Origin: a candidate division Kazan bacterium RIFCSPHIGHO2_01_FULL_44_14 | GTDB lineage: Bacteria; Patescibacteriota; Kazan-3B-28 | Direction of reading: 5' to 3' | NCBI GenBank assembly: GCA_001771185.1 | Contig: METB01000001.1 | Location: 186,631 to 250,630 of the forward strand | DNA length: 64,000 nucleotides | Shown here: piece after piece, positions 1 to 64,000 of the stretch | Numbering within the stretch: position 1 is the first letter of the stretch | Layout of the letters: every line of letters begins with the position of its first letter | The notes under the pieces: generated by a model | The model's input: only the letters and a program-made list of their open reading frames with translations | Told to the model about the DNA's origin: nothing | Databases searched by the model: none | Made by a program: the position numbers and the translations under genes

Positions 1-98
1 CTTTCAACAGTTATATCAGACAAATAATTATCCATGAAAACTGTATCTATATCACTAATGCCGGGACAGAAACTCTCTTGTTTCTTATTTCTAACAGG

Positions 99-524
99 AT
101 GAATAAAACCAGGGCAGATTTTGCGGACTTTACCAACCCCGACACGATTATCGGGGACGAGGTGAGTGTCGAAGGCACTCTTAAGACCGGCGGTGATATT
201 CAGATTAATGGCCAATTTAAGGGCAAACTGATAACTGACGGCGATGTTGTAGTTGGTGAACGAGCCACCGTTACTGCCGATATCAACGGTCAGAATGTCT
301 ATGTCGCCGGCGAGGTAGTCGGCAATGTGAATGCAATCGGTAAACTGGAAATTTTAGAAACTGGTTGTTTGAAAGGCAATGTCAGCAGTTCAGCCCTAGT
401 CATCGAGGCCGGTGGGGTTCTAAAAGGTAGTAGTACCATGCATGATACCGAGCGGGAGAAACCAGAAATTACTCCGACTTATGAAGTTGAGACCGGGACT
501 AAAGTCGAAGAAGGAGTCAACTAG
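99..524 (+). CDS. Bactofilin-family cytoskeletal protein (DUF583 beta-helical repeats). Start chosen at the ATG at 99, which is directly preceded by the TTTCTAACAGG motif; the ORF track offers 78.
   Basis: Repetitive G/V/N-rich beta-helix sequence (GDIQINGQFKGKL, GDVVVGERATVTADINGQNV, GEVVGNVNAIGKLE) typical of bactofilin/CcmA. Confidence 0.7.
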   Translation: MNKTRADFADFTNPDTIIGDEVSVEGTLKTGGDIQINGQFKGKLITDGDVVVGERATVTADINGQNVYVAGEVVGNVNAIGKLEILETGCLKGNVSSSALVIEAGGVLKGSSTMHDTEREKPEITPTYEVETGTKVEEGVN

Positions 525-529
525 TTAAT

Positions 530-1333
530 ATGTATCTTTTTCTCATCAATCCAGAAGCCGGCCATAAGCGTTTCTTTCGGATTGAGAAACAGATGAAAAA
601 ATTACTTGACCGACAAGCGGTCAAGTATCGGTTTGTGATGATTGACAACCTAGCCAATGTTCCGGATATCATTCAAACCAATTTACGGTCTTCTGACCAA
701 GGAGTAGTAGCCGTCGGGGGCAACGCCACAGTCAATGCGGTAATTAATTCGCTGGTCGGCCAAGACATTCCAGTAGGAATCATTCCGATGAGCCGGACGA
801 ACCATTTGGCAGACAGTTTAGGGTTGAAAGGGTTGCCGACTGCGATTAAGGCCCTCGCCGATTATGATTTACGGTTGGAACGATTAGGCAAAATCGGCCA
901 ACATTATTTTGTCGGCGAAGCCGAGGTCGCGACGCGGTCTAATTTATTAACTCAATATCTACGCAAGACCAACCCCTGGCTAAAGTTCCTTGGACTTAGT
1001 CGAACTACCCTCCCGACCGAGGTCGGCACAAAAGCCACCATTGCCCTGGACGACGATGTTTTGGTGCGCAGCAAAACCCACCGGCTACAAGTGAAATTAA
1101 ATGGCGAACATGGCGACAAAAAACTGAAACTTACTTTATTTGCTTCGCCCGATCCAACCGAAATCAGTATTTTACACAGCAATTCAATTGCAATCGAGGG
1201 CGAGACCAAGATGCCAGTGATTATCGGCAACGAAACTGTTGCCCATACGCCGGTAGAAATTAAAGGACTGGCCAAATACATCCGGTTGATTGTTCCTAAA
1301 GATAATCAGTTGACCGCATCTAAAACTGCGTGA
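530..1333 (+). CDS. Diacylglycerol-kinase-catalytic-domain lipid kinase (YegS/DagK-like).
   Basis: N-terminal FLINPEAGHKR and a GGNATV variant of the GGDGT motif. The gene ends with TGA immediately followed by TAG. Confidence 0.6.
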   Translation: MYLFLINPEAGHKRFFRIEKQMKKLLDRQAVKYRFVMIDNLANVPDIIQTNLRSSDQGVVAVGGNATVNAVINSLVGQDIPVGIIPMSRTNHLADSLGLKGLPTAIKALADYDLRLERLGKIGQHYFVGEAEVATRSNLLTQYLRKTNPWLKFLGLSRTTLPTEVGTKATIALDDDVLVRSKTHRLQVKLNGEHGDKKLKLTLFASPDPTEISILHSNSIAIEGETKMPVIIGNETVAHTPVEIKGLAKYIRLIVPKDNQLTASKTA

Positions 1334-1348
1334 TAGCTTAGAACTAGT

Positions 1349-1888
1349 TTGAGAAGAACATCAAATTACAAACCTCGCATTTTTCAACCTCGCATTCGAG
1401 CCAATGAATGGATTAGAGTGCCAGAGGTGTTTTTGATTGATGAGACCGGAACATCCCGGGGAATTATCTCAACTCGAGAAGCGCTGAACTTAGCCCGAAC
1501 AGCTGATTTGGATTTGGTCGAGGTCTCGCCTAATGCGAAACCGCCGGTCGCCAAAATTTTGGACTTCGGCAAATACAAATATGAACAGACCAAGGCCCAA
1601 CAGCGATCTCGGCGTGGACAGAACGATGGCGCAGTCAAAGAAGTGCGCTTAAGCGTCAAAATTGACAGTCATGATTTTGAGGTCAAAGCCAAGCGAGCCG
1701 AAAAGTTTTTAAGCCAGGGCAATAAGGTCAAGGCGGGAATTTTGTTCAAGGGGCGAGAAATCGTTCACGCCCACCTGGGCGAAGCCCTAATCAACCGGTT
1801 TATTGACAGATTAGTGAACACGGCTAAAATAGAACAAGCGCCCACCAGACAAGGTCGGAGCATTCATACGATTTTATCTCCTAAGTAA
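1349..1888 (+). CDS. infC: Translation initiation factor IF-3.
   Basis: Matches IF-3 (VPEVFLIDETG..ISTREALNLARTADLDLVEVSPNAKPPVAKILDFGKYKYE). The true start may be a non-AUG codon such as AUU, as in many infC genes, so the 5' end is uncertain. Confidence 0.85.
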   Translation: MRRTSNYKPRIFQPRIRANEWIRVPEVFLIDETGTSRGIISTREALNLARTADLDLVEVSPNAKPPVAKILDFGKYKYEQTKAQQRSRRGQNDGAVKEVRLSVKIDSHDFEVKAKRAEKFLSQGNKVKAGILFKGREIVHAHLGEALINRFIDRLVNTAKIEQAPTRQGRSIHTILSPK

Positions 1889-2083
1889 ATGCCAAAAATT
1901 AAGACCCACCAGGGTACAGCCAAGCGGATTAAAATCACCAAAAGCGGCAAAATGAAGCGTCGCCAGGCGATGCAGGCCCATAAATTGACTAAGAAATCTT
2001 CCGCCCGTAAGCGTCGGCTGGGACGGCCAGCTGATGTCGCCAGGGCTGATGAGAGCCGGATGAGACGGCTTTTGGGTAAATAA
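1889..2083 (+). CDS. rpmI: 50S ribosomal protein L35.
   Basis: MPKIKTHQGTAKRIKITKSGK...; conserved infC-rpmI-rplT order. Confidence 0.9.
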   Translation: MPKIKTHQGTAKRIKITKSGKMKRRQAMQAHKLTKKSSARKRRLGRPADVARADESRMRRLLGK

Positions 2084-2116
2084 TCTTTCTAAATTCTAAA
2101 TTCTAAATTCTAAACC

Positions 2117-2461
2117 ATGAGAGTCAAACGAGGCACAACTGTTCGAGCCAAGCATCGTAAACTAATCACTTCAACCAAGGGGTTTCGAACTCTACGCCGA
2201 ACCAACATTAAACGGGCCAGGGAAGCCATTTTAAAGGCCGGCCAATATGCTTATCGAGACCGTCGCAACAAGAAGCGGTCGTTCCGGGCACTCTGGATTA
2301 ACCGTATCAATGCTGCTTTGACTGGCCTGGGAATTAAATACAATTCGTTTATTAAGAAAATAACCGACCAGAAAATTGAACTGGATCGGAAAGTGTTGGC
2401 TCAATTGGCAGTTGAACATCCGACAGTATTCGAACAAATCGCCAAACAGGTTATTAAATAA
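2117..2461 (+). CDS. rplT: 50S ribosomal protein L20.
   Basis: MRVKRGTTVRAKHRKLI...YAYRDRRNKKRSFRALWINRINAA. Preceded by a (TAAATTC)x3 repeat. Confidence 0.9.
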   Translation: MRVKRGTTVRAKHRKLITSTKGFRTLRRTNIKRAREAILKAGQYAYRDRRNKKRSFRALWINRINAALTGLGIKYNSFIKKITDQKIELDRKVLAQLAVEHPTVFEQIAKQVIK

Positions 2462-2480
2462 ACTACGATTCAATAAAAAA

Positions 2481-2508
2481 TACCCCGCCATTTCGGCGGG
2501 GTATTTTA
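2481..2508. terminator. Rho-independent terminator, bidirectional, between rplT and a convergent membrane-protein gene.
   Basis: CCCCGCC-ATTTC-GGCGGGG hairpin followed by TATTTT, with an A-tract on the other side. Confidence 0.7.
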
Positions 2509-2525
2509 AAATTTGAATTCAATTC

Positions 2526-2936
2526 CTAGTACATCGGTACGATAATCTGCCAGAAAAAGATACCCAACAGAATAACAATAATGCCTCCAAATGTAGTCGT
2601 ACTGCCAGAACGACAATAGGTCTTGATCATCTTGGCACCCGCTTGGGGCCACCAAGTTAGCCAGAGGCCCTTAATTAACCCTGCCCAACCCACTAGTGGC
2701 ATTATCCAGGTATAGCCGGTCCAAGTAATGGTATAGCCAGTCAAATTAAGAATCACTAAACTACAAGCCACCACTCCTAGCCCCCAACTCCATAGCAAAG
2801 TATGCTCATCGGCAAACTCGGCCAACAATTTACAGAATCCCTTATTGTTGAAAGCGAGAGACAACCCTAATCCCACAAACCAGACCGCGAGAATAAATGT
2901 AATAATTCCCAAAGTACTCATCATAATCAGCTCCAT
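2526..2936 (-). CDS. Hypothetical polytopic membrane protein.
   Basis: A 136-aa ORF consisting of 3-4 hydrophobic helices; no recognisable motif. Confidence 0.5.
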   Translation of the reverse strand: MELIMMSTLGIITFILAVWFVGLGLSLAFNNKGFCKLLAEFADEHTLLWSWGLGVVACSLVILNLTGYTITWTGYTWIMPLVGWAGLIKGLWLTWWPQAGAKMIKTYCRSGSTTTFGGIIVILLGIFFWQIIVPMY

Positions 2937-2938
2937 CT

Positions 2939-4954
2939 TTAATTTATTTGTATAATCTCGACCCCAAACTTCAAGTCAGTTTGCAATTTATCGCTAAATA
3001 ATTGTTTAGTTTTGACCATGTCGTTCTCGGCTAACCCCAGCGCCGGAGATAATTTCAAAATACTAGTTAAAGTCGTATTGTTGGCGCCTGGTTGTTTAAA
3101 AACATTTAATTGGTAATAATCAGTCACTTTTCCAGGCAATCTGTAATTTAATTCCACTGTTTTACTCTCTCCAGGATTGGTAGTTAACCAAAACGCCAAC
3201 ACGGTTTTACCGTTCTCGTCGTATTGTTCTACAGTAGTTTCATAATCCTGTCCGACAACTGAAACTTTCACCGTGTCTTTGGGCAAGTAAACCCGAACAT
3301 AATCTTTGTTAGGTCCGTCCGGAAAAATATAACTACCAGTATGAGTGTATTTAAGCTGTAGGGCAACATTCACATCACCAGTCAAATTAACATTGGCAGT
3401 ATGATGGATTTCTTCCTGAACATTTTGACTGCTTTTGCGTCCGCCCAGGTTAGCCCGAACTACTCCTAAAAAGTCCCCTCCCGATGTTGTTTCCGGCAAA
3501 ACCCCAGCCACGCTAAGTCGGTTCATTACTGGTTCAAGTTTAGGATTACGCAAATAAATCAACACATCTTTTTGCTGTAGCCGAGACATTAGGGCTAGGT
3601 TAATCTGTTTTAAGACCGCTCCATTGGCAGTCAGTAGTCGCCCTAATAAAATTGGCGCAAATTCGTTTAATACTTCTTTGGGATTTTCCTTTTGATTATC
3701 AATCAACTCAATTTGGGCTTGGGTTGCCGACACAAAATTGTCAGCAGTTAAGGTAAGCTCCTTGTTTTCTAAATAGACCGGACCCAGGACGGTTAAAATA
3801 TCTTTAATCACTTCGGGATTAATGGCGATAACCCCATCGGCCGTTCCCCCGCCGGCTTGCTCGTACAACTTTTGGAAAGTTTGAGCGGAAGTTGGGAAAT
3901 CGGCATACCAATTAGCATCCCGAGTGCCAAATGAAGTAGTAATCGCTTCTAAGGGTTTGGGTAAGGTCAGACTTGAATTAGGATTTTGCCCATCAATTCG
4001 TTGGGTCATATCAACCAAAACACTTTTTAATTTACCCTTATAAACTTCCACTAACATATAACTGCCCACAAAACCGCCGGTAGCCCGCAGTTCATTATTA
4101 TTTTGATTCAATATCAAATATTGGCGCGGATTATTGAAACCCAAGGCGTCTGGTAACTCTTTGGCTAAAGTTCCCAGGGTCATCACAGTGGACTGAAGAG
4201 TAGCAGTTTTAATTTGCGCTTCACTCAACGCTGTGGCATAAGTCGAGTCAACCGTTTTAGGATTAATCGACGACAACAAAGTATTGGCTTTGGTTACTTG
4301 GGCTAACGCTCGATCCAGGTTATTAGAACTTTGGCCCATCAAACCAACGATTTGTCCAGCCAAATCTTGCGCCTGGTTGCCGCTGGTGCTCAAACCATTA
4401 AAGTACTGCCACAGCGGTGTCATGGTATCAATTAGAGTGATTCCGGCTTGGGCTAAACTTAAACCACTATCAATTAATTTTTGCCCAGCGACAATTTGTG
4501 AACCGTCACTCGCCAGACCCGACATATATAAATTAGTTTGGCCTAAAGCCAAGAGTTCGGTTTGAGCAGTGGCAAACAGATTCTCCGCCGCCACAAAGTT
4601 GTCCCGAGCCCCAGAGATATCTTGGGCCAAAACCGCTGCCGCAGCGGCTTCTAACTTACCAATTCCCCGATTGGCCAAATCGGTAATTTGGCCTTTCACA
4701 TTATTGGCTGATTGATACACCAGTCCGCCACCGATATAAAGCAGCAGAGCCAGCATAACAATCAGGACTAATTTTAACCCAGCCCAAAGCCAAACCACGG
4801 CAGTTGATTGAACCGTTGCTTCGCTAAAAGCCATATTCAAAGTAGACGAAGGGTTAGTAAAACGAGATGAAACCGGGATAACGACAGAGTTACGAGTAAG
4901 CGGCCGACTTGATTTCGGTTTTACATAATAATACTTTTTAGTGTCTGTACTCAT
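2939..4954 (-). CDS. DUF4012-like membrane-anchored protein, a family associated with polysaccharide loci.
   Basis: N-terminal TM helix, then a long extracytoplasmic region with an ELRATGGFVGSY motif recalled from DUF4012. It heads a glycosyltransferase cluster. The family assignment is from memory. Confidence 0.45.
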   Translation of the reverse strand: MSTDTKKYYYVKPKSSRPLTRNSVVIPVSSRFTNPSSTLNMAFSEATVQSTAVVWLWAGLKLVLIVMLALLLYIGGGLVYQSANNVKGQITDLANRGIGKLEAAAAAVLAQDISGARDNFVAAENLFATAQTELLALGQTNLYMSGLASDGSQIVAGQKLIDSGLSLAQAGITLIDTMTPLWQYFNGLSTSGNQAQDLAGQIVGLMGQSSNNLDRALAQVTKANTLLSSINPKTVDSTYATALSEAQIKTATLQSTVMTLGTLAKELPDALGFNNPRQYLILNQNNNELRATGGFVGSYMLVEVYKGKLKSVLVDMTQRIDGQNPNSSLTLPKPLEAITTSFGTRDANWYADFPTSAQTFQKLYEQAGGGTADGVIAINPEVIKDILTVLGPVYLENKELTLTADNFVSATQAQIELIDNQKENPKEVLNEFAPILLGRLLTANGAVLKQINLALMSRLQQKDVLIYLRNPKLEPVMNRLSVAGVLPETTSGGDFLGVVRANLGGRKSSQNVQEEIHHTANVNLTGDVNVALQLKYTHTGSYIFPDGPNKDYVRVYLPKDTVKVSVVGQDYETTVEQYDENGKTVLAFWLTTNPGESKTVELNYRLPGKVTDYYQLNVFKQPGANNTTLTSILKLSPALGLAENDMVKTKQLFSDKLQTDLKFGVEIIQIN

Positions 4955-6119
4955 GTACTGCCTGCTTAATCACCGTCAGAGTACTAGCCGCCGCGTCGGT
5001 CCAATTAAACTGTTTCGCTCGCTCACGGCCTTTAATAATAAGTTGTTGCCTAAGTTCAGAATCGGTATTGAGTTGATGGATGGACCGCGCCAGACCCGAG
5101 ACATCATTGGTCCCAACCATGAGAGCTGCTCCATTGGCTACTTCTGGAAGCGAACCAGCATCACTAATAATGACTGGGCAACCAGTAGCAAAGGCCTCTA
5201 ATACCATTAAGCCGAAACCCTCATAAAACGACGGGAAAACGAAGGCGGTGGCCAGGGACAACAAAGCAATTTTCTCGGCCTCGCTAACTCGGCCAGTAAA
5301 TATCACTCGGTCTTTTAAACCTAAATCCTGAATTTGTTGGTAAAGATCCGACGACAACCAACTTTTACTGCCGGATATAACTAATTTTATTGTATCAGAA
5401 TAACTGGTTTGAAGTTCCTTCAAAGCCCGCACTACTAATGATAAATTTTTGCGCGGTTCAATACTGCCAACATAATAAATATATTTTTCTGGCAATTGGA
5501 ATTTAGTTTGAACCGATTTTGCAAATTCCGGACTAACTGGAACGAAATATTCGTCGCCTACCCCTTCATAAATCCGAATGATTTTTTCAGCTGGTGTGTG
5601 GAAAAATCGAACAATGTCTTGTTTCGTAGTGTCTGATACGGCGATTAGCCGATCAGAAGTTCTGGCTTCGTACGGATAATTCATCTGCCACTGCCAAATC
5701 CGAGACGACAGTGGATAGAACTGCGGGGTAATAAAGAAAATCAAATCGTGGAAAGTAGTAACCTTGGCGCATTTGCGAGATAAGGGCAAAAGCATCGGTG
5801 AAGGCATCCACATCACATCCAATCCGCCACAAACAATATCGGCTTTTGGCCAATTGAGTGGCTTAAAGAAAGCGTGTAATAAAATCGGAAAATTGACCCA
5901 CCGAAGTTTTTCGATTTCTACATTGGGAACTTTTAAATAAGGATAATCATGCAAAAGCTGCTCTAGCCGTTGGTCGAGATCTCGATATGACACATAAAAA
6001 AATACGTAAGTATTTTCCGTATCAATTGTCAGCAGCTGTCGTAAAATCTGCAGAGTGTATTGTTCCACTCCGCTAATTTTGCCAGTTAAAAGACCCCTGA
6101 TATCAACGCCAATCCTCAT
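4938..6119 (-). CDS. Glycosyltransferase family 4 (GT-B fold).
   Basis: C-terminal EGFGLMVLEAFATGCPVIISDAGSLPEV motif of the GT4/GT1 family. Confidence 0.85.
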   Translation of the reverse strand: MRIGVDIRGLLTGKISGVEQYTLQILRQLLTIDTENTYVFFYVSYRDLDQRLEQLLHDYPYLKVPNVEIEKLRWVNFPILLHAFFKPLNWPKADIVCGGLDVMWMPSPMLLPLSRKCAKVTTFHDLIFFITPQFYPLSSRIWQWQMNYPYEARTSDRLIAVSDTTKQDIVRFFHTPAEKIIRIYEGVGDEYFVPVSPEFAKSVQTKFQLPEKYIYYVGSIEPRKNLSLVVRALKELQTSYSDTIKLVISGSKSWLSSDLYQQIQDLGLKDRVIFTGRVSEAEKIALLSLATAFVFPSFYEGFGLMVLEAFATGCPVIISDAGSLPEVANGAALMVGTNDVSGLARSIHQLNTDSELRQQLIIKGRERAKQFNWTDAAASTLTVIKQAVHEYRH

Positions 6120-6152
6120 ATTGATTATTGATTAGTTGTAATGCCCTACCTT

Positions 6153-6203
6153 ATCATGCTGAATTTACAATGTCCCGAGTTTACCGAAGGGGTTCAATAT
6201 CTA
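6153..6203. repeat. Copy of a dispersed hairpin element (CATGCTGAA...GTCCCGAGTTTACCGAAGGGGTT) between the two GT4 genes, followed by a CCGCCAGCTGGCGG palindrome.
   Basis: Near-identical to the segments at 16683-16737, 17015-17065 and 20143-20252, all seen directly. Confidence 0.7.
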
Positions 6204-6298
6204 TCCACTTCTTCGGTGTGAGCGACCATATCTCCACTCTGTTATTGCGAGGAGTTATGCTGTCCGCCAGCTGGCGGAAGCAGAGCGATGTGGCAATC

Positions 6299-7441
6299 TC
6301 ATACACAATTCTTCGTTGGCCGTTGCTGATGTTCTATCCAAGCTTGCTCTGCAAAATTGTTAATCTGCCGTTTAAACTCGGTATTATCAAATTGTTTAGC
6401 GCGTTCACGGCAAACTGTAGACGAGAAAGACATTCTCTCGAACCGACGAACCGCCTCGGCTAACGAAACTACAGTTTGATAATCAAAAAATATTCCGGTT
6501 TGATTGTCCACGACTGTTTCCAAAGCCCCGCCCGCCCGGTAGGCAATTACCGGCTTACCGGCTGCCATGGCTTCCAGGGGAACAATCCCAAAGTCCTCTT
6601 CTTGAGGGAACAGCACGGCTTTGCACCCGAGAAATTGCTGGGTAGTTTGGTCATCGGACAACCGACCCAAAAATTCGATCTTGAATGATTTAGCCAACTG
6701 TTTCAGTCGTGGCAACTCCGGCCCTTCACCAATAACTCTTAACGGCAAATCCAATTGATTGAAGGCCTCAACTGCGATATTGGTCCGCTTGTATTCGATT
6801 TGTCGGCCAACAATTAAATAATAATCGCCGGGGACACTCTCGCCCTGAAATCTCTGATAGTCCACTGGCGGATAAATCACGGACGATTCACGCTCGTAAT
6901 ATTTTTTAATTCGGCCAGCTGTATTTTTAGAGTTGGCCAAAAAGACATCCACCCGATCGGCTGCGACGCGGTCCCAAATTCTTAGCCGATGGACCAATGT
7001 AGGCATCACTGATTTAATCAGCGGATCTAAAATTCCCAACTGTGGCGTTTTGAGATACTCGTGGTAATGACTCCAGTAATACCGAGTCGGAGTATGACAG
7101 TAGCACAGATGCAAGGTCTCGGGTTTAGTCAGCACCCCCTTGGCCTCGGCATGAGCCGATGAAATAACCAAATCATAATCGTCCAAATCAAATGCTTCAA
7201 AAGCCGCCGGCCGAAGAGTGGGAAATAGTTGCTGTTTATAACGAAGCGGTGAATATTGAAGCCGGCTGGTAATTACCCGGCGACCATTAAGTTCAGGAAA
7301 ATTTGGGGCTTTAAACACCGAGGTATAAAGATCGGCTTGCGGAAAAATTTCGGCAAACAATAACACTACCCGCTCGGCTCCACCACGAGCGACTAACCAA
7401 TCAGCCACAATCGCCACTTTTAAATCATTAAACTCTTTCAT
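6299..7441 (-). CDS. Glycosyltransferase family 4.
   Basis: EDFGIVPLEAMAAGKPVIAYRAGGALETV motif. Confidence 0.85.
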   Translation of the reverse strand: MKEFNDLKVAIVADWLVARGGAERVVLLFAEIFPQADLYTSVFKAPNFPELNGRRVITSRLQYSPLRYKQQLFPTLRPAAFEAFDLDDYDLVISSAHAEAKGVLTKPETLHLCYCHTPTRYYWSHYHEYLKTPQLGILDPLIKSVMPTLVHRLRIWDRVAADRVDVFLANSKNTAGRIKKYYERESSVIYPPVDYQRFQGESVPGDYYLIVGRQIEYKRTNIAVEAFNQLDLPLRVIGEGPELPRLKQLAKSFKIEFLGRLSDDQTTQQFLGCKAVLFPQEEDFGIVPLEAMAAGKPVIAYRAGGALETVVDNQTGIFFDYQTVVSLAEAVRRFERMSFSSTVCRERAKQFDNTEFKRQINNFAEQAWIEHQQRPTKNCV

Positions 7442-7480
7442 TCTTCATCATTAATTTTTAATTCTTCATTTTAAATTTTC

Positions 7481-8878
7481 TTAGTAACTCCCCTTTCGCG
7501 TCAACACCGCCCCAACGGTTGATAACAGAATCTTTATATCCAAGAATAGCGACCAATGTTCAATATAATAAGTATCCAGCCCGACATATTCATCAAATGA
7601 GATATCACTCCGACCCGACACCTGCCATGGACCAGTTAGACCGGGTTTAACTAGCAGTCGCCGTTTGGCTACATCCGAATATTGGGCCACCTCATTCGGC
7701 AAAGCCGGCCTCGGACCGACCAAGCTCATCTGCCCAAGTAAAACATTAAACAGTTGGGGCAGTTCGTCCAGCGAAGTTTTACGAATAAATTTTCCTACCC
7801 GAGTTACCCTGGGATCGTCGGCCAGTTTAAATAATGGCCCGTCGGCTTCATTGCGTTGACGCAATTGCTCTAGCATCTGGTCGGCTTTTTCCCCGCCCAG
7901 TCCCGGACTTAACTCGCTGTACATCGATCTAAATTTATAGAAAGTAAACGGCTTGCCCAATTCACCCACCCGGGTTTGAGCATAGATAATTGGCCCTCGG
8001 GAATTCAATTTGACCGCGATGGCTACAATTAACATCACCGGCAAAGCCACCATCATGCCAATGAGAGTAACGACAATATCAAATAACCGCTTAATTATTC
8101 TGCCCCAGCCGGACAACGGAGTGGGACTTAATTCAATGATTGGATAACCAGCCAATGTATCAACGGTGATGTGTGAAGTATATAGACCAGTTAAACTGGG
8201 GACATACTGCAAAGCCACATCATTGTCTTCGCACCAACGAATCAATCTCAACATTTGGTCTCCGGCCAGTTCATGGCCAATAATCACCCGATCGGGGTGA
8301 TAGTCGGCCAGGACAGTTAAATCCACCCCAGTCAAAGTAATGACCAATTTTTGGCTTGGCCGGCTGGCGTGAATCTGTCTGGCAATGTCTTCAGCAATTT
8401 TACCGTCAGCGATTAGAACCACTCGTTCTACTCCAGTCCCGGCATACTGCAGCCATTGTCTAAAATAATTAACTATCGCCCGACCCAACAGCACAAAGAC
8501 CACACTAAAAATCCAGAAATAGCCAATAATTAGCCGGGAAAAGAAACTGGTTTTGGCCAAAAATAGACCAATCACAAAAACCGCTAAAGCCACCGAAGTA
8601 GCAATAATGATTTTTCCAATCAACTCCCAAGGATTTCGAAAGCCCCGGAAACGATACAGCCCAAAACCAAAAAAAGCGACTAGCCAAATCGGCGCTAGTT
8701 CTATCACTAACCGCAAATAATCATCAAACGGCAGAATATAAATAATTGGCACAAATTGCCAATTCAGCCGAAGCCAGTAGGCACCTACAAATGTTAGCAC
8801 CACCATCGCATAGTCGAGCGGAACTAACAGCAGGGTGAAGAATTGATTAAATCGTCGCATAAGTAGATTCTCCCCCAA
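7481..8878 (-). CDS. Undecaprenyl-phosphate sugar phosphotransferase (bacterial sugar transferase, WbaP/EpsB-like).
   Basis: Several N-terminal TM helices and a C-terminal catalytic domain (KRLFDIVVTLIGMMVALPVMLI...KPFTFYKFRSM...DELPQLFNVLLGQMSLVGPRP). Confidence 0.9.
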   Translation of the reverse strand: MGENLLMRRFNQFFTLLLVPLDYAMVVLTFVGAYWLRLNWQFVPIIYILPFDDYLRLVIELAPIWLVAFFGFGLYRFRGFRNPWELIGKIIIATSVALAVFVIGLFLAKTSFFSRLIIGYFWIFSVVFVLLGRAIVNYFRQWLQYAGTGVERVVLIADGKIAEDIARQIHASRPSQKLVITLTGVDLTVLADYHPDRVIIGHELAGDQMLRLIRWCEDNDVALQYVPSLTGLYTSHITVDTLAGYPIIELSPTPLSGWGRIIKRLFDIVVTLIGMMVALPVMLIVAIAVKLNSRGPIIYAQTRVGELGKPFTFYKFRSMYSELSPGLGGEKADQMLEQLRQRNEADGPLFKLADDPRVTRVGKFIRKTSLDELPQLFNVLLGQMSLVGPRPALPNEVAQYSDVAKRRLLVKPGLTGPWQVSGRSDISFDEYVGLDTYYIEHWSLFLDIKILLSTVGAVLTRKGSY

Positions 8879-8887
8879 TTGGTGAAG

Positions 8888-8920
8888 TGGTGACCCATTC
8901 AGATTCGAACTGAAGACCTT
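8888..8920 (-). other. tRNA-like 3' fragment (T-arm TTCAG-TTCGAAT-CTGAA plus acceptor 3' strand) with no matching 5' half; the adjacent 50 nt form a long hairpin carrying a CTGCTGGACAGCAG palindrome. Possible pseudo-tRNA or integration scar.
   Basis: The reverse complement reads ...GGTCTTCAGTTCGAATCTGAATGGGTCACCA, but no complementary 5' acceptor strand lies within about 120 nt. Confidence 0.3.
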
Positions 8921-9013
8921 CCTAATCCTGCTGGACAGCAGGACTCCACCAACCCCGGACCGAAGGTCTCCCGTTGGGAAAAGGGTCCCTTTGGGACTGA
9001 TCCCAGAATATTA

Positions 9014-9089
9014 TGGTGGGCGGTAGAGGATTCGAACCTCTGACATTCACAACGTCAATGTGACGCTCTACCAACTGAGCTAACCGCCC
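9014..9089 (-). tRNA. tRNA-Val (anticodon GAC).
   Basis: Reverse complement is GGGCGGTTAGCTCAGTTGGTAGAGCGTCACATTGACGTTGTGAATGTCAGAGGTTCGAATCCTCTACCGCCCACCA. The cloverleaf closes, the anticodon loop is TTGACGT, and CCA is encoded. Confidence 0.9.
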
Positions 9090-9103
9090 AAACAGAGGTT
9101 ATT

Positions 9104-9745
9104 CTACTGGGATTTGGTCAATACTTCAAGAATCCTAGCCCGAACCGTTTCCAGAGCGTCTTGGAGGTCGGCTTCACTACCGTTATTATTAATAATCAAA
9201 TCGGCCTCATCTTTGCCTGGCTCGACATACAGTTCGTACATCGGTTGAGCCGACGACAAATATTGATTTAAGGATTCTTGGAAACTCCGATCCCGTTCTC
9301 CGACATCCCGCCCTAGCCGACGGGCTAACCGGATGTCCGAATCAACATCGACAAAGATAGTTAAATCGAGCAGGTCACAAACCCGTTTATCGGTCAGAAT
9401 CAGAATGCCTTCAACAATAATTACCGGTTTGGACTCAACCTGCGCCATCACTGGTTTGCGCGTATGGGTCCCGAAGTCGTACTGGGGCATCTCGATCGGC
9501 TTTCCGGCCTTGAGGTCTAATAGATGACGATAAAACAATTCCTCGTCCAGGGATTTTGGTTCGTCATAATTGAGATCTTTGCGACGCTCAAGCGGAACAT
9601 CGCTGCGGTCCTTGTAATAGTTGTCGTGGGAGAAGATTAAAATCTTGGTCGGATTGGCCTTTTGAAGTTCCTTGGCAATATAGGTTTTACCAGAACCAGT
9701 CCCCCCAGCGATACCGATAAAAAACGGTTGGGGAATATTTTCCAT
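9104..9745 (-). CDS. udk: Uridine kinase.
   Basis: P-loop FFIGIAGGTGSGKTYIAKEL and the downstream DNYYKD...IIVEGILIL...FVDVDSDIRLARRLGRD pattern of the Udk/PRK family. Start taken at the internal ATG (MENIPQPF) rather than the longer ORF. Confidence 0.8.
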   Translation of the reverse strand: MENIPQPFFIGIAGGTGSGKTYIAKELQKANPTKILIFSHDNYYKDRSDVPLERRKDLNYDEPKSLDEELFYRHLLDLKAGKPIEMPQYDFGTHTRKPVMAQVESKPVIIVEGILILTDKRVCDLLDLTIFVDVDSDIRLARRLGRDVGERDRSFQESLNQYLSSAQPMYELYVEPGKDEADLIINNNGSEADLQDALETVRARILEVLTKSQ

Positions 9746-9845
9746 GTGTCTATTATGCCATACTTTCCTCTTTACAGAGGAGTTGAACCGGCCTACACTG
9801 GGTCTGCTCTTTGCTAGCGTGTAGTCGCCCCCCACTTTCTGGGCT

Positions 9846-10154
9846 ATGTACTATGTGTACATCTTACAAAGTAGACAGGATGGCAAGTTGTATATTGGCT
9901 ATACAGCCGATTTGCGGTCGCGATTCAGAGAACACAACCAAGGTCTCTCGCAAGCTACTCGCCATCGTCAGCCATTTGATCTCGTCTACTATGAGGCCTT
10001 TAAGGCCAAGAAGGATGCCGTGGTTAGAGAACGGATGATTAAGCAATACAAGCAAGGTTATACCAATCTCAAAAAACGCATCTCAGCAAGCCTTGAACCT
10101 AGAAAGTGGGGGGAGGAAAGTCCGGACACCATTCTAAATCAGGAAAGTCGCTAA
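9846..10154 (+). CDS. Small GIY-YIG nuclease-domain protein (URI/YhbQ-like). Its C-terminal about 20 codons overlap the 5' part of RNase P RNA.
   Basis: MYYVYILQSRQDGKLYIGYTADLRSRFREHN. One of four paralogues in the window. Confidence 0.7.
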   Translation: MYYVYILQSRQDGKLYIGYTADLRSRFREHNQGLSQATRHRQPFDLVYYEAFKAKKDAVVRERMIKQYKQGYTNLKKRISASLEPRKWGEESPDTILNQESR

Positions 10155-10167
10155 CGGCGACCGTTGC

Positions 10168-10297
10168 CAGTGCTTCGCACTGGGAAATTTATCCAATCTC
10201 TCCAATCTGACCAATCTTACCAATCTAAGAAATTAAATTGGCGAAGGTTGGAATAAATTGGATTAAATTGGTTAGATTGACCAATGCGGAGCGTTGG
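10168..10297. repeat. Hairpin element copy 1 inside rnpB (CAGTGCTTCGCACTGG, an AT-rich imperfect palindrome, CCAATGCGGAGCGTTGG).
   Basis: Same architecture and partly identical sequence to 10331-10445 and to the 23S inserts at 42974-43105 and 43741-43893. Confidence 0.7.
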
Positions 10298-10330
10298 TGA
10301 TAGGGAAAGTGCCACAGAGACAATACTAAC

Positions 10331-10445
10331 CAGTGCTTCGCACTGGAATCATCAAATCTCAAAATCCAAATCCCAAACAGATTATTGTTTGATATTTGGT
10401 GCTTGGGACTTGGTATTTCCAACGCGGAGCGTTGGTGAAAGGTGA
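10331..10445. repeat. Hairpin element copy 2 inside rnpB.
   Basis: CAGTGCTTCGCACTGG, an AT-rich palindrome, CCAACGCGGAGCGTTGG; a tandem duplicate of copy 1 with a different interior. Confidence 0.7.
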
Positions 10446-10977
10446 AAAGCAACAGGGTGTTGAAGTGTTGAATGGCGGGTTAATCCCGCCAATCGGCTCC
10501 AAAGCTACCTGTCGGACTCCGTCGTGAGACGGATGTTCTGGCAAACCCTTTCCGGTGCAAGTTGGGCTGGACCGTGTCCGTCAATCGCTTTGGTTTAGAC
10601 GAGGCGGACAAGGACCCTAACGCTTGAGATTAATGGCAACATTAACCCCAGATAGATGACTACTTCACCCACCAAAGTTTTGCTTTCGCAAAATTTAGGC
10701 GGGCAAGACAGAATCCGGCTTACGGCTGGCAAAGAGCATACAAATCAACCACCCTCTGGGGGTGGTTTTTGGTCTAAGACAATTCAGTTTATACTATGGA
10801 TGACTTAATCTTGCTAAAATAACCAAGTTATGCCCCGTAGAGAAATTTAAAATACTCTTGGCCCCAATGTTTTCCTTTGGGCCAAACCATGGGGCAAATC
10901 TCGTCAGTAAATCGTTCTAATATCTGTTAGTGGGCCAATAGCAGAAAAGAAAATATTTCTAAATTCTTCTACGGGAT

Positions 10978-12756
10978 ATGACAAAAACTCAACGCACCAA
11001 AAAGACCGACAAGCATTCTAATCTGTCGCGCATCCGTCATTCGGCTAGCCATATTTTAGCCGAGGCGGTTTTGCGTCTTTATCCAGGAACTAAAATCGGA
11101 TTCGGACCAGCCACTGAAGATGGGTTTTACTATGACTTTGAATTTAAGAAACCAATTACCGACACCAATCTTCCCAAAATCGAGTCCGAAATAATTCGAC
11201 TGATTACCGAAGGCCGGACTTTTAAGCGATCAGTTCAGACCGTTGCCGTCGCCAAGACCTGGGCTAAAAAAATTGACCAGCCCTACAAGGCGGAACAAAT
11301 CGACGAACTAAAACGGACCGGACACAAGCGAATGTCATTTTATACCTCTGGGGATTTTACTGATTTGTGCGAAGGGCCGCATGTAACTTCTACCAAAGAC
11401 ATTGGCGCCCTCAAACTCTTGTCAGTCGCTGGGGCTTATTGGCGAGGTGACGAGAAGAACAAACAGTTGACCAGAATTTACGGGACAGCTTTCGCTACCC
11501 AAAAAGAACTCGAGGAGTACCTGAACATGCTAGAAGAAGCCAAAAAACGCGACCATCGCAAATTGGGCGCCGAGTTAGAACTATTTACTTTTGATGACCG
11601 AGTCGGGCCCGGGCTGCCACTGTGGCTACCGAATGGCACCATTATAGTTGACGAATTAGAACGCTTGGCCAAAGCCACTGAACTGACTGCCGGATACAAA
11701 CAGGTTCGCACTCCTCACATTGCCAAGCAATCAATGTATCTGACCAGCGGTCATCTCCCTTATTACGAAGACAGTATGTTCCCGCCAATGGAATTCGAGG
11801 GTGACCGATACTACCTTAAAGCAATGAACTGCCCACATCATCACACCATTTTTGGGAGTAGTCCAAAAAGTTATCGCGACCTTCCTCTACGGCTAGCTGA
11901 ATATGGCACTTGTTATCGTTATGAAAAGTCCGGGGAATTGTTTGGTTTAATGCGAGTCAGAATGTTATCAATGAATGATGCCCACATTTACTGCACCCCC
12001 GAACAGTTCGCCGACGAATTTCGAGCCGTGAACGAAATGTATCTCAAATATTTCAAACTGTTTGGGATTAAAAAATACATCATGCGGTTCTCAACTCATT
12101 CAAAAGCAGGTTTGGGCAAAAAATATGTAGATGAACCGAAATTGTGGAAAGCCACCGAAGACATGGTGAGGCGGGTATTAAAGGATTCGAAAGTCCCATT
12201 TGTTGAAGTGGCCAACGAAGCCGCTTTTTACGGGCCGAAAATTGATGTGCAGGTTTGGAGCGCAATCGGAAAAGAACTCACTTTAGCCACTAACCAAGTT
12301 GATTTCGCTCAACCTCGGCGCTTCAACTTAACCTACACCGACAAACAGGGTAAACCCCAAACCCCGCTGTGTATTCATCGGGCTCCCCTATCCACCCATG
12401 AGCGATTTATCGGCTTTTTAATCGAACATTACGCTGGGATTTTCCCGCTCTGGCTGGCGCCAATCCAGGCCAAGATTCTCCCGATTAGCGAACGGCATCT
12501 AACTTACGCCAAACAGATTGCAAACCAACTTTTGGCTGGTGGCATCCGAGTCGAAGTTGATACTCGCGGAGAATCAGTCGGCAAACAAATTCGAGAGGCC
12601 GAAATGCACAAAGTCCCCTACATGTTAATCGTTGGAGACAAAGAGAAATCGGCCAAGACCGTTTCAGTCCGGCATTTGACCAAAGATGATTTGGGACCAA
12701 TGGCAATTAGCAAACTAATTAAATTATTGGGGGATGAAATTACCAGCCGGAACTAA
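10978..12756 (+). CDS. thrS: Threonyl-tRNA synthetase.
   Basis: Class II aaRS motifs with the ThrRS signature (NCPHHHTIF, RLAEYGTCYRYE, HRAPLSTHERFIGFLIEHY) and a C-terminal anticodon-binding domain. Confidence 0.95.
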   Translation: MTKTQRTKKTDKHSNLSRIRHSASHILAEAVLRLYPGTKIGFGPATEDGFYYDFEFKKPITDTNLPKIESEIIRLITEGRTFKRSVQTVAVAKTWAKKIDQPYKAEQIDELKRTGHKRMSFYTSGDFTDLCEGPHVTSTKDIGALKLLSVAGAYWRGDEKNKQLTRIYGTAFATQKELEEYLNMLEEAKKRDHRKLGAELELFTFDDRVGPGLPLWLPNGTIIVDELERLAKATELTAGYKQVRTPHIAKQSMYLTSGHLPYYEDSMFPPMEFEGDRYYLKAMNCPHHHTIFGSSPKSYRDLPLRLAEYGTCYRYEKSGELFGLMRVRMLSMNDAHIYCTPEQFADEFRAVNEMYLKYFKLFGIKKYIMRFSTHSKAGLGKKYVDEPKLWKATEDMVRRVLKDSKVPFVEVANEAAFYGPKIDVQVWSAIGKELTLATNQVDFAQPRRFNLTYTDKQGKPQTPLCIHRAPLSTHERFIGFLIEHYAGIFPLWLAPIQAKILPISERHLTYAKQIANQLLAGGIRVEVDTRGESVGKQIREAEMHKVPYMLIVGDKEKSAKTVSVRHLTKDDLGPMAISKLIKLLGDEITSRN

Positions 12757-12888
12757 ACGGGGTGAGATTGTCACCCGAACTGATAAACGCGCCGACAAAA
12801 AACGGCGGGCTCACCATTTGACCGACAACCGTAAATCGGTTCGACTGATTGCCAAGCAGAGTATCCAACCTCGTTCAAAGTAGATTGT

Positions 12889-14745
12889 ATGGCCCGGAAG
12901 AATTCACTAAAATTATCTATTCCCAACAACCTAGTGGCATTAACTACCCAGGAAATTATAGCCATGAGTTTTGGGTTTCTGCTTTTACTAACTCCTTTGC
13001 TTAGTACTGGCCTGGCTCCCTTTTCTGGTGTCTACGATCAGAATATGTGGATACTGGTTGCAACCGGCACATTCCTAGTGGTCGGGCTGCTGCAATGGCT
13101 CCGGTTGTCCCAACGGTCATTTCAATGGAATTTAATTGATCTTTTGGCTCTTGGCTGGGGAATTTGGCTACTAATAACTACTCTCACCTCGATTAATCCA
13201 ACTGACAGTTGGTTCGGCGGTGTCCATCGCACCGGCAGTTTATCGCATTGGTTGGCGCTATTAACCATCTATTTTTTGATGCGCCGATTGGTACCATCAT
13301 TCAGCTCGGTATGGCAGACACTACAAACCACGATTATTTATTCGGGTACGGCAGTTGCTATTGTCGGCTTGGCCAAACTTGCACTTGGGACACAGACCAG
13401 TCCGGAATTAATCGGGTTGCTTGGCAATCAAAACTTCACCGCTTATTACCTAGCAATTACTTTAGTAACCACTTATGTTTATTGGCTGACCAACCGCTTG
13501 AATTGGCGCGACCCCGCCATTCTGGCATTGCTCATTCAAGTAGTTGCTATTTGGTACACCAATGCCAAGTGGATATATTTCATAGTGCCAGTGATTCTAG
13601 TTGTAATTTTAATTGTCGCAATCCGTCATCTCCATATACACCGTGCTAAACAGTGGTTAACTGCTGGTCTCGTAGGTGCTGGCGTTATAACAATATTGGG
13701 CAGTTTTTGGCTGGATGGCCAGGCCTACTTCAACTTTAATTTCTTTTCGTTCACTAACCGGCTCCATGCTTGGGAAGTATCCTGGCAAGCCAGTTTAGAT
13801 CGGCCACTCTTTGGCTGGGGATTGGAAAATTACGATAATGCTTTCCAAGCTAACTTTCAACCGAAGTTTGAAGATGCAGTTGGCTCAACCGAAACTTTAG
13901 ATCGGGCTCATAATTTCATTTTTGATTATCTGGTGTTTACTGGTTGGCTAGGATTAATTTTGTTATTAACTTGGCTAGGGATGGCCATTGCGATTGGTTG
14001 GCAACACATCGGTAAAAATCCTTTAGCCATCTGGGCAATTGGTGTAGTAATAACTTACATCTGCATCAATCTGCTAGGATATGAGACCATCGCCACGACT
14101 GCGCTATTAATGTTAGCGCTAGCTTATTTAGGCACTTTATCTAAACCAATTTTCACGATGCCAACTCGATTAATCCATCCTTATGTTGGCCTAGTTGGTA
14201 TAGCGTTAACCATAGTATTAACAATGCAGTTTGTGATTATGCCGTGGATAGCCACTCGCAGGGCTTGGCAGAGTGCACTCCAATTTGACTTAACTAAGTT
14301 CAATAATGCCCTAGAGATTGCCCCCTATTTAAAACCGGAATTGGCTTACTACTTAATCGTCCCAGCTTACTTTCCAACTGAAGATATGACGCCCGAGTTC
14401 GCTGGTAGATTAGCCAATTACCTAGAACAAATCAAAGGGCATCGCGATGATCAGCCAGGTTATCATCTGGCAATCGTGAAGGCCTGGGAAATGTCTAATT
14501 CACCCAATCGGCTCCAAAAGATGAAGAATAATCTCGTAGCCGGAATGGCAACCTATGACAACAATAACGGTTACTACTGGGCATTCTTGTCGGCAATCGA
14601 ATTAAAACTTGGCAATACCGAATCTGCTTTATCTGCCATCGAGCGAGCCAAACAACTCAATCCCAACTCCAAATTCACAGCCGACACCGAGGCATATATT
14701 CTGTCGACCATCAACGAACAGCCCACCACCGATGACACGACTTAA
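12889..14745 (+). CDS. O-antigen ligase / Wzy_C-family polytopic membrane protein with C-terminal TPR-like repeats.
   Basis: At least ten TM helices, the Wzy_C signature RAHNFIFDYLVFTGWLGL, and C-terminal helical repeats (AIERAKQLNPN...). Confidence 0.65.
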   Translation: MARKNSLKLSIPNNLVALTTQEIIAMSFGFLLLLTPLLSTGLAPFSGVYDQNMWILVATGTFLVVGLLQWLRLSQRSFQWNLIDLLALGWGIWLLITTLTSINPTDSWFGGVHRTGSLSHWLALLTIYFLMRRLVPSFSSVWQTLQTTIIYSGTAVAIVGLAKLALGTQTSPELIGLLGNQNFTAYYLAITLVTTYVYWLTNRLNWRDPAILALLIQVVAIWYTNAKWIYFIVPVILVVILIVAIRHLHIHRAKQWLTAGLVGAGVITILGSFWLDGQAYFNFNFFSFTNRLHAWEVSWQASLDRPLFGWGLENYDNAFQANFQPKFEDAVGSTETLDRAHNFIFDYLVFTGWLGLILLLTWLGMAIAIGWQHIGKNPLAIWAIGVVITYICINLLGYETIATTALLMLALAYLGTLSKPIFTMPTRLIHPYVGLVGIALTIVLTMQFVIMPWIATRRAWQSALQFDLTKFNNALEIAPYLKPELAYYLIVPAYFPTEDMTPEFAGRLANYLEQIKGHRDDQPGYHLAIVKAWEMSNSPNRLQKMKNNLVAGMATYDNNNGYYWAFLSAIELKLGNTESALSAIERAKQLNPNSKFTADTEAYILSTINEQPTTDDTT

Positions 14746-15634
14746 ACTCGTTGCCATCGTTGGCCCAACCGCATCTGGCAAATCGGCGTGGGGAGTTAAA
14801 TTGGCCAAACAGTTTAACGGGGTAATTATTTCGGCCGACTCTAGACAGATTTATAAGGGATGCAACATTGCCACCGCCAAAATTACCCCGGCCGAAATGA
14901 TGGGTGTCCCCCATTATATGTTAAGTGCGGTTCGGCCCAATATCAGTTTTAATGTGGCCTCCTATCAAAAAACGGTTTATCGTTTGCTCGACAAACTTCG
15001 TTGGCGGAACCGACTAACTCGCCGGACCATTGTCCCGTTTTTGGTTGGTGGAACTGGTTTGTATATTTCTGCCATCACCGATGGTTACCGCCTGCCAAAC
15101 ATTCCGCCCAATCCAAAACTAAGAGCCCAGCTCGAATTAAAGTCGTCTGAAGAATTGGTTAATCAACTGCACCAGCTTGACCCCGACTCGACGACTGATA
15201 AGCAAAATAAACGCCGAGTTATTCGGGCGCTAGAAATTTTGCTTGGCGGAGGCAGTCGTCCCCCAAAATCCCAACCCGATTTTGAGGTTTTAAAAATTGG
15301 GATTAAACTCTCCCGAGAACGGATTTATAAAAATATCGAACAACGCATTCGTCAGTTGGACTGGAACGCATTAGTGAAAGAGACGAAAAAATTAATCCGA
15401 GCTAGATTAGATTTCTCAAGTAATCCTTTAACCGCCATTTATTATCGTCCAGTGCGTGATTTCATTGAGGGGAAAACGACTCAAGACCAGACCATTACCA
15501 AACTAATCCAGGGCGATAAAAATTACGCCAAGCGGCAACTAACTTGGTTCAAAAAAGATTCCCAAATTCATTGGGTCACAACTTTAAATCAGGCGGAGCG
15601 ATTGGTGAGGAAGTTTCTGAATGAATCGAATTAG
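14732..15634 (+). CDS. miaA: tRNA dimethylallyltransferase.
   Basis: LKLVAIVGPTASGKSAWGVKLAKQFNGVIISADSRQIYKG. Start taken at the internal ATG (MTRLKL), overlapping the upstream stop by 14 nt. Confidence 0.85.
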   Translation: MTRLKLVAIVGPTASGKSAWGVKLAKQFNGVIISADSRQIYKGCNIATAKITPAEMMGVPHYMLSAVRPNISFNVASYQKTVYRLLDKLRWRNRLTRRTIVPFLVGGTGLYISAITDGYRLPNIPPNPKLRAQLELKSSEELVNQLHQLDPDSTTDKQNKRRVIRALEILLGGGSRPPKSQPDFEVLKIGIKLSRERIYKNIEQRIRQLDWNALVKETKKLIRARLDFSSNPLTAIYYRPVRDFIEGKTTQDQTITKLIQGDKNYAKRQLTWFKKDSQIHWVTTLNQAERLVRKFLNESN

Positions 15635-16400
15635 TTTCAGTCCGCCGAACCGCCGGTGACTGCTGAATGTAACCAACCTTTCGGTACTTACCGTGGAGTT
15701 TATTCCAGGTGATTTTAAATAAGTCCCTCAAGGTCCGCAGGGCTTCTCGGCCGGTTCTGACTCTAGTATCAAAATCGTTGTACCAATTGATTCCCACTTC
15801 TTTAAATTGATAGTCCAATTGACGGGCGATGGCGAAGGCCTCAATGTCGAAACCAAATCGGGTCAGTCGAACATTGGCAAAAATATTTTGACCAGCGTTG
15901 CGTTCAAACAATTTAAATCCACACTGGGTATCCCACACCCCCGGCACGGCCATCGTCCGAATCAATAAATTAGACAAGCGCGAAAGAATAATTCGGTGTC
16001 TGGCTTGGGCAATATGAACCTGGGCACCAAAACAATAACGAGAGCCAAATACGATTGGATATGTTTTGATATATGGCCAAAATTTTTCCAGCTCTTCAAT
16101 TGGCGTAGCGTTGTCGGCATCAGCGAACAGCACATACTGACCGCGAGCAGACAACATTCCGCGTTTTACCACCGCACCCTTGCCCTGGTTGTGTAAAGCC
16201 GTTAGCAACCGAAGTTGTGGCCACCCTTCGGCAATAATATTTACAATTTCTCTAGTCGTATCGCTACTGCCATCGTCTGATACGATTACTTCGTAAGCAT
16301 AATTTTGGGCATCGAAATATCGCCGGAATTTGGCTAAAGTTTTTCCGATTCGTCGCTCTTCGTTATAGGCCGGAATAACAACCGAGAGATAGAGTTCCAT
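15576..16400 (-). CDS. Glycosyltransferase family 2 (Dpm1/GtrB-like polyprenyl-phosphate sugar transferase).
   Basis: LSVVIPAYNEE...VIVSDDGSSDTT. It ends in TGA and overlaps miaA convergently by about 59 nt. Confidence 0.85.
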   Translation of the reverse strand: MELYLSVVIPAYNEERRIGKTLAKFRRYFDAQNYAYEVIVSDDGSSDTTREIVNIIAEGWPQLRLLTALHNQGKGAVVKRGMLSARGQYVLFADADNATPIEELEKFWPYIKTYPIVFGSRYCFGAQVHIAQARHRIILSRLSNLLIRTMAVPGVWDTQCGFKLFERNAGQNIFANVRLTRFGFDIEAFAIARQLDYQFKEVGINWYNDFDTRVRTGREALRTLRDLFKITWNKLHGKYRKVGYIQQSPAVRRTETNSIHSETSSPIAPPDLKL

Positions 16401-16647
16401 ATGTATATTTTATGTCATTCTGAGTCCGTCAGCTGATGGACGAAGAATCTAGGCATGAGCCGTCCCGGATAGCCGGGACTAGATCCCACCGCCTTCAGGG
16501 GGTCTCGCCAGAGGCGGATTACTTCGTTCTGCCCCAATGGGGCCCCTTCGGGGCTAGATAGCAGGACTACGGAAGGATCTGTGATGAAAAGTTATGGTAG
16601 GCCTTCGGTTCTGCCGTACAGCAGGCAGGTCAGCGTCTCATACCTCC

Positions 16648-16737
16648 CGTCATGCTGAACTCGTTTCAGCATCTCATATTTCACGTCATGCTGAACTTGC
16701 GATGTCCCGAGTTTACCGAGGGGTTTCAGCATCTCGA
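16648..16737. repeat. Hairpin repeats (GTCATGCTGAAC...GTTCAGCATC) overlapping the 3' end of the GIY-YIG pseudogene.
   Basis: Same family as 6153-6203, 17015-17065 and 20143-20252. Confidence 0.7.
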
Positions 16738-17006
16738 ACCAAATCTTTCCATTTAGGGTTACTTGCTTCTATTAGATTAATTTTCCACTGCCGGTGCCAA
16801 TTTTTAAGCTGTTTCTCTCTTTGAATCGCTTTGGCAATGTCAGAGTATTCTTCCAAATATACCAAATGATACAGACGATATCTTTGAGGAAAAGATAGGG
16901 TGGTCCTGGAATGTAAATCGAGTCAATTTTCAATTCCGCTGGTCACTCCAATATACAGTGTGCCACGGGGTTTATTGGTAAGAATATAAACAAATCCTAC
17001 TTTCAT
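16713..17006 (-). pseudogene. GIY-YIG nuclease gene interrupted by an in-frame TGA at codon 28 (rc TCA at 16923-16925). The N-terminal 27 aa and C-terminal 69 aa are in the same frame.
   Basis: Minus-strand translation gives MKVGFVYILTNKPRGTLYIGVTSGIEN*LDLHSRTTLSFPQRYRLYHLVYLEEYSDIAKAIQREKQLKNWHRQWKINLIEASNPKWKDLVRDAETPR*. Both halves align to the intact paralogue at 17620-17904. Confidence 0.6.
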
Positions 17007-17014
17007 CGGGTATA

Positions 17015-17065
17015 GATCCCGAAACCCCTCGGCGGGCTCGGGACATCGCAAGTTCGGGATGACAT
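17015..17065. repeat. Hairpin repeat copy (GATCCCGAAACCCCTCGGCGGGCTCGGGACATCGCAAGTTCGGGATGAC).
   Basis: An inverted copy of the 16683-16737 sequence with a few substitutions. Confidence 0.7.
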
Positions 17066-17070
17066 TATAG

Positions 17071-17478
17071 TTATTTCTTAAAAATAAGTAGTTTAGGAGC
17101 CAAAAAGTTCCATAAGAAAATGACTCCAATCGAAAGAATTTTGACAAGATTGACATCCCATCCAAATATTATACTTAGAATATAAATAAAGGTATTTGAA
17201 ATTCCCACTCCCACCGTGACCACGACCAAATAAAACGGTAATTGAGTTTTCCAATTTCCTTCCGTATCACCAAAAGTCCATAATTTATTCCAAACAAAAC
17301 CATTAGTTGCCGCAATCAAAAACGCCACAGTATTAGCAAGAATAATCTGCCAGTGGAAATACAAAAACAAATTCAACAAGCCGATATCAATAGCGGTATT
17401 TACGATACCAACTGTGGCAAATCTTAAAAATTGACGTAGTATGACGGAATTTAGAATTTGGAATTTGGAATTTAGCAT
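17071..17478 (-). CDS. GtrA-family membrane protein (polysaccharide-synthesis associated).
   Basis: FLRFATVGIVNTAIDIGLLNLFLYF...FVWNKLWTF. The 5' end lies in a (GAATTTR)n heptamer repeat, so the exact start is uncertain. Confidence 0.7.
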   Translation of the reverse strand: MLNSKFQILNSVILRQFLRFATVGIVNTAIDIGLLNLFLYFHWQIILANTVAFLIAATNGFVWNKLWTFGDTEGNWKTQLPFYLVVVTVGVGISNTFIYILSIIFGWDVNLVKILSIGVIFLWNFLAPKLLIFKK

Positions 17479-17491
17479 TAGAACTTTATTT

Positions 17492-17610
17492 TTGTCATCC
17501 CGAGCATTACCCTCTTGTCATCCCGAACATTACCTTCTTGTCATTCCGAGTGTTACCCTCTTGTCATCCCGAGTGTTACCCTCTTGTCATCCCGAGCGTA
17601 GTCGAGGGAT
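17492..17610. repeat. Tandem repeat of about 4.5 x 23 bp (TTGTCATCCCGAGCATTACCCTC).
   Basis: Units read directly at 17492, 17515, 17538, 17561 and 17584. The last unit merges into the inverted repeat that flanks the GIY-YIG gene. Confidence 0.85.
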
Positions 17611-17619
17611 CTATTATCT

Positions 17620-17904
17620 TTATTCCCATTGCATTGATATATCCTCCCATCCTGGATTCATCCGTTGAATCAAGGTCTCTTTCTTACTACGACGCCAACC
17701 TTTAAACTGCTTTTCGCGTGCAATAGCAGATTCCACATCCAAACAAGATTCAAAGTAAACTAATTGTTGAGTTTTGTATTTTGACGAGAATCCAGGGATC
17801 AATTCGTGTTCATGTTCGTACGCTCGTCTGTTTAAATCATTGGTAACACCGACATACAACACTCCTGAACGACTGGCCATAATATAGACATAGTATTCTT
17901 TCAT
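17620..17904 (-). CDS. Small GIY-YIG nuclease-domain protein, flanked by imperfect inverted repeats.
   Basis: MKEYYVYIMASRSGVLYVGVTNDLNRRAYEHE. Flanks are GTCATCCCGAGCGTAGTCGAGGGATC (17587-17612) and rc CTTGTCATTCTGAGCGAAGCGTTAGCGGAGTCG (17915-17955). Confidence 0.75.
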   Translation of the reverse strand: MKEYYVYIMASRSGVLYVGVTNDLNRRAYEHEHELIPGFSSKYKTQQLVYFESCLDVESAIAREKQFKGWRRSKKETLIQRMNPGWEDISMQWE

Positions 17905-17993
17905 TATAAGATTCTTCGACTCCGCTAACGCTTCGCTCAGAATGACAAGAGGGACATATTTTTTCCTATATTCTAGATTCTAAATTCCAAATT

Positions 17994-18719
17994 CTAGCCT
18001 TTTCGAGCAATTACCAAAATACTGCTCCCCCATGGGAAATGCCCACCATCAACCAAATAATCGGCTTCAATCCGACTGAGATTAATTAACACTTTGTCCA
18101 TCCGGGAAGTAGTTGCGATGTAAGAAGTTTTTGGTTTGGTACCTTTAGTAAATAATCTAACCAGTACCACCACCGGAAAAGTAAAGAAGAAAAATGGCGA
18201 AATAAATTGGATTGTAAAACCGGCCTTTCGAAATTTAGTTTTCAACTCACCAACCGAATAACGCCGATAATGGTGCAAGGCCTGATCGTGAGCTGACCAT
18301 AACCATTGATACGCTGGCACAGTTATCATCAAGTATCCACCCAACTTGATGGCCTGCCACCAAGATTTTAACGCGGTTTCGTCTTCTTCGATATGTTCTA
18401 AAACATCAAATGCTGTCACCAAATCAAATTGGTCGGGTAATTCTAGATTTGTACCATCAATTTGAACCAAAGTGTCATAGGCCCGTTGCTGTCGACAATA
18501 ATTTAACGCCTCGGGGCTAGAATCAACTCCAGTCACTTTCCCCCATTCCTTCAACCACCAGTAATTAATGCCGGTGCCACAACCAATATCCAATACCTGC
18601 TTATTATCTTGAGGTGGTAGCCATTTAGCCAGCACTCGACGCAAAATTTCCCGTCGACCAATATGCCACCAGTAGTTCTGCTCCTGTTTGTGCATCTGCT
18701 CGTATTCGGCCAGTTCCAT
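17994..18719 (-). CDS. Class I SAM-dependent methyltransferase.
   Basis: Motif I VLDIGCGTGINYWWL and a post-I acidic residue (VTGVDSS). Confidence 0.75.
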   Translation of the reverse strand: MELAEYEQMHKQEQNYWWHIGRREILRRVLAKWLPPQDNKQVLDIGCGTGINYWWLKEWGKVTGVDSSPEALNYCRQQRAYDTLVQIDGTNLELPDQFDLVTAFDVLEHIEEDETALKSWWQAIKLGGYLMITVPAYQWLWSAHDQALHHYRRYSVGELKTKFRKAGFTIQFISPFFFFTFPVVVLVRLFTKGTKPKTSYIATTSRMDKVLINLSRIEADYLVDGGHFPWGSSILVIARKG

Positions 18720-18779
18720 AATCTAATTATACCTGGCTCCCCTTTTTGGGTATAATAAGTCCGTTGTAGACCAGTAAAT

Positions 18780-18935
18780 TCGGTCAGGTAGCGCAGTTGA
18801 AATGGTTGTGGCTTAGGGTCGGGGGCGCCTGCCTGCCGGTAGGCAGGTAGCGCATCCGCCAGCTGGCGGAGGTAGCGCGGTCCGACGCTTCGGTCGGACA
18901 GGTCGAGTTCATTGAATATAGATTGGTTGGTTTTG
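18780..18935. repeat. Degenerate tRNA-like sequence interleaved with three short palindromes (CTGCCGGTAGGCAG, CCGCCAGCTGGCGG, CGGTCCGACGCTTCGGTCGGAC).
   Basis: It starts like tRNA-Pro (GGTCAGGTAGCGCAGTTG) but has no T-arm. GGTAGCGC occurs three times, each followed by a different palindrome. Confidence 0.4.
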
Positions 18936-18937
18936 GT

Positions 18938-19013
18938 CGGGGCGTAGCGCAGTTGGTAGCGCGCCTCGTTTGGGACGAGGAGGTCGCAGGTTCGAATCCT
19001 GTCGCCCCGACCA
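18938..19013 (+). tRNA. tRNA-Pro (anticodon TGG).
   Basis: CGGGGCGTAGCGCAGTTGGTAGCGCGCCTCGTTTGGGACGAGGAGGTCGCAGGTTCGAATCCTGTCGCCCCGACCA. The cloverleaf closes and CCA is encoded. Confidence 0.9.
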
Positions 19014-19211
19014 GAACCAATCAGCCAAAGAATCCTGCCTGCCCACTAACGTGGGGTCGAATAGGTCGTTCTGCCGTACGGCAGAATCGCCCTGACCAAA
19101 AATTAAAAGTTTCATCCAAATAAACCCGGTCTTGCCTAGACCGGACAATTTCGCTACAGTGGGTGCGGGTTTTTAACCCGTACTTTAACATGTTCAAGGA
19201 GTTGATGCCAA

Positions 19212-20018
19212 GTGAAAGAAGAGACAAGAGGAACATCAGAATTGTCAGACGAAAGTGGCGACGAAACAAAGGCAGTCCTCCGTAGGACACCAGAAAACAA
19301 AGAGGATGACCTCCGGACAGCCCTCCGCGAAGCATTGATGTCGGACCCACCTAGGAAGGTGCTAATCATTGGCACGATGAAAAACAAAAAATCGTGCCCG
19401 AGTCCAGAGGGTGTACGGTTCATGGACGAGAAATCGCTAGCAACAGCAAAAACCCTCCCAACGTCGTTCGAGGTATTGGTATTTTTGACGTCAATTAATC
19501 ACAAATCTACGTTCAAGATGCAGGAGAATATTCCCGAGGGAGTCAAAGTATTCTCTCTAGTGTCCGGCAATCAATTACGAAGTGTCCTGAAAAATTTAGG
19601 GTACAAAAGCCCGGTACTAGAAGCAATCACACCAACTCAACAATTTTCTGTTCCGCCAAAAACACCAGCACTTGCGCAGCCTAAATTGCAACAATTCGGC
19701 GAAAAACGAATTCGCGCCACCGTCAATGCTAATCCAATTTGCAACGATCTGGCAATCGAACAAGCCATCGAGTTCATCTTGGATTGTATTAACAGGCTCG
19801 GTGGCAAAGCTAACCCGAAAGTGGTTCGCGATGTGATCGAAACGCTTCGAGCCAACGCAGATACCACCACATTGGCCAAAGCACTTGATGCCGACCAAGA
19901 GTTAGAAGAATGTTTTAGATTATTGGATAAAGCTGTTGGTCAAATCAAGCGTCGCTTCCGCGAGATCGTAACTGAACGTAACGGATTTAAGCGTAAGCTC
20001 TTTCGTGTTTCTGATTGA
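19212..20018 (+). CDS. Hypothetical protein (268 aa) with an acidic N-terminus; no recognisable domain. It lies directly downstream of tRNA-Pro.
   Basis: A long ORF with an upstream AAGGAG and a strong terminator after it. Confidence 0.45.
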   Translation: MKEETRGTSELSDESGDETKAVLRRTPENKEDDLRTALREALMSDPPRKVLIIGTMKNKKSCPSPEGVRFMDEKSLATAKTLPTSFEVLVFLTSINHKSTFKMQENIPEGVKVFSLVSGNQLRSVLKNLGYKSPVLEAITPTQQFSVPPKTPALAQPKLQQFGEKRIRATVNANPICNDLAIEQAIEFILDCINRLGGKANPKVVRDVIETLRANADTTTLAKALDADQELEECFRLLDKAVGQIKRRFREIVTERNGFKRKLFRVSD

Positions 20019-20027
20019 TTGCTCCTT

Positions 20028-20059
20028 AAAACGCCCCTGGCCAGGGGCGTTTTTCTTTT
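20028..20059 (+). terminator. Rho-independent terminator.
   Basis: CGCCCCTGGCCAGGGGCG hairpin followed by TTTTTCTTTT. Confidence 0.8.
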
Positions 20060-20142
20060 ATTCAGACCTTACTTCCAACCTACCCCCACATCCAGATATC
20101 CTGTAAAATACTCTTGTCCCCACTACTTCCATAATTCCTCTC

Positions 20143-20252
20143 CCGTGTCATCCTGAACCCCTTCTCGTGTCATCCTGAACTTGTTTCAGGATCCCCGCCG
20201 GAGATGCTGAAATCCCTCGGCTGGTTCGGGACATCGTAAATTCAGCATGACG
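20143..20252. repeat. Hairpin repeat cluster (GTGTCATCCTGAAC x2 ... GTTTCAGGATCC ... GATGCTGAAATCCCTCGG...TTCAGCATGACG) just upstream of proS.
   Basis: Same family as 6153, 16683 and 17015. Its core also occurs inside argS at 25380-25510. Confidence 0.7.
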
Positions 20253-20262
20253 AATAAAAAAC

Positions 20263-21567
20263 ATGCGCTACACTCAATCTTTCCTCAAAACTTTCAAAGA
20301 TGCCCCGAAAGAGGCCGACCTAGTCAGTCACAAATATCTCTTGCGGGCTGGTTTCGTTACTCCCCTAGGCGCTGGCATCTATACTTACCTGCCAATGGGT
20401 TTTCGGGTAATGCGCAAAATTTACAATATTATCCAAGAAGAATTAAATAAAATCGGCGTAGAAGATATTTTGATGCCAGTCGTCCATCCGGCTCGGGTCT
20501 GGAAAGAAACCGGACGCTTCTTTGAGGTTGGCCCCGAACTCTGGAAAATTCAAAATCGAAGCGAAGAAGATTTTGTACTGGCAATGACTCACGAAGAAGT
20601 TATCACTGACGCGGCCAAAAAAATAATCCAGTCGTATAAAGATTTACCCAAATTGGTCGGTCAAATTCAGTTGAAGATTCGCGATGAAGCCAGACCGCGG
20701 GGTGGATTACTGCGATTGCGCGAATTTACAATGCAAGACGCTTATTCGTTTGATAAAGACGAACAAGAATTAGAGATGTCTTACCAAAAATTTATTGGCG
20801 CCTACAAAAAAATCTTCGACCGCGTTGGAGTTAAAACCGTCATCATCGAATCCGATACTGGTGCCATGGGTGGACTGGGGGCGCATGAATTTATGATGGT
20901 GGCTCCAACTGGAGAAGATTGGTTCATAGAAAGAACTTATGCAGACACCGGCAAAAAGGAGTATGTTAATGCGGAAAAAATTGGCGCCACCAAGGACATG
21001 CCTCTTGAACAGATTGAACAATTGGCTGCTAACAATTGGCTAAAAAGCGACCAAGGGTCAACCATTGAGATAATTCAAAAGGGCATCGAAGTCGGCAACA
21101 TCTTTAAACTGGGAACCAAATATTCTATTCCTCAAAAACTGTATTATTCGGACGAGAATAATCAACTCAAACCCGTGATTATGGGCAGTTATGGGATTGG
21201 CCTGGATCGGCTAATCGCCTCAATCATTGAAGCCAGTCACGATGATAAAGGCATGCTCTGGCCCAAATCTGTCGCCCCCTACCAAGTTCACCTTATCCAC
21301 ATCGGAGATGATAGGAAAGTTTTGGATTTAGCCAATGAGTTATACGAAAAACTTTGGGAAGCCGAAGTGGAAGTTTTTTATGATGACCGAGAAGATGTTT
21401 CTGTCGGTGAAAAGTTCGCCGATGCCGATCTTATCGGGATTCCTTACCGATTGGTGGTGAGCGATAAAAATCAAGACCAGGTAGAGTTCAAAAAGAGAGG
21501 TGCTGCCAAATCAATTAGGATAGACAAAGACAAGATTGTGCAGTTCTTGCAGCACACCTCTGACTAA
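20263..21567 (+). CDS. proS: Prolyl-tRNA synthetase (short form without the editing insertion).
   Basis: Class II motifs plus GIEVGNIFKLGTKYS and a C-terminal anticodon-binding domain; 434 aa. Confidence 0.9.
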   Translation: MRYTQSFLKTFKDAPKEADLVSHKYLLRAGFVTPLGAGIYTYLPMGFRVMRKIYNIIQEELNKIGVEDILMPVVHPARVWKETGRFFEVGPELWKIQNRSEEDFVLAMTHEEVITDAAKKIIQSYKDLPKLVGQIQLKIRDEARPRGGLLRLREFTMQDAYSFDKDEQELEMSYQKFIGAYKKIFDRVGVKTVIIESDTGAMGGLGAHEFMMVAPTGEDWFIERTYADTGKKEYVNAEKIGATKDMPLEQIEQLAANNWLKSDQGSTIEIIQKGIEVGNIFKLGTKYSIPQKLYYSDENNQLKPVIMGSYGIGLDRLIASIIEASHDDKGMLWPKSVAPYQVHLIHIGDDRKVLDLANELYEKLWEAEVEVFYDDREDVSVGEKFADADLIGIPYRLVVSDKNQDQVEFKKRGAAKSIRIDKDKIVQFLQHTSD

Positions 21568-21643
21568 TTTATCCCCATAAGTCAACATGCCCGATTGTCC
21601 GATAAACGGGGATTTTACTGTCCCAGAGTATCTTATTGTCCAT

Positions 21644-21672
21644 TGACAATCCGGACGATATGTGGTATAATG
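21644..21672 (+). promoter_or_regulatory. Near-perfect sigma70-type promoter (TTGACA, 17-bp spacer, TATAAT) upstream of the WxL-like gene.
   Basis: TTGACAATCCGGACGATATGTGGTATAAT read directly; an AAAGGA RBS lies before the ATG at 21707. Confidence 0.6.
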
Positions 21673-21706
21673 AAAGGAAAGTCGAAATAAAACCAAAACC
21701 AAAAGG

Positions 21707-22327
21707 ATGGAAGTCAAAGCCCACAAACTAATAGGGAGAGAGGTTGAAAAAGCCCGCCAAACTCTGGTGATGGGCGTAGTTTTGTTTGTCTTAGTAACCA
21801 TGTCAACTAGCGTTTTTCAAAGTGTGATGGCCGCTAACTCTGGTGCCACTACTGTTTCAATAAATGTTGACGCAGGTACACTTGACATCACCCAAGTCCC
21901 TTCTACTCTCAATTTTGGCAATGGCGTTCCTGGCGCTAACATCACCGGTAATACTGGCGCTACTTCTGGCAACGCCATTATTGTTAGCGACAGTCGGGGC
22001 ATAGAACCGGGCTGGACTTTGAAAAGTTATTTCAACGCCGATTGGAACGACGGATTTGGTACTACTATGACCATAGCTTCCAAAATGTATTGGTATGCCA
22101 ACAATATCAAAGTCAATAATAATGTCGGCACGGACGGTGATGTCCAGACCGGTGAAAATAATACATTCGCTGGAACTGGTTCAGACAATTCTCTGACTAT
22201 GGCCATTGCCGCCTCGGGAAATGGTGCTGGTATCTTTGACATCTACAACTTAAAGATGGAGTATGATATTCCGATTGATGCCACTCCCACCAGTTATACT
22301 GCTACAATGATTGTCACGGTTGTATAA
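21707..22327 (+). CDS. Secreted WxL-like surface protein (small).
   Basis: Signal anchor; VSDSRGIEPGWTLKSYF matches the V-D-RG-x3-GW-L core recalled from Firmicutes WxL domains. C-terminal beta-strand end ...KMEYDIPIDATPTSYTATMIVTVV is shared with 27808-28434 and 31641-34073. Confidence 0.55.
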   Translation: MEVKAHKLIGREVEKARQTLVMGVVLFVLVTMSTSVFQSVMAANSGATTVSINVDAGTLDITQVPSTLNFGNGVPGANITGNTGATSGNAIIVSDSRGIEPGWTLKSYFNADWNDGFGTTMTIASKMYWYANNIKVNNNVGTDGDVQTGENNTFAGTGSDNSLTMAIAASGNGAGIFDIYNLKMEYDIPIDATPTSYTATMIVTVV

Positions 22328-22436
22328 CAGCCCCAAGTTCTGGTCTCCTGCCCGCCTCAAAATCGGGTGTTTTTAGTTTAGCGCTTTAAAAAGTTTATAA
22401 TGAATCTGAATTATATTCGACTGGTTCTATCCATCA

Positions 22437-23831
22437 ATGAAATCTTTCTTTTGTAAAACAGTTGCTATCGTTATAATGCTAGTTCTCACACTGGCGTTAT
22501 CTTCCCTCCCCGCTTCGGCTATCGAAGTTGGGGGCATTGGAATTATTCCCGCCAATCCAGATCCAGCTAAGCCGTTAACCGTAAGCTGGTTTATTTATGA
22601 GTTTAACCCCGGTGCTACCATCAAAGATGCCGTGCTTTTACGGAACAATCGAAACGAAGAGTTAAAAGTTAAACTTGAGGCAGTCGATGGGAACATTGCT
22701 TCCGACGGTACTTTTGGTCTATTGGATGCCAAATCCTCCAGTGACCATGACATCGCGTCTTGGACCAAGCTGGAGACAACCGAGCTCACCCTTAAACCCC
22801 TGTCCAAGGTCACGGTACCCTTTACTATTACTATCCCCAAAGACGCCGAAGTCGGAGACCATATCGGAGGATTGGTTGTGTATCGAACAGATGATCGGCC
22901 TGACCAGGTTGCCCGCGCCGGCGGAGCACAGGTTAATATCTACACTCGAGTAGGAGCCAGAACCTATCTCACGGTTCTCGGCGATATCACCAGAGGGTTT
23001 AAGCTGATGAACCGCTACTTCTACGGGAGCGACAAAAAAATCGTTTTCCGTTTCCGAGCCAAGGATACTGGGAATGTACGAAATGCCCTAGAAGCCGATA
23101 TTAAGATATATAATCTCTTTGGCCTATTTGACGAGCAAGAAAAAATGGAGATTGGTCAGATTATGCCGGGGAAAGTTCTCTCAACCCGAGTTGTTTGGCC
23201 CGGTAAGGACCGCCCCCTGTTTGGACCATACCTTGCCATTATGAAGGTTCGTGATGCCTACGAACCTTTGAATCACAATGTCATTACCGCCACTCCGCCC
23301 AAAGAAATCACCACTTGGGTCGTTACTTTCTTTATTCCTTATATTGAAACCATCATCTTTGTATTACTGCTTTTCCTGGCTTGGTTTATTTACCAATTTG
23401 TAATCTGGCAACGATTAATCACCCTAGCTCGACAACCTCTAATTACTTATAAAATCAAAAAGGGCGATCATTTAGTAGATATTGCTAGTCACCGCCATGT
23501 TCCCTGGAAGTTAGTTGCCAAGATAAACGACATTCGACCGCCTTATGGTTTAGGCGCTATTAAACAAATATATATTCCTGACGCTAAGGGAGTAAAAATG
23601 ACTGACATCGCCATTCCTTCTTTCTTCACTTTTGTTAGTCGCCCTTTTGAAAAACTTCGCTTTAGAAAGCGAAATTACTACACTATCGTGATAGAGCGGG
23701 GCGATAAAAAGAAAGATGTTGAAAAATTTACCAAAATGACTTGGGTTGCTATCTCCAAGTATAATGGGCTAAGTCCCTCCTTCCGCCTAACCACGGGCAG
23801 AGAACTCAAAATCCCCCGTAATAAAAAATAA
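22437..23831 (+). CDS. DUF916/DUF3324-like cell-surface protein with a TM anchor and two C-terminal LysM-like repeats.
   Basis: Signal peptide, a beta-rich ectodomain (WFIYEFNPGATIKDAVLLRNNRNEELKV, ITIPKDAEVGDHIGGL), a TM helix (FFIPYIETIIFVLLLFLAWFIY), then YKIKKGDHLVDIA...KLVAKINDI (LysM-like) and a second TIVIERGDKKK..ELKIPR LysM-like unit. Paralogue of 28592-30007. Confidence 0.5.
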   Translation: MKSFFCKTVAIVIMLVLTLALSSLPASAIEVGGIGIIPANPDPAKPLTVSWFIYEFNPGATIKDAVLLRNNRNEELKVKLEAVDGNIASDGTFGLLDAKSSSDHDIASWTKLETTELTLKPLSKVTVPFTITIPKDAEVGDHIGGLVVYRTDDRPDQVARAGGAQVNIYTRVGARTYLTVLGDITRGFKLMNRYFYGSDKKIVFRFRAKDTGNVRNALEADIKIYNLFGLFDEQEKMEIGQIMPGKVLSTRVVWPGKDRPLFGPYLAIMKVRDAYEPLNHNVITATPPKEITTWVVTFFIPYIETIIFVLLLFLAWFIYQFVIWQRLITLARQPLITYKIKKGDHLVDIASHRHVPWKLVAKINDIRPPYGLGAIKQIYIPDAKGVKMTDIAIPSFFTFVSRPFEKLRFRKRNYYTIVIERGDKKKDVEKFTKMTWVAISKYNGLSPSFRLTTGRELKIPRNKK

Positions 23832-25808
23832 ATGCATCTATTAATTCAGATACAAAACCAGATCAAGCAGGCCATTACCAAAACCTGGCCAGATTTGTTG
23901 ATACCAATTATCGAGGTAACTCCGGCGCCCAATTCTGTTGGACAGCAGAACAATTTCGGTGACTATTCTTGCGCAGTGGCTCTTAATCTTGCTAAACAGT
24001 TACGAGCCAATCCGCTAGAGATTGCCGAACAACTAAAAAACGCTCTCGGTCAAGTTGAGTTGATTGCCGACACTACCGTAACCGCCCCCGGCTTTATTAA
24101 CTTCCATCTTGATTACCCCACTGTTGCCCAAATCATTCTTGCCCCCGCAACTCGCAACTCGCAACTTGCAACTCGTCCCCGCAACATTGTCATCGAACAC
24201 ACCTCTATCAATCCCAACAAAGCCGCGCATGTCGGACATTTGCGAAATGCCTGTTTAGGCGATTCGTTGGCACGGGTTTTGCGGACTCTTGGTCACCAAG
24301 TTGAAGTCCAAAATTACATTGACGATCTTGGACTGCAAGTCGCCGACAGCGTGGTGGCTTACGAAACTTTCGGCAAACTACCGGAAGGCGTTGCTTGGGA
24401 CAAATGGTTTTGGGAAGTTTACGCTAAAATTCAACCCAAATACGAAAGCCAACCAGAATTGATAGAACGGCGTGAGGCCATTCTTAAAGAAATGGAGCAG
24501 GGTCAAAATCAGACCGCTAAACGGATTGTTAAAGAAATGGTCTCGGCTCATCTGACCACTTTAAAACGATTCGGTATTGCCTACGACAATTTGGTTTATG
24601 AACATGACATTGTCGGTCATCACTTATGGGACAATGTTTTTACTGAACTAAAAAATAAACGACTAATCGTTCAACCCAAGTCCGGTAAGCACAAAGGGGC
24701 CTGGATCGTGAAATTTGGCACAACCGAAGATGAAGATAAAGTTCTAGTTCGAAGTAACAGTGTGCCAACCTATGTCGCCAAAGATCTGGCTTATGCCCTG
24801 TGGAAATTTGGACTGACTTCTACTCTGCCTGGCTATACCCGAAAGTTTTCTCAAGCCGATGAAGTGGTAAATGTAATTGATAATCGGCAGGCCTATCCTC
24901 AAGCCGTCATCAAACAAACCTTGTCCAAATTGGGTTATCAGTCGCAGGCCGATAACTATTTACATTTAAGTTACGGCGTAGTCAAATTGTCAGAGCGCGC
25001 CATGCAAACACTTGGCGAAACCACCACCGGCAAAACCACTTATTCCATGTCTGGTCGGGCTGGCATCGGTGTAATTGTGGACGACTTGTTTACTACCGTC
25101 ATGGAGGCGCAAATTAAAGCTCATCAAACAGAACCCCAAATTGCCGAACAAATAGCAGTGGGTTCGATTCGTTATTATATGCTTAAAACCCGGCCGGAAC
25201 GGGAAATTATTTTCGACTTCGATGAAGCCCTGAAAACTGACGGCAATACTGGAATTTATTTGCAATACGCCTACGCTCGCGCCAATAATATTCTAGCCAA
25301 GGTAGCCCCTTCCCTCGACGGACTCGGGACCTTGCTCACCCTCGGGGAATTAAATATTGTTCCCCCGACGAACGGAGGGGTCACCCCTCGTCATCCTGAA
25401 CTCTTATCCCCTGAGCTTGTCGAAGGGTCAGGATTTATCCCCTCTGTCATCCCGAGTGCAATCAAAGAATCTACTCTGTCTCCTCGTCATCCTGAATTTA
25501 TTTCAGGATCCAATACGAATAAAGCCATCTTCGATAATCTCAACCCGCAGGAAAAAAACTTAATCAAAGTTTTAACTGAATTTGATTTTAATTTATCTCT
25601 TTCGGCTGATGAATTAGACCCATCCAAACTTTGTGATTATGCCTATCAACTGGCCAATGCTTTCGCCAAATTCTATGAGACCAGCCCGGTGGTGGGGGCA
25701 AACACCGAAGCCCAAAAAGAGTTTAGAACCGGATTGGTCACAGTATATGCCAAAGTGCTATCAGAGGTTCTTTCACTACTAGGTATCCCTCAACTCGATC
25801 GGATTTAA
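23832..25808 (+). CDS. argS: Arginyl-tRNA synthetase carrying an in-frame insertion of about 55-60 aa derived from a repeat element.
   Basis: HVGH motif, DALR-type C-terminus (YAYQLANAFAKFYET); 658 aa against about 580 typical. The extra segment maps to 25330-25510. Confidence 0.9.
   Translation: MHLLIQIQNQIKQAITKTWPDLLIPIIEVTPAPNSVGQQNNFGDYSCAVALNLAKQLRANPLEIAEQLKNALGQVELIADTTVTAPGFINFHLDYPTVAQIILAPATRNSQLATRPRNIVIEHTSINPNKAAHVGHLRNACLGDSLARVLRTLGHQVEVQNYIDDLGLQVADSVVAYETFGKLPEGVAWDKWFWEVYAKIQPKYESQPELIERREAILKEMEQGQNQTAKRIVKEMVSAHLTTLKRFGIAYDNLVYEHDIVGHHLWDNVFTELKNKRLIVQPKSGKHKGAWIVKFGTTEDEDKVLVRSNSVPTYVAKDLAYALWKFGLTSTLPGYTRKFSQADEVVNVIDNRQAYPQAVIKQTLSKLGYQSQADNYLHLSYGVVKLSERAMQTLGETTTGKTTYSMSGRAGIGVIVDDLFTTVMEAQIKAHQTEPQIAEQIAVGSIRYYMLKTRPEREIIFDFDEALKTDGNTGIYLQYAYARANNILAKVAPSLDGLGTLLTLGELNIVPPTNGGVTPRHPELLSPELVEGSGFIPSVIPSAIKESTLSPRHPEFISGSNTNKAIFDNLNPQEKNLIKVLTEFDFNLSLSADELDPSKLCDYAYQLANAFAKFYETSPVVGANTEAQKEFRTGLVTVYAKVLSEVLSLLGIPQLDRI
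25330..25510 (+). repeat. In-frame repeat-element insertion inside argS (GGGACCTTGCTCACCCTCGGGGAA ... CGTCATCCTGAAC ... GGGTCAGGAT ... TGTCATCCCGAG ... CGTCATCCTGAATTTATTTCAGGATCC).
   Basis: The first 25 nt match the intergenic GGAACCTTGCTCACCCTTGGGGAAGC at 57818-57845. The GTCATCCTGAAC/GTTCAGGAT hairpins match 20143-20252. The stretch encodes ...GTLLTLGELNIVPPTNGGVTPRHPELLSPELVEGSGFIPSVIPSAIKESTLSPRHPEFISGS... where E. coli ArgRS has about 14 aa. Confidence 0.75.
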
Positions 25809-25853
25809 ATATTGCCATTACTTGGAATAAGATTGTGATAGCATAAAACCATC

Positions 25854-27392
25854 ATGCCAAAGCATGTCAAAACTCATCGAGCCAAGTTGGCCAGACCACA
25901 CTTTGGTTTACTAGAAGGCGGACTGGCAGTTTTGTTGTTCGCTTTTTGCACTCGCGCCTTATCTGACCCCGATTTTGGTTGGCATCTGCGTTCGGGAATG
26001 GATTTGTTGCGCAATCTAGCCATACCACGAGTTGATCCATATTCTTACACCGCTCCCACTTGGCCGTGGGTTAATCATGAATGGTTAGCTGATGGGATAA
26101 TGGCTGCCATTTACCAGACCCTGGGACCGCTGGCTCTCACCTTTTTGTTCGCACTGCTAATTGGCGGGGCCTTTATGTTGGCCGCTTCACTAACCAAGAT
26201 GGAGCTAAAATATAAACTCTTGGCCAGTTTCCTGGCAGTTCTGGCCGCTTTCCCAATCCTAGGGGTTCGGATGCAAATGATTACCTTGCTGGGGATGGCG
26301 ACGCTCTTGTGGCTACTCTATCGTTATCGGGATGGCCAACTCAAACACCTCTGGTGGGTCATCCCGCTGTTTTTGGTCTGGGCTAATTTGCACGGCGGAT
26401 TCATCATCGGCTTTGCCATTATAGCGGTTTGGTTGACTGGCGAAGGGGTTAAGTACCTCTTTGGACGAATTTGGCCCAAATTATATGCTCGACTCAAAAT
26501 AACTGAACCAGTATTCCGTCCGGTTCAGTTTGGACATTTGATTCTGGTTGGGCTTGGGTCGGCTTTGGCTACTTTAATCAACCCTTACGGTTGGGGACTC
26601 TATTACGATTTCTACAAACTATTTACCAATCCCCTCGCCATCAAAAGCATCTCCGAGTGGCAACCGGTAGTGCTAACTAATCTGACCGCCCAAAATTATG
26701 TCGTGTATGCATCCTTGCTGATTTTATTATTACTACTGACTTACCGCCGAATTGAACCGACTCGTTGGTTGTTAATAATAACCTTCTTTTGTATCTCGCT
26801 ATTGTACTGGCGCAATTTGCCGTTCTTTATGGTTATTAGTGTTGGGTTTTTGGCGGAAATCATTTACGAACACACTCATATTGTATTTGAGCAAACTTTT
26901 AAAAATCGGTGGGTAATTTTGATTACGGTTGGGCTAGTGATTATGGCTGTCTCACAACGAATGCTAAATGTAATCCCTCAAACTTTGGACCTGACTAATA
27001 CATTTCGGGCTGGCGGTTATCCAATTGACGCTATTAATTGGGCAAAAAAAAATCCAGACAAAATTGGGACCAAAATGTTTAACAATTACGGTCATGGTGG
27101 GTTTTTAATTTGGCAATTTCCAGAACAAAAGGTCTTCATTGATGGTCGAATGCCGTATTGGACTAATCAAGATAACCGATTACTGTTTGCTGACGAACAA
27201 CAGTCAATGTCAGCTCAACCTGGTAGTATTGAGTTTATGGCTCGTTATTATGGGGTCGACTGGGTCATCGCCCCAGTCGGTCGACCGCTGGATTTGGCCT
27301 TGAGCGGCCAAACCGCCTGGGTTCCCGTCTATCGAGACCGGGTCACTGCCATTTATCGCCAGAAATCGACTCCGACAGCAATTGCCCCTTAG
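25854..27392 (+). CDS. Large polytopic membrane protein, putative GT-C-fold glycosyltransferase (ArnT/PMT-like); paralogue of 30014-31528.
   Basis: About 11 TM helices, a DPDFGWHLRSG acidic motif in the first extracytoplasmic loop, and a conserved C-terminal soluble domain (GGFLIWQFPEQKVFIDGRMPYW). Function is inferred from topology and the DxD-like motif only. Confidence 0.4.
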   Translation: MPKHVKTHRAKLARPHFGLLEGGLAVLLFAFCTRALSDPDFGWHLRSGMDLLRNLAIPRVDPYSYTAPTWPWVNHEWLADGIMAAIYQTLGPLALTFLFALLIGGAFMLAASLTKMELKYKLLASFLAVLAAFPILGVRMQMITLLGMATLLWLLYRYRDGQLKHLWWVIPLFLVWANLHGGFIIGFAIIAVWLTGEGVKYLFGRIWPKLYARLKITEPVFRPVQFGHLILVGLGSALATLINPYGWGLYYDFYKLFTNPLAIKSISEWQPVVLTNLTAQNYVVYASLLILLLLLTYRRIEPTRWLLIITFFCISLLYWRNLPFFMVISVGFLAEIIYEHTHIVFEQTFKNRWVILITVGLVIMAVSQRMLNVIPQTLDLTNTFRAGGYPIDAINWAKKNPDKIGTKMFNNYGHGGFLIWQFPEQKVFIDGRMPYWTNQDNRLLFADEQQSMSAQPGSIEFMARYYGVDWVIAPVGRPLDLALSGQTAWVPVYRDRVTAIYRQKSTPTAIAP

Positions 27393-27483
27393 CTGGTCTT
27401 TATCTGGATTAATGGCCAATATCCGGCTTCCAGAGCCAAGTGTTTGACTATCTGTAGAACCATATTTTGATGCAAAAAACTAT

Positions 27484-27512
27484 TGACAGGCCCCAGGATA
27501 TATGCTACAATG
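27484..27512 (+). promoter_or_regulatory. Sigma70-like promoter (TTGACA, 17-bp spacer, TACAAT); a second candidate TTGCAT-17-TATATT lies at 27750-27778, upstream of the second WxL-like gene.
   Basis: TTGACAGGCCCCAGGATATATGCTACAAT read directly. Confidence 0.5.
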
Positions 27513-27807
27513 GAGTAATTAGTTCGGGTTAGAACCTAGCCGAAATCCCCAACTCCAGATACACTAAGAGGTCAAATCCAGGGGGTTCACCTCATCCTCA
27601 TATCGGCACCCGAAGCCCCTACTCATTAACCCACACCCACCAACCTCCAACTGAACCGCTGAATTGCCTACCGAAAAATTAAAAAATTGTTTATCAACAT
27701 TGTTCAAAGAAATATTTAAACAAATTACATAAAAAATAGTTGCATTAATATTAAAGTAATTCTATATTCAAAGTAAGTTGTTGCGCAAAAAGAAAATAAT
27801 AGTTGAG

Positions 27808-28434
27808 ATGAAAAATAAAGTTACAAAATTCATACAGTTGCAGGCGGAAAGAAACCGCCAGCTGTTAGTGTTGGGTGCGGTCTTGTTTGTGTCAGGCGTA
27901 ATGGCTAGTGGTGTGATTCAAATTACTCGAGCCGGCACAACTGACAACACTAATGTCAATATCGTGGTAACTGCTGGTTCATTATCTATCGCTATGGCCG
28001 ATGTTCAGTTTGATGTCGGGAGTGGCGGACCGGGTACAGCCAATGTTAACAGCATCGCCTGGGATGGGTTAGCCAACGCCATTACGATTGCGGATACGAC
28101 TGGTTCTGGTAGTGGTTGGAGTACTACTGCCTACTTTGTTGACAACTTTATCAGTGCTGGCGCCGAGGAGATGGCTATCGCTTCACTACTCAACTGGTAC
28201 CCAGGGGATATGACCATAGCCAATGGTACTGGCAACAATGCACATATTGGTCCCGGTGCAAACAGCGTCTTTGCTGGCACAGGGGCAGGCAATCCCCTAA
28301 CCTTTGCCGGCAACAATAGTGCTGGTACAGCCGCCGGTTCATTTAATATGCACAATGTCAAAATGGAATACGATATTCCGGTTTCTGCAGTCGCTACCTC
28401 CTACAGCGCCGACCTGCTCTTTACCATTGCCTAA
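27808..28434 (+). CDS. Secreted WxL-like surface protein (small), paralogue of 21707-22327.
   Basis: Signal anchor; IADTTGSGSGWSTTAYF; C-terminal ...KMEYDIPVSAVATSYSADLLFTIA. Start taken at the ATG at 27808 (the track offers TTG at 27778). Confidence 0.55.
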   Translation: MKNKVTKFIQLQAERNRQLLVLGAVLFVSGVMASGVIQITRAGTTDNTNVNIVVTAGSLSIAMADVQFDVGSGGPGTANVNSIAWDGLANAITIADTTGSGSGWSTTAYFVDNFISAGAEEMAIASLLNWYPGDMTIANGTGNNAHIGPGANSVFAGTGAGNPLTFAGNNSAGTAAGSFNMHNVKMEYDIPVSAVATSYSADLLFTIA

Positions 28435-28591
28435 TTTACTCTTTTCAACTTTCCACTAAACACTACCAACCTCGTCCCCGAGGTTGGTTTTTAAAATTCT
28501 TCACCAATCGTCAATCATTTTATTAATTGAATTGTTTACCATTTTGATATTCTTATTTTCTTTCTGCGTCTCCATATTGTAGAATAGGATA

Positions 28592-30007
28592 GTGAAACAA
28601 ACATTGTGCCAAATTCTGCCACTGACCCTAGGGATACTCTGGCTGTTCACTCTGATTCCATCTTCGGCGATAGGACTATCAAGCAATCGGGTTGGCCTGA
28701 GACCCGGAAACACTGAATCTGACTACACTCACTCCGGTGGGTGGTTGGTATATGAGGTTGACCCGGCCAAGGTCACCGAAATTAAGGATACCACCAAGAT
28801 TATGAACCTTAGCGACAACCAAGTTGTCGTTAAGCTTGAGGCAGTAGATGCCATCCTCGCTGGTGGTGGCGGTTTTGCTTTGTTGGATAATAAATCCGAG
28901 AATGAGAATTTAGGGAGTTGGGTGACACTTGAAGAAACCACCATCACTCTGCCACCCCAGTCAGACAAACTAGTTCACTTCACAATTACTATCCCTAAAA
29001 ATGCTGAAGTGGGCGACCACATTGGTGGTTTAACGATTCAAGAGATCGATAGCCCGGCTGATTCCACTCTCAAGTCCGGCGGTACCAGCGTACGCGTACG
29101 CACTCGAGTAGGTCTCCGGGTGTATTTAACTCTTCTGGGAGATATTGAACGCAATTTCAAAATTCGCGACCGTAAATTCTATGGTGTCGGCGACAAAATG
29201 ATGATTCAAACTACGGTTGAGAATCTGGGGAACATTCGCACCGACATGAGAATGGATGCCAGGATTTACGGCATCTTTGGCAGATACGATACAGCCGATA
29301 ATGTTAACTTCGGACAGACCTTCCCGAAAAAGACCGTTACCTATAATATTTCCTGGCCCGGGAAAAAGGATAGACCGCTATTCGGACCGTATCTGGCAAT
29401 CATGACTTTTCGCGATGCTTATGAACCAATGTCCAAAACCGTCGCGATGCCACCGGCGCCCAAACCGGTCACGGTTTGGGCAATTACCTTCTTTATCCCC
29501 TACACTCAAACCATCGTCGTACTAATTCTGGCTTTCTTGGTCTGGTTCTTTATGCAACTTCGGCGCTGGCGTAAGACCGTAGCCCTAGCTCGGATGCGAG
29601 TGGTAGCTTACAAAATTAAAAAAGGTGACCATTTAATGGATATCGCCGCTCACTATGAAATTGGCTGGAAGTTCTTAGCCCAACTAAACGACATTAAACC
29701 ACCTTACAGTTTGCATGGACTAACTACTCTATATGTACCAGACGCTCGGGGCAAGTTGCGCGATATCGCTTCGCCACAATTCTGGGGGTCCTTATTTGCT
29801 CCAATTATCGGCTGGCTGAAGAAAATATTTAAGCGGACCAAACCCTACTTCACTATCGTAATCGACAAAGGCGACACCAAGAAGAGCGTGGAGCAGTTCA
29901 CCAATCTGACTTGGACTGAATTAATGCGCTACAACCATCTTGCCTCAACTACTCGGCCAAAGACCGGGATGGAATTGAAAGTCCCCCGCCGTCGGCGCCA
30001 GAGGTAA
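28592..30007 (+). CDS. DUF916/DUF3324-like surface protein with a TM anchor and C-terminal LysM-like repeats; paralogue of 22437-23831.
   Basis: Signal peptide, ITIPKNAEVGDHIGGLTI, TM (FFIPYTQTIVVLILAFLVWFFM), YKIKKGDHLMDIAAHY...LAQLNDI, second unit TIVIDKGDTKKSVEQFT...ELKVPR. Confidence 0.5.
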   Translation: MKQTLCQILPLTLGILWLFTLIPSSAIGLSSNRVGLRPGNTESDYTHSGGWLVYEVDPAKVTEIKDTTKIMNLSDNQVVVKLEAVDAILAGGGGFALLDNKSENENLGSWVTLEETTITLPPQSDKLVHFTITIPKNAEVGDHIGGLTIQEIDSPADSTLKSGGTSVRVRTRVGLRVYLTLLGDIERNFKIRDRKFYGVGDKMMIQTTVENLGNIRTDMRMDARIYGIFGRYDTADNVNFGQTFPKKTVTYNISWPGKKDRPLFGPYLAIMTFRDAYEPMSKTVAMPPAPKPVTVWAITFFIPYTQTIVVLILAFLVWFFMQLRRWRKTVALARMRVVAYKIKKGDHLMDIAAHYEIGWKFLAQLNDIKPPYSLHGLTTLYVPDARGKLRDIASPQFWGSLFAPIIGWLKKIFKRTKPYFTIVIDKGDTKKSVEQFTNLTWTELMRYNHLASTTRPKTGMELKVPRRRRQR

Positions 30008-30013
30008 TCTCGA

Positions 30014-31528
30014 CTACTTTTTGGTATAGATTACCGCTAACTTGTCCTGATAGACCAACTGCCAGCCGGGCTGGTGGCTAAGCATATTGGCTAACGAAAA
30101 TCCAGGTGGAATTATCACCCAATCTACCCCATACCTCTCTTGAATCATTGAGACGGTGCCTGGTTGGCCGTCATCAATAGCCATTGCATCACGAAAGACG
30201 AATCGATTATCCAATTTCCAATAAGCCATTCGACCATCAATAAATACTTTTTGTTCAGGAAAACGCCAGACCAAGAATCCGCCCCAGCTGTAAGGATTAT
30301 ACATTCGAGTGCCAATCTGGTCTGGGTGGGCTTTGGCCCACTCCACCGCTTGGAGTGGGTAATTCCCCCAATGAATTAGGGTGTTCATGTCTTCATTGGC
30401 CAAGGCAAATTGCATCACTCCGGGCAAGATAGCCAACAGGCCCACTCCGGTGATTATGAGCGCCAACCAGCGCACCCTAATTAACCAGTTAGTCAGTCGT
30501 CTTATCCCTCCATCAATTGCTTCGGCAAACAACCCAGCGCTAATCAGTAAAAAGAGTTCCAGATTACGATCCGCCCACAGAGCCGAGACGAATAGGGCTA
30601 AAGCCAAAGCCCATCGGGTTGGTTCCACCTTTCGGTAGACAAATAAAAGGGCCACTATCATTAGTACTAAATAAACCACAAAAATCTGGTCCGAGAGACC
30701 ATGAAGTCCAAAATGACCCCACTCGGCTAAATGTTGCGCCACTAATGGTTCGGTTAGAGTTTTGTAAATATCAACATACAACTGTAATCCGTATGGATTA
30801 AGCAGAGTAATCACGCCAGACATCAAACCGACCCAGAAGAGATGCCCCAACTGTTTAGGACTAAGAGTGGGTTCGGCTTTGGATTGATACCGATACTGGA
30901 TACCGGCATACCATCGACTCTTCGACTTAATTAATTCGACCACAAACAGCAGCGCTAAAATGGCCAACCCAATCAAAAATCCACCATGCAGATTAGCCCA
31001 GAGCCAGAAGAATGGGATATGCCACCATAAATGTTTAAGTCGGCCACTACGGTAACGAACGAACGACCACAGCACGACTGCGGTCCCCAAATAAGACAGG
31101 ACTTGAATCCGCACCCCTCCTCGTGCCACATTGGCAAGAATTGCGAATCCTGCCACCAGCAGTTTGGATTTGGCACTTACCCTAGGTGACCAGGATGCGG
31201 CAATCAACAGAGCCAAAATCACTATCACAGCAAAAATAAAACTTAATCCGACTCCGCCTAAATGCTGGTAGACAAAGGCCACTAATCCATCACTTAGCCA
31301 CTCATGATTGACCCAGTGCCAGTCCGGCATGGTATAAGAGTAGGGATCGAGTTTGGGAACATGCCAAGTGCGGAGCAAATCTATGCCTGACTTCAGGTGC
31401 CAGCCAAAATCGGGATCTACCACCGGATAAGAGCCGAGCGCCACCACTACCATAAAAACCAATCCATCAATTGAATCGATTCGCCCCCACCACTGCTTTA
31501 TCCAGAGAATTGGGTGCCACTGTCTCAT
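30014..31528 (-). CDS. Large polytopic membrane protein, putative GT-C-like glycosyltransferase; paralogue of 25854-27392.
   Basis: VVDPDFGWHLKSGIDLLRTWHVPKLDPYSYTMPDWHWVNHEWLSDG aligns to the paralogue; C-terminal WGGFLVWRFPEQKVFIDGRMAYW. Confidence 0.4.
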   Translation of the reverse strand: MRQWHPILWIKQWWGRIDSIDGLVFMVVVALGSYPVVDPDFGWHLKSGIDLLRTWHVPKLDPYSYTMPDWHWVNHEWLSDGLVAFVYQHLGGVGLSFIFAVIVILALLIAASWSPRVSAKSKLLVAGFAILANVARGGVRIQVLSYLGTAVVLWSFVRYRSGRLKHLWWHIPFFWLWANLHGGFLIGLAILALLFVVELIKSKSRWYAGIQYRYQSKAEPTLSPKQLGHLFWVGLMSGVITLLNPYGLQLYVDIYKTLTEPLVAQHLAEWGHFGLHGLSDQIFVVYLVLMIVALLFVYRKVEPTRWALALALFVSALWADRNLELFLLISAGLFAEAIDGGIRRLTNWLIRVRWLALIITGVGLLAILPGVMQFALANEDMNTLIHWGNYPLQAVEWAKAHPDQIGTRMYNPYSWGGFLVWRFPEQKVFIDGRMAYWKLDNRFVFRDAMAIDDGQPGTVSMIQERYGVDWVIIPPGFSLANMLSHQPGWQLVYQDKLAVIYTKK

Positions 31529-31640
31529 GAACCCAGTTTAACAGAATGATTTCTACCAAACGAGCAGCCAACTTGCTTACAACAGGTGGCTGATTGACAG
31601 ATAAGGTTAGTTGCCCAGATAATAGAAACATAAAATCAAA

Positions 31641-34073
31641 GTGTGTAAAAATAAATTGATGCAATTTCTCAAACAGAATTTCTACCCTAGGCGTAAGAGT
31701 GGCAAACTGTTTTCGAAGTTGACCCACCGACAGAATATCTTGGCGCGAATTAGTTGGGCGCTGATTTTGGCAATCACTTTCACTAATATTCAATGGAATT
31801 TTAGTGATTTCGATATTCTGCCCGCGCCAACCCCAAAAGCCGAGGCCCAAGCCGCTGACCAGACCATTCTTTACTTTAAAAACGACACTGCCACTTCCAG
31901 CGCCTACTACGACATAACCGGCCCCAACAATGAAGAGAGTTCTTATACTGATGGGAACGCCGCCGACCCAACAGGCAAAACCACCGCTATAGCGATGCAC
32001 CCGATTTTTGGGGCGTTAATTCCTACCACTACCACTGACAATGTGAACCTCACCACCTCCCGCGCCAATATGAATGTCTGGTATCGTACCTTTATTATGC
32101 CGTTGGCAAATAATACGACATTTAATAGCACTACCACTTTTAACATCGGCGTCTCGGCTGATGAAAATAACGCCGCCGCCAACGCTGTCGTGGTGGGCTT
32201 TGTCTATGTCTATGATGGCGATGAGAATCCTTCGGCCAATGTCCAAACCCTGGCCGGCCCCACTGCCAGCTCGGAGGTCGGCACTGGTAACCAAGGGCTG
32301 GAGTGGGACATCGCCAATGGCCTTGGAGCCGGCTCCTACACCACCGACACGGACGACTATCTGGCAGTTGAACTGTGGGTGAACTTCCCCACTACCACCG
32401 CCCGCAATGTGACTCTCCGCTGGGGCGGAAATGTGGTGGTGGCAGCCGGCACTGGCAATATTGCCCCTGCTAGTCGAATTACCATCAATGGAACCAAGAT
32501 TGACACCTTTGACCCGCTATTTTTCAGGGAGACCAGCGCTGACCGACATCCCACCAATGAAACCACCACCGAGTTGACTCCAGAAGGAGGTACATTAGAC
32601 AGCCGCCGAATGGGGACGGTAGCCGGTAGTAGCGCCGAGACCAACGCCCAGGACACCACTGCTAGTGGCGAGTGGTTATTAAATGTGTTTACTTCACCAC
32701 CTCTGGCCGCCCAGACCATACCGGCCAGTAGCAACTTTATTATCAAGCTGGCGGGGAATGAAAGTAATGCCAGCGCTAACGCCCAATTTCGATATAGCAT
32801 TTACACTTGGGACGCCGACGACACGATTGGAGACACCATCGTGGGGTTTGCCAACAGCGGGGTTGAATGGCTCGCTGCTGATACTACCGACAACCAGGTT
32901 GAGATAGTGGTTAATAATGGGGCTGGGGCGATTACCATCTCGGATGGAGAACGGTTAGTGATAGAACTCAACACCACGGTTGTTAACTCTTATACCATTA
33001 CCCACTATTTTGGTGGCGCAAACACCCCAACCACTGCTGCTACCAACAGTGCCCTTATCCCCCCATTAAATTCCGATCGAAGGCCATTGCAGTATCTAGC
33101 CCAAGAATACGACCAAGCCAATTTTTGGTTTGATGAGGATGATGAAGATCACACCAGCAGTGATGTTCATAGTGCCTGGACCGATACAGCTGGATCAATT
33201 AACGAGAATCAATCGGGGACTTATACCGAAGATACTAATTTCCGGGTACGAATCCAAATCGTTAATCTGGGTGGCGAGACCGATACCCTGGCTCCAACTT
33301 TGTATTATTGCGATTTTTTCAGTTGCTCATATGCCCAGGTCACCGACAGTTCCACTGATGTACAAATAGCCCCCACTGCCAATATCGATCAAAATGATGT
33401 TACTACCAGACAGTTAACCGAACAAACTCCTGGCTGGGATTTTTCTGCCGGTCGGATGGTAGACACCTATGGAGTGGCTACCACGTCCGTATCGATGACT
33501 GCTTGGACCTACACCGAATATGAATGGTCGATTACAGCCATCAATCCAGGAATGTACAATCTTAAGGTCAGGGATGGGAGTACTGAACTTACCTATTACT
33601 CTTCAACCGCTTTTTTTACCGCCCAAGAGGGGTCTTCTCTCGGTGTGACTGCCCCGACTAATGTAACTCTGACCACTGGGAATCCCGGGACTACTTCCGA
33701 AACTACTTTTGGGGCTGGTGAACTGGTTGCGGTTACTTACGGCAGTGCTGGTTGGAGTTTGACGGTATCGTCTAGTGTCTTCACGGGATCTCCGACCTTG
33801 TATGTCATCCCGGCAGCTAATGTGAAACTCCGAACCGATGGAATACCACCAGCGGGTGGGAGTGATACTTACACGATCTGGTCAGGAGTTACTACTAATG
33901 TAAGTGAGCCGAGTGCCGGGACATACTCGCTCGATACCGCCAAAACCGTCGGGACCCGAAGTAGTGGCACTGGCGGAGATGTTACTAATGTTCGGCCAAC
34001 TATCCAAATCGTCATTCCGCCTGACGCAGTAGTAGAAGAATACACCGGCGATCTCACTTTCACAGTGGCCTAA
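31641..34073 (+). CDS. Large (810 aa) secreted Thr/Asn/Gly-rich surface protein with a WxL-like C-terminal end.
   Basis: N-terminal signal anchor; low-complexity beta-rich sequence; C-terminus ...IQIVIPPDAVVEEYTGDLTFTVA shares its ending with the two small WxL-like proteins. Confidence 0.55.
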   Translation: MCKNKLMQFLKQNFYPRRKSGKLFSKLTHRQNILARISWALILAITFTNIQWNFSDFDILPAPTPKAEAQAADQTILYFKNDTATSSAYYDITGPNNEESSYTDGNAADPTGKTTAIAMHPIFGALIPTTTTDNVNLTTSRANMNVWYRTFIMPLANNTTFNSTTTFNIGVSADENNAAANAVVVGFVYVYDGDENPSANVQTLAGPTASSEVGTGNQGLEWDIANGLGAGSYTTDTDDYLAVELWVNFPTTTARNVTLRWGGNVVVAAGTGNIAPASRITINGTKIDTFDPLFFRETSADRHPTNETTTELTPEGGTLDSRRMGTVAGSSAETNAQDTTASGEWLLNVFTSPPLAAQTIPASSNFIIKLAGNESNASANAQFRYSIYTWDADDTIGDTIVGFANSGVEWLAADTTDNQVEIVVNNGAGAITISDGERLVIELNTTVVNSYTITHYFGGANTPTTAATNSALIPPLNSDRRPLQYLAQEYDQANFWFDEDDEDHTSSDVHSAWTDTAGSINENQSGTYTEDTNFRVRIQIVNLGGETDTLAPTLYYCDFFSCSYAQVTDSSTDVQIAPTANIDQNDVTTRQLTEQTPGWDFSAGRMVDTYGVATTSVSMTAWTYTEYEWSITAINPGMYNLKVRDGSTELTYYSSTAFFTAQEGSSLGVTAPTNVTLTTGNPGTTSETTFGAGELVAVTYGSAGWSLTVSSSVFTGSPTLYVIPAANVKLRTDGIPPAGGSDTYTIWSGVTTNVSEPSAGTYSLDTAKTVGTRSSGTGGDVTNVRPTIQIVIPPDAVVEEYTGDLTFTVA

Positions 34074-34080
34074 CTCTACT

Positions 34081-34167
34081 AATCTCCGGCCAACCCTCCA
34101 GGCCCACATCCCCGCCAACCAGGTCTCAGGCAACCTCACGGGAACCTTCACCTTCACCGTCGTCTAG
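34081..34167 (+). pseudogene. Decayed duplicate of the last 28 codons of the 31641-34073 gene, placed 8 nt after its stop and in a different frame.
   Basis: Translates NLRPTLQAHIPANQVSGNLTGTFTFTVV* against the gene end NVRPTIQIVIPPDAVVEEYTGDLTFTVA*. Confidence 0.6.
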
Positions 34168-34182
34168 CCCCGCCCCATCCCC

Positions 34183-34217
34183 TGTATGACTTTATGCGGT
34201 CGCTTGAAGTCATACAT
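34183..34217. promoter_or_regulatory. Palindrome TGTATGACTT-N13-AAGTCATACA upstream of the PaaX-like regulator gene; candidate operator.
   Basis: Read directly. A near-identical, perfect copy lies at 34818-34853. Confidence 0.5.
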
Positions 34218-34239
34218 TTAATAGATATACAATAGAGCT

Positions 34240-34767
34240 GTGGTTAAGAAACGTTCAACGTTAACGAGGGATATTTTAGCTGCCGTAGCCGCTACGGGCA
34301 GTTTGATGGTGGTTGTTTTAACCGCTCCGAGCTTACCCCGCACACTGGGCCAATTACTTAATAAATATCAGCGCAATTCACTAGCGCCTTCTCGAATTAA
34401 ACAAAGATTGCGCGATCTCCAGCGTCAGCATTTGGTGGATATTAGCGAACAAGGCAACCGAACTAAAATTCGCCTCACCAAAGCCGGCCGAGTTCGAGTG
34501 CTTGAGTATGAGGCCGATGATATGGTCATTCCCAAACAGACCCCCTGGGACGGTCAATGGCGATATGTTATTTTTGATATCCCAGAAAAGAATAAATTGG
34601 CCCGCAATGTGTTCCGAGAAAAACTGCGGATGTTAGGATTTGTAAAGATTCAACAAAGCGTTTGGCGTCATAAATATCCCTGCAGTCCGGAAATTGAATT
34701 CCTCACTCATCTCTACCAAATTACTCGATATGTTAGTGTTCTGCAGGGACACTCTCTCGGGCAATAG
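34240..34767 (+). CDS. PaaX-family-like transcriptional regulator (N-terminal winged helix, C-terminal Cas2/PaaX_C-fold domain).
   Basis: C-terminal WDGQWRYVIFDIPEKNKLARNVFREKLRMLGFVKIQQSVW matches the PaaX_C / Cas2-like W-G-W...IPE...R...LR..L...GF pattern; the N-terminal 90 aa are basic with helix-turn-helix character. Confidence 0.5.
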   Translation: MVKKRSTLTRDILAAVAATGSLMVVVLTAPSLPRTLGQLLNKYQRNSLAPSRIKQRLRDLQRQHLVDISEQGNRTKIRLTKAGRVRVLEYEADDMVIPKQTPWDGQWRYVIFDIPEKNKLARNVFREKLRMLGFVKIQQSVWRHKYPCSPEIEFLTHLYQITRYVSVLQGHSLGQ

Positions 34768-34817
34768 TCACGCCCCCATCTCAATGATTTCAAATAGTCC
34801 AATCTTAATTTGACTAC

Positions 34818-34853
34818 CTGTATGACTTTAAGCGGCCGCATAAAGTCATACAG
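34818..34853. promoter_or_regulatory. Perfect palindrome CTGTATGACTTTA-AGCGGCCGCA-TAAAGTCATACAG between the regulator gene and capA; candidate operator.
   Basis: 13-bp perfect inverted arms with a 10-bp palindromic spacer, read directly. Confidence 0.55.
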
Positions 34854-34888
34854 TTTGGTGGGGATGTGGGTGTGATACAATCTAAGAC

Positions 34889-35974
34889 GTGAAACAAGTT
34901 AGTTGGCGTGTTTTTATATTGGCGGGGATGGCGCTGGTGGGCGCCGGAGTTTGGTATGCGGTCAATCCAGTGACTGAAGATTTCACTGACAAACAACCAA
35001 CCCAAAACATCGATTCTGAAATTGTGATTATTGTTGGCGGAGACGTGAATATGGGACGGCAGACCGGCCAAAAGATTTTGGCCGGTGAAATTGATTATCC
35101 GTTTCTTAATATCGCCGAAGTGCTGAAATCGGCTGACATCGCTTTTGTAAATCTGGAAAGTCAGCTGGCTGACCTGAATGGCGAGACCCAGTCCCCCACT
35201 AATGAATATCGGTTTGCCGGACCACCCGAAGGAGCCCAGAGTTTGGCCAATGCCGGAATTGATATTGTATCGGTAGCTAATAATCATATGTGGGATTATG
35301 GCAAAGCCCGACTAGAAGAAACTTTGACTAATTTAAACAATGCTGGGGTGATTTATGTTGGTGCAAATATGGACCCGACCCAAGTTTGGACCCCAAAAAT
35401 TATCGAAGTCAAAGGCAAAAAAGTCGCTTTCCTAGCGATGACTAATCTGCTTAACGGCTACGAAAACTCTGGCGCCAATGAGTTTGTCGCCTTCCAAAAT
35501 GGATCTCGGCTAGTAGCAGAAATTCAGAAGATTAAAGATGAAGTTGACTGGGTAATTATATCCCTGCACAGCGGAGCCGAGTACACTGCCAATCCCAGTT
35601 CGGCCATGGTCCAGATGTCCCACGACTTAATCGACGCTGGAGCCGATGCAATTTTAGCCGGACACCCGCATGTTCCGCAGAGAATAGAAGAATACACTGC
35701 AGGTTCAAGTAGCCCATCCTTCACTAAAGTTTCGGAGGGCGAGGGAATAAAAAATCAGAGTAAGGGTATTATTTTTTATTCCCTCGGAAACTTTGCGTTC
35801 TGGCAACCGTTTGATTTTTGGACCCAACATTCATTTCTGGCCAAACTAAAATTAACCATCCCGCATCAAGTCGAGTATGAGATAGTCCCTGTAAATTCGG
35901 GCTGGCAGCCCTCGGTGCTAACCGATACGGATGCCATTCAGCAGTTAATGACCCGACTGAATCCAGAATCGTAG
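34889..35974 (+). CDS. CapA/PgsA-family metallophosphatase (poly-gamma-glutamate capsule synthesis family).
   Basis: Signal anchor; VIIVGGDVNMGRQ...FVNLES...ANNHMWDYG...ISLHSGAEY...LAGHPHVPQ (PGA_cap pattern). Confidence 0.7.
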   Translation: MKQVSWRVFILAGMALVGAGVWYAVNPVTEDFTDKQPTQNIDSEIVIIVGGDVNMGRQTGQKILAGEIDYPFLNIAEVLKSADIAFVNLESQLADLNGETQSPTNEYRFAGPPEGAQSLANAGIDIVSVANNHMWDYGKARLEETLTNLNNAGVIYVGANMDPTQVWTPKIIEVKGKKVAFLAMTNLLNGYENSGANEFVAFQNGSRLVAEIQKIKDEVDWVIISLHSGAEYTANPSSAMVQMSHDLIDAGADAILAGHPHVPQRIEEYTAGSSSPSFTKVSEGEGIKNQSKGIIFYSLGNFAFWQPFDFWTQHSFLAKLKLTIPHQVEYEIVPVNSGWQPSVLTDTDAIQQLMTRLNPES

Positions 35975-35988
35975 TGTAGAATAAATCC

Positions 35989-37506
35989 ATGGGGGTTGTC
36001 ACATTAGCCAAAATCCAGAGTGCGGCAGTGCTGGGACTGTCGGCTGTGCCAGTAGAAGTTGAGGCGGACATTAGTAACGGTCTGCCGTTGTTTAAGATTG
36101 TCGGATTACCAGATAAGGCAGTCGAAGAGGCCAAAGAACGAGTTCGGTCGGCCATCAAAAACTCTGGACTGCACATGCCAGACAAACGGATTACGGTCAA
36201 CTTGGCACCAGCTGATGTCAAAAAAATTGGCCCGGCTTACGACCTACCGATTGCTATCGGGTTGTTGGTAGCTTCTGGCCAAATTACTTTACCGGACGAG
36301 AACTCAATTTTTATTGGTGAACTGGCTTTGAATGGTTCTGTCCGCCATACCAATGGAGTCCTAGCGATTGCCTCATTCGCCGTCAAACAGGGTCAAACAA
36401 CTTTCTATGTCCCCCATTCCAATGCGGATGAGGCCTCTTTAGTTCAAGGTGCGACCATAATTCCCATTGCTACTCTGAAAGACCTGATTTTACATTGCCG
36501 TCAGGAAAAAATAATTTTGCCATATCCGCACAAAGAAATTGTGCCAATCCCGCCAACTCCAATGTTTGATATGTGTCATATTGCCGGACAAGAACAGGCC
36601 AAACGGGCGCTAGAAATCGCGGCCGCTGGCGGACACAATATCCTGATGACTGGTCCACCCGGAAGTGGGAAAACGATGTTAGCCCAGGCCTTACCCGGGA
36701 TTTTACCGGATATGGCGACGGAAGAAATTTTAGAACTCACCAATATTCATAGCGTGGCGGGGATTTTAGGGAATCAACCGTTCGTGTCCACTCGCCCGTT
36801 CCGCAGTCCGCATCACACTTCGTCGTATGTCGCGCTGGTTGGTGGAGGCAATTGGCCTCAACCGGGTGAGGTCTCGTTGGCTCACCGCGGAGTATTGTTT
36901 TTAGACGAACTACCCGAGTTCCCCCGCCATGTATTAGAGGTCTTGCGCCAACCACTAGAAGAAGGGGCGGTCCATATTGCCCGCGCTGCCGGCAAGGTCT
37001 CGTTCCCAGCCAGATTTATGTTGGTCGCCGCCAAGAACCCCTGTCCGTGTGGTTATTACAATGATCCAGAAAGACAATGCACTTGTTCTGCTGGACAAAT
37101 CGAATCATACAACCGTCGTATCTCGGGGCCACTGCTAGATAGAATTGATATTCACATTGAAGTTCCGCGAGTAGAATATGAAAAACTCCGCCGACCAGTT
37201 GAGGCCGAGCCATCAATCGCAGTTCGGGAGCGGGTTAGTTCGGCCAGAGCCATTCAAGCCAAGCGATTTATCAACTCCCCCACCCTGACCAATACCGAGA
37301 TGTCCACGGATGAATTAAAAGCGTTTTGCGCGTTAGATGAAGCAGGGGAGAGTTTACTAGAAAGTGCGGTACGAACTTATTTTCTGTCGCCCCGCAGTTA
37401 CACCCGAATATTAAAATTGGCCCGCACCATTGCCGACCTCGATGGTTCCCATACCATTCAACCTCAACATCTCGCCGAAGCCATCCGGTATAAAATTGTG
37501 GAATAA
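35989..37506 (+). CDS. YifB/ComM-family Mg-chelatase-like AAA+ ATPase.
   Basis: N-terminal Lon-protease-like domain; Walker A LMTGPPGSGKTMLAQAL; Walker B VLFLDELPEF; a C-terminal zinc-ribbon-like CPCGYYNDPERQCTC. Confidence 0.9.
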   Translation: MGVVTLAKIQSAAVLGLSAVPVEVEADISNGLPLFKIVGLPDKAVEEAKERVRSAIKNSGLHMPDKRITVNLAPADVKKIGPAYDLPIAIGLLVASGQITLPDENSIFIGELALNGSVRHTNGVLAIASFAVKQGQTTFYVPHSNADEASLVQGATIIPIATLKDLILHCRQEKIILPYPHKEIVPIPPTPMFDMCHIAGQEQAKRALEIAAAGGHNILMTGPPGSGKTMLAQALPGILPDMATEEILELTNIHSVAGILGNQPFVSTRPFRSPHHTSSYVALVGGGNWPQPGEVSLAHRGVLFLDELPEFPRHVLEVLRQPLEEGAVHIARAAGKVSFPARFMLVAAKNPCPCGYYNDPERQCTCSAGQIESYNRRISGPLLDRIDIHIEVPRVEYEKLRRPVEAEPSIAVRERVSSARAIQAKRFINSPTLTNTEMSTDELKAFCALDEAGESLLESAVRTYFLSPRSYTRILKLARTIADLDGSHTIQPQHLAEAIRYKIVE

Positions 37507-37655
37507 TTCTTGCAATATACAGAACGGCCGTTCATCTAATTGCAAGTTTGTTTTGCCTATTGGCACGAAATAATAATAAAACGGGTCCTCGCCCCTTCCC
37601 CTACCATCTCGTCGAAGCGATAAGATATAAGATTATGGAATGAAAAATGGTCGCT

Positions 37656-38612
37656 TTAAGCGACCATTTTACTTCTAAAGAGCATTAAAGCGTTAACAAC
37701 AGAAGAAGTTGTTAACAACGGTTTTTTGTAGTCCGCATTAATGTGCTGCACATAACGCGGGTCGACAGAATCATGATACGGAACACCCAGAATCGGAAGT
37801 GCTCGCCACGAACCGTCTATCCTTTGACTACCGATCAGGCAATCAATCAACGACTTCTCTACCGCATCGTACTTGGCGTCGTTCATCAATGTGATGGCAA
37901 TGATAGCCATCGCAGTAACCAACGGGTGGTGAAGTATTTCCCAATCGAGTTCCGATTTGGATGTTGAAATTGGCAATGGTGGTAATTGAGACAACCGGAT
38001 ACCAGATTCAATGGCGAAGGTCGCAGCAGTTACTGGCGACCAGTACCAATAGTTGCGATATCCGTTTTCACGAACATGCGACAAGATATACTGTTCCGTG
38101 GTTCCCAACAGATCACCTGCGCCGGGTTCGTTAGCTTGAAGTGTCGTAAGTTTTCTTAGGTTGGTCACGATTTCCGGGTGAGAACTAACCCACCCTTCAA
38201 CCGATTTACCTGGACAAAGTGCCGTTGCATCAGCTAGAGTGTAGGTTCCAAATCCTCCATCTGTATGTTGGATATCACGCAGATTATTTAAATCCACAAC
38301 GACATCGCCCCAGCCATGCAGAAACCTAGCAACTTCCAACGTAGAATCCAAATCACTTACTACCCGGTCATTGTACCCCCAACCACTCCCATAATGGGGA
38401 TGTGGCTGTCGCCGGCTTAGCAGAAACTTCCGAGCGTTGCTGTGTGCGGACTGAAAAATCTTTGGCAGACGATTGCCTACCCACGCAGTAGTCCATGCCT
38501 GTGCCGGACCATGGCGAAAGCCAAAGTCCGCGCACCAACTTCCGTCTGACTCTTGTGAAGCCAACAGGAAATCAGTGCCTTTTTCAATTGCGCCTTGTAA
38601 TGCCGTGAGCAT
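37656..38612 (-). CDS. Prenyltransferase / squalene-oxidase-repeat (alpha/alpha-toroid) protein.
   Basis: Repeated xxDGSW / DGGFG units (FLLASQESDGSWCADFGF; IQHTDGGFGTY; GSQRIDGSWRAL) typical of terpene-cyclase / prenyltransferase beta-subunit repeats. Confidence 0.45.
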   Translation of the reverse strand: MLTALQGAIEKGTDFLLASQESDGSWCADFGFRHGPAQAWTTAWVGNRLPKIFQSAHSNARKFLLSRRQPHPHYGSGWGYNDRVVSDLDSTLEVARFLHGWGDVVVDLNNLRDIQHTDGGFGTYTLADATALCPGKSVEGWVSSHPEIVTNLRKLTTLQANEPGAGDLLGTTEQYILSHVRENGYRNYWYWSPVTAATFAIESGIRLSQLPPLPISTSKSELDWEILHHPLVTAMAIIAITLMNDAKYDAVEKSLIDCLIGSQRIDGSWRALPILGVPYHDSVDPRYVQHINADYKKPLLTTSSVVNALMLFRSKMVA

Positions 38613-38881
38613 TATTTCCTCCTGTAGTAGTGCATCTGCCAGACCAGACCAGCTGACAAAATGAATCCCGGGATATCAGCGGTGATAATAAACACATCGT
38701 GTTTGACCAACCCGTAGGTACCCCAAAAAAAATAAATGACAGCAACTGACCATGCTAGATCGGGCGAGAGGCCTTCGTAACTCTTCCGCTTCCAGTTGAG
38801 CCAAATTTGCTTCGGAAGACCCCAAACAATAATAGTTAGCGACGCGATGGCCGCTAGAGTACCGAAAAATGACACCATCAC
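38612..38881 (-). CDS. Small three-helix membrane protein, SemiSWEET/PQ-loop-like.
   Basis: 89 aa. LPKQIWLNWKRKSYEGLS resembles the PQ-loop motif of SemiSWEET transporters. A good AAGGAGG RBS lies upstream. Confidence 0.4.
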   Translation of the reverse strand: MMVSFFGTLAAIASLTIIVWGLPKQIWLNWKRKSYEGLSPDLAWSVAVIYFFWGTYGLVKHDVFIITADIPGFILSAGLVWQMHYYRRK

Positions 38882-39283
38882 TGGAGTCCTCCTTTTTCAA
38901 ATTGTCAGGGTGCCTACGCCCCCTGCTACCCGCACTATACTTCAATGTTAAAAAATCCGCAACTAGCGCGGGTTTTGCTCCCTGCCATAAGAGAAGGGCT
39001 GTCTTTTTGTTTTTTTGGCCCTAGGACAAGGACTGTTCTGAACTGAACTAAATCTCGGCGGGTGGAGCCGCATGTTTGATCCCGGCTTGCCGGGAGAGTT
39101 CGGCGGGAACACCCAGAGATTTAGTCAGTGAATAAGTCCGAGGACATTGGCCAGCGGTTTACCCCGCTTTGCCAAGACAAAGCGGGAACGGGTCGAGCGC
39201 CGTTATGCGCTCGGAAACAAAAAAAGAAACATTTCTGTTTCTTTCTGGATCCGTCAGCTGACGGATGACGACAAAAAATAGAC

Positions 39284-39592
39284 CTAATTAAACAACCGTC
39301 CCGCGGAGAGTATCCACTGCGTCAATGCAGTATGTTCGACTGTCCACTTGGCCACAAACAGCAAGGCCGTCATTGATACAAGTAATGGGACCAACACCAC
39401 CAAATCCCGCTTGACCGTCGTATGACTATTATTAGCAATCATTTCAGCCGATGGCTCTTTGGCTATAATTGGTGACTGAACAGACGAATCCGCCAGCTGG
39501 CGGACCGCTGTAGGAGCGGATGTATTAGCGGTTTGATGCAAGGCCTGAAGTCGCTGTAACTCTTTCAGTTTTTTGAGATGTTTATTGGACAT
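39284..39592 (-). CDS. Hypothetical small protein with a C-terminal TM helix.
   Basis: ORF only; no motif. Confidence 0.3.
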   Translation of the reverse strand: MSNKHLKKLKELQRLQALHQTANTSAPTAVRQLADSSVQSPIIAKEPSAEMIANNSHTTVKRDLVVLVPLLVSMTALLFVAKWTVEHTALTQWILSAGRLFN

Positions 39593-40183
39593 AATTTCTT
39601 TTATCTGTCATCCCCAACTTGATTGGGGATCCAGACAGAGACACAAACACTTTTCTGTTATTTTCTGGATTCCCTCCGCCAGTTGGCGGATTCGCGGGAA
39701 TGACAAAAAGTATAACTGGATGACGGACAAAATGGATTGAGCGCAGAGTACCCGCGACGGATTCTGCCGTTCGGCAGAACTTTCAGCCCACCTTGTCCTG
39801 CTGGACAGCAGGACGGTCCAACCCCGAAGGGGCCCTGGAATCTTTGGCGCATAATCCCCGCGACGACCTACTTTTGCAGGACCTTGCGGTCCAACTATCA
39901 TCGGCGCTGAGGAGCTTAACTGCTCTGTTCGAGATGGGAAGAGGTGTGACCTCCTCGCTATCATCACGGAGATTATAAGCCAAAGAATCTTACTAGGGTG
40001 CTGTTCGAGATGGGAATTCTGCTGTACAGCAGAATCCGGTATCATCACGAGCCTGCCCGCCAAAGTGATATCTATATTTAAAGTGGCTAATGACCTATTT
40101 TGAATGAGATTGAACGACGGCGGGAACTCTAAACTCAATGGGATAGATCCTGAAACAAGTTCAGGATGACATTTGTAAAAGTA

Positions 40184-40480
40184 CTATTTTTTATCAGGAA
40201 CGAAAAACTCGCGCAATTGCTTCATGTTATCTTCCAACGACAACATCAGCATCAATTGTTCGGCTACTGCCAAAAATAGAATCGTGTACAGTACGCTGGC
40301 CAGCAGAATGCCTAGCGCAGTAATCCACGCCGAACCATTCGTCATTTGAATACCGTAAGTAGACAAAACATTGGGACTAAATATTGCCACGCCGGCTAGA
40401 ATAATTCCACTCGCAAACACTAGCCAACCGATAACGCGCAACACATAAACGAGAGTCCGTAACATTTTGAACTTTTTCAT
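40184..40480 (-). CDS. Hypothetical small membrane protein. Start taken at the internal ATG (MKKFKM), because the longer ORF would overlap the 23S 3' processing stem.
   Basis: Two or three hydrophobic helices. Confidence 0.4.
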   Translation of the reverse strand: MKKFKMLRTLVYVLRVIGWLVFASGIILAGVAIFSPNVLSTYGIQMTNGSAWITALGILLASVLYTILFLAVAEQLMLMLSLEDNMKQLREFFVPDKK

Positions 40481-40740
40481 AAAATCTGAAAGTAAAATTA
40501 TTAACTTACAAGATAAAGATAACCGAAAAATTGTTTTTAGGCAAAATCCGACTCGCTTAAATCGTCGATCTAAAGTATGCATGGCACCGGTCTCCGAAAA
40601 CGGAGAACGAGTGTAAGTAATTAACTTATTAGTACGACTCGGCTGAATCCCTTACGGGACTTACACCTGTCGCCTATCAACCAAGTGGTCTCCTTGGAGT
40701 TTCTTTCCCTTGCGGGTATTTGGAAATCTATCTTGGAGTG

Positions 40741-40773
<33 letters not shown>

Positions 40774-40915
40774 CTTCCATACGTAGCTACCCGACGATGC
40801 GCTTGGTAGCACAGCCGGTACACCAGAGGTATGTTCGCTGAGGTCCTCTCGTACTATCAGTGACTCTCCTCAAATTTCCTTCGTCCACAGCAGATAGAGA
40901 CCGAACTGTCTCACG

Positions 40916-41659
40916 CATGATAATCCATTATTACTAATGGCATAGACTATATCTTCATCCTTTCCGCCCACCGGCGGAGGAGGAGGTGGCGTGTGATTCT
41001 GCGCTACGGCAAAATCTCATCAGTTGTTCTTGCTTTGAACAATTGAATCAGTCGTTACGGGGAACAAGATGATGTGTTTGCAGAAATTGTTTGACCGTTG
41101 CTTGCGTGGTCGTGCGTTTCTTTGAGTAATTATACTTTGCGGTTTCATCCACTAGAGTCGCTCTAGCAAGCAACTCTTGGGGAGTGATTCTCTGGTATGA
41201 AGAACCAATGCCCTTAACGCATAAATCAATAACCTTCTGCGCTAGGACTTGTTTCAGTTGCAGATATGGCAACAATTTGGTTAAAACTTCGTAGACCGGC
41301 TGATACCCAACAATCGTGTATTCAGCCATCTGATCATTACGAACACGAACATATCCATGTTTCAGGTGGCCCTTAAGCCATTCGAGAAAGTGTTTTCTGT
41401 CTTCTTTTTGATAAAAGACAATGCTGACTCGAATCTGATAGCCGTGGACATATCCACTCCGTTTCACCAGTTGCGCCATAATGCAACCATCTCCATCCAA
41501 AAATCCTGCAATGTAAGCAAGTAATGTTTCTGCCATTATCTTGATCTTCCCTCGGGGTTACCCTTTTTCCGTTCGGTAGGAAAGTAGGGTTTCTCCGATA
41601 CAGCCACATTTATTGTACCGCATTTCTGCGGTAGAACGCAATGTGATTTACGTTCTGAA
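40916..41659 (-). mobile_element. Group I-type intron (744 nt) in 23S domain V, inserted between ...GGGTTCAGAACGT and CGTGAGACAGTTCGG (the E. coli ~2586-2593 region), encoding a LAGLIDADG homing endonuclease.
   Basis: Flanking exon sequences align to E. coli ...UAGAACGU|CGUGAGACAGUUCGG; the 5' exon ends in U, the insert ends in G, and it contains the 41048-41536 ORF. Confidence 0.75.
41048..41536 (-). CDS. LAGLIDADG homing endonuclease (single-motif, I-CreI-like size).
   Basis: MAETLLAYIAGFLDGDGCI... motif; 162 aa; located wholly inside the 23S intron. Confidence 0.85.
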   Translation of the reverse strand: MAETLLAYIAGFLDGDGCIMAQLVKRSGYVHGYQIRVSIVFYQKEDRKHFLEWLKGHLKHGYVRVRNDQMAEYTIVGYQPVYEVLTKLLPYLQLKQVLAQKVIDLCVKGIGSSYQRITPQELLARATLVDETAKYNYSKKRTTTQATVKQFLQTHHLVPRND

Positions 41660-41672
41660 CCCAGCTCGCGTG

Positions 41673-41704
<32 letters not shown>

Positions 41705-41718
41705 AACCTGCTCCAGCT

Positions 41719-41749
<31 letters not shown>

Positions 41750-41781
41750 AAACCGCTTCGTCGATATGGACTCTTGGAAGC

Positions 41782-41813
<32 letters not shown>

Positions 41814-42291
41814 TCGTTGAGCTTCGGCGCACCCATGTGCAACCGTCGGATCACTATATCCTGCTTTCGCATCTGCTTGACTTGTAGGTCTCGCAGTTAA
41901 GCTCCCATATACTATTGCGCTATCGTCCCGATTTCCATCCGGGACTAGGGAACCTTTGAACGCCTCCGTTACTTTTTAGGAGGCAACCGCCCCAGTTAAA
42001 CTACCCACCAAACGCTGTCCTCCTGCCAGATAATGGCTAGGAGTTAGAATTAAAAATGCATCAGGGTGGTATTTCACCGTTGACTCGCTGATGGCTAGCG
42101 CCACCAGGTCATTGTCTCCCACCTATCCTACACAAATAAATCTCTAACCCAACGCCAGGTTGTAGTAAAGCTCCACGGGGTCTTTTTGTCTTGCTGCGGA
42201 TAGCCGGCATCTTCACCGGCAATGTAGTTTCGCCGAGTCCCTCTTTGAGACAGTCATCAGACCGTTACGCTATTCGTGCGGGTCGGAACTT

Positions 42292-42578
42292 CATGTTAAC
42301 TCTATTTTTCAATAGAGATCAGACTATACCTTCATCTTGTCGCAAACCGTAGGAGATCGTTTTCGCGATATCCATAGTTTGTTTGCTAGACAAGAGCTGA
42401 CGTGTTGTTCCGCTTTACAGCAGAACCTCGCCTTTCGGCTCAGTCGTTACGGGTCACCTTAATTATAAGGTGTTCCCTCGGTATTAGCATATCCCCATAG
42501 CATAAGGATTTAGCTTTCACCGATATGAGTCAGTTTGCTTTGTAGTGTTACCACTACATTCGGGCAAGTTTCCCACCT
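42292..42578 (-). mobile_element. ORF-less intron-like insertion (287 nt) in 23S at the position equivalent to E. coli ~1931 (GUCGGGU | AAGUUCCGACC).
   Basis: Exon sequence is continuous with E. coli after removing the insert; the insert ends ...GTTAACATG (3' G) and follows an exon U. Confidence 0.6.
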
Positions 42579-42598
42579 ACCCGACAAGGAATTTCGCT

Positions 42599-42787
42599 CT
42601 TAGATTCCTTACACTAAGGACCATGTCTTCACCCCGATTAGTCGGGGGCGTGGTGTATGGCCTCTTGTAGCCACGTATGGACTTTCTTTATGTTGCCATA
42701 AAGTAAGGTAGCATTTTGCGAGTTATCGTATCGCTTATAACAGTCCCAGTCCTTCTCGATTTAACAATTTTAATTGTTCAACCGAGA
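42599..42787 (-). mobile_element. Short intron-like insertion (189 nt) in 23S at the position equivalent to E. coli ~1917 (GGUCCUAAGGU | AGCGAAAUUCC), 20 nt upstream of the previous one.
   Basis: The exon 20-mer AGCGAAATTCCTTGTCGGGT separates the two inserts. The insert contains an exon-mimic GGTCCTTAGTGTAAGGAATCTAAG near its 3' end. It is short for a group I intron, so its class is uncertain. Confidence 0.5.
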
Positions 42788-42823
<36 letters not shown>

Positions 42824-42973
42824 AGGGCTTAGTGTCAGAGCTTCGCCTTGCGGCTAACCCCTCTACGTGACCTTCTGGCACCGGGCAAGCGTCAGTCCCT
42901 ATACTTCCTCTTTCGAGTTAGCAGAGACCTGTGTTTTTGCTAAACAGTCGCCTGATGTCTTTAGCTGCGGCCC

Positions 42974-43105
42974 ACCTCACGCTCCGCGTGAGGAAATCTA
43001 ACCAATTTATTCCAATTTATTCCAACCTTCGCCAATTTATTTTCATAGATTGGTAAGATTGGTGAGATTGTTTAGATTGACTAAATTTACTCGTGCGAAG
43101 CACGA
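42974..43105. repeat. Hairpin intervening-sequence element in 23S helix 63, same family as the rnpB inserts.
   Basis: On the rRNA strand: CGTGCTTCGCACG, then an AT-rich segment (CCAATCTTACCAATCTA..TAAATTGGCGAAGGTTGGAATAAATTGGA) about 90% identical to 10200-10290, then CCTCACGCGGAGCGTGAGG. Replaces the E. coli helix-63 variable region. Confidence 0.75.
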
Positions 43106-43740
43106 TGTGGGCAGTCCTTATTCCGAAGTTACGGACGCTATTTTGCCGAGTTCCTTAAAGAGGGTTCTCTCGTGCGCCTGAGGCTACTCGCCCTATCCAC
43201 CTGTGTCGGTTTAGGTACGGATGCTTAATATTCTCGTTAGAGGTTTTTCTGGTCAAATTAGATCAGCCAAGTCGTATTGTCCCGAAGAACTCAACTTCCA
43301 TTCGTAGCTCACGGTTGCTCAATAAATTGAACAGTCCCCCGGATTTGCCAAAGGGACCCCATTAACTACTTAGACCAAGAAACCTATCTTGGCTCGGCCT
43401 ACCAACTTGCGTCGCCCCATCACTAGACGTGCAGACCGGTAAAGTCAGCATCCAGCCTACCTTTCGGCAGGTTGATCATCTGATCTACCAATTTGCTTGT
43501 CTTGGGCGAATATCAAGCAGTACAGGAATATTAACCTGTTGTCCATCGCCTACGCCTTGCGGCCTCGGCTTAGGACCGACTAACCCTGGGACGAAAACCG
43601 TTACCCAGGAAACCTCGGATAAATCGGCGTCAAGGTTTTTCACCTTGATCTCGCTACTCGTGCCAACATTCTCACTTCTGCGCGCTCCACCCAACCTCAC
43701 AGTTAAGCTTCACTGCTGCGCAGAACGCTCCCCTACCACA

Positions 43741-43893
43741 CCACTGCTACGCAGTGGAAGCACTAAATCCTAATTACTAAATTCTAAACAAGCCCCAAAT
43801 CCTAATGTCCCAAAAAATGTTTGGAAAATTGAATCATTGGAATTTGTTTAGAGTTTATGATTTCGAATTTCGTATTTCCATTGCGGAGCAATG
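43741..43893. repeat. Hairpin intervening-sequence element in 23S helix 45.
   Basis: CCACTGCTACGCAGTGG, an AT-rich palindrome, CCATTGCGGAGCAATGG. Inserted between ...GATACCGAAGATGCGGATG and TGTGGTAGGGGAGCGTTCTG (E. coli ~1164-1185). Confidence 0.75.
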
Positions 43894-43979
43894 GCATCCG
43901 CATCTTCGGTATCTAGCTTAGCCCCGTTACATTTTCGGCGCAGACACACATCGACCAGTGAGCTATTACGCTATCTTTA

Positions 43980-44010
<31 letters not shown>

Positions 44011-44518
44011 TTGTTAATGTGTCTCCACTTCCTTTCACACTTAGCTAGATTTAGGGACCTTAGATGGCGGTTTGGGCTGTTTCCCTTTCGACATACGACG
44101 CTTAGCCGCCGTTTTCTGACTCCCATGCTTTAACCAGACAGTATTCGGAGTTTAATTGGATGCGGTACGGTAAACCGCCCGAATCCATTCAGTAGCTCTA
44201 CCACTGCTGGGAACGCTATGAGGCTATACCTAAATATATTTCGGGGAGAACCAGCTATCTCCGGGTTCGATTGGAATTTCTCCGCTAACCACAGCTCATC
44301 ACCCCACTTTTCAACGTAGGTGTGTGCGGCCCTCCACTGCTTCTTAGGGCAGCTTCAGCCTGGCCATAGTTAGGTCACCCGGTTTCGGGTCTAATCCCTG
44401 CTACTTCAGTCGCGCTATTCGCACTTGCTTTCGCTTCGGATACGGATTAAAAATCCTTATCCTTGCAACAGAAATTAACTCGTTGGCTCATTCTACAAAA
44501 GGCACGCCGTCACCCCAT

Positions 44519-44676
44519 CAGCACACAATGCTGGATGAAATAACCAAATTCCAAATCACAAATCACAAACAAACTCCAAATTTAAATTTCTAAACAAAAA
44601 AAACAGAAAAATTATTATCTGGTGCTCATTTGATGATTGATTATTGGCGTTTGGTTACTCCAGCACTCTGTGCTGG
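44519..44676. repeat. Hairpin intervening-sequence element in 23S helix 25.
   Basis: AGCACAGAGTGCT, an AT-rich low-complexity palindrome, AGCATTGTGTGCT. Inserted just 5' of GGCGTGCCTTTTGTA (E. coli ~530-545). Confidence 0.7.
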
Positions 44677-44739
44677 CGGGGCTCCGACTTTTAATCGGGC
44701 ATTCGGTTTCAGGTACTATTTCACTCCCCTCACAGGGGG

Positions 44740-44779
<40 letters not shown>

Positions 44780-46062
44780 GAGAAATGATATTTAGCCTTA
44801 CCAGATGGTCCTGGCACATTCCGGCAGGATTTCACGGGTCCCACCGTACTTAAGAAATAATGTTCAGAGTGATTTTCTTTTCGCTTACGGGACTTTCACC
44901 CACTATGGTTGCCCTTTCCAGAGACCTTCAGCTAAGAAAATCATTGTTAACTCCTAATTTGGTCTACCGCCCAAAAATACATCACCCTTATAACCCTCTC
45001 CTACACAACGCCAGTAGGCTTTAACATGTAAGAAAGTTTAGACTCTTCCCTTTTCGCTCGCCACTACTTAGGGAATAACATTTGTTCTATTTTCCTCGTG
45101 CTAATAAGATGTTTCAGTTCACACGGTTCCCTCCTCATTGTCTATGTATTCAACAATGGGTTCCCGCCAATTCAAAGCTTGTATATCGCTACTACCCATT
45201 CGACTAATCAACTAATTATTTATCGATTGGAATGTTTGATACACCAGCCCTAAATTGGCGGGAGGATTGCTCCATTCGGACATCCCCGGATCACAGGTTG
45301 TTTGACACCTACCCGAGGCTTATCGCAGTCTACTACGTCCTTCTTCGGTCATTTCTCCCAAGGCATCCACCGCATGCCCTTGAGTAACTTACGCTCGTTT
45401 CTCCAAGAGACGAGTGCCTTGCACTTTAAATCGACGATTCAAGAAAGCGATTTTGCTTTCTTTATCTTTCTTTTCTTTCAGTGCATGTTGTCAACGAACT
45501 AAAAAATTCAAAGAATAACTGGAAGGGGCTAAAAAAATGATAATCCCTCGGCGCTGCTCGGGGTAAATTTTACTGCGTAAAAATTAAAAAGCAGGGCGTT
45601 CATCCCTGCTTGAAGTCAACAGTTAACGGATGAACTTAGATTTGAAGCGAATTTTGTAAATATAAAATAGCCAAGTCGTCTAGGCCAGAAGTTAAATTGG
45701 ATATTAGTTTCCTCAAAAGCTTATAAATAGTGTTATATGTGGTCTCACCAAAGTGGCAGAAGCACTAGTTGCAACGATACTATATATACCAGTTGCCCGC
45801 AAGAGATATTTTGCCATTCTGACCTGGAATAGTCAACCCCGTAGAGAATTTTGGACAGGCGCCTCTTGCCGGGTGCCTCCTGATACCAATCATCCAAAAT
45901 CTTCTACAGGGTCAAGGGGGGCCTGTCAATGGGTTATAATCAGGTTATAACTCCTATTCGTCCCGCCTGCCCCGTGCGAATGAAATGAGTCCTTCGGGGT
46001 TAGAAATCACCTACCGGGATAATCGAGGAACGGATAGAAGTAATTCATAAATATACGCTAGG

Positions 46063-46347
46063 TTGATTTTCAACTGGATGGAAGACCTCAAAACCACTCT
46101 TAAACAGGTTCAGCCCAAGACCCGCAATCCCCACCTCCATTCCGAGCTTCATATGCTAGTCGATGAGGTGCGTCGTCGGTTCGGTGAAACCGCCCAAAAA
46201 GGGCCTGGTTCATTCTCTTTTTATCTGGGATTCTTCAAGCGACTTGGGACCCAAAAAATCCGCCAGATTTTGGGTGAGATTAATGAGTCCAATGTGAGTG
46301 ATCCGAAACGACTCTTCTGGTGGAAAATTAAGCAAGAATCAAAGTAA
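46063..46347 (+). CDS. Hypothetical small basic protein upstream of def.
   Basis: ORF only (94 aa, or 89 from MEDLK). Confidence 0.35.
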   Translation: MIFNWMEDLKTTLKQVQPKTRNPHLHSELHMLVDEVRRRFGETAQKGPGSFSFYLGFFKRLGTQKIRQILGEINESNVSDPKRLFWWKIKQESK

Positions 46348-46387
46348 GTTGCGTAAACGACTATTTATTAGTAGAGTACGAACAATT

Positions 46388-46966
46388 ATGAAGCGAAAGA
46401 TATATTTAGCCGAGCATCCGAAAGAACTAACTGTCCTGCGCGAAGTTAGCACTCCCGTAACCAAAGTTGACGATAAAATTCGCCAACTGATTTTAGATAT
46501 GTTCGATTCGATGCGCGCTGATAATGGCATCGGCTTGTCCGCCCCACAAGTCGGAGAATTGAAGCGGATTATCATTGCCGAATATATAACTGGCAAACCC
46601 GCCCGCAACGCTTCGCCAGCCCGCAGTAGTTACAGCGTTTCTGGCGGGCGTAGCGATGCGGGCGAGGGACCAGTCCCTCGGACTGCGATTATCAATCCTG
46701 AAATTATTTGGACATCAAAAAAACAAGTGCTGGACGAAGAGGGCTGTTTGTCTTTCCCGAATTTATTTGGGATGGTAAAACGGCCGGAAAAAATTCGTTA
46801 TCGGGGGATAGATGAAACCGGCAATGTGATTGAAGCCAAAGCGACCGGACTATTGGCTCGAGTAATCCAGCATGAATACGACCATTTAGATGGAGTGCTG
46901 TTTATCGATAAATTAGAGGGCCAACTTTACACCTACGAGACACAAGATGATGCAGAGAAACTCTAA
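46388..46966 (+). CDS. def: Peptide deformylase, with an in-frame insertion of about 28 aa between motifs I and II.
   Basis: GIGLSAPQ, EEGCLSFP and HEYDHLDG motifs. Start taken at the internal ATG (MKRKIYL). The insertion maps to about 46598-46688. Confidence 0.9.
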   Translation: MKRKIYLAEHPKELTVLREVSTPVTKVDDKIRQLILDMFDSMRADNGIGLSAPQVGELKRIIIAEYITGKPARNASPARSSYSVSGGRSDAGEGPVPRTAIINPEIIWTSKKQVLDEEGCLSFPNLFGMVKRPEKIRYRGIDETGNVIEAKATGLLARVIQHEYDHLDGVLFIDKLEGQLYTYETQDDAEKL

Positions 46967-46967
46967 A

Positions 46968-47097
46968 TCCGAAACCCTAAATCCTAAACAAATCCCAAGT
47001 CCTAAATCCCAAATTCAAAACAAAAACCAAAGCTAACTGTTTGAGATTTAGAATTTATAATTTGTTTAGAGTTTAGATATTAGGATTTAGAATTTCT
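46968..47097. repeat. 130-nt low-complexity imperfect palindrome (CTAAATCC-type units) filling the def-fmt intergenic spacer.
   Basis: Left half CTAAATCCGAAACCCTAAATCCTAAACAAATCCCAAGTCCTAAATCCCAAATTC mirrors right half GAGATTTAGAATTTATAATTTGTTTAGAGTTTAGATATTAGGATTTAGAATTTC. Confidence 0.7.
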
Positions 47098-48057
47098 ATG
47101 AAGATGGCCACAAGACATCGAATAGCATTTATGGGTACACCGGAATTCGCAGTGCCTTCACTCCGGGCGTTATTAAGTGATGCTCAATTTGAAGTGGTCG
47201 CAGTCGTTACTCAACCAGACAAGCCAGTCGGCAGAAAGCAGACCATTACTCCCTCCCCTGTTAAAGCAGTAGCCCAAGAACAGGGGATTACTGTCTTGCA
47301 ACCAAGCAAAGTAAAAACTAATGCTGATTTTTGGGCTGAACTCCGAGAATTAAATCCGGATGTAATTGTAGTAGTGGCTTATGGCAAGATTCTGCCACAA
47401 GAGATTTTGGATATTCCACCAAAAGGCATTGTAAATGTTCATGCTTCGTTATTACCAAAATACCGCGGGGCTTCGCCAATTTCGGCTTCGATTTTAAATG
47501 GCGACAGCGAGACCGGCGTTACAATTATGAAAATGGACCTTGAGATGGATACTGGTAGCATCATCGCTAAAAGCCAGCCGGTATCAATCTCCCCCACCGA
47601 CACCACCCAGTCGCTAACTACAAAACTGGCAGAAGTGGGAGCGAAAACTTTGATTGAAAATTTGTCAAAATATTTAGACGGCGAAATTACGCCAACTCCA
47701 CAGAATGAAGCGGAAGCGACCTATGTAAAAATGCTCCAGAAAGAGGATGGGTTGATTAATTGGCAAAATGACGAAGACCTTATCTCTCGCCAAGTTCGGG
47801 CCTATACCCCCTGGCCGTCGGCTCACACACGGTTACCCCTCGACTCCGCTCGGGGTGACAATTGCATTGTCAAAATAATCTCTGCCGAAGTAGCCCCTGA
47901 TATCGATAATCCTAAGGGCAAAATCCAAAAAATTGGTCAAGAGATGTTTATTGGCAAATTAAAAGTTAGTCAATTACAACCAGCCGGCGGTAAACCAATG
48001 TCTGGTAGTGCATTTTTGGCTGGTCACGCCGATTTAATTGGCATTTCCGTGCTATAA
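47098..48057 (+). CDS. fmt: Methionyl-tRNA formyltransferase.
   Basis: RIAFMGTPEFAVPSLRAL...VVTQPDKPVGRK...HASLLPKYRGASPI; def-fmt operon order. Confidence 0.9.
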   Translation: MKMATRHRIAFMGTPEFAVPSLRALLSDAQFEVVAVVTQPDKPVGRKQTITPSPVKAVAQEQGITVLQPSKVKTNADFWAELRELNPDVIVVVAYGKILPQEILDIPPKGIVNVHASLLPKYRGASPISASILNGDSETGVTIMKMDLEMDTGSIIAKSQPVSISPTDTTQSLTTKLAEVGAKTLIENLSKYLDGEITPTPQNEAEATYVKMLQKEDGLINWQNDEDLISRQVRAYTPWPSAHTRLPLDSARGDNCIVKIISAEVAPDIDNPKGKIQKIGQEMFIGKLKVSQLQPAGGKPMSGSAFLAGHADLIGISVL

Positions 48058-48122
48058 TTAAAGCGGTTTTATTGACAAGTTTGTTAATAAGAAGTTATAT
48101 CATTAACTTCCAAGGAGGAGAC

Positions 48123-48266
48123 CATGGCGTATCTCTATCTCCTAATCGGTATCGTGGACCTGATTCTGGTCTTCATTAACCGGGACTGGGGTTTCACGCT
48201 GGCCGTGATCCTCGGTATTGTCTATGTGGTGTTCGGCCTCTATGAGGTCTTCATGCCACGCAAATA
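48123..48266 (+). CDS. Putative 47-aa hydrophobic small membrane peptide (not in the supplied ORF track because it is under 60 aa).
   Basis: GGAGGAGACC ATGGCGTATCTC...; translates MAYLYLLIGIVDLILVFINRDWGFTLAVILGIVYVVFGLYEVFMPRK*; followed by a terminator at 48301-48326. Confidence 0.4.
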
Positions 48267-48300
48267 GGATTCGTTCTGTTATTATCTTTTGGATCCACAA

Positions 48301-48326
48301 AAGCCCCTGCTTCGCGGGGGTTTTTG
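48301..48326 (+). terminator. Rho-independent terminator.
   Basis: AAAAGCCCCTGCTTCGCGGGGGTTTTT. Confidence 0.65.
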
Positions 48327-48399
48327 ATACACAAGTTGTAGAACAATCTGTTCTTATTGGGACCCATCGAGCAAATTTTCTCTCTTCTTGCCCGAGCAT

Positions 48400-48515
48400 T
48401 GGAGTATGTGTAATTTTGAATGATGAATTTTGAATTTTGAGTGAATATCTTAATGCCTTAATTTTGAAACATTCAGTCATTCGAGTTTGATTCGAAATTC
48501 GAAATTAAGAATTAG
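48400..48515. repeat. About 105-nt dispersed element (TAATTTTGAATGA..AATTTTGAATTTTGAGTG..CTTAATTTTGAAACATTCAGTCA..TTGATTCGAAATTCGAAATT); second copy at 51890-51995.
   Basis: The two copies align at about 90% identity along their length. Confidence 0.75.
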
Positions 48516-48617
48516 AAATTGTCCCAACGGATGGGGTGGCAAAAGAAACAGCCGTCAGTAGACGGCTTAGATTCTTCTTCTGCTGGACAGCAGAATCAGA
48601 ATGACAAGAAAATAAAA

Positions 48618-49064
48618 TTACCCTCTTAAAAAATAAATCAGAAAAGCAACTAACACTACTTGCGGTAGCAACCCAATAACCCATGTTTTTGGTTCACAGG
48701 CATATTGGAGGACAGCCGTGTGCCAATGGTTAAATTGTTTTACAATCGGCAGAGTTATCCATTTGGGCCAGAGATATTTTGGCGCAATCAAAAAATCAGG
48801 TAGAACTGCAAAGCCACCAATCAAAAGCCCGTACCAACGAAGCTCGGTCGGAACCAGCCACCACCACAGTCCAAACGCTAACAGACCATCGGCAACGGTC
48901 AGAATAATATTGGTCAATGTGGGCATCGGTTTACCGATGTAATCCCAGTGCGGAATTGAGTCCAACACGAAATGCGAAGTTACCGCGGCAATCGCGGCCG
49001 GGACGGCTTCTGGAATACCTTTGGCAATCACCACTCCGGCTAAGAGATGTGGAGTAATCAGCAT
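48618..49064 (-). CDS. Membrane-bound metal-dependent hydrolase-like protein (DUF457/YdjM-like).
   Basis: SHFVLDSIPHWDY His/Asp motif at the N-terminus, then three or four TM helices. Confidence 0.4.
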   Translation of the reverse strand: MLITPHLLAGVVIAKGIPEAVPAAIAAVTSHFVLDSIPHWDYIGKPMPTLTNIILTVADGLLAFGLWWWLVPTELRWYGLLIGGFAVLPDFLIAPKYLWPKWITLPIVKQFNHWHTAVLQYACEPKTWVIGLLPQVVLVAFLIYFLRG

Positions 49065-49324
49065 TACTTCAACAGGGTATGGTTCATCACTTCACTAATC
49101 CTAGCAAAAAAGTCGCCTACAACTGGTAAGACCCCCAATTTTTCCAAAGTAAATCCAATTAAATACAACACCAATGCCAAGCCAACCGTGGCACCGAGGG
49201 CGGTAAATAACCCACCCACAAATGAGCGGGCGATTAAGTTCCCCCAACTGTTGTAGTATTTCTCAAGCGCTTTCGAAAAATCCCCCAACGCTCTGTCCTT
49301 AACCGTCAACGACTGTTTTTTCAT
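49064..49324 (-). CDS. Hypothetical small membrane protein.
   Basis: ORF with two hydrophobic helices. Confidence 0.35.
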   Translation of the reverse strand: MKKQSLTVKDRALGDFSKALEKYYNSWGNLIARSFVGGLFTALGATVGLALVLYLIGFTLEKLGVLPVVGDFFARISEVMNHTLLK

Positions 49325-49341
49325 CTCCCATATTATATCAA

Positions 49342-49812
49342 CTAAACCGTCATGTGTTGATTAATATCATACAGTGAGTACGCGACATTATTCACCCAAT
49401 GTCCATACGGCTTCACATATTTCCAAGTAGCCACCATGGCTTTGGGGTCGGGCTTACCGTCCTTGGAGTCATATTTGAACAAAAGTTCTGAAGTGTATTT
49501 TATGGATTCTTCCCACGAAGCGAAGTCACGAGTTCCACCATACTTCTTACTCCCGGATTGATAGTCCTTAATTCCCCATGCGTTATAAGTTCCACCCAGG
49601 TGTTTGCCGTATCCACTTTCGGCAGCAGAGAGAGCCACAATCATTTCCCAGTTAGGATATTCAATCAACACTTCGGCTGGCATTGGACTACTTTTTTCGG
49701 CTAGGAAATTTTGCAATGCCAAAGTCGCCGGATCCGTAATCGGAACCGGACTGTGGATACCCATAATTGTGGATGCAAAAAGGGCCACTAGGGCCCCCAA
49801 TAATCCATTCAT
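49342..49812 (-). CDS. Peptidoglycan hydrolase, glucosaminidase (FlgJ/GH73-like) domain.
   Basis: Signal peptide; IVALSAAESGYGKHLGGTYNAWGIK matches the GH73 ESGWG...NN-FGIK core. Confidence 0.55.
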   Translation of the reverse strand: MNGLLGALVALFASTIMGIHSPVPITDPATLALQNFLAEKSSPMPAEVLIEYPNWEMIVALSAAESGYGKHLGGTYNAWGIKDYQSGSKKYGGTRDFASWEESIKYTSELLFKYDSKDGKPDPKAMVATWKYVKPYGHWVNNVAYSLYDINQHMTV

Positions 49813-49900
49813 AGGCGGTTTTTAAGTAGCCGCCCCCAGATATTCGACTGGTTTGAACTCTACCTGAAAATGGGCTTTTGGTCAAGAGCGAGTAGGAAGA

Positions 49901-50146
49901 TTAGGTTAACAAGTGTTTATTGGCAAATGCTTTCCCAGAACCAGCTTTTAGATAGGTTTCGAACTTTTCAGCTTGGGCTTTTGTCTTGAATGCTATGTAG
50001 CAAATCATGTCCCACGGTTTGAACTTGCTAGTATGTGGCGATTGACCAGCGTTGTGTGCAACAAACCGAGATTTTAAATCGGATGTACTACCAATATATG
50101 TTTGCATTTTATTCTTATGACTGCGAAGCAGATAAACGTAATACAT
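49901..50146 (-). CDS. Small GIY-YIG nuclease-domain protein.
   Basis: MYYVYLLRSHKNKMQTYIGSTSDLKSRFVAHN; start at the internal ATG; lies next to tRNA-Ala. Confidence 0.7.
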   Translation of the reverse strand: MYYVYLLRSHKNKMQTYIGSTSDLKSRFVAHNAGQSPHTSKFKPWDMICYIAFKTKAQAEKFETYLKAGSGKAFANKHLLT

Positions 50147-50272
50147 AATTTTATTATGCCCTACTACGCTAAAGCTACGAAGGGCAACCTTCGCTGTTTT
50201 CTCTACATTAAAATCTGTGCCATAAGCACACCTTGAGCGGCGCAGCCAACCGTAGCTCGATAGAGCGAAGGT

Positions 50273-50346
50273 TGGTGGACCTAGGCAGAATTGAACTGCC
50301 GTCTCAGCAATGCGAATGCTGCGTACTACCGCTGTACTATAGGCCC
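50273..50346 (-). tRNA. tRNA-Ala (anticodon CGC) with the G3:U70 identity pair.
   Basis: Reverse complement is GGGCCTATAGTACAGCGGTAGTACGCAGCATTCGCATTGCTGAGACGGCAGTTCAATTCTGCCTAGGTCCACCA. Confidence 0.85.
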
Positions 50347-50464
50347 TCGTCGGAATGGATTCGCCTTGACGCACATCCCTCGGCTAGCTCGGGCCGGCTC
50401 TTGGGGCTCATCATTCCTCCTCTCAAAATCACAAACAGAAGATTAGTTCGTGATTTTGTTTTTT

Positions 50465-51805
<1,341 letters not shown>

Positions 51806-51816
51806 TCAATCTCTTG

Positions 51817-51883
51817 TCGTCATTCCGGCGAAGGCCGGAATCGTATAAGATTCTGGATGCGCTTCGCTTACCAGAATGACGGG
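51817..51883. repeat. Hairpin element (GTCATTCCGGCGAAGGCCGGAATCGTATAAGATTCTGGATGCGCTTCGCTTACCAGAATGACGG); second copy at 63064-63162.
   Basis: A 45-nt core identical in both copies. Confidence 0.8.
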
Positions 51884-51889
51884 AATTCT

Positions 51890-51995
51890 AGCAAGTAATT
51901 TTGAATGACAAATTTTGAATTTTGAGTGGATTACCTAATGTCTTAATTTTGAAACATTCAGTCACTTAGATTTGATTAGAAATTAGAAATTGGGT
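51890..51995. repeat. Second copy of the about 105-nt element seen at 48400-48515.
   Basis: Direct alignment. Confidence 0.75.
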
Positions 51996-52104
51996 TACCA
52001 TAACTTTTCATCGCAGATCCTTCCGTAGTTCTGCTGTACAACAGAACGAAAGAGGACTTTTTACTTATAACTTTTCACTTCCCCAGTTCTATCATACCTA
52101 ATAA

Positions 52105-52150
52105 AAAACCCTCGGGCTAAACCTGCCTGCCGGTAGGCAGGACCCGAGGG
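52105..52150 (-). terminator. Rho-independent terminator of the surface-protein operon, containing a nested CTGCCGGTAGGCAG palindrome.
   Basis: Minus strand reads GCCCTCGGG...CCCGAGGGTTTTTTATT. Confidence 0.65.
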
Positions 52151-52172
52151 CCAGTATGAGTTAGGATTTAGT

Positions 52173-53471
52173 TTAGGTCAAGTCAGAGTCAGTTGTGGCT
52201 GTGACTGTGGCCATCTTGCGGTAGGCCAACCAGGAGGCACCTAGTGCCATCAGAACTACACCAACCCATAGAATGTCCTCTGGACCATTATTGGGTAGTG
52301 TTCCCATTGTATAGGTATAACCCACGAAACTGGCTTGGGTGTCGCTAGCGGTTAGCACTCGCACCGTCAGGGTGGCTTGGGCAGTCAATGAAGAGTTGGC
52401 CGGAACCTGGACTAAAATTTGATTGTTGTTCCAGTCCAAGACCGTGGCCTCTAATAATCCAACAAAGACCTTGCTCTTGCTGGTATCGTATTCACCGAAG
52501 TTACCACCAGAAATTGTTACCTGTCTGGCGACATCTTTGTTGCCATAACTTGGTTGAACACTGGAGATGTATGGGTTAGAACCAATTGGGCCAGGATTAA
52601 AACCGCCACCGACCGTAACAGTAGCAAAGCCATTTTTTGTGACCGCACCCTGTGTTGCTGTCACAGCGACCTGTGCAGAACCGGTTGCACTTCCAGCGGT
52701 AAATGTAGTTGAACCACCGGAGATCGGACTGACGGTTCCGCCGATACCGATACCACCAGCGGGTTGTACCACGCTCCATGCGAATGTAACACCAGAAGCA
52801 ATTGTTGCTCCACTAGCATTCAACGCTGTCGCCGTAAACGATTGTGTACTATTAACAGCCACCGAAGCTGAAGTCGGAGAAATCGTTACTGAATTCAAAA
52901 CCTGATCGGTTGGTTGAGAACTGGTAATGGTAATATTGGCGGTACCACCACCATTGCTGGCCAAGATATCACCCTGGCTTGGGGTCTGATGAGCGACATT
53001 GGATTCTGACTGGCTGATACCAATCGTGGTACTACCAGTGTGTAATGTCTTGAAAGTTAGAGTAGAAACCTTGGCACTAGCCGAATTAACCGCAGTCGTA
53101 CTCCCCGGAGCAATCAACCCAGTTATAAGTTGTTTCCCACTTCCCCGCGCAAGGACGATTGGAATAGTAAATAAACTACCAGCATTATTAGCGCTGACAA
53201 ACTGCAAGTCGGTTGGAGTAAATGTGACTACCGCATCAACTCCGACTACCGGTTGACCGCCGGTATTAACCATCAAGTCAATTGTAAATTCGTTAGTAGC
53301 ACCCGCTACATAACTGGCGGTCTTGGTTGACGGACTAAAGAAAAGCGATGCTACAGTCGTACTTGATTGAGCGATTACCGGCATTACGCCCATCAGTGCC
53401 AATCCGGCACCGGTGAGTCCGCTTACTAATTTAACGATTTGCTGTTTCATTTTTGATTTTAAACCGGCCAA
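52173..53471 (-). CDS. Cell-surface protein with Ig-like (BIG2-type) repeats and a C-terminal TM anchor.
   Basis: Signal peptide; VTISPTSASVAVNSTQSFTATALNASGATIASGVTFAWSV repeat; C-terminal hydrophobic helix. Confidence 0.55.
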   Translation of the reverse strand: MAGLKSKMKQQIVKLVSGLTGAGLALMGVMPVIAQSSTTVASLFFSPSTKTASYVAGATNEFTIDLMVNTGGQPVVGVDAVVTFTPTDLQFVSANNAGSLFTIPIVLARGSGKQLITGLIAPGSTTAVNSASAKVSTLTFKTLHTGSTTIGISQSESNVAHQTPSQGDILASNGGGTANITITSSQPTDQVLNSVTISPTSASVAVNSTQSFTATALNASGATIASGVTFAWSVVQPAGGIGIGGTVSPISGGSTTFTAGSATGSAQVAVTATQGAVTKNGFATVTVGGGFNPGPIGSNPYISSVQPSYGNKDVARQVTISGGNFGEYDTSKSKVFVGLLEATVLDWNNNQILVQVPANSSLTAQATLTVRVLTASDTQASFVGYTYTMGTLPNNGPEDILWVGVVLMALGASWLAYRKMATVTATTDSDLT

Positions 53472-53508
53472 CCTTATTACTTCATTATACTACATTTAGC
53501 ATTTTTTG

Positions 53509-54123
53509 TCAAGAGGTAGGTGTAGTCGTCTCAACAGGGATAGAACCGGCTGTAGCCGACTCCTGCATCTGTCTCAAAAACTCGGAATAATCGCGAGAAT
53601 CGACTGCCCCGTCTCCGTTCAAGTCAGCTGAACCCTCGGAGCCGGACTCGCCTGTGACAGTAACTCCATCAGCACTAAAACTATTTAAAGAGAATTCATA
53701 AATCGCTTTGTCGGTAGCCACAAATTCAAATTGAGCATCTTTTTCTGGTTGACCAGAGACCGTCATTTTGATGATGTAACTTTCGCCAGCCAGTAGTCCC
53801 ATACCACGGAAAGTAATCATTCCGCTAGCATCAGTTAAAGCAACTGTCTTTTTCGCAAAACTTTCACCGCTGGCTTTGGCAATAAAGTCAAAATTGGCTA
53901 CATCTGGCGCAGTTGCTGGATTATAAGTAAGTGTAATTGAACTATCAATTACTGAAGCACCGGCACCAATTAGTTTCAAAAATCCCTCTAAGAAATTGCT
54001 TTGAGTTAGTAAGGTTACAGCTACCACTAAACCAGCCAACGAGACCAAGGCCGTAACGACCCAACGATAATTTTTTGGTTGGGGTTGGGGTTGAAGTTCT
54101 GGTTGTGGGGTTAAATCTTCCAT
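53509..54123 (-). CDS. Membrane-anchored protein with a dockerin-like Ca-binding motif.
   Basis: N-terminal TM; C-terminal DLNGDGAVDSRDYSEF. Confidence 0.45.
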   Translation of the reverse strand: MEDLTPQPELQPQPQPKNYRWVVTALVSLAGLVVAVTLLTQSNFLEGFLKLIGAGASVIDSSITLTYNPATAPDVANFDFIAKASGESFAKKTVALTDASGMITFRGMGLLAGESYIIKMTVSGQPEKDAQFEFVATDKAIYEFSLNSFSADGVTVTGESGSEGSADLNGDGAVDSRDYSEFLRQMQESATAGSIPVETTTPTS

Positions 54124-54126
54124 GGT

Positions 54127-57100
54127 TTATTGAGGTTGAGGATTAGATATACCATCGGTGTGCATAGCACCATCGCTCCACCAGTTGCTGTAGAACCAAG
54201 GAGTATCAAGAGCGTTGATTTCAGTATCGTTATTAAAATCGGACAGCTTGGTCAAAAATGTCTCAACCATTTCACTTATAAATTGGCCCCAGTCAGTCGA
54301 GTCAATTGTGTCCCAAGAGTCATAAGCATTGTCTCCAGTAGTTGCACCATAAGCGATATCTCCGGCTGGAAGTTCTGGGAACTCTAAACCGACTGCCAGA
54401 GGGGCGTTGTTGATTGTCTGGGTAACGATGAAACTGCTCCCAGTGACACCATTAACCTTGCTCGCTTTCTGCGAAAGATGTTGAGGGGTCTTGATGTAGG
54501 CGTTATAACTCTTACCCAACTCTAAATTGGACTGCACAGATGGGATTGTCATGCTCCCGTGATCGGTGGCATCAGTGACTAATGTAGAGTCCTGATAAAC
54601 GGATTGTAGGCCTTCGTATAACGCAAGAGTAAATCGCAAGTCAGGGTTCTTAATCTCGCCACGCTGGACTGGAGCGGTGAAAGCAATATTTACTTGCGGG
54701 ACAGTTCCATCGGGAGGTGTGACAGAGCCGACTATTAATGTAGTAACTGTGCTCCTTGCAACAAATTCACCGGCAGTCGCACTGACAATAAATGTATAGG
54801 TACCCGGAGTGGTGGAAGTAAGTTTTAGAGTTGCACCCCCCGGAACATTGGTGGTGACTGAATCAAAAGTAATCGCGACTTGACCTTCTGCCCAGCTTGG
54901 GTTAGCGATAGCAAGTGTTACTGAACCAGTAAAGGTCGGGCTATCGACTGGGATAACTGTGATAGTGTAATCCGCACTAGCACCAGTATCGATCGTTTTG
55001 GTATTTGGTGTAATGGTGATTTCAAACGGGGCATTAACAAAGTCGGTGCTGTAATTAATCGTCACACTAGTGACTGACGGTAGTTCAGTATCGAGAATAC
55101 TGTCTGTGATTTCGAAGGCAACCACTAATTGAATTTTAGTGGCTGAATTTAATACTCCTGCACCAAACTGACTGGCACGGTCAGCATCCAAAATTGACAA
55201 TGCGCCAGTATCACTCCGCTGTAACGGGAAAGCGTAAATAAGTTTGTCTTGACCACTGCCGTCTACCATATACAAGCTCAACCAATATTTAATAGTGGCG
55301 GTTTGGGAAAAGTTGCTTTCTGCCGCAGCCCCGCCAGTAATGTCGGTTAAGCGCGAATTGGTCTCACCGACTCCAAACAACGGTTTAATCGCAGACGCAA
55401 ATCGCATTTGATAATCAGATGGATTAGTGCCATCACCGGTATGACCGGCAGAGATTACTGAAAATGGGTCGGAATCTCTAGGGGTTGTTCCGCCACCCAA
55501 AGTTGCAATGAGATGAATTTTTTCATTAGCCAGTTCAGTAGGAACAGTCCATGAAAAATCATATTCTAGCCGATCATCCGGATTGATACCTTCTATGTTT
55601 TTAGGCGTCCCACCCGTAATGGCGTACTGGATAAACATAATATCGAACTTCGACATATCCCAACCATTAGGAGTGATTTGAATATGAATTGGCAAAATTT
55701 TACCAACCACCGCTACGGTTCGTGCGGTAGGAGTAGTGAAATTGATGAATGGGCCGTCACTAGAGGCAACAGTAAAGTCCACGGCTGGGAAACTACTTTT
55801 GGCATTTGCGGTTCCAACCGATAACTTATAAACCCAGGTGAAACTGAACCGATATTTCTTGCCTGCCGTTAAGACGGAGGTTTTATCACCGCTCCAAGTA
55901 TAAGAATCAGTTGGTCCCGTCGTGCTTGGTTCTAGTTGCACGATTTCTGTCCAATTATCTACTTTTTCTTGTCCGTCTGTACCCTTAACCACTTCACCAT
56001 AATGAATCTGTAAATATCGAGTATTTTGATGGAACTCTGGCTGTTGAGAAGTGTAAGCCGGTGGATAGGTCCACTTAATCGTATACGGCTGTCCAACCAT
56101 AACTTCGTTAGGTTGCGGTTGAGTAACGGTCAACCGTCCACCAAAGACCACTGGATAACTAGTGTAAACAAATGAGTTATCTCTAGAATAAAACACTAGG
56201 TTGGCTGCTTTACCAATCCAGAAAGCTGTATCCTTTTCACTAGTTGCCTCCAATGGATTTCTCCAATCATATGAGCCATCAGATAAGTTCACTGAACCTA
56301 CATCCATGGTTTCAGAGTCATCGGCCAACGCATATTTAACATGTGCTACTAGGTCTAGATTGGCAGGAACATTATCGGCCATACTCCATTTCAAAGTAAA
56401 AGACCGATATTCTTTACCATCGCTAAGAGTAACTAACTTTGGCTTAATCACACCATTGTCTGGCCCAGTTCCAATTTTCGTCGGACTGGTTAATTCGATT
56501 GGGGCAGTAGTAGAGTTAACTTTCAGATCGCCGGAGTTGGTTTTACTGTACTCTACGCTACCCTGGAGAGTACTTAATTTAGTGGTAATCAAAAACTTGA
56601 TCGTACTGCCGAGTTTGACATCTGTCGGAATGGTCCATTCTTTACTAGTAATAGATACTGGATCGATGTCTGGTGCAACTACCTGGCTCTTCCATGTCTT
56701 ACTTACAGAATCATAATTGTAATAAGCCGTGACATCTGCCTTAAGACCACTTGGAGGATTAGCTTTAACATTAACTGCCCATTTTAATATATATTTTGCT
56801 CCCGGATAAACTGGCCCAGCAGTTCCGACAGGAGCCGACCAAGTAACAAAACTACTTAGTGGCATAGATATCCTGTCGATTGCGCCAGCTACGGGCGTAC
56901 CGCGTCCTTCAGGATATTCGCCGTCAGCGGCATAACTAATAATCTGCATTCCTAGTGTCGGGCCAGAACCGCCGGTATAACTCCAAAATTGGGACCCAAT
57001 ATGGCTCCACAAAAAAGATACGACGCCATATGTGGTGGCGAGGTAAGATCCAAAATGGCCACCGGCCATCCACTCGTCAATTTTGAACAAATCCGGACTG

Positions 57101-57762
57101 CCATTGACGAAATGTCCCATTAACACATGGGCTTGATTATAAAAATCTGTTGCTCCACTGCTACTCGGTGGCGCAAAGTTCCCACCCTTCCAAGCAAGGT
57201 CTAACGCAAGTTGATCGCTTCCAAATTCTTGTTGAGGAATTGGTTTCTGCCAGTCAGTGGGCCCGGCGGCGCTGTTAATTATAGATCCAGACTTCATCCG
57301 CCATACTTTTACTGTATGACTATAAACCTTAGCCCCGGCGTCATATACCTCCAATGTGAGAGTAGTAAATCCCTGATTCAAGAAATCAACATTGGTCAAT
57401 AGTTTAGTTAAATCCCAAACAAAAGTATATTTACCCTTTTGGTTAACCCCAGATGTATAGATTGAGATTAACACCCCAGAAGGATTTTTGACCAAGAATT
57501 CTATCCCAGAGCTAGTTGTATTGGTCAACACTTCGTACTCCCCCTGATAGGTGCTATTAGCCAAAAGCAAATCCCCACTAGTCGGATAATTGATTCTGAT
57601 ACTTTGTGGAATGCTCTGTGCCTCTACCTTTTGACTGACACCCTGATAGACCATCCAACCAGTGAACGACATCGCCAAGACCAAGACCAACGCCCAATGA
57701 ATATAGGCGGTGTTTGATTTTGGTTGATGATTCTCTAATTGTTTAGTTAGACGTTCGAGCAT
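54127..57762 (-). CDS. Giant (1211 aa) extracellular beta-rich protein, N-terminally anchored, with a C-terminal dockerin-like motif.
   Basis: Continuous ORF; signal anchor (WALVLVLAMSFTGWMVY); C-terminal DFNNDTEINALD. Confidence 0.6.
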   Translation of the reverse strand: MLERLTKQLENHQPKSNTAYIHWALVLVLAMSFTGWMVYQGVSQKVEAQSIPQSIRINYPTSGDLLLANSTYQGEYEVLTNTTSSGIEFLVKNPSGVLISIYTSGVNQKGKYTFVWDLTKLLTNVDFLNQGFTTLTLEVYDAGAKVYSHTVKVWRMKSGSIINSAAGPTDWQKPIPQQEFGSDQLALDLAWKGGNFAPPSSSGATDFYNQAHVLMGHFVNGSPDLFKIDEWMAGGHFGSYLATTYGVVSFLWSHIGSQFWSYTGGSGPTLGMQIISYAADGEYPEGRGTPVAGAIDRISMPLSSFVTWSAPVGTAGPVYPGAKYILKWAVNVKANPPSGLKADVTAYYNYDSVSKTWKSQVVAPDIDPVSITSKEWTIPTDVKLGSTIKFLITTKLSTLQGSVEYSKTNSGDLKVNSTTAPIELTSPTKIGTGPDNGVIKPKLVTLSDGKEYRSFTLKWSMADNVPANLDLVAHVKYALADDSETMDVGSVNLSDGSYDWRNPLEATSEKDTAFWIGKAANLVFYSRDNSFVYTSYPVVFGGRLTVTQPQPNEVMVGQPYTIKWTYPPAYTSQQPEFHQNTRYLQIHYGEVVKGTDGQEKVDNWTEIVQLEPSTTGPTDSYTWSGDKTSVLTAGKKYRFSFTWVYKLSVGTANAKSSFPAVDFTVASSDGPFINFTTPTARTVAVVGKILPIHIQITPNGWDMSKFDIMFIQYAITGGTPKNIEGINPDDRLEYDFSWTVPTELANEKIHLIATLGGGTTPRDSDPFSVISAGHTGDGTNPSDYQMRFASAIKPLFGVGETNSRLTDITGGAAAESNFSQTATIKYWLSLYMVDGSGQDKLIYAFPLQRSDTGALSILDADRASQFGAGVLNSATKIQLVVAFEITDSILDTELPSVTSVTINYSTDFVNAPFEITITPNTKTIDTGASADYTITVIPVDSPTFTGSVTLAIANPSWAEGQVAITFDSVTTNVPGGATLKLTSTTPGTYTFIVSATAGEFVARSTVTTLIVGSVTPPDGTVPQVNIAFTAPVQRGEIKNPDLRFTLALYEGLQSVYQDSTLVTDATDHGSMTIPSVQSNLELGKSYNAYIKTPQHLSQKASKVNGVTGSSFIVTQTINNAPLAVGLEFPELPAGDIAYGATTGDNAYDSWDTIDSTDWGQFISEMVETFLTKLSDFNNDTEINALDTPWFYSNWWSDGAMHTDGISNPQPQ

Positions 57763-57866
57763 TTTTGGTTTTTATTTTTGACTAATTGTAATTGAATTTT
57801 TGGTAGTCCCTTTCCTCGGCAAGCTCGGAACCTTGCTCACCCTTGGGGAAGCACTATTTAAAATTA

Positions 57867-58097
57867 TTAAGGCAATTTGATGGTCAAGTTGTTGCCATCC
57901 ACCTTGGTACCAGTATGAGTTCCACCAGCCCAATCGGTGCCATTAAAGATAACCTGCGGACCAGTCACTTCGGCCTTGGAGCCAAATAACTTAATCCAAT
58001 CAACTATCTGCCGACCGAACAAAACAAGCAAAATTACCGCAACGGCGGCAAAGATAGTTAGTCCAATTTTGAACCCCCTGGTTTGGAAAAAGAACAT
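57867..58097 (-). CDS. Small secreted/membrane protein, first gene of the surface operon.
   Basis: 76 aa with an N-terminal TM helix. Confidence 0.4.
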   Translation of the reverse strand: MFFFQTRGFKIGLTIFAAVAVILLVLFGRQIVDWIKLFGSKAEVTGPQVIFNGTDWAGGTHTGTKVDGNNLTIKLP

Positions 58098-58227
58098 ATT
58101 GAAAGGTTGATTTTTATTTTAGGTATTAAATTATAATACTACAAAATCTGGTTTTTGTCAAGGGGAAGTCCGTAATCCCCCAGTTGACTCAACCCTGCCA
58201 TTTATAGTAGAGTTAGCCAAGTATGAG

Positions 58228-58347
58228 TCCCGTTGGAAATCACCTAACGGCACCCTCACTGCCCTGTCAAACAGGCACTTACTATAAACATACACTCATG
58301 ACACTAATATCGGACTAAAAACGCTAGGTCCCTTATTTCTAACGAGA
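58228..58347. mobile_element. MITE-like element (about 120 nt) with 13-bp terminal inverted repeats TCCCGTTGGAAAT / ATTTCTAACGAGA.
   Basis: About 90% identical to 59839-59968. A solo TIR lies at 58352-58364. Confidence 0.7.
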
Positions 58348-58486
58348 TGAATCCCGTTAGAAACTGTCCAGCCAAGGAGAAATTGGGTTCATCTAGTCAA
58401 CCAATGTTTACCACTAATACCTTCCATACCAGTTTTGCGAAAAAGAATTCCTGGAGAATTATTTTTCGCGTAAGGTTTCTAACGGG

Positions 58487-58729
58487 ATGAAGAAGGATAT
58501 CCATCCAACTTATTTCCCGAAAGCCAAAATTGCCTGCGCCTGCGGGAATATCTTAGAGGTGGGCTCAACTCAAGAGTCGACCAGGGTTGATATCTGCTCC
58601 AAGTGCCATCCGTTCTATACTGGGAAGCAAAAACTGATGGATAAGGCCGGACGGGTAGAAAAATTCCAGGAACGGCTGGCTCGAGCCAAGGCCGGGGTTA
58701 AGGCCAAAGTAGCCAAAAAGAAGGCCTAA
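58487..58729 (+). CDS. rpmE: 50S ribosomal protein L31.
   Basis: [28 protein letters not shown]...[13 protein letters not shown]. The ATG is directly preceded by TTTCTAACGGG. Confidence 0.9.
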
Positions 58730-58778
58730 CAGTTTCAAACTGGTCTGTTTATGCCACAATAGGAGTGGCAATTTTAGT

Positions 58779-59834
58779 ATGAAAATAGATGAGATTAAAA
58801 CCGAGTATGCCACCATCCGACATCAGTTGGCTAATTTGAGCCGACTCTCCCCTACCGAACAGACCAAACTGTTGAAACGGGAAGGTTATTTGAAAGAAAT
58901 TGTTTCGCTTTACCAAGAGATAGAACGACTAAAAGCAGAAATTTCCGAGCATGAGCAAACTGCGACGGGAGCCGACCAGGAAATGGCCGAACTAGCTCGT
59001 GAAGAATTGCCCATTTTGCAACCCAAACTAGCCCAGTTGATTGAACAATTGGAGGTCTTGATGTTACCAAAAGACCCCAATGATGACCGAGACGCCATCG
59101 TCGAAATCCGGGCTGGGGCTGGCGGGGACGAAGCCGGAATTTTTGCTGGCGAACTCCTAAGAATGTATAGCCGATTTGCTGTCGAACAGGGCTGGAAAGT
59201 AGAAATGATTGATGGTAGTCCAACCGAGAACAATGGTTTCAAGGAAGTCATCTTTCAAGTCACCGGACATAATGTCTATGCTACCCTTAAATTTGAAAGT
59301 GGAGTTCATCGGGTTCAGCGCGTTCCAATAACCGAGGCCAAAGGCCGAGTCCACACCTCGACTGCTACAGTTGCGGTTTTGCCGGTGGCTGAAGAAGTCG
59401 ATTTAGAAATTAAACCCGATGATTTACGGATTGATGTGTTTCGGTCTGGCGGACATGGCGGTCAAAGCGTTAACACTACCGACTCGGCCGTCCGAATTAC
59501 TCACATTCCAACTGGAACTGTGGCAACCTGTCAGGACGAGAAATCGCAGACCAAAAACAAACTGAAGGCAATGGGAGTGCTTCGGTCCCGGCTACTGGCA
59601 TTGGAGGAAGAAACCAGACGCCAGACATTATCTCAAGAACGCAAGTCGCAAATTGGGACTGGTGACCGAAGTGAAAAAATTCGAACATACAATTTTCCTC
59701 AAGATCGAATTACCGATCATCGAGTTAACATCAGTTGGCATCACATTGAAAATGTTTTGGCAGGCCATCTGGAACCAATTGTGGAAGCATTAAAAACCGA
59801 ACAACTCCGACTCGACCGCGAGGCGAATCTATGA
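58779..59834 (+). CDS. prfA: Peptide chain release factor 1.
   Basis: GGQ motif ([25 protein letters not shown]), RVQRVPITE (PxT-type, RF1-like), N-terminal domain. The gene ends in TGA. Confidence 0.9.
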
Positions 59835-59838
59835 TTTA

Positions 59839-59968
59839 TCCCGTTAGAAATCACCTAACGGCACTCCTACTGCCCTGTCAAACAGACACTTACTATAAAC
59901 ACTACATTCACAACATTAATATCGGACTAAAAACGCTAGGTTTTTATTTCTAACGGGACTTATTCCCT
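59839..59968. mobile_element. Second full copy of the MITE-like element (TIRs TCCCGTTAGAAAT / ATTTCTAACGGGA), starting 5 nt after the prfA stop.
   Basis: Direct alignment with 58228-58347. Confidence 0.7.
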
Positions 59969-60081
59969 GAGTGAGCGGAGCGAATCGAAGGGACACATTT
60001 GGTATGGCCTTCAACGAAGTTTTTATCCTGAGCGTAGCCGAAGGGCTCAGGCAATAATTTCAATAGAAGATTTCTAACGGG

Positions 60082-60909
60082 ATGAAAATCAAAACTGCCC
60101 TCAATTGGGCTACTAAACAATTGCCTGCTAGTTCCACTCCTCGGCTAGATGCCGAGGTGCTTTTGGCCCACATTCTAGGCGTCAGTAAAACCGACCTATA
60201 TATAAATAGTGAACAACGGTTATCACCGATAGTGGAAGTTCGTTATCGTTGGCTGATTGCCAGACGACACAGTGGCGTACCAGTAGCTTACTTAACTGGC
60301 CAAAAAGAGTTTTTCGGACTCAATTTTATTGTTAACCGCCAGGTTTTAATCCCCCGTCCAGAGACCGAGACAATCGTTAGACGAACAATAGAATTAATTG
60401 AACGGCATAATTTATCAGTCGTGCATGAGGTGGGAACCGGGAGTGGCAATATTGCAGTTGCCCTAACCAAAAATCTACCCACTTTACGAGTAGTGGCTAG
60501 TGATATATCCGAGACCGCCCTGAAAGTGGCTCGACGCAATGCCATCCAGTACGGAGTCGATGATAGAATTGAATTTATTTGTGCTAATCTGGGCGAACAC
60601 ATCCCATCGGTCGATTTGGTCGTCGCTAATCTTCCTTATGTTCCAACCGACTACTATCCAACTAGAGAAGTATTCCACGAACCGTCGATGGCAGTTTTTG
60701 TCCCAGACGACGGCCTGGGATTGTACCGACAGTTCTTCTTAAACACCAAGTTCCGGTTTGCCGTAGTTGAACTGGGCCCTTGGCAAATGGATATATTGGT
60801 ACCCTGGCTCAAAACCAACTTCCCCGGAACGACGATTGCTCCAGTCAAAGACGACAGTGGCTATGTGTGTGGATTAGAAATAACCAAGAAAGTAATGAGT
60901 AACGAGTGA
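60082..60909 (+). CDS. prmC: Release-factor glutamine N5-methyltransferase.
   Basis: VGTGSGNIAVAL and NLPYV (NPPY-type) motifs; prfA-prmC order. The ATG is preceded by TTTCTAACGGG. Confidence 0.85.
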   Translation: MKIKTALNWATKQLPASSTPRLDAEVLLAHILGVSKTDLYINSEQRLSPIVEVRYRWLIARRHSGVPVAYLTGQKEFFGLNFIVNRQVLIPRPETETIVRRTIELIERHNLSVVHEVGTGSGNIAVALTKNLPTLRVVASDISETALKVARRNAIQYGVDDRIEFICANLGEHIPSVDLVVANLPYVPTDYYPTREVFHEPSMAVFVPDDGLGLYRQFFLNTKFRFAVVELGPWQMDILVPWLKTNFPGTTIAPVKDDSGYVCGLEITKKVMSNE

Positions 60910-60964
60910 TGAGTGAGGGAAGAGTTAGTTTTTCCACTCGCGACTCGCGACTTGCCACTCGCGA

Positions 60965-61534
60965 CTAACCTTCTATCTTCCCTCTAATAATTTCCGCCAC
61001 CTCCGCCACAATTTTTGACAGTTGCCCATCATAATTAATCACTCGCACATCATACTTGGGGGCCTGATCCAATTCAGATCGGGCGATTTTTAGTCGGCGG
61101 CGAATATCCGCCTCGGCCATCCCCCGCTTTTCCATCCGAGTCCGCAAGATATCAAACGCACTCGGAACCAAAAAAATTACATAAGTATTTTTATAATGGT
61201 CCTTCAAAAAATCCGCGCCCTGTGAATCCAACACCCACAGGGGATACTGATTGTGTTCAAAAATTTTTTCTACATCCGCCCGCTGACTGCCGTAAAAATT
61301 CCCGGCATATTCGGCCCACTCGAACATTTTGTCGTCTCGGACCAAGGTCTCAAATTGTTCTTGACTAACAAAATGATAATTTACTCCATCAATTTCTCCG
61401 GCTCGGGGTACTCGCGAAGTAGTAGTAATGACTTTGTCCACCGGAATGTTGCTTTGTAGGATACCGGTAACCACGGCGGTTTTGCCAACCGCTGATGGTC
61501 CGGTGATGATAAACAAGGGTTTATTTAAGTCCAT
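60965..61534 (-). CDS. gmk: Guanylate kinase.
   Basis: FIITGPSAVGKTAV...TTTSRVPRAGEIDGVNYHF. Its ATG is preceded, on the minus strand, by GATTTCTAACGGG. Confidence 0.9.
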   Translation of the reverse strand: MDLNKPLFIITGPSAVGKTAVVTGILQSNIPVDKVITTTSRVPRAGEIDGVNYHFVSQEQFETLVRDDKMFEWAEYAGNFYGSQRADVEKIFEHNQYPLWVLDSQGADFLKDHYKNTYVIFLVPSAFDILRTRMEKRGMAEADIRRRLKIARSELDQAPKYDVRVINYDGQLSKIVAEVAEIIRGKIEG

Positions 61535-61608
61535 CCCGTTAGAAATCTGTATTCAATATAGTTATACTTATGTTTTACTCCGTACTAACCAGCCCGTTTC
61601 CTAAATTT

Positions 61609-62283
61609 CTAACGGGACAAGTCATCTAAAAATTGGGTTAAATCATCTGGGAGTGGCGCGATGAAGGTTTGGCGTTTGCCTAATAAATCAACAAAAGAGA
61701 TTTTGTGTGAATGCAGAAATTGGCGAGCCAGTGAATCCGGTTTACCGTAGGTTTTGTCTCCCACAACCGGATAGCCCAAACTGCTAAAATGGACTCTAAT
61801 TTGATGCGTTCGGCCGGTAGTAGGTTGAGCTCGGAGATAGGTAAAACCGCGATAGTAGCCAATGACTTCATAGCCAGTTTCCGAGATTTTACCGGAAGCC
61901 CGGGGCACAACTTGGGTCCGTTTAACCAAATCTCGAGACAATGGGATTTTAATGATTCCCCGCTTGGGAGTGAGATGACCATGAACTAAAACTAAATACT
62001 CTTTATGGATTTCGCGCTGACGAAATAAAGTTCGAAGATAAGTAAAATTATCCTTGGTCTTAGCCACTAACACTATTCCAGAAGTATCTTTGTCTAACCG
62101 ATGCACGAGGCCGTAATGCTCGGTTTTAAGCGGTGACTTAGGCAAATGATGGGCCAATAAATCAACCAGGGTAGTAACGGCTGGTCCACTACCTTCATGC
62201 ACTACCAACCCGGCCGGTTTATTAATCACCAGTAACTCGTAGTTCTCAAAAATAATCTCCAATTTATTTATTGATGATTCCAT
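61609..62283 (-). CDS. RluA-family pseudouridine synthase.
   Basis: HRLDKDTSGIVLVAKT catalytic-Asp motif. Confidence 0.85.
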   Translation of the reverse strand: MESSINKLEIIFENYELLVINKPAGLVVHEGSGPAVTTLVDLLAHHLPKSPLKTEHYGLVHRLDKDTSGIVLVAKTKDNFTYLRTLFRQREIHKEYLVLVHGHLTPKRGIIKIPLSRDLVKRTQVVPRASGKISETGYEVIGYYRGFTYLRAQPTTGRTHQIRVHFSSLGYPVVGDKTYGKPDSLARQFLHSHKISFVDLLGKRQTFIAPLPDDLTQFLDDLSR

Positions 62284-62675
62284 ATTCGCTTCAAAGCCAG
62301 TCCAATCCCAACCACGATTACTAAATCGGCTAAATTGGTAGTGGTTAGATTGAAAAAGTTGATGTAATCCGCCACCTTACCGTCAAACATAAATCGTTCC
62401 AGTAAATTGCTGGCTCCCCCGCCAAAAATCATACCGCCAGCTACTGCCCAAATTGGCCCTAACCACCGATAAGTATAAAACCACCAACCCACTAGTGCTA
62501 AAAATCCGCCCGAGACAATTAAGACAGCCAAGCTCGGCAACTGCCAACTGAAAGCCAAACCAGGATTGTAAAAAATATCGCCCGGCCAAAACCAGCGCAG
62601 GACTTGGGCTACGCCGATGGTCAAAACCGCCGTTAGAATGAACCGGTTTAAAGTTGAGAATGGTCGTCTGCGCAT
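62268..62675 (-). CDS. lspA: Lipoprotein signal peptidase (SPase II).
   Basis: Four TM helices, GGGASNLLERFMFDGKVADYINFF, and a C-terminal DLVIVVG box. Confidence 0.75.
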   Translation of the reverse strand: MRRRPFSTLNRFILTAVLTIGVAQVLRWFWPGDIFYNPGLAFSWQLPSLAVLIVSGGFLALVGWWFYTYRWLGPIWAVAGGMIFGGGASNLLERFMFDGKVADYINFFNLTTTNLADLVIVVGIGLALKRIWNHQ

Positions 62676-63028
62676 GTTCTGGCCGCTGGATAAACTTTTA
62701 ACCGCTCTTCATCAATCCAGTCGCCAGTGGACTCGCACCGGCCATAATTGCCCTCATCGATTTTCTTGAGGGCTAATTTAATCTCGCTAAAAGATTTTTC
62801 TAAATCAGAAACTTGGGCTTCTCTTTGTTGAAAGATTTCTGATTCAGCACTATCGTCGGCCTGATCCTCCACCGTACCAGAATCAAAATCCGGTTGCAGA
62901 GCGATATAGGTGCCCGAAGATTCATCATAGCGAGAAATGCTACTTAGGTCCTGCTCGATGGCAGCTTTATTTTTGAGCAGTATCTGTTGTTGTTTATCTA
63001 TAAATTCTTGGGAATAACGAGAGCGCAT
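62648..63028 (-). CDS. DksA/TraR-family zinc-finger protein.
   Basis: Coiled-coil N-terminus with acidic tip; C-terminal GRCESTG...ARTCADD zinc-finger-like end. Confidence 0.6.
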   Translation of the reverse strand: MRSRYSQEFIDKQQQILLKNKAAIEQDLSSISRYDESSGTYIALQPDFDSGTVEDQADDSAESEIFQQREAQVSDLEKSFSEIKLALKKIDEGNYGRCESTGDWIDEERLKVYPAARTCADDHSQL

Positions 63029-63063
63029 ATCTAGTTCCTTTCTTCTTGATTACCGTATTCATC

Positions 63064-63162
63064 GTCATTCTGGCTCCCGTCTGCAACGATGTAGCATCTT
63101 CGGGCAGGTGACCAAAATCGTATATAAGATTCTGGATGCGCTTCGCTTACCAGAATGACGGT
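63064..63162. repeat. Second copy of the GTCATTCTGG...CCAGAATGAC hairpin element.
   Basis: 45-nt identity with 51838-51882. Confidence 0.8.
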
Positions 63163-63182
63163 TGAGTATAATATTAAAACCG

Positions 63183-64000
63183 TTACCTAGCCCCTAATAA
63201 TTTTACCACCGCGGATAGTTTTTCTTTGGTCCCTAATAAAATTAGTCGATCACCGGCCTCTACCACGGTATCCCCGATGGGATTAATGATAGCATGTCCG
63301 TCTGGCTTATGGATAGCCAGAATCGAAACTCCATAGGTCCGATTGGATAGTTTAGTAGCGATACTATGACCAGCAGCCAGAGAAGTATTGGCTACGATTA
63401 CATCATCGATTTGCACTTCTCGGTTGCCTAAGTCCTGAACATCATCCAAAAAGTCGGCCACTTCTGGATTAAGCGCAAAACTGGCCATCCGAAATCCACC
63501 AATCTGATGAGGAGAAACTACTCGGTTAGCCCCGACCTGAAGCAGTTTGGCCGCGGTATTATCTCGGTTAGCCCGAGCCACAATAAATAAATCATTATTT
63601 AGCGATCGAGCCGTAATAATCGTTAAAACCGTATCGCTGTCCCGCCCCAGACAAACAATTAGTCCTTTCGCATTCATCACTCCGGCTCGTTTCAGGACTG
63701 CCTCGTCGGTCGTATCACCAGCCACGCACAAAAAACCCTCCTGCTCACATTCGGCGACAATAGTATGCTCTCGTTCGACTACTACAAACTCGGCTGGTTC
63801 TTTAGTCAATTCATGAGCCACCTGACTACCGACTCGACCAAACCCACAAATGACATAGTGCCCCGATAGCGCTTTTAAACTTTTTTCCATTTTCTTACTC
63901 TTTAAATGCTCTTCTAGTTTATCCTCAATCAGATATTCTCCCAAGAGTCGGACTACATAATAAACCGTAATTAAACCAAAGACAATCAGTAAAATCGTAA
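63183..64000 (-). CDS. K+ channel / transporter subunit with TrkA-N (RCK) and TrkA-C domains; the 5' end runs off the window.
   Basis: HYVICGFGRVGSQVAHEL Rossmann motif; C-terminal RCK_C (DVIVANTSLAAGHSI...). The frame continues upstream of 63944 as a TM helix (ILLIVFGLITVYYVV) to the window edge. Confidence 0.75.
   Translation of the reverse strand, partial: TILLIVFGLITVYYVVRLLGEYLIEDKLEEHLKSKKMEKSLKALSGHYVICGFGRVGSQVAHELTKEPAEFVVVEREHTIVAECEQEGFLCVAGDTTDEAVLKRAGVMNAKGLIVCLGRDSDTVLTIITARSLNNDLFIVARANRDNTAAKLLQVGANRVVSPHQIGGFRMASFALNPEVADFLDDVQDLGNREVQIDDVIVANTSLAAGHSIATKLSNRTYGVSILAIHKPDGHAIINPIGDTVVEAGDRLILLGTKEKLSAVVKLLGAR

Follow-up and report, generated by a model that had tools for sequence, protein, structure and literature searches.

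The rnpB gene of a candidate division Kazan bacterium, lying in the 64-kb stretch of DNA analysed here (the window), is likely to form one transcription unit in which a promoter is followed by a class A RNase P RNA of about 932 nt, with inserts at three helix tips, and by a terminator. The catalytic core of this RNA is ordinary, and the tips of three peripheral helices hold lineage-specific inserts. The first insert would be a 270-nt cassette in the P3 loop, in which an 8-bp inverted repeat encloses a single-domain GIY-YIG gene of 84 codons, and the second and third would be rods of 131 and 106 nt substituting the tips of P9 and P12. Judged from the sequences, the inserts are most likely mobile, intervening-sequence-like elements expressed from the rnpB promoter. 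A nuclease gene inside an rnpB hairpin is known from the window and from seven other rnpB loci, and no report of a protein gene or of an intervening-sequence-type insertion inside a bacterial rnpB was found in the literature.

A sequence-only reading of this region had claimed an RNase P RNA and had proposed a covariance search as the check. The model RNaseP_bact_a (RF00010) matched positions 10083-10733 of the + strand with 111.8 bits (E = 2e-33), above the gathering score of 100 bits that was used as the membership cut-off for the RNase P call; the relatives scored 113.7-187.8 bits. The two P4 blocks, which had been placed about 600 nt apart, were both present at a distance of 595 nt and aligned to the model at high posterior probability. 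Their ability to pair, named in advance as one of two points on which the claim could fail, was confirmed by a canonical pairing of 7 bp, A10118-A10119-G10120 and C10122-G10125 with C10715-T10721, in which the conserved U10121 is bulged. The core of that claim was upheld: hairpin elements inserted into the RNase P RNA enlarge it, and a terminator ends it. The terminator-like hairpin occupies 10747-10767, followed by a run of T as far as about 10772, and does not lie at the position of about 10790 given previously; a comparable hairpin with a T run occurs in L086, L154, L091, L084, L197 and L210. The sampled rnpB genes had a median length of 445 nt, against about 932 nt for the Kazan gene, and the RNase P RNA of E. 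coli has 377 nt.

Table 1. Features of the Kazan rnpB region (positions in the window; paired strands given under remarks)
Feature	Position	Strand	Remarks
Promoter-like site of rnpB	9771-9799	+	-35 TTTACA, 17-nt spacer, -10 TACACT
rnpB, full-length class A RNase P RNA	9806-10737	+	P1 start to P1 end, ~932 nt; predicted 5' end
P1 5' strand	9806-9818	+	pairs with 10725-10737, 13/13; inverted repeat
P2 5' strand	9819-9826	+	pairs with 10658-10665, 7/8; core GTAGTC/GACTAC
P3, whole	9828-9843 with 10098-10113	+	16/16 pairs
Native P3 5' strand CCCCCCAC	9828-9835	+	pairs with GTGGGGGG at 10106-10113
GIY-YIG cassette in P3 loop	9836-10105	+	270 nt, bracketed by 8-bp inverted repeats
GIY-YIG ORF	9846-10154	+	102 codons; nested wholly in rnpB, in P3 loop
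P4 5' strand block GAGGAAAGTCCGG	10113-10125	+	within quoted block GGAGGAAAGTCCGGAC, 10112-10127
P8 hairpin GTCGC-TAACG-GCGAC	10147-10161	+	loop contains stop codon of GIY-YIG ORF
Hairpin-ended, short-repeat-rich rod, P9 tip	10167-10297	+	131 nt, takes the place of the tip; end stems 10167-10183 with 10281-10297
Conserved P10/P11 and J11/12 core AGGGAAAGTGCCACAGAGACAAT	10302-10324	+	between the two rods
Hairpin-ended, short-repeat-rich rod, P12	10330-10435	+	106 nt, takes the place of the P12 tip; end stems 10330-10346 with 10419-10435
Extra hairpin at P19 position	10671-10705	+	between P2 3' strand and P4 3' strand
P4 3' strand block ACAGAATCCGGCTTA	10708-10722	+	within quoted block ACAGAATCCGGCTTAC, 10708-10723
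Intrinsic-terminator-like hairpin and T run	10747-10772	+	9 bp (hairpin 10747-10767), begins 10 nt past P1

The RNA had been described as about 700 nt long with a start near 10080, and this part of the description had to be abandoned, because the 5' strands of P1, P2 and P3 were located at 9806-9843. The Rfam match covers only the 3' 651 nt of the gene. With P1, P2 and P3, the helices of the RNaseP_bact_a model close the RNA around the GIY-YIG ORF, and a minimum-free-energy fold of rnpB recovered P1 and P3 (z = -9.1). P1 covaries among the relatives, compensatory changes in P2 were seen in L109, L150, L210, L197 and L123, and the covariation of both helices spans relatives that carry the ORF. 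In locus L169, which is about 89-90% identical to the window RNA and has the same promoter, P1 and P2, the P3 helix is uninterrupted; its P1-P3 region is nearly identical to window positions 9806-9835, and the Rfam match of L169 reaches 130.7 bits with clean pairs. Since P1-P3 close around the ORF and L169 shares the promoter, P1 and P2 with a plain P3, a length of about 932 nt was assigned to rnpB, with its 5' end predicted at about 9806, upstream of the ORF. The start of transcription predicted from the promoter-like site is at about 9805-9807, and the -35 and -10 boxes lie at equal distance 5' of P1 in L169, L109, L150, L086 and L210.

The location of Rfam model position 1 at 10083, together with the listing of the ORF as a separate gene by gene callers, could be explained by an independent GIY-YIG gene upstream, the 3' end of which overlaps some 50-70 nt of an RNase P RNA of about 700 nt starting near 10080. 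However, the Rfam alignment places model positions 1-42 on 10083-10112 in a forced manner, with many non-canonical pairs and gaps, and the same forced 5' end was obtained in L210, where the true P1-P3 again lie on either side of the ORF. The partners of P1-P3 at 9806-9843 correspond by homology to the uninterrupted P1-P3 region in L169 and L109, and the covariation of P1 and P2 across ORF-bearing relatives and the conserved promoter 5' of 9806 likewise contradict an independent gene, which is hardly tenable. A chimeric assembly was ruled out, since independent assemblies at ENA and JGI contain identical stretches of 7.8 kb and 5.4 kb and the identical ThrRS is found in an NCBI genome record. 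A cyanobacterial source, which the heptamer-like repeats had suggested, was dismissed on a 100% match of ThrRS to candidate division Kazan bacterium RIFCSPHIGHO2_01_FULL_44_14. A search of contigs with ThrRS returned only relatives of at most 65% identity, mostly from Bacteroidota, and no rnpB near any of them.

An Rfam score barely over the cut-off (111.8 against 100) and three or four large insertions could also mean that this copy is a pseudogene broken by insertions, with RNase P function supplied from elsewhere in a genome of which the 64-kb window was seen. Yet the long-range helices are all intact, with 13/13 pairs in P1 and 16/16 in P3, no change was seen in the universal blocks of P4, J11/12 and J12/13, and the differences between the window and L169 preserve pairing. 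The promoter and the terminator have been kept, the inserts sit at helix tips only and never in the core, and the design is repeated in seven other loci with intact cores. Moreover, rnpB was present in each circularised CPR genome checked by Lui et al. 2021 (PMC8172020), although a lowered score threshold was needed in 10 of 35. A pseudogene is thus very improbable.

The GIY-YIG ORF had been thought to clip the 5' edge of the RNase P RNA. The ORF itself proved real, as Pfam GIY-YIG (PF01541) matched residues 1-69 with 62.7 bits against a cut-off of 22.6, but it lies wholly inside rnpB. Residues Y5, Y16, G18, R26, H30, E62 and K66 are invariant in nested and free-standing homologues, which keep the catalytic residues at 35-61% identity. 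The conserved part comprises residues 1-84 and ends at nt 10097, where the 3' strand of P3 starts. A check of C-terminal conservation, as had been suggested, showed that residues 85-102 (tail EPRKWGEESPDTILNQESR) have no counterpart in any homologue, the homologues being 83-90 aa long; these residues are read-through into the 3' strand of P3, P4 and P5-P8, as far as the TAA stop codon at 10152-10154 in the P8 loop. Of the two options offered earlier, a shorter protein or a true overlap of genes, neither applied in the form given, as the ORF occupies the P3 loop and is conserved to residue 84. In the relatives the stop codon falls within the 3' inverted repeat, and the Kazan equivalent, TAG at 10100-10102, is shifted from the reading frame by 1 nt. 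One protein (P0121) is 99% identical and has another C-terminus; its 707-nt scaffold, which matches the window to 10078 and diverges beyond, is probably mis-joined and is uninformative.

The nested protein consists of a single UPF0213-type GIY-YIG domain of 84 aa and has neither a DNA-binding nor any further domain. Among solved structures, 1ZG2 and 1YWL, both of UPF0213 proteins, and SLX1 are nearest to it. Against TIGR01453, the family of group I intron endonucleases, it scored 21.7 bits, below the cut-off of 56 and over residues 4-40 only. Because of the missing DNA-binding domain and the score below the TIGR01453 cut-off, the label of a homing enzyme is used here as an analogy. Among 79 rnpB genes no second protein family was found nested in rnpB, and the other ORFs of at least 50 codons were either read-through of the core, with a recurring RESATETIL peptide, or antisense noise.

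The layout of the cassette is compact. It consists of TTTCTGGG (9836-9843), the dinucleotide CT, the ATG at 9846, the conserved ORF to 10097 and CCTAGAAA (10098-10105), with 254 nt between the arms of the inverted repeat, which lengthens P3 to 16 bp. As the repeats extend P3 coaxially, the pairing scheme of the ribozyme is left intact. The ATG is 2 nt from the 16-bp stem, which leaves no room for a promoter, and the ORF would therefore be transcribed only within the rnpB transcript. It has no Shine-Dalgarno sequence, and the neighbouring genes of the window are also without one. No further copy of the P3 stem sequence of the window was found in the 64 kb. Of the 270 nt, 252 are conserved coding sequence and 16 belong to the inverted repeat, with 18/270 nt in all outside the conserved ORF. 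Since the 23S rRNA of the window contains a group I intron according to Rfam, and such introns classically carry GIY-YIG enzymes, the P3 insert might be taken for a self-splicing intron of group I or group II with a homing endonuclease gene, like the 23S rRNA intron of this organism. This was rejected, because the coding sequence and the repeats leave no ribozyme sequence in the insert. No Rfam intron model matched 9836-10105 and no ribozyme core was recognised there, the nested protein scores under the TIGR01453 cut-off, and according to Tsurumaki et al. 2024 (PMC11270868), GIY-YIG proteins of CPR rRNA genes are found in non-intron insertions only, never in introns. An intron at this site is scarcely conceivable.

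Comparison of relatives showed a patchy distribution of the cassette. The empty site of L169 has the form CCCCTCGC-ATG-GCGGGGGG, a plain 8-bp P3 with a 3-nt loop, and the sequence of this type of site is GTAGTCGCCCCTCGCATGGCGGGGGGAGGAAAG. ORF cassettes are nested in P3 in the window, L150, L197, L123, L115 and L210 and in P12 in L084 and L146, giving seven metagenomic loci outside the window, and all of them are on the strand of the RNA. Two pairs of filled and empty sites were found among close relatives: the window and L169 (89% RNA identity, P3), and L084 and L086 (83%, P12). The nested proteins group by insertion site, as far as pairwise identities can show, with 61% identity between the window and L210, 55% between L150 and L197 and 56% between L084 and L146, against only 50-61% for the host RNAs. 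Two copies are decayed, L123 by a premature stop codon and L084 by an in-frame TGA. Close homologues of the cassette lie 5' of tRNA genes, bracketed both by inverted repeats and by a duplicated tRNA 5' end; the direct repeats that flank these tRNA-linked cassettes are 7-11 nt long and are copies of the tRNA 5' end. Of the marks of MITE-like or transposon-like elements, terminal inverted repeats were seen, and no target-site duplication was found at the rnpB cassettes and rods. In L197, L123, L210, L084 and L146, the stems on either side of the ORF are repeated at other places of that RNA as hairpins that lack an ORF, and all copies of the cassette and rod that were seen sit inside stable-RNA genes. 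It is moderately well supported that the cassette would be a selfish, site-specific mobile gene resembling a homing element, because it is present or absent in close relatives, its proteins group by site, its sites are P3, P12 and tRNA 5' ends, and two copies are decayed.

The two rods correspond to the two tandem copies of a hairpin element that had been described previously. Two copies do exist; they are not in tandem, since 32 nt of the RNase P core at its most conserved (TGATAGGGAAAGTGCCACAGAGACAATACTAA) lie between them and they belong to different helices, P9 and P12. Nor do they make up the whole excess between the P4 blocks, as had been proposed: they account for 237 nt, and the remainder is an extended P13, typical of the lineage, and the hairpin before the 3' strand of P4, a segment that differs in length among relatives. 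The rods form 40-50 pairs. At the 5' end the two rods share an identical 17 nt, and at the 3' end they are nearly the same; these 17-mers are palindromic, being complementary both to themselves and to each other. The motif of the ends, CCANNGC-NNN-GCNNTGG, has 6 occurrences in the window, where chance would give 0.08, and in 855 kb of fetched loci all 17 of 17 matches lie inside rnpB. The architecture of the P12 rod was found in 8 other loci with the same start, 29 nt from the start of the core block; L109, L150 and L086 are without rods and have an ordinary short P9 with a 4-nt loop there. Rods of the same family also sit at helices 25 and 45 of the Kazan 23S rRNA, which are the two classical intervening-sequence sites.

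The ends of the rods can be drawn either as two local hairpins or as a continuous 17-bp stem, and both folds are backed by compensatory changes. The continuous stem is favoured because the 3-nt centres of the paired end hairpins are complementary to each other, which was the case in 11 of 12 elements, with seven distinct centre pairs. Whether the ends were conserved by selection of terminal repeats at the level of DNA or by selection of RNA structure cannot be separated on these sequences, and the constant start nucleotide of the P12 rods would also fit vertical descent of an elaborated helix without mobility.

The inserts might also be retained functional expansions, the rods being structural in the mature RNA and the RNase P RNA doubling as the mRNA of a nuclease that benefits the host. 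The P12 rods start at the same nucleotide in 9 lineages, the rods change by compensation, and in 10 of 11 the RNA sense gives a more stable fold than the antisense. Short tandem repeats are found in P12 of heterocyst-forming cyanobacteria as well, and the catalytic residues of the ORF are preserved at 35-61% identity. In contrast, the closest relatives lack the ORF and two of its copies are in decay, the interior of the window's P9 rod shares only about 50% identity with the other copies, with the match mainly at the ends, and rods of the same type occur at two 23S sites where other bacteria excise such inserts. Retained expansions are accordingly considered unlikely, and mobile, intervening-sequence-like inserts are preferred.

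Intervening sequences in 23S rRNA are known from Salmonella, Leptospira and Coxiella, some with an ORF of the S23p family, and are excised by RNase III without religation. The Kazan inserts resemble them in their long complementary stems at helix tips, sporadic occurrence and occasional ORF, and the rod family is common to helices 25 and 45 of the Kazan 23S rRNA and to P9 and P12 of rnpB. In P3, P9 and P12 alike the insert is not an intron, lies at the tip of a conserved helix and has a long complementary stem, and the cassette, like intervening sequences, is sporadic among close relatives. There are also differences: the Kazan ORF encodes a nuclease and not a protein of the S23p type, and the ribozyme host would end in three or four pieces if the putative excision takes place. 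It is weakly supported that the rods and the cassette stem may behave like rRNA intervening sequences. RNase III would then cut the inserts out without religation, which would leave a fragmented, base-paired RNase P RNA and a nearly leaderless nuclease mRNA; alternatively, the inserts would be kept in the mature RNA as helix extensions.

The cassette shares the GIY-YIG motif, site specificity, patchiness and decaying copies with the homing endonucleases of group I introns (I-TevI type, TIGR01453) and with free-standing phage homing genes of the Seg type, and differs from them in having no intron, no DNA-binding domain and only 84 aa. For the rods, a parallel exists in heterocyst-forming cyanobacteria, in which Vioque reportedly described, in 1997, short tandemly repeated repetitive (STRR) sequences in P12 of the RNase P RNA. 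In both cases short tandem repeats pair into a long helix and P12 tolerates lengthening; the Kazan rods differ in lineage, in repeat units, in their palindromic 17-mer ends and in being present also in P9 and in 23S rRNA. PMC2858038 cites that work, as its reference 108, in stating that P12 is dispensable in cyanobacteria.

Large helix extensions and low Rfam scores have been described for the RNase P RNAs of CPR bacteria (Lui et al. 2021, PMC8172020). The Kazan RNA has the same catalytic core as these class A RNAs (P1-P4, J11/12, J12/13 and the P15 region) and a score above the gathering threshold, and differs in its length of about 932 nt, in the protein gene in P3 and in the intervening-sequence-type rods on P9 and P12; PMC8172020 makes no mention of ORFs within rnpB. 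In Tsurumaki et al. 2024 (PMC11270868), short insertions at the classical intervening-sequence sites of CPR rRNA are considered probable substrates of RNase III, and Coxiella is named in connection with RNase III cleavage without ligation. The GIY-YIG insertions of CPR rRNA described in that paper, and in Brown et al. 2015 as cited there, are like the Kazan cassette non-intron, at the top of a stem-loop and coding for GIY-YIG proteins. They differ in the host gene, since the Kazan cassette sits in the RNase P ribozyme and its homologues in relatives also in 5' leaders of tRNA genes. The anatomy of a bracketing inverted repeat, an ATG adjacent to the stem and a stop codon in the 3' repeat was not found in the part of PMC11270868 considered here.

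The Kazan inserts may, as a tentative and rather doubtful generalisation, belong to a previously undescribed class of mobile elements in CPR bacteria, made up of intron-less GIY-YIG genes in stem-forming repeats and of ORF-less hairpin derivatives, which would reside at the hairpin tips or 5' ends of stable RNAs (P3, P9, P12 and the P19 position of rnpB, helices 25 and 45 of 23S rRNA, and tRNA 5' ends) and use the strong promoters of their host genes, with an RNase P RNA that is fragmented or is a bifunctional ribozyme and mRNA. If confirmed, the finding would mean that covariance models truncate such rnpB genes, as they do in the window and L210, and that gene callers in turn annotate an overlap that does not exist and add a false tail of 18 residues to the protein. 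It would also reveal a natural tolerance of P3, P9 and P12 for inserts of 100-270 nt, possibly in the form of a fragmented RNase P RNA. An 84-aa nuclease with a short inverted repeat would offer a compact system in which to study intron-less movement, and the reach of selfish elements in the structural RNA genes of CPR bacteria would extend beyond rRNA to RNase P RNA and tRNA leaders.

The RNase P RNA gene (rnpB) was matched by the Rfam bacterial class A model at 10083-10733 (+) with 111.8 bits (E 2e-33) against a gathering score of 100, confirming the identity of the RNA. Both P4 blocks quoted in the sequence-only reading were found, at 10112-10127 and 10708-10723 (spacing 595 nt), and they are able to form a canonical P4 with a bulged U. 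Other parts of that interpretation, namely the extent of the gene, its relation to the GIY-YIG ORF and the arrangement of two internal elements, had to be revised. A gene start near 10080 was not upheld, as the Rfam alignment forces model positions 1-42 (P1-P3) onto 10083-10112 with many non-canonical pairs, and the true 5' strands of P1-P3 lie upstream of the ORF. The ORF is thus inside the gene, rather than overlapping the start of the RNA with its tail. A terminator does close the RNA, nearer to P1 than the proposed position of about 10790. Coordinates are collected in the table.

Features of the rnpB locus, the 23S rRNA gene and GIY-YIG paralogues in the window
Feature	Position	Strand	Remarks
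Promoter of rnpB, sigma-70-like	-35 at 9771, -10 ending at 9799	+	predicted start ~9806
P1	9806-9818 with 10725-10737	+	13/13 pairs
P2	9819-9826 with 10658-10665	+	7/8 pairs
P3	9828-9843 with 10098-10113	+	16/16 pairs
P3 cassette	9836-10105	+	270 nt; order TTTCTGGG, CT, ATG, ORF ending in GAA, CCTAGAAA
P9 rod	10167-10297	+	replaces P9 tip (alignment with L109, L150, L086)
P12 rod	10330-10435	+	replaces P12 (same alignment)
Terminator hairpin	10747-10767	+	3' of rnpB
23S rod	43741-43894	-	loop of helix 45; Rfam model positions ~1213-1218
23S rod, variant of same design	~44500-44677	-	helix 25; model positions 583/584
GIY-YIG paralogue	49946-50146	-	~130 nt downstream of tRNA 50276-50346
GIY-YIG paralogue	17620-17904	-	23-nt tandem units directly downstream
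GIY-YIG paralogue	16797-16994	-	in-frame stop; probably a pseudogene

At the level of sequence comparison, the metagenomic relative L169 is decisive for both the gene extent and the insertion. L169 shares promoter, P1 and P2 with the window, at about 90% identity across the upstream kinase gene and rnpB. Its P3 is a plain CCCCTCGC-ATG-GCGGGGGG running straight into GAGGAAAGTCC, and its clean, uninterrupted 5' end was aligned by Rfam (130.7 bits). Given the empty P3 between the same flanks, the window P3 loop therefore holds a 270-nt insertion, an inverted repeat around the GIY-YIG ORF. Covariation in P1, P2 and P3 was seen across the other ORF-bearing relatives; P2 is GTAGTC/GACTAC in the window, GTAATC/GATTAC in L150 and GACGATCG/TGATCGTC in L197. 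The minimum-energy fold of 9806-10737 (-367 kcal/mol, z = -9.1 vs shuffles) recovered P1, P3 and other helices. The locus consists of one promoter and one ribozyme gene, with the ThrRS gene just downstream; its product matches ThrRS of candidate division Kazan bacterium RIFCSPHIGHO2_01_FULL_44_14 (CPR/Patescibacteria) at 100% identity. Independent assemblies from ENA and JGI contain the identical locus, which rules out an assembly artefact. Relative to ThrRS, the block comprising rnpB, uridine kinase (PRK) and tRNA (window 9017-10737) has opposite orientations in window/L169 and in L086/L084; in the latter two, rnpB is on the strand opposite ThrRS (L086 1888-3155, L084 214-1884).

At about 932 nt the window rnpB is the third longest among 79 related genes with a definable P1 (median 445 nt), and both longer genes also carry a P3 ORF. 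The cassette, the P9 and P12 rods (131 and 106 nt) and a hairpin of ~35 nt at the P19 position sum to ~540 nt; the remaining ~390 nt is usual for class A. The three large inserts sit at helix tips and the core pairing of the ribozyme is preserved. The two rods, which had been taken for tandem copies, occupy separate helices on either side of the conserved P10/P11 and J11/12 core.

Both window rods begin with CCAGTGC-TTC-GCACTGG and end with CCAAYGC-GGA-GCGTTGG, enclosing an imperfect hairpin of short repeats, A/C-rich in the 5' arm and G/T-rich in the 3' arm. The same P12 architecture with an identical start nucleotide is present in eight relatives (L169, L158, L189, L147, L201, L173, L184, L100). 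Each 17-mer end is self-complementary; because the 3-nt centres of the two ends are also mutually complementary in 11/12 elements, with seven different centre pairs, a continuous 17-bp basal stem is supported, and folding predicts the same. The RNA-sense strand folded more stably than its complement in 10/11 rods. The P9 and P12 rods of L169 share 92% identity, indicating that the P9 copy arose from the P12 copy; in the window P9 rod the interior is replaced by CCAATCT repeats and the match remains mainly at the ends. All end-motif matches in 855 kb of other loci (17/17) fell inside rnpB. The window holds four in rnpB and two in the 23S rRNA gene (0.08 expected), which spans 3819 nt (41576-45394, -) against a 2925-position model. 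Helices 25 and 45, where the 23S rods lie, are the classical pair of sites for intervening sequences excised by RNase III, a point that PMC11270868 makes for CPR. The 23S gene further contains a group I intron at 42300-42588 (-; Rfam 54.7 bits, cut-off 50). The ORF 3' end at 10061-10085 (TACCAATCTCAAAAAACGCATCTCA) resembles rod repeat units at 10218-10232 (P9) and 10355-10375 (P12), with 76-87% identity over 15-21 nt, which may be chance.

The Pfam GIY-YIG domain covers residues 1-69 of the nested protein (62.7 bits). Aligned with its relatives, both nested and free-standing, the protein has Y5, Y16, G18, R26, H30, E62 and K66 as invariant catalytic positions, and conservation stops at about residue 84, whose codon (10095-10097) lies directly 5' of the stem's 3' strand; database homologues have 83-90 aa. 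The stop codon is inside the 3' inverted repeat in L150, L197, L115 and L210. The equivalent TAG in the window (10100-10102) is one nucleotide out of frame, and the ORF therefore continues through P3, P4 and P5-P8 to a TAA in the P8 loop (10152-10154). The resulting C-terminal tail of 18 residues showed no conservation. The closest solved structures are UPF0213 proteins (1ZG2, 1YWL) and also SLX1; the protein fell below the cut-off of the NCBIfam group I intron endonuclease family and no DNA-binding domain was found in it. Only 1-2 nt separate the 5' repeat from the ATG in L150, L210 and the window (~21 nt in L197), leaving no space for a separate cassette promoter, and on this layout the ORF is transcribable only within the rnpB transcript.

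Metagenomes were scanned with the core block AGGGAAAGTGCCACAGAGACAAT, followed by tblastn for ORF homologues on the loci found. Homologous ORFs within rnpB were always on the strand of the RNA. Copies nested in P3 were found in L150, L197, L123 (decayed, premature stop) and L115 (partial, contig end), and in P12 in L084 (Kazan bacterium 49_10) and L146. A protein-based look-up added L210 as a further P3 case, in which Rfam again misplaces the 5' end. The L084 ORF (~795-541) has an in-frame TGA where homologues have W/F; either a nonsense mutation arose recently or the codon is recoded. Large inserts without a GIY-YIG match were noted in the rnpB genes of L119 (546 nt from the 5' P4 strand to the core), L175, L182 and L202 (the latter two 340-370 nt past J12/13). 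In L210 a different 60-nt hairpin (GTTGGAGTTTAGAGA...TCTAATCTCCAACTTC) occurs twice, just 3' of the 5' P4 strand (~2800-2860) and just 5' of the 3' P4 strand (~3205-3265).

The P3 cassette is missing from the closest RNA relatives of the window (L169, 89% identity; L109, 69%; L084, 65%), and its remaining hosts have RNAs merely 43-56% identical to that of the window. Likewise, the P12 cassette is in L084 and not in L086 (RNA 83% identical). Protein clusters follow the insertion site rather than the host and take in tRNA-linked copies (window-L210 61%, L150-L197 55%, L084-L146 56%, window-P0123 61%). We infer that the cassette is mobile, these being pairwise identities and not a phylogenetic test. 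The ORF-flanking stem is repeated without the ORF in the P3, P9, P12 or P19 position of the same RNA in L197, L123, L210, L084 and L146, linking ORF-bearing and ORF-less hairpins; L210 shares the stem CCCCCATC..AATTTTG / CAAAATT..GGTGGGGG among P3, P9 and P12. No second copy of the window P3 stem was found within the 64 kb.

Close nuclease homologues (54-61% identity) at L208 2400-2841, L211 2380-2823 and L212 2400-2847 each precede a tRNA gene on the same strand (Ala, Ala and Val) by 17-33 nt. Each is bracketed by a ~16-bp inverted repeat (CCCCTCACC...GGTGAGG) together with a direct repeat of the first 7-11 nt of the tRNA; the outer of these repeats is similar to P3 stems of rnpB. The arrangement suggests that the cassette inserted into the 5' portion of the tRNA gene and that the tRNA was regenerated; if so, the ORF would lie within the tRNA leader that RNase P removes. 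The window also has three further GIY-YIG paralogues (33-47% identity). A 23-nt unit (CTCGGGATGACAAGAGGGTAACA) is repeated in tandem about five times at ~17505-17610 (-), 3' of the 17620-17904 gene, and related motifs (GTCATTCTGAGCGAAGCG; GTCATCCCGAAC) precede that gene and the paralogue at 16797-16994.

The cassette is probably a selfish, site-specific element exploiting the strong rnpB promoter. More tentatively, its long stems and those of the rods might be RNase III substrates, as such stems are in 23S rRNA, in which case RNase P RNA, once matured, would be in pieces held by P1-P3, P9-P11 and P12, with the excised P3 loop acting as a nearly leaderless mRNA. Alternatively, the inserts may be kept in the mature RNA as helix extensions. 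In cyanobacterial RNase P RNA, P12 is reported to contain short tandem repeats (Vioque 1997). PMC2858038 cites that study, as its reference 108, for the dispensability of P12 in cyanobacteria. RNase P RNAs of CPR have large helix extensions, as does the window rnpB, and low Rfam scores (PMC8172020). In CPR rRNA genes, GIY-YIG proteins occur in non-intron insertions (PMC11270868), whereas the window has its GIY-YIG ORF in rnpB P3. No report of a gene or intervening sequence inside a bacterial rnpB was found in the literature searches on RNase P RNA. Helix extensions and GIY-YIG insertions in rRNA are already known from CPR, and the gene within a bacterial rnpB is apparently new.

Follow-up and report, generated by a model that had tools for sequence, protein, structure and literature searches.

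The window, i.e. the whole 64-kb stretch of DNA that was analysed, belongs to the roughly 700-kb genome of a Kazan (CPR) bacterium and contains four small GIY-YIG genes. The original prediction took them for four genes of 80-100 aa, all of them tied to one family of hairpin repeats. All four open reading frames indeed match PF01541, but the one at 16713-17006 is not intact, being interrupted by an in-frame TGA, and the genes form two subfamilies, with hairpins at two genes and none at the other two. The former probably belong to the Ssn family (cd10448) of ssDNA nucleases, and each is boxed by inverted copies of its presumed cognate GTCAT-hairpin repeat. Ssn nucleases and Ssn-related motifs (SRM) make up a system published in 2025 (Chenal et al., Nat Commun, PMC11893778), of which the sequence facts first noticed here, mostly real, are a rediscovery. 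In that work, SsnA is the enzyme of Neisseria meningitidis and the Neisseria repeats are called NTS.

The intact Ssn-family gene (17620-17904, minus strand) encodes a protein of 94 aa, which is a 100% match to an 'endonuclease' of candidate division Kazan bacterium RIFCSPHIGHO2_01_FULL_44_14. It matched PF01541 over residues 4-75 (E = 1.5e-13) and no further domain. Pairwise BLASTP with the N. gonorrhoeae ssnA orthologue gave 49% identity over 85 aa (E = 1e-27), and tblastn against N. gonorrhoeae chromosomes (PLSDB) found a single place, with 49% identity, 89% coverage and E = 9e-18. Since homology to SsnA is defined in this family by a tblastn E < 1e-10 (PMC11893778), this value places the protein among the Ssn homologues, as judged from the gonococcal orthologue and not from the meningococcal protein itself. 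Y7, Y17, R27, H31 and E64 are kept. A C-terminal signature, REKQxKxWxRxxKxxLIxxxNPxWxDL, is found in the window Ssn and in gonococcal ssnA, and is absent from the GIY-YIG genes at 9846-10154 and 49901-50146. Similarity to UPF0213 structures was weak (1ZG2, E = 7e-4, PDB sequence search), and NCBIfam had no family for the window Ssn copies.

The second Ssn-family gene (16713-17006, minus strand) is a pseudogene, recognized by its in-frame TGA and its homology to gonococcal ssnA (45% identity, E = 2e-23, BLASTP). The TGA, at 16923-16925, stands in place of the nearly invariant Arg27 of the catalytic core, and the same stop is present in independent assemblies. When reconstructed, the product has 97 aa and the two window copies are mutually 40% identical. 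Loss of a catalytic-core Arg to a nonsense codon is predicted to have inactivated this copy.

The genes at 9846-10154 (plus strand) and 49901-50146 (minus strand) are UPF0213-like and are not part of the system. Their best solved relative is UPF0213 BH0048 (for the first gene, 1ZG2 with E = 1.5e-8), and their similarity to SsnA is restricted to a stretch of 70 aa with 34% identity in the first and to one of 28 aa with 50% in the second. Both adjoin RNA genes: the first ORF runs into the RNase P RNA, and the second gene lies 126 nt downstream of tRNA-Ala. No GTCAT was found within 200 nt of the first and no flanking GTCAT hairpin at the second, which has only one intragenic ATGAC.

Inverted repeats around the two ssn genes

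In an SRM, GTC precedes a palindrome and a C follows it; cleavage depends on the three nucleotides 5' of the palindrome, and binding on the C at its 3' side (PMC11893778). Two such repeats face inward around the intact gene. On its 3' side, repeat and motif searches located a complete SRM, GTCATCCCGAGCGTAGTCGAGGGATC (17586-17612, plus strand), and on its 5' side sequence inspection and motif search located GTCATTCTGAGCGAAGCGTTAGCGGAGTCGAAGAATC (17910-17946, minus strand). The imperfect inverted repeats predicted at this gene are thus present, although the second had been placed at 17915-17955. The stop codon and the 3' SRM are 7 nt apart, and ORF and repeat have zero overlap. Brackets of the 17910-17946 type also flank homologues in the relatives L011, L014 and L184, and a near-identical copy of the 17586-17612 SRM is found in L011 (9969-9995). 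The predicted hairpins of the two SRMs comprise five outer pairs and a putative tandem G.A mismatch, and tandem sheared G.A pairs are proposed for the GTCATYCYGAGCG...CGARGRATC hairpin. With nearest-neighbour DNA parameters both are predicted to fold weakly, shuffled sequence doing as well (z = -0.19 and +1.41).

Distal to the complete SRM is a tandem array of 5' half-SRMs, each consisting of GTCATCCCGAG and a 12-nt spacer. TRF reported it at 17492-17597 (plus strand) with a period of 23 and 4.6 copies, in agreement with the 23-bp array of the original prediction. One unit fewer is present in assembly L009, and the array differs from that of a sister strain by 10 SNPs in about 100 nt.

The pseudogene has a 50-nt composite SRM on its 3' side (16685-16734, plus strand), detected by repeat search and structural scan. 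The inverted partner of this repeat, also a 50-nt composite SRM that faces inward, lies on the 5' side (17014-17063, minus strand), 8 nt upstream of the ATG. The two are 84% complementary and 279 nt apart, which means that this gene is bracketed too. Next to them lies a 25-nt SRM, GTCATGCTGAACTCGTTTCAGCATC (16649-16673, plus strand), equal to the right-hand SRM of a gene-less pair in L184. The 16685-16734 SRM covers the final 22 nt of this ORF, i.e. about 7 codons past the conserved ...NPKWKDL end, so that the ORF merely runs into the adjacent repeat. The idea that the repeats derive from the 3' coding ends of the genes has to be given up, because there are repeats at either side of a gene and the conserved domain does not include them. 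Both units of ssn and repeats are compact (about 360-380 bp) and are delimited by inverted repeats of the form GTCAT...ATGAC.

The repeat family across the window

The GTCATYCYGARY motif occurs 14 times in the window, compared with 0.09 expected. A strict structural scan, in which an SRM was defined as GTCAT followed by a palindrome closed by AT..AT and a C, with a DNA MFE <= -4, returned 21 sites versus 2.1 +/- 1.4 in shuffles. GTC 5' and C 3' of the palindrome are present in all 21, as the scan required this form, and bulged copies likewise read GTCAT...ATC. Altogether, about 30 copies and half-copies are found in 64 kb, nearly all of them intergenic, in the form of solos, four gene-less inverted pairs, tandem 5' half-sites and an in-frame cluster in argS. 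The 50-nt repeat recurs at the three places where this had been claimed (6154-6202, 17014-17063 and 20202-20251; 78-86% identity), but the copy at 17014-17063 is the bracket of the pseudogene and not a solo.

Two of the solos have a hairpin nested in their loop, one at 16414-16449 (plus strand; motif and structural scan, MFE -5.7 kcal/mol) and one at 48570-48605 (minus strand; structural scan, -7.8 kcal/mol). Others are GTCATCCGTCAGCTGACGGATC at 39248-39269 (minus strand, structural scan), a copy at 40146-40170 (minus strand; repeat search and structural scan) that is 100% complementary to 20168-20193, and a degenerate 50-nt SRM at 6153-6203 (plus strand; repeat search, 86%), which is without the G of GTC. 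All four gene-less pairs face inward. That at 20147-20251 comprises a half-site at 20147, an SRM at 20169-20193 (plus strand) and a 50-nt SRM at 20203-20251 (minus strand), with z = -4.07 and -1.95. The pair at 39607-39704 (39607-39631, plus strand; 39668-39704, minus strand; z = -2.7) adjoins the 5S rRNA. The left member of the pair at 51819-51880 (z = -4.28), GTCATTCCGGCGAAGGCCGGAATC, is much like a Neisseria NTS, and the pair at 63064-63159 has a right arm identical to 51849-51880. Short members of the family are predicted to fold strongly as DNA (z = -4.07, -4.28 and -2.70). SRM inverted repeats are also mixed with other repeat units in mosaics, for example at 16401-17070 and 51800-52050.

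Three SRMs, starting at 25390, 25446 and 25486, lie within argS (25390-25510, plus strand). They belong to an in-frame insertion of 68 codons (about 25305-25508), and the ArgRS of the window counts 658 aa versus 588-597 aa in relatives.

The published degenerate SRM pattern, HGTCWYN(0-2)YYVSBRHN(0-5)WNVSBRGN(0-2)RNCYNB, which was drawn from 29 genomes of 4 phyla (PMC11893778), matched only 2 unrelated places of the window and did not hit any hairpin. At stem positions where the window SRMs have A/T or G.A, the pattern demands G/C. Compared with the published motifs, the window stems are AT-richer, often with a putative tandem G.A mismatch.

Gain and loss of the cassettes among relatives

In relatives with the same MTase-GtrA-GT2 synteny (L184/L185, L186 and L014), ssn is absent from both the MTase/GtrA and the GtrA/GT2 spacers, and GtrA abuts GT2 in L027 and L058 too. 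These orthologues were identified by protein search and contig look-ups, since tblastn with GtrA over 80 GT2 loci missed most of them, which are too divergent. The GtrA/GT2 spacer, which carries the pseudogene cassette in the window, contains a gene-less SRM pair in L184, and the MTase/GtrA spacer of L014 contains a degenerate solo SRM. An ssn of the same lineage is found between miaA and thrS in L184 and L014, where L186 has none. L011 has one as well, at a site unrelated to these, and its cassette has near-identical SRMs in a different genomic context. The identity of these same-lineage genes (60-67%) is close to the GT2 divergence of 71-73%. A reciprocal empty site at miaA would follow if 12889-14745 encoded ThrRS, but BLASTP showed that it is unrelated, and this argument was dropped. 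The absence of ssn from both window sites and its presence elsewhere in syntenic relatives indicate that the units were gained, lost or relocated, and they thus appear to behave as mobile or exchangeable modules among intergenic spacers. Their mobility, which we deduce from comparing genomes, is suggestive but unproven. The pair of L184 is ambiguous, as it fits an insertion of the gene into an SRM pair as well as a gene loss that left the pair behind.

In the version of the original prediction weighed here, each GIY-YIG gene would be an autonomous selfish mini-transposon, the hairpins would come from the 3' coding ends of these genes and the solos would be excision footprints. One part of this view stands, namely that ssn units bounded by inverted repeats are gained, lost or relocated in relatives; it does not extend to all the genes, two of the four being repeat-free. 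The bracket does resemble terminal inverted repeats, relatives have cassettes at some sites and none at others, there are gene-less inward pairs in the window and one in L184 at the very spacer of the window pseudogene, and one window copy is decaying. Among the features used to recognize insertion sequences and MITEs, terminal inverted repeats and presence/absence polymorphism at orthologous sites are observed, while target-site duplications, near-identical copies (in the window) and a transposase are not. Inspection of the flanks of both cassettes disclosed no target-site duplication: the sequences outside the GTCAT ends differ (...TTTATTTTT versus AAGAGGGAC for one cassette, ...ATTTCAC versus ATTATAG for the other) and share only a pyrimidine-rich base at position -1.

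No near-identical ssn copies were seen at different sites of one genome, the Kazan genome being covered by its 64-kb window. With an identity of only 40% between the window copies, recent transposition is not demonstrated, and two copies in one Magasanikbacteria MAG shared 66% identity over 160 nt only. An identical homologue protein occurred on 12 contigs, always in the same context, and this too provides no evidence of recent transposition. Furthermore, the repeats lie both 5' and 3' of the genes, outside the conserved domain, with an ORF overlap of 22 nt in one case and zero in the other; SRMs are far more numerous than the genes and have diverse stems; and recombination between inverted repeats would lead to an inversion, not to a footprint. 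Finally, what has been demonstrated for GIY-YIG Ssn is the cutting of ssDNA only, and no rejoining (PMC11893778). We consequently find the mini-transposon explanation doubtful. The gene-less pairs of the window and the GtrA/GT2 pair of L184 are compatible with the idea of a footprint. The solo copies may be footprints of excision, but they may as well be MITE-like copies that arose independently or targets that were present beforehand.

Recurrence of the bracket and interpretation

We surveyed 80 Ssn homologue loci from many phyla. GTCAT was present upstream on the sense strand at 59 loci, downstream on the antisense strand at 66, and at both positions, forming an inward bracket, at 53. Flanking inverted repeats thus do recur at other copies, as the original prediction demanded. 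The density of GTCAT was 8.7/kb near the genes compared with 2.0/kb farther off. Complementary closure was found at 129 of 206 sites, versus 27.6 (maximum 40) after permutation, and the outer stem thus covaries across the 80 genomes, in support of the predicted pairing. Tandem half-site arrays like the one at 17492-17597 were present at 17 of the 80 loci. A scan for GTC followed by a hairpin of 6 bp or longer was noisy (2.2/kb near versus 1.8/kb far), and all-vs-all megablast of the 80 loci returned mostly orthologous contexts, uninformative for element boundaries. At the gonococcal ssnA locus, the NTS repeats share the GTC-AT...AT-C build.

These data make it very improbable that the hairpins are ordinary intergenic palindromes of the host (REP-like, terminator-like or acting at the RNA level), next to which the GIY-YIG genes lie by chance. 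Nearly all copies are intergenic, several further hairpin families cluster in the same spacers, and one SRM is terminator-like by score, all of which would fit such palindromes. However, the inward GTCAT bracket is present at 66% of the 80 homologues, in unrelated phyla and at about four times the background density, the SRM sequence travels with the gene into new contexts (L011), and the UPF0213-like GIY-YIG genes, equally intergenic, are without SRMs. Terminator-like sites are not enriched in the window (4 versus 1.7 +/- 1.7), no Rfam match to the repeats was obtained at a permissive threshold, and biochemistry ties Ssn to the motif (PMC11893778). Free-standing GIY-YIG homing endonucleases flanked by remnants of double-stranded homing sites are very improbable, too. 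GIY-YIG is a classic homing-endonuclease fold, NCBIfam gives weak matches to group I intron endonucleases at their N-terminus, and the 23S gene of the window has a group I intron. However, the proteins are single-domain, about 94 aa long and without a DNA-binding domain, and the grpIintron_endo matches span about 30 residues at 17-21 bits versus a cutoff of 56. The genes lie in intergenic spacers, outside any intron or intein, they are flanked by dispersed hairpins of a high-copy family and not by a unique split target, and the closest characterised relative cuts ssDNA only (PMC11893778).

We therefore interpret the locus, with a probability of about 0.8, as two cassettes of the Ssn/SRM system of Chenal et al. 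(2025), and the scattered hairpins as further SRMs. In this interpretation, a cassette consists of a single-domain GIY-YIG gene of roughly 94 aa between inward-facing SRMs. By analogy with the Neisseria and Wolbachia enzymes, Ssn would bind the SRM only in single-stranded, folded DNA and would cut the SRM-bearing strand a few nucleotides 5' of GTC; with inward-facing SRMs, each strand would be cut once, immediately beyond the cassette. If there is movement, transposition, SRM-guided recombination and ssDNA uptake are candidate chemistries. The mobility of NTS-ssnA-NTS units and the role of the system outside Neisseria are questions left by Chenal et al. (PMC11893778).

A bolder proposal, which we put forward as tentative and on balance unlikely, is that SRM-ssn-SRM units are a distinct class of autonomous mini mobile elements of about 0.4 kb, with a GIY-YIG ssDNA nuclease as their sole protein. 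The inward SRMs would then direct one cut outside each end, on opposite strands, the gene-less inverted pairs would be MITE-like derivatives, and recurrent cleavage and repair would have left the tandem arrays of 5' half-sites as scars. Such elements might land preferentially in single-stranded hairpin loops, which would account for SRMs that sit inside the loops of other SRMs and for the in-frame argS cluster. If this were true, Ssn/SRM would be the dominant repeat-generating system of this CPR genome of about 700 kb.

The cassettes resemble the Neisseria Ssn/NTS system by their GIY-YIG protein, which has a single domain, about 94 aa and 45-49% identity to the Neisseria orthologue, by the GTC, AT-closed palindrome and C of the repeats, and by the position of repeats at either side of the gene, their many copies, mostly intergenic, and an IS-like look. 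They differ from it by their tandem arrays of 5' half-sites, by the neighbourhood of two divergent Ssn lineages, of which one is a pseudogene, by the in-frame SRM cluster in argS and by a host from the CPR (Kazan), a group unmentioned in PMC11893778. In addition, the window SRMs face inward, with GTCAT distal to the gene, whereas they face outward at the one Neisseria locus that we examined, that of gonococcal ssnA.

Other systems are comparable in part. Like REP/BIME-RAYT (IS200/IS605-like Y1), Ssn/SRM combines dispersed intergenic palindromes recognised as ssDNA hairpins with a cognate enzyme gene between inverted repeats, and its repeats cluster into mosaics with others; unlike RAYT, the enzyme has a GIY-YIG nuclease fold and not HUH/Y1, no strand-transfer chemistry is known for Ssn, and an unsystematic look at the window brought no RAYT gene to notice. 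Rickettsia palindromic elements (RPEs) are likewise short palindromes that can insert in-frame and non-destructively in housekeeping genes (PMC10969869), as SRMs do here in argS, and the gene-less SRM pairs resemble prokaryotic MITEs as derivatives of a parent element (PMC10969869). However, SRMs measure 25-50 nt and RPEs about 150 bp (PMC10969869), no target-site duplications were seen at the SRM units, and the parent 'element' of SRMs encodes a nuclease, not a transposase. The dRS3/NIME mosaics of Neisseria also have inverted repeats of SRM type interleaved with other units in intergenic regions, but the intervening repeat families differ and there is no evident link to phage integration in the window.

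The locus adds a minimal, repeat-laden CPR genome to the hosts of Ssn/SRM, with intact and decayed cassettes of two lineages side by side, each with its own SRM subtype, and the ssn-free orthologous sites of relatives make cassette gain and loss directly testable. The SRM variant missed by the published pattern (GA-type stem, inward orientation, tandem half-sites) dominates among the 80 homologues; if the pattern does miss this class, SRM association has probably been undercounted in the published work. Each Ssn lineage may represent a new ssDNA-cutting specificity, a candidate for use in biotechnology. The SRM cluster of argS connects the system to the old puzzle of the palindromic repeats found in rickettsial genes.

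Small GIY-YIG genes of the Ssn family

Previous work has characterised SsnA of Neisseria meningitidis, a GIY-YIG protein with a single domain and 94 aa (CDD cd10448; Chenal et al. 2025, PMC11893778). Its binding to the hairpin repeat NTS (CGTCATTCCCGCGMAVGCGGGAATCYRG) is limited to ssDNA, which it cuts a few nucleotides upstream; cleavage is governed by three bases 5' of the palindrome and binding by the C directly after it (PMC11893778). Among Ssn homologues across bacteria, 71% are flanked by at least one Ssn-related motif (SRM) and 42% by one on each side, and the authors likened NTS-ssnA-NTS to an insertion sequence or a REP/RAYT pair (PMC11893778). What we describe here rediscovers this system; the host is new and the motif class is a variant one.

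Pfam GIY-YIG matched all four mini-genes of the original prediction, but the 16713-17006 copy is interrupted by an in-frame TGA (16923-16925). This stop, which is also found in independent assemblies (100% identical across the region), replaces Arg27, a nearly invariant residue of the Ssn family, and the copy is a pseudogene. The protein encoded by the 17620-17904 copy is 100% identical to an 'endonuclease' annotated in candidate division Kazan bacterium RIFCSPHIGHO2_01_FULL_44_14. The window Ssn protein had a single match in N. gonorrhoeae chromosomes from PLSDB (tblastn, 49% identity, 89% coverage, E=9e-18), at an ssnA orthologue surrounded by canonical NTS repeats. Compared pairwise with this orthologue, the intact copy showed 49% identity (E=1e-27) and the pseudogene 45% (E=2e-23). 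Because the alignment of the other two genes (9846-10154 and 49901-50146) with Ssn is confined to the generic N-terminal GIY-YIG core, and neither the Ssn C-terminal signature nor nearby GTCAT hairpins were found for them, their sequences indicate that only two of the four genes (17620-17904 and 16713-17006) belong to the Ssn/SRM system. The other two are nearer to UPF0213 structures (1ZG2, E=1.5e-8).

The two N. gonorrhoeae records in PLSDB (about 2.17 Mb) are filed as plasmids yet are chromosome-sized. In the gonococcal locus L094 (NZ_CP119142.1 1881119-1882573), the 5' end of the tblastn-matched ssnA frame lacks an in-frame ATG, a nearby ATG being one base out of frame; this copy may be pseudogenic, or its translation may begin elsewhere.

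Inverted repeats and their pairing

The inverted repeats predicted around the intact gene were found, with coordinates corrected to 17586-17612 (+) and 17910-17946 (-). The 50-nt end repeat said to recur without a gene is present at 6154-6202, 17014-17063 and 20202-20251, but the second of these is not solo: it pairs in inverted orientation with 16685-16734, from which it is separated by 279 nt and to which it is 84% complementary. Since it also lies 8 nt upstream of the ATG of the pseudogene, inverted GTCAT...ATGAC repeats closely bracket both ssn copies. The proposal that the hairpins derive from 3' coding ends found no support. The pseudogene ORF overlaps the repeat by its last 22 nt only, after the conserved ...NPKWKDL end, and the stop codon of the intact gene lies 7 nt outside the repeat, with no overlap.

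The motif GTCATYCYGARY occurs 14 times in the window, against 0.09 expected. Good copies all share the architecture of Neisseria NTS, GTC + AT...palindrome...AT + C, though NTS faced outward at the single Neisseria locus examined whereas the window SRMs face inward. A scan for this form, limited to DNA folding energies of at most -4 kcal/mol, gave 21 sites, while dinucleotide-shuffled sequence gave 2.1 +/- 1.4; the total rises to about 30 in 64 kb once bulged copies and half-sites are counted. Except for one cluster in argS, all are confined to spacers between long ORFs. The published degenerate SRM pattern matched no hairpin in the window, where stems are AT-richer or have GA opposite GA. Strong ssDNA folding was predicted for the short copies (z = -4.1, -4.3 and -2.7) but not for the two SRMs bracketing the intact gene (z = -0.19 and +1.41).

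Further evidence on the bracket came from 80 Ssn homologue loci (L095-L174) of many phyla, in which GTCAT was counted within 150 nt of the gene. It was found upstream on the sense strand at 59 loci, downstream on the antisense strand at 66 and in both places at 53, so that the flanking inverted repeats do recur at other copies; the outward arrangement on both sides was seen at 9. GTCAT density was 8.7/kb near the genes and 2.0/kb, the random expectation, beyond 350 nt. In 129 of 206 inward-facing GTCAT sites next to these homologues, the exact complement of the variable stem triplet, then ATC, followed downstream, while permuting the triplets among the sites gave 27.6 closures (maximum 40). 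Pairing of the stem is thus supported by covariation, despite the weak folding of the intact gene's own SRMs. The triplet is followed by GA(G/A) in 99 of the 129 closed sites, which places GA opposite GA in the stem, a putative tandem G.A mismatch by analogy with known DNA structural motifs. That host palindromes became associated with ssn genes by chance is very improbable in view of these cross-phylum statistics. The single-domain build of Ssn and the high-copy, dispersed flanks likewise speak strongly against the ssn genes being homing endonucleases. A role of the SRM as an RNA-level or terminator element found no support in a terminator scan and an Rfam search of the window.

The predicted 23-bp tandem array was recovered at 17492-17597 (period 23, 4.6 copies). 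It is unstable: exactly one unit is missing from one assembly, and there are 10 differences in about 100 nt from a sister strain that is about 97-98% identical. Tandem 5' half-site arrays were present at 17/80 homologue loci, always distal to a complete SRM (0.87 vs 0.11 pairs/kb), and also in the relatives' loci L011 and L014.

In many SRMs the loop itself contains a further hairpin (16414-16449, 48570-48605, 16685-16734; flanks of homologue loci L095, L103, L116 and L118), the inner hairpin of 16414-16449 being the stem of the 39248-39269 SRM. The 50-nt repeat resembles a short SRM carrying a degenerate SRM-like insert. Other repeat families share mosaic spacers with SRMs (16460-16650, 48410-48506 / 51895-51991, 51996-52035, 58228-58360 / 59839-59971), including a 97-nt repeat, a 40-nt repeat (95% identity), CCTGCTGGACAGCAGG and CCTGCCTGCCGGTAGGCAGG hairpins and TCCCGTTAG...CTAACGGGA repeats. 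These spacers call to mind Neisseria NIMEs and E. coli BIMEs.

Presence and absence of the cassette in relatives

We compared spacers in a series of relatives built from GtrA and GT2 orthologues and graded by divergence, and found ssn present at some orthologous sites and absent at others, which speaks for gain, loss and relocation of the cassettes. The window has an intact cassette in a 515-nt MTase|GtrA spacer and the pseudogene cassette, with other repeats, in a 670-nt GtrA|GT2 spacer. In L184/L185 (GtrA 79%, GT2 73%) these spacers are 64 nt without SRM and 105 nt with a gene-less inward SRM pair, whose right member in L184 is identical to window 16649-16673; the cassette is at miaA|thrS. 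In L014 (GT2 71%), it is likewise at miaA|thrS, while MTase|GtrA is 86 nt with one degenerate SRM and GtrA abuts GT2, as it does in the more distant L027 and L058. In L186, a 690-kb relative, MTase and GtrA overlap, GtrA|GT2 is 40 nt without SRM, miaA|thrS has neither SRM nor ssn, and ssn, with SRMs that are near-identical, is found in an unrelated location (L011). In the window, synteny at miaA|thrS is broken and miaA has no adjacent ssn; sequence comparison ruled out the ORF neighbouring miaA as ThrRS, so there is no reciprocal empty site there. None of 79 other GT2 loci had ssn within 5 kb of GT2.

The Ssn proteins at these sites are 60-67% identical, similar to GT2 (71-73%), so a single Ssn lineage occupies three or more different sites among related genomes. 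At GtrA|GT2, the cassette may have entered an existing SRM pair, or L184 may have lost the gene. The idea of a selfish mini-element, left open in PMC11893778, gains comparative support here. Against active transposition, no target-site duplications were seen at the window cassettes, the two ssn copies share only 40% identity, an identical homologue on 12 contigs is always in one same context, and Ssn is known as a nuclease only.

In ssDNA, Ssn binds the SRM in its folded form, and cleavage takes place 5' of GTC (PMC11893778). With inward-facing SRMs, two cuts would be predicted just outside the cassette, on opposite strands, exactly where the half-site arrays are located; the arrays may have arisen as scars of repair, or may serve the single 3' arm as alternative partners for pairing. 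Speculatively, the cassette could move by an ssDNA route or be exchanged through recombination at SRMs, possibly during DNA uptake.

Window 16463-17235, spanning the pseudogene cassette, has zero SNPs over 773 nt relative to the sister strain (L187-L190), while divergence in the surrounding genes is 1-7%, with about 50 SNPs in the methyltransferase and 10 in GtrA. Recent recombination or transfer could account for such a tract. AT-rich inverted heptamer arrays, GAATTTA x6 and CTAAATT x4.4 (17447-17488, 17966-17996; arms of 27 nt, 89% complementary), lie outside the whole intact cassette, and the left one codes 11 extra N-terminal GtrA residues missing in most orthologues. At the corresponding position, the empty L184 spacer holds the inverted repeat CCCGTTAGAAATT...AATTTCTAACGGG, which is shorter, so the cassette may lie within the loop of a hairpin that predates it.

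Insertions in argS and RNA genes

ArgRS encoded by argS (23832-25808) has 658 aa, compared with 588-597 in relatives. Residues 492-559 correspond to an insertion (about 25305-25508) that keeps the frame and has no stop; it lies between the catalytic and anticodon-binding parts, is made of another repeat (25301-25349, also at 57802-57850) and three SRM hairpins, and resembles the in-frame insertions of Rickettsia palindromic elements.

The RNA genes (23S rRNA with a group I intron, 5S rRNA, three tRNAs and an over-long RNase P RNA) fit a small CPR genome. UPF0213-like genes directly adjoin structured-RNA genes: the 9846-10154 ORF overlaps RNase P RNA by 70 nt, 49901-50146 is 126 nt downstream of tRNA-Ala, L014 3444-3692 extends into a tRNA, and L186 1609-1875, probably of this type by size and position, adjoins a tRNA-like sequence. 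The RNase P RNA gene has 651 nt (model, 367 nt). The 23S rRNA gene (41576-45394) has 3819 nt (model, 2925 nt), with the intron at 42300-42588 and further insertions, of a kind reported for CPR rRNA genes (cf. PMC11270868). An AT-rich hairpin-like element of about 125 nt (...CCAATCTTACCAATCTA...TAAATTGGCGAAGGTTGGAATAAATTGG...) is inserted in both genes, at 10170-10294 (+) and 42979-43103 (-), with 86% identity and the same orientation relative to the host RNA, and a related stretch, ATTGGCGAAGGTTGG, is found at about 10690-10720 of L011.

Follow-up and report, generated by a model that had tools for sequence, protein, structure and literature searches.

We analysed a window of 64,000 nucleotides from the candidate division Kazan bacterium RIFCSPHIGHO2_01_FULL_44_14 (Patescibacteria; genome of ~0.7 Mb) and observed that 12.4 kb of it hold two WxLIP-like genes (b1, b2), two small WxL-like genes (a1, a2) and one large WxL-like gene, accompanied by two genes for putative membrane glycosyltransferases (c1, c2). 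The order is a1-b1-argS-c1, then a2-b2, c2 inverted, and the large gene. The a1 protein (21707-22327, + strand; 206 aa) has a hydrophobic N-terminal signal or anchor and a GWTL motif, with YTATMIVTVV as its C-terminal strand, and b1 (22437-23831, +) encodes a WxLIP-like membrane protein of 464 aa with a signal peptide, two beta-sandwiches, a transmembrane (TM) helix and two LysM repeats. The gene for arginyl-tRNA synthetase, argS (23832-25808, +; Pfam Arg_tRNA_synt_N, tRNA-synt_1d and DALR_1), separates c1 from a1-b1; its ATG abuts the stop codon of b1. The c1 product (25854-27392, +; 512 aa) is a putative OST-like membrane glycosyltransferase of GT-C fold with ~11 TM helices and a C-terminal globular domain. 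Further on lie a2 (27808-28434, +; 208 aa, with an alternative TTG start at 27778), b2 (28592-30007, +; 471 aa, with PF06030 and two LysM repeats), c2 (30014-31528, −; a second OST-like GT-C protein of 504 aa) and the large gene (31641-34073, +; 810 aa). An ORF check of the window recovered all seven open reading frames (7/7) of the original prediction, which had not mentioned that c2 is encoded on the minus strand and converges on b2.

The paralogue pairs that had been proposed are genuine, with pairwise identities far beyond chance: 38% for a1 and a2 (E 5e-42), 44% for b1 and b2 (E 6e-146) and 45% for c1 and c2 (E 4e-141). In a neighbour-joining tree c2 is a deep-branching paralogue that falls outside the main clade, near the copy of locus L020. 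The gene neighbourhood is conserved in related genomes, as anticipated, but the order seen in the window is a rearranged derivative. At least ten distinct species-level genomes carry a, c and b on the same strand in the order a-c-b(-Large), with c and b sometimes overlapping by a few bases, and their locus proteins are only about 45-60% identical. The ancestral order is a-c-b-Large, and the cassette in the window is the product of an ancient duplication and rearrangement of it.

The hallmark of a WxL domain is a pair of Trp-x-Leu motifs (PMC10599100). For the small (a) proteins, Pfam WxL (PF13731; gathering cut-off 25 bits) was the sole family matched, at E<0.01 in 11 of 29 family members (best 2.7e-10), which agrees with the WxL likeness first proposed. 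The a1 protein scores 21.2 bits, below the cut-off, and a2 alone has no Pfam match; the (a)-family HMM matches a2 at E 1e-71, and the orthologue at locus L034 reaches 26.9 bits, exceeding the cut-off. A profile search reached a Spirilliplanes protein named 'WxL domain-containing protein' (E 8e-7), a name that UniRef also gives to a1 and a2. By sequence, the (a) profile found none of the solved WxL structures. The suggested D-x-RG-x3-GW-x-L core stands in a1 (SDSRGIEPGWTL) but is weakened in a2 (ADTTGSGSGWST), while the common C-terminal strand KMEYDIP...TSY was found in both translations. The first Trp-x-Leu motif reads GWTL in a1 and GWSL in the large protein and is degenerate in a2 (GWST). 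The dual motif is incomplete in this family: the second motif gives way to other residues, such as (I/L)-x-F-T-(V/I), and its site holds MIVTVV in a1, LLFTIA in a2 and LTFTVA in the large protein. The WxL-like domain fills the whole mature (a) protein, and an N-terminal hydrophobic segment, read from the sequence, suggests secretion. As judged from these comparisons, (a) is very probably a divergent WxL domain in a small protein that is probably secreted or N-terminally anchored.

In the large protein, the WxL-like domain occupies the last ~145 aa (residues ~666-810; 33636-34070, +), with the motifs GSAGWSLT and a terminal YTGDLTFTVA. No Pfam family matched the large protein and the (a)-family HMM did not pick it up; pairwise, its likeness to (a) is weak (E 0.002 over 53 aa), and a single-sequence profile comparison gave a probability of 77%. 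The claim that this protein ends like (a) became solid with profiles: when 13 aligned orthologous C-terminal domains were compared with the (a) family by hhalign, the probability rose to 94.5% (E 8.3e-8, 140 columns). The alignment thus indicates homology between the C-terminal domain and (a). At 12 loci, proteins of 359-1130 aa encoded just downstream of b carry this domain at their extreme C-terminus, and full-length homologues of the large protein were found only at loci L013, L010 and L019. Its N-terminal ~660 aa are variable, rich in Thr and Asn and match no known family. We regard the protein as a large WxL protein, made up of a fast-evolving N-terminal region and a C-terminal WxL-like domain.

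A WxLIP consists of DUF916, DUF3324 and a TM helix (PMC10599100). As had been proposed, DUF916 (PF06030, DUF916/WxLIP_PGBD) is present in (b), at 40.2 bits in b1 and 37.9 bits in b2 against a cut-off of 27.3, and it was matched in 61 of 61 relatives. DUF3324 had been predicted as well: DUF3324/WxLIP_HBD was matched by sequence neither in b1 or b2 nor in any of the 61 relatives (0/61), and only a second beta-sandwich is seen in the right place, the b1 ectodomain comprising two such domains at residues 34-180 and 188-299. In the PDB, the (b) profile detected EfmWxLIP1 (E 2.4e-8), which is also the best fold match. We take (b) to be the WxL-interacting protein (WxLIP) of the locus, with two Ig-like ectodomains held at the membrane by one TM helix.

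A classical WxLIP ends at its TM helix, whereas Kazan (b) continues for 136-145 aa past it as a very basic ~140-aa tail, in which there are two and in some cases three LysM repeats. The b1 helix spans residues 302-331 in the AF2 model (23340-23429, +), hydropathy marks a segment at 291-328 that has one Lys or Arg before it and four after it, and the b1 tail has a net charge of about +19. Pfam LysM (PF01476; cut-off 20.9) scores 30.7 bits in b1 and 49.6 bits in b2, over two stretches each. The b1 repeats (residues 335-381 and 414-460; 23439-23816, +) adopt the beta-alpha-alpha-beta fold of LysM in the AF2 model, with elements E335-339/H346-352/H357-363/E377-381 in the first and E414-418/H425-432/H436-442/E456-460 in the second, so the LysM repeats that had been suspected are well founded. 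Their placement across the membrane from the ectodomain matches the predicted topology: a signal peptide, one TM helix and the positive-inside rule together predict a cytoplasmic tail. YneA combines a TM helix with a LysM domain outside the cell. The TM and LysM region of (b) weakly matches NCBIfam YneA (E 0.005) and shares the position of LysM next to the TM helix, but (b) fuses two repeats to a WxLIP ectodomain and its repeats are predicted to lie on the cytoplasmic side. The cytoplasmic BON-LysM protein Kbp/YgaU of E. coli sets a precedent for an intracellular LysM.

As is characteristic of GT-C enzymes, the (c) proteins have a multi-span membrane fold and, in their first external loop, an acidic residue that is conserved; they also have a C-terminal globular domain of the OST type. 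The predicted DPDFGWHL(R/K)SG motif was found in both c1 and c2. In c1 the loop reads DPDFGWHLRSG (residues 38-48; 25965-25997, +), which, by analogy with GT-C enzymes in general, would be the catalytic acidic loop; across 80 homologues its D40, G42, W43 and G48 never vary, and c2 keeps 40 of 40 invariant family columns. Prediction places both this loop and the C-terminal domain at the outer membrane face. In structure, (c) comes closest to OSTs that glycosylate proteins, not to lipid or polysaccharide GT-C enzymes. At the sequence level, neither c1 nor c2 matched any Pfam or NCBIfam family at E<=1, STT3 (PF02516) included, and the profile of the 80 homologues matched no PDB chain at E<=10. 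Like STT3, AglB and PglB (GT66), (c) has in its first external loop an Asp that never varies, and its consensus ..NDYG..(12 residues)..KVFIDGR resembles the WWDYG...K-T-L-I-D-G-G stretch of PglB. Unlike these enzymes, it has ~11 rather than 13 TM helices (512 aa in c1) and no match by sequence. In the C-terminal domain of OSTs, WWDYG binds the Ser/Thr at position +2 of the sequon; with positions tentatively equated to those of OST sequences, Trp-Trp-Asp is not conserved in (c), whose family motif is N410-x-Y412-x-x-G415-G416 (FNNYGHGG in c1, YNPYSWGG in c2). The family is large (973 matches), and since its Nitrospirota homologues, ~40% identical, sit in unrelated contexts beside GT2 and carbamoyltransferase genes and without WxL genes, it is not intrinsically tied to WxL.

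An ORF matched by the (a) HMM directly precedes the DUF916 gene at 20 further loci (Patescibacteria, Actinomycetota and a Firmicute), and Pfam WxL is again the sole match for these upstream ORFs. The original prediction held that such pairs are not known outside Firmicutes; this is wrong, because a-b pairs occur in other Patescibacteria and in Actinomycetota, and proteins of this kind, a1 and a2 among them, already carry labels in NCBI and UniRef. The pairs of Actinomycetota and other Patescibacteria are known as database annotations only (for example 'WxL protein peptidoglycan domain-containing protein' of Catellatospora and Micromonospora), and UniRef already names the locus proteins WxL, LysM and GT-C-like. 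These pairs are detected by the Kazan-derived HMMs but lack both c and the LysM tail, and in many of them the (a)-like protein is larger (430-525 aa). The loci with the LysM tail and the loci with c are one and the same set. These form a single clade, so this co-occurrence is confounded by shared ancestry.

WxL clusters have been described in Lactobacillales and Listeria (Siezen 2006, PMC1534035; Hassan et al. 2023, PMC10599100), where they combine a small WxL protein, a WxLIP and a large WxL protein and are defined by at least one WxLIP plus at least two WxL proteins within four genes (PMC10599100). The Kazan locus falls within this definition if (a) and the large protein are counted as WxL. 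It shares the three protein types, a small WxL-type gene directly upstream of the DUF916 gene, a WxLIP with signal peptide, DUF916, second beta-sandwich and TM helix, and a large protein with its WxL-like domain at the extreme C-terminus. It differs in its host, a Patescibacterium with a ~0.7 Mb genome, in its very divergent WxL domains (x-F-T-V in place of the second motif), in a WxLIP without DUF3324 detectable by sequence, and in a cassette that includes a GT-C gene and has no LPxTG protein. We conclude, with a probability of roughly 0.75, that the locus is the Patescibacterial version of a WxL cell-surface cluster. The system itself is known; what is specific to the Kazan-like clade is the GT-C gene inside the cassette and the basic two-LysM tail on (b). 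By analogy with the Enterococcus and Lactobacillus systems, we infer that DUF916 of (b) would dock the WxL domains of (a) and of the large protein non-covalently at the wall or membrane surface, and that this would expose the variable N-terminal part of the large protein as an adhesin or another surface for interaction. The (c) proteins may use a polyprenyl-(pyro)phosphate-linked sugar to glycosylate the WxL proteins or a wall polymer bound by them, and nearby genes for lipid-linked glycan assembly (Bac_transf, two GT4, GT2 and Wzy_C) could supply the donor. One guess for the ligand of the LysM tail is GlcNAc-containing lipid-linked precursors. Such a variant may be the attachment apparatus of this tiny-genome bacterium.

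The role of (c) is where a competing explanation carries most weight. It accepts the WxL and WxLIP assignments and takes (c) for a general envelope-glycan transferase, acting in wall polysaccharide or lipid glycosylation, that travels with the cassette since gene order is frozen in streamlined genomes; the LysM tail would be an unrelated addition of the clade. We consider this possible, if clearly less probable than the reading given above. It gains from the size of the family and its Nitrospirota members, from the a-b pairs without c in all other phyla, from the a-b-Large arrangement without c at L019, from the missing WWDYG, the canonical peptide-binding motif of OSTs, and from the window itself, where argS splits c1 off and c2 runs in the opposite direction. 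Sequon counts are similarly unconvincing: none of a1, a2 and the large protein shows an excess of N-glycosylation sequons, and clade-wide enrichment is marginal (z 1.1 in (a), z 2.4 in the N-terminal parts of the large proteins). However, among (a) proteins, 10 of 14 from loci with c have an N-V-(S/T) sequon at a specific position, against 0 of 14 from loci without it; taken together, the sequon statistics are at best weakly supportive of glycosylation by (c). The kinship with protein-glycosylating OSTs, the same-strand placing of c between a and b, separated by small gaps or overlapping, in at least ten species-level genomes, and the retention of two c genes beside two a-b pairs despite a ~0.7 Mb genome also argue against this explanation.

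Two further explanations question the WxL assignment or the wall-docked complex. In a chaperone-assisted, fibre- or pilus-like assembly, (b) would be a two-domain chaperone or anchor of the PapD type and would complete incomplete beta-sandwiches of (a) and of the large protein, as tip adhesin, by donor-strand complementation. The beta-hairpin of DUF916 that Hassan et al. predict to insert into WxL (PMC10599100) would suit such an exchange, which the C-terminal strand common to (a) and the large protein could join. We nevertheless regard such an assembly as improbable: the top match of (b) is WxLIP itself, (b) is anchored in the membrane and stoichiometric in the cassette, the cassette contains neither an usher nor a sortase-like gene, and the PapD-like similarity may reflect only a generic tandem Ig arrangement. 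It is harder still to believe that the WxL likeness is spurious and that (a) and the C-terminal domain of the large protein belong to an unrelated beta-rich secreted family neighbouring a DUF916 gene. The sub-threshold score of a1, the empty search with a2, the lack of a sequence match to solved WxL structures and the unconserved second motif would fit this, but WxL is the sole Pfam family matched, it is matched upstream of DUF916 in four other lineages (once above the cut-off), the profile search reaches the Spirilliplanes protein, names based on UniRef and InterPro agree with WxL, and the partner protein is a WxLIP.

Finally, we assessed promoter-like sequences. Sigma70-like sites overall are not above shuffles (23 found vs 24.1 expected), and the structure of the a2 leader (~290 nt) is not unusual (z +0.91). 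Strong promoters had been claimed ahead of a1 and a2, and the consensus matches there would fit this: TTGACA-17-TATAAT for a1 (21643-21671, +; 12/12, with an extended -10 TG) and TTGACA-17-TACAAT for a2 (27483-27511, +; 11/12, with TG). The large gene has such a match too, TTGACA-18-GATAAT (31594-31623, +; 11/12), and these best three sigma70-like matches in 20000-35000 each lie directly 5' of a WxL-type gene.

All of the open reading frames predicted for the two cassettes were found in the window: a1 (21707-22327), b1 (22437-23831) and c1 (25854-27392) in the first, and a2 (27808-28434), b2 (28592-30007) and c2 (30014-31528) in the second. Here, a denotes the small WxL-like proteins, b the proteins resembling WxL-interacting proteins (WxLIPs), and c the GT-C-like membrane proteins; the 810-aa WxL-like protein encoded at 31641-34073 (+) is termed Large. 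The original prediction placed the frames correctly but omitted that c2 lies on the minus strand, convergent with b2. Pairwise comparison of a1 and a2 (38% identity, E 5e-42), b1 and b2 (44%, 6e-146) and c1 and c2 (45%, 4e-141) makes the paralogy of the duplicated parts unambiguous, and c1 is 100% identical to OGB73453.1 (locus tag A3K24_01150). The locus is flanked by proS (20263-21567) on one side and by PaaX_M-like, PGA_cap and comM-like genes on the other. The argS gene between the cassette-1 genes (23832-25808, +) is genuine by its Pfam match, and its ATG directly abuts the b1 stop codon, an arrangement suggestive of co-transcription of a1-b1-argS-c1 and of translational coupling. Strong sigma70-like promoters had been proposed upstream of the a genes, and the three best matches in the 15 kb indeed immediately precede a1 (12/12), a2 (11/12) and the Large gene (11/12). 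By a rough estimate, ~0.2 matches of at least 11/12 are expected there by chance, and the total number of sigma70-like sites equals the shuffle expectation. The a2 leader (~290 nt) was searched for structured RNA; its stability was not above that of shuffles (z +0.91), and Rfam gave no matches within the locus.

The a proteins form a small family, with 31 representatives among 1.84 billion proteins; a further homologue search with the a profile returned nine proteins, which limits statements on its distribution. WxL is the sole Pfam family that they touch, with matches at E<0.01 in 11 of 29 members (best 2.7e-10). The predicted WxL likeness is seen in the family, but a1 itself scores below threshold (21.2 bits vs a cut-off of 25). 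In the family alignment the first Trp-x-Leu motif (D-x-RG-x3-GW-x-L) is conserved; in place of the second, the proteins have a terminal Y-x-x-x-(L/I)-x-(F/L)-T-(I/V) strand. The sequence motifs described earlier are present, although a2 has a degenerate WxL-like core (GWST). A search of the PDB with the a profile returned only spurious claudin matches, to the signal-peptide region.

Large had been predicted to end like the a proteins. An a-family HMM gave no match to it at E<=1, and it is profile-profile comparison alone that connects the two. The last ~150 residues of Large constitute a module found at the C-terminal end of 359-1130-aa proteins in 12 related loci, where the corresponding genes lie immediately downstream of b. 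An alignment of 13 such modules matched the a profile with a probability of 94.5% (E 8.3e-8, 140 columns); GW-S-L pairs with GW-x-L and the terminal strands align too, in agreement with a related C-terminal domain. The N-terminal ~660 residues of Large matched no Pfam family. Taken together, a, b and Large reproduce the published WxL architecture of a small WxL protein, a WxLIP and a large WxL protein whose WxL domain is C-terminal and whose N-terminal part varies (PMC10599100).

Both b1 (40.2 bits) and b2 (37.9 bits) exceed the cut-off of 27.3 for Pfam WxLIP_PGBD (DUF916), and each contains the two expected LysM-like repeats, with both matches above the Pfam cut-off. DUF916 is present in all 61 database relatives of b and LysM in 45. 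The DUF3324 part of the predicted anchor, on the other hand, was never detected by sequence in b1, b2 or the 61 relatives. The AlphaFold2 model of b1 (pLDDT 92) consists of a signal-like helix, beta-sandwiches at 34-180 and 188-299, a 30-residue transmembrane (TM) helix at 302-331 and two beta-alpha-alpha-beta LysM units at residues 335-381 and 414-460; the assignment of the second domain is a putative one, made by position and fold. The classical WxLIP (DUF916-DUF3324-TM) ends at the TM helix (PMC10599100), whereas b continues past it as a LysM tail. Across 38 b family members, the 15 residues flanking the TM helix contain on average 0.87 K+R before and 3.13 after it, and the tail carries a net charge averaging +19. 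Because of this bias and basic tail, together with the signal peptide and single TM helix, the LysM repeats are predicted to be cytoplasmic, a testable oddity for a surface-protein anchor. One b orthologue on a Patescibacteria contig of 626 kb (L003 9986-11590, also L009) has a third LysM repeat and is 535 aa long.

The c proteins gave no sequence match in Pfam, NCBIfam or, using the c profile, the PDB; UniRef names them 'Glycosyltransferase RgtA/B/C/D-like domain-containing protein'. An alignment of 80 sequences has 40 invariant columns, including D40, G42 and W43 in the first external loop and R139, W176/N178/H180, E268/W269 and Y412/G415/G416/D430/G431/R432 elsewhere. The predicted structure (pLDDT 94, pTM 0.91) supports the proposed GT-C-like fold: Foldseek ranks 1-12 are all catalytic subunits of oligosaccharyltransferases (OSTs; E 7e-6 to 7e-5, TM-score 0.50-0.58). 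Helix counting gives ~11 TM segments with a basic N-terminus, which would put the DPD loop, like the C-terminal domain, on the outer side of the membrane. WWDYG is the peptide-binding motif of OSTs. Since c does not conserve it and has N-x-Y-x-x-G-G instead, we class c as a GT-C with an OST-like fold rather than among the OSTs themselves. The result is a Pfam-less GT-C family whose closest structural relatives are oligosaccharyltransferases.

We compared 40 loci, collected by exact-protein look-ups and by a scan of one genome per species with the Kazan-type alignment as the query; genes were mapped by HMM. Neighbourhood conservation holds across Kazan-like genomes, the first tier, where the four genes run a-c-b-Large along one strand. 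The full set is seen in L003/L009, L008, L010, L012-L015, L017 and L018, and part of it in L011 and L016; L020 has a, c and b on one strand, and a large-protein gene was not detected there. The order in Kazan GW2011 (L001/L007) is a-c-b-a-b ... Large. The b proteins of these Kazan-like loci carry the LysM tail, which elsewhere was seen only on one b, from Peribacteria, with a single LysM. The second tier comprises other Patescibacteria, 13 Actinomycetota loci, one MAG labelled Burkholderiales and the Firmicute Gordoniibacillus. These mostly have an a-like ORF immediately upstream of b, without c or LysM; in the actinomycete locus L031, b stands by itself. The a-like ORFs again match no Pfam family but WxL, above cut-off in Gordoniibacillus. 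In the third tier, Nitrospirota, c homologues (~40% identity) lie beside GT2 and carbamoyltransferase genes, with no WxL genes. The a-b pair had been regarded as not known outside Firmicutes, which is contradicted by its presence in Actinomycetota and other Patescibacteria. From the three tiers we conclude that the a-b pairing is an ancient core not confined to Firmicutes, that a single clade gained the GT-C and the LysM tail together, and that the window order (a1-b1-argS-c1; a2-b2-c2 inverted-Large) is derived.

In rough NJ trees, the first cassette of Kazan GW2011 clusters with a1, b1 and c1, and c2 is a deep branch, from which we conclude that the cassette duplication is old. A recent tandem duplication was rejected on these groupings and on the 38-45% identity of the paralogues. 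In the L003 genome a single cassette is bordered by proS and argS, two synthetase genes that in the window likewise flank a cassette or lie within one. In two Nitrospira genomes (L005 3945-10385, L006 6276-10507) the c homologue is flanked by NodU/CmcH-type carbamoyltransferase and GT2 genes, which suggests a different, conserved glycan-modification setting for this family. In Peribacteria L022 (2644-13535) and L033 (113-7136), DUF916-type genes (224-711 aa) stand in tandem, four or five per locus, and only one weak a-like gene accompanies them, a different expansion of the same WxL/DUF916 system.

The best-supported mechanism, based on homology and conserved architecture, is a WxL-type surface complex that would display the variable Large protein. 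Docking would proceed through the DUF916 of b, by analogy with the literature: for Enterococcus, a beta-hairpin of DUF916 is predicted to complete the WxL sandwich (PMC10599100), which PDB 9i25 may also show. The c protein may carry out outward-facing glycosyl transfer from a lipid-linked donor, with the WxL proteins as a candidate acceptor. Lipid-linked glycan assembly genes, including DUF4012, lie upstream of the locus (2939-8878, -) and may provide the donor for c, the OST-like GT-C. A possible donor pathway is encoded by a Bac_transf initiating phosphoglycosyl transferase (7481-8878, -) and two GT4 glycosyltransferases (6299-7441 and 4938-6119, both -), 13-19 kb upstream. Nearer to the locus are a Wzy_C (O-antigen ligase/polymerase-like) gene with TPR (12889-14745, +) and a GT2 gene (15576-16400, -). 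A Wzy_C-TPR gene is also found near the cassette in L003. For the LysM tail, its strict co-occurrence with c suggests a glycan-related link such as, speculatively, binding of GlcNAc-containing lipid-linked precursors.

A further reading, which we consider unlikely, is that a-c-b-Large forms a self-contained glyco-adhesin, with c as a WWDYG-less OST branch and a LysM tail that binds precursors. The c protein would then glycosylate the WxL proteins as these emerge at the outer face, and the tail would bind GlcNAc-containing precursors, lipid II or the lipid-linked oligosaccharide, at the inner leaflet, coupling assembly of the surface complex to glycan supply. N-V-(S/T) occurs at HMM position 54 in 10/14 a proteins from c-containing loci vs 0/14 from loci without c, and a sequon at position 138 in 8/14 vs 1/14, counts that contrast one clade with the rest. 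These clade-specific N-V-(S/T) and N-x-T-G sequons fit glycosylation of WxL proteins by c. Both are absent from a1, and N-glycosylation sequons are not enriched in a1 (2 vs 3.6 expected), a2 (2 vs 3.2) or Large (15 vs 12.8); a weak excess is seen across the clade, with z 1.1 for a and 2.4 for the large N-terminal parts. If the glyco-adhesin reading is true, protein glycosylation and a cytoplasmic, precursor-sensing LysM would both serve a hypervariable adhesin mediating host attachment in the Candidate Phyla Radiation (CPR, or Patescibacteria).

Patescibacteria are mostly uncultured, ultra-small and probably host-attached, and to our knowledge their surface construction and attachment are largely unknown. 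The locus takes up ~12 kb of a ~0.7 Mb genome. Its four-gene core is conserved in at least 10 Kazan-like species and the Large N-terminal part varies from 200 to ~980 aa, a pattern expected for an attachment or interaction organelle. WxL/WxLIP is not a Lactobacillales speciality and is an ancient module of monoderm lineages (Firmicutes, Actinomycetota, Patescibacteria); a WxL survey placed 91% of sequences, not 100%, in Firmicutes (PMC9772566). In the literature we found no paper on WxL clusters in Patescibacteria, and none linking WxL, DUF916 or LysM with Patescibacteria/Kazan, or oligosaccharyltransferases with CPR surfaces. The LysM fusion and the co-inherited GT-C-like gene were said to be undescribed, and no paper was found on a LysM-tailed WxLIP or on GT-C within WxL cassettes. 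The locus is not categorically new, as the individual proteins already carry automatic labels (UniRef: WxL domain, LysM domain, GT-C-like; NCBI: 'DUF916 domain-containing protein [Patescibacteria group bacterium]'), and the role of the additions is a proposal. Its interest, a moderate one, lies in CPR surface biology and in how OST-like enzymes evolved.

Elsewhere in the window, the 23S rRNA (41576-45394, -), with a group I intron inside it (42300-42588, -), spans 3819 nt vs 2925 nt for the model. A LAGLIDADG endonuclease ORF (41048-41536, -) lies between it and the 5S (39855-39971, -), ~1.6 kb from the 23S; Kazan GW2011 has a LAGLIDADG gene at the syntenic position (L001 20539-21087). The class A RNase P RNA (10083-10733, +) carries large insertions, since the match spans 651 nt vs a 367-position model. 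The 3.8-kb intron-bearing 23S, the 651-nt RNase P RNA and the rRNA-adjacent LAGLIDADG ORF fit a Patescibacteria genome. A 268-aa ORF between tRNA-Pro and proS (19212-20018, +) matched no Pfam family. The gene directly downstream of Large (34240-34767, +) encodes a small protein that has a PaaX central Cas2-like domain (PF20803, 5.9e-20) and could regulate the locus. Kazan GW2011 has the same PaaX-type gene after its cassette (L001 15642-16100), ahead of PGA_cap and ComM-like genes. The ArgRS carries a ~100-aa insertion between its catalytic and DALR domains (residues ~465-563), which is Pro/Ser/Glu-rich with a repeated SPRHPE(L/F) motif.
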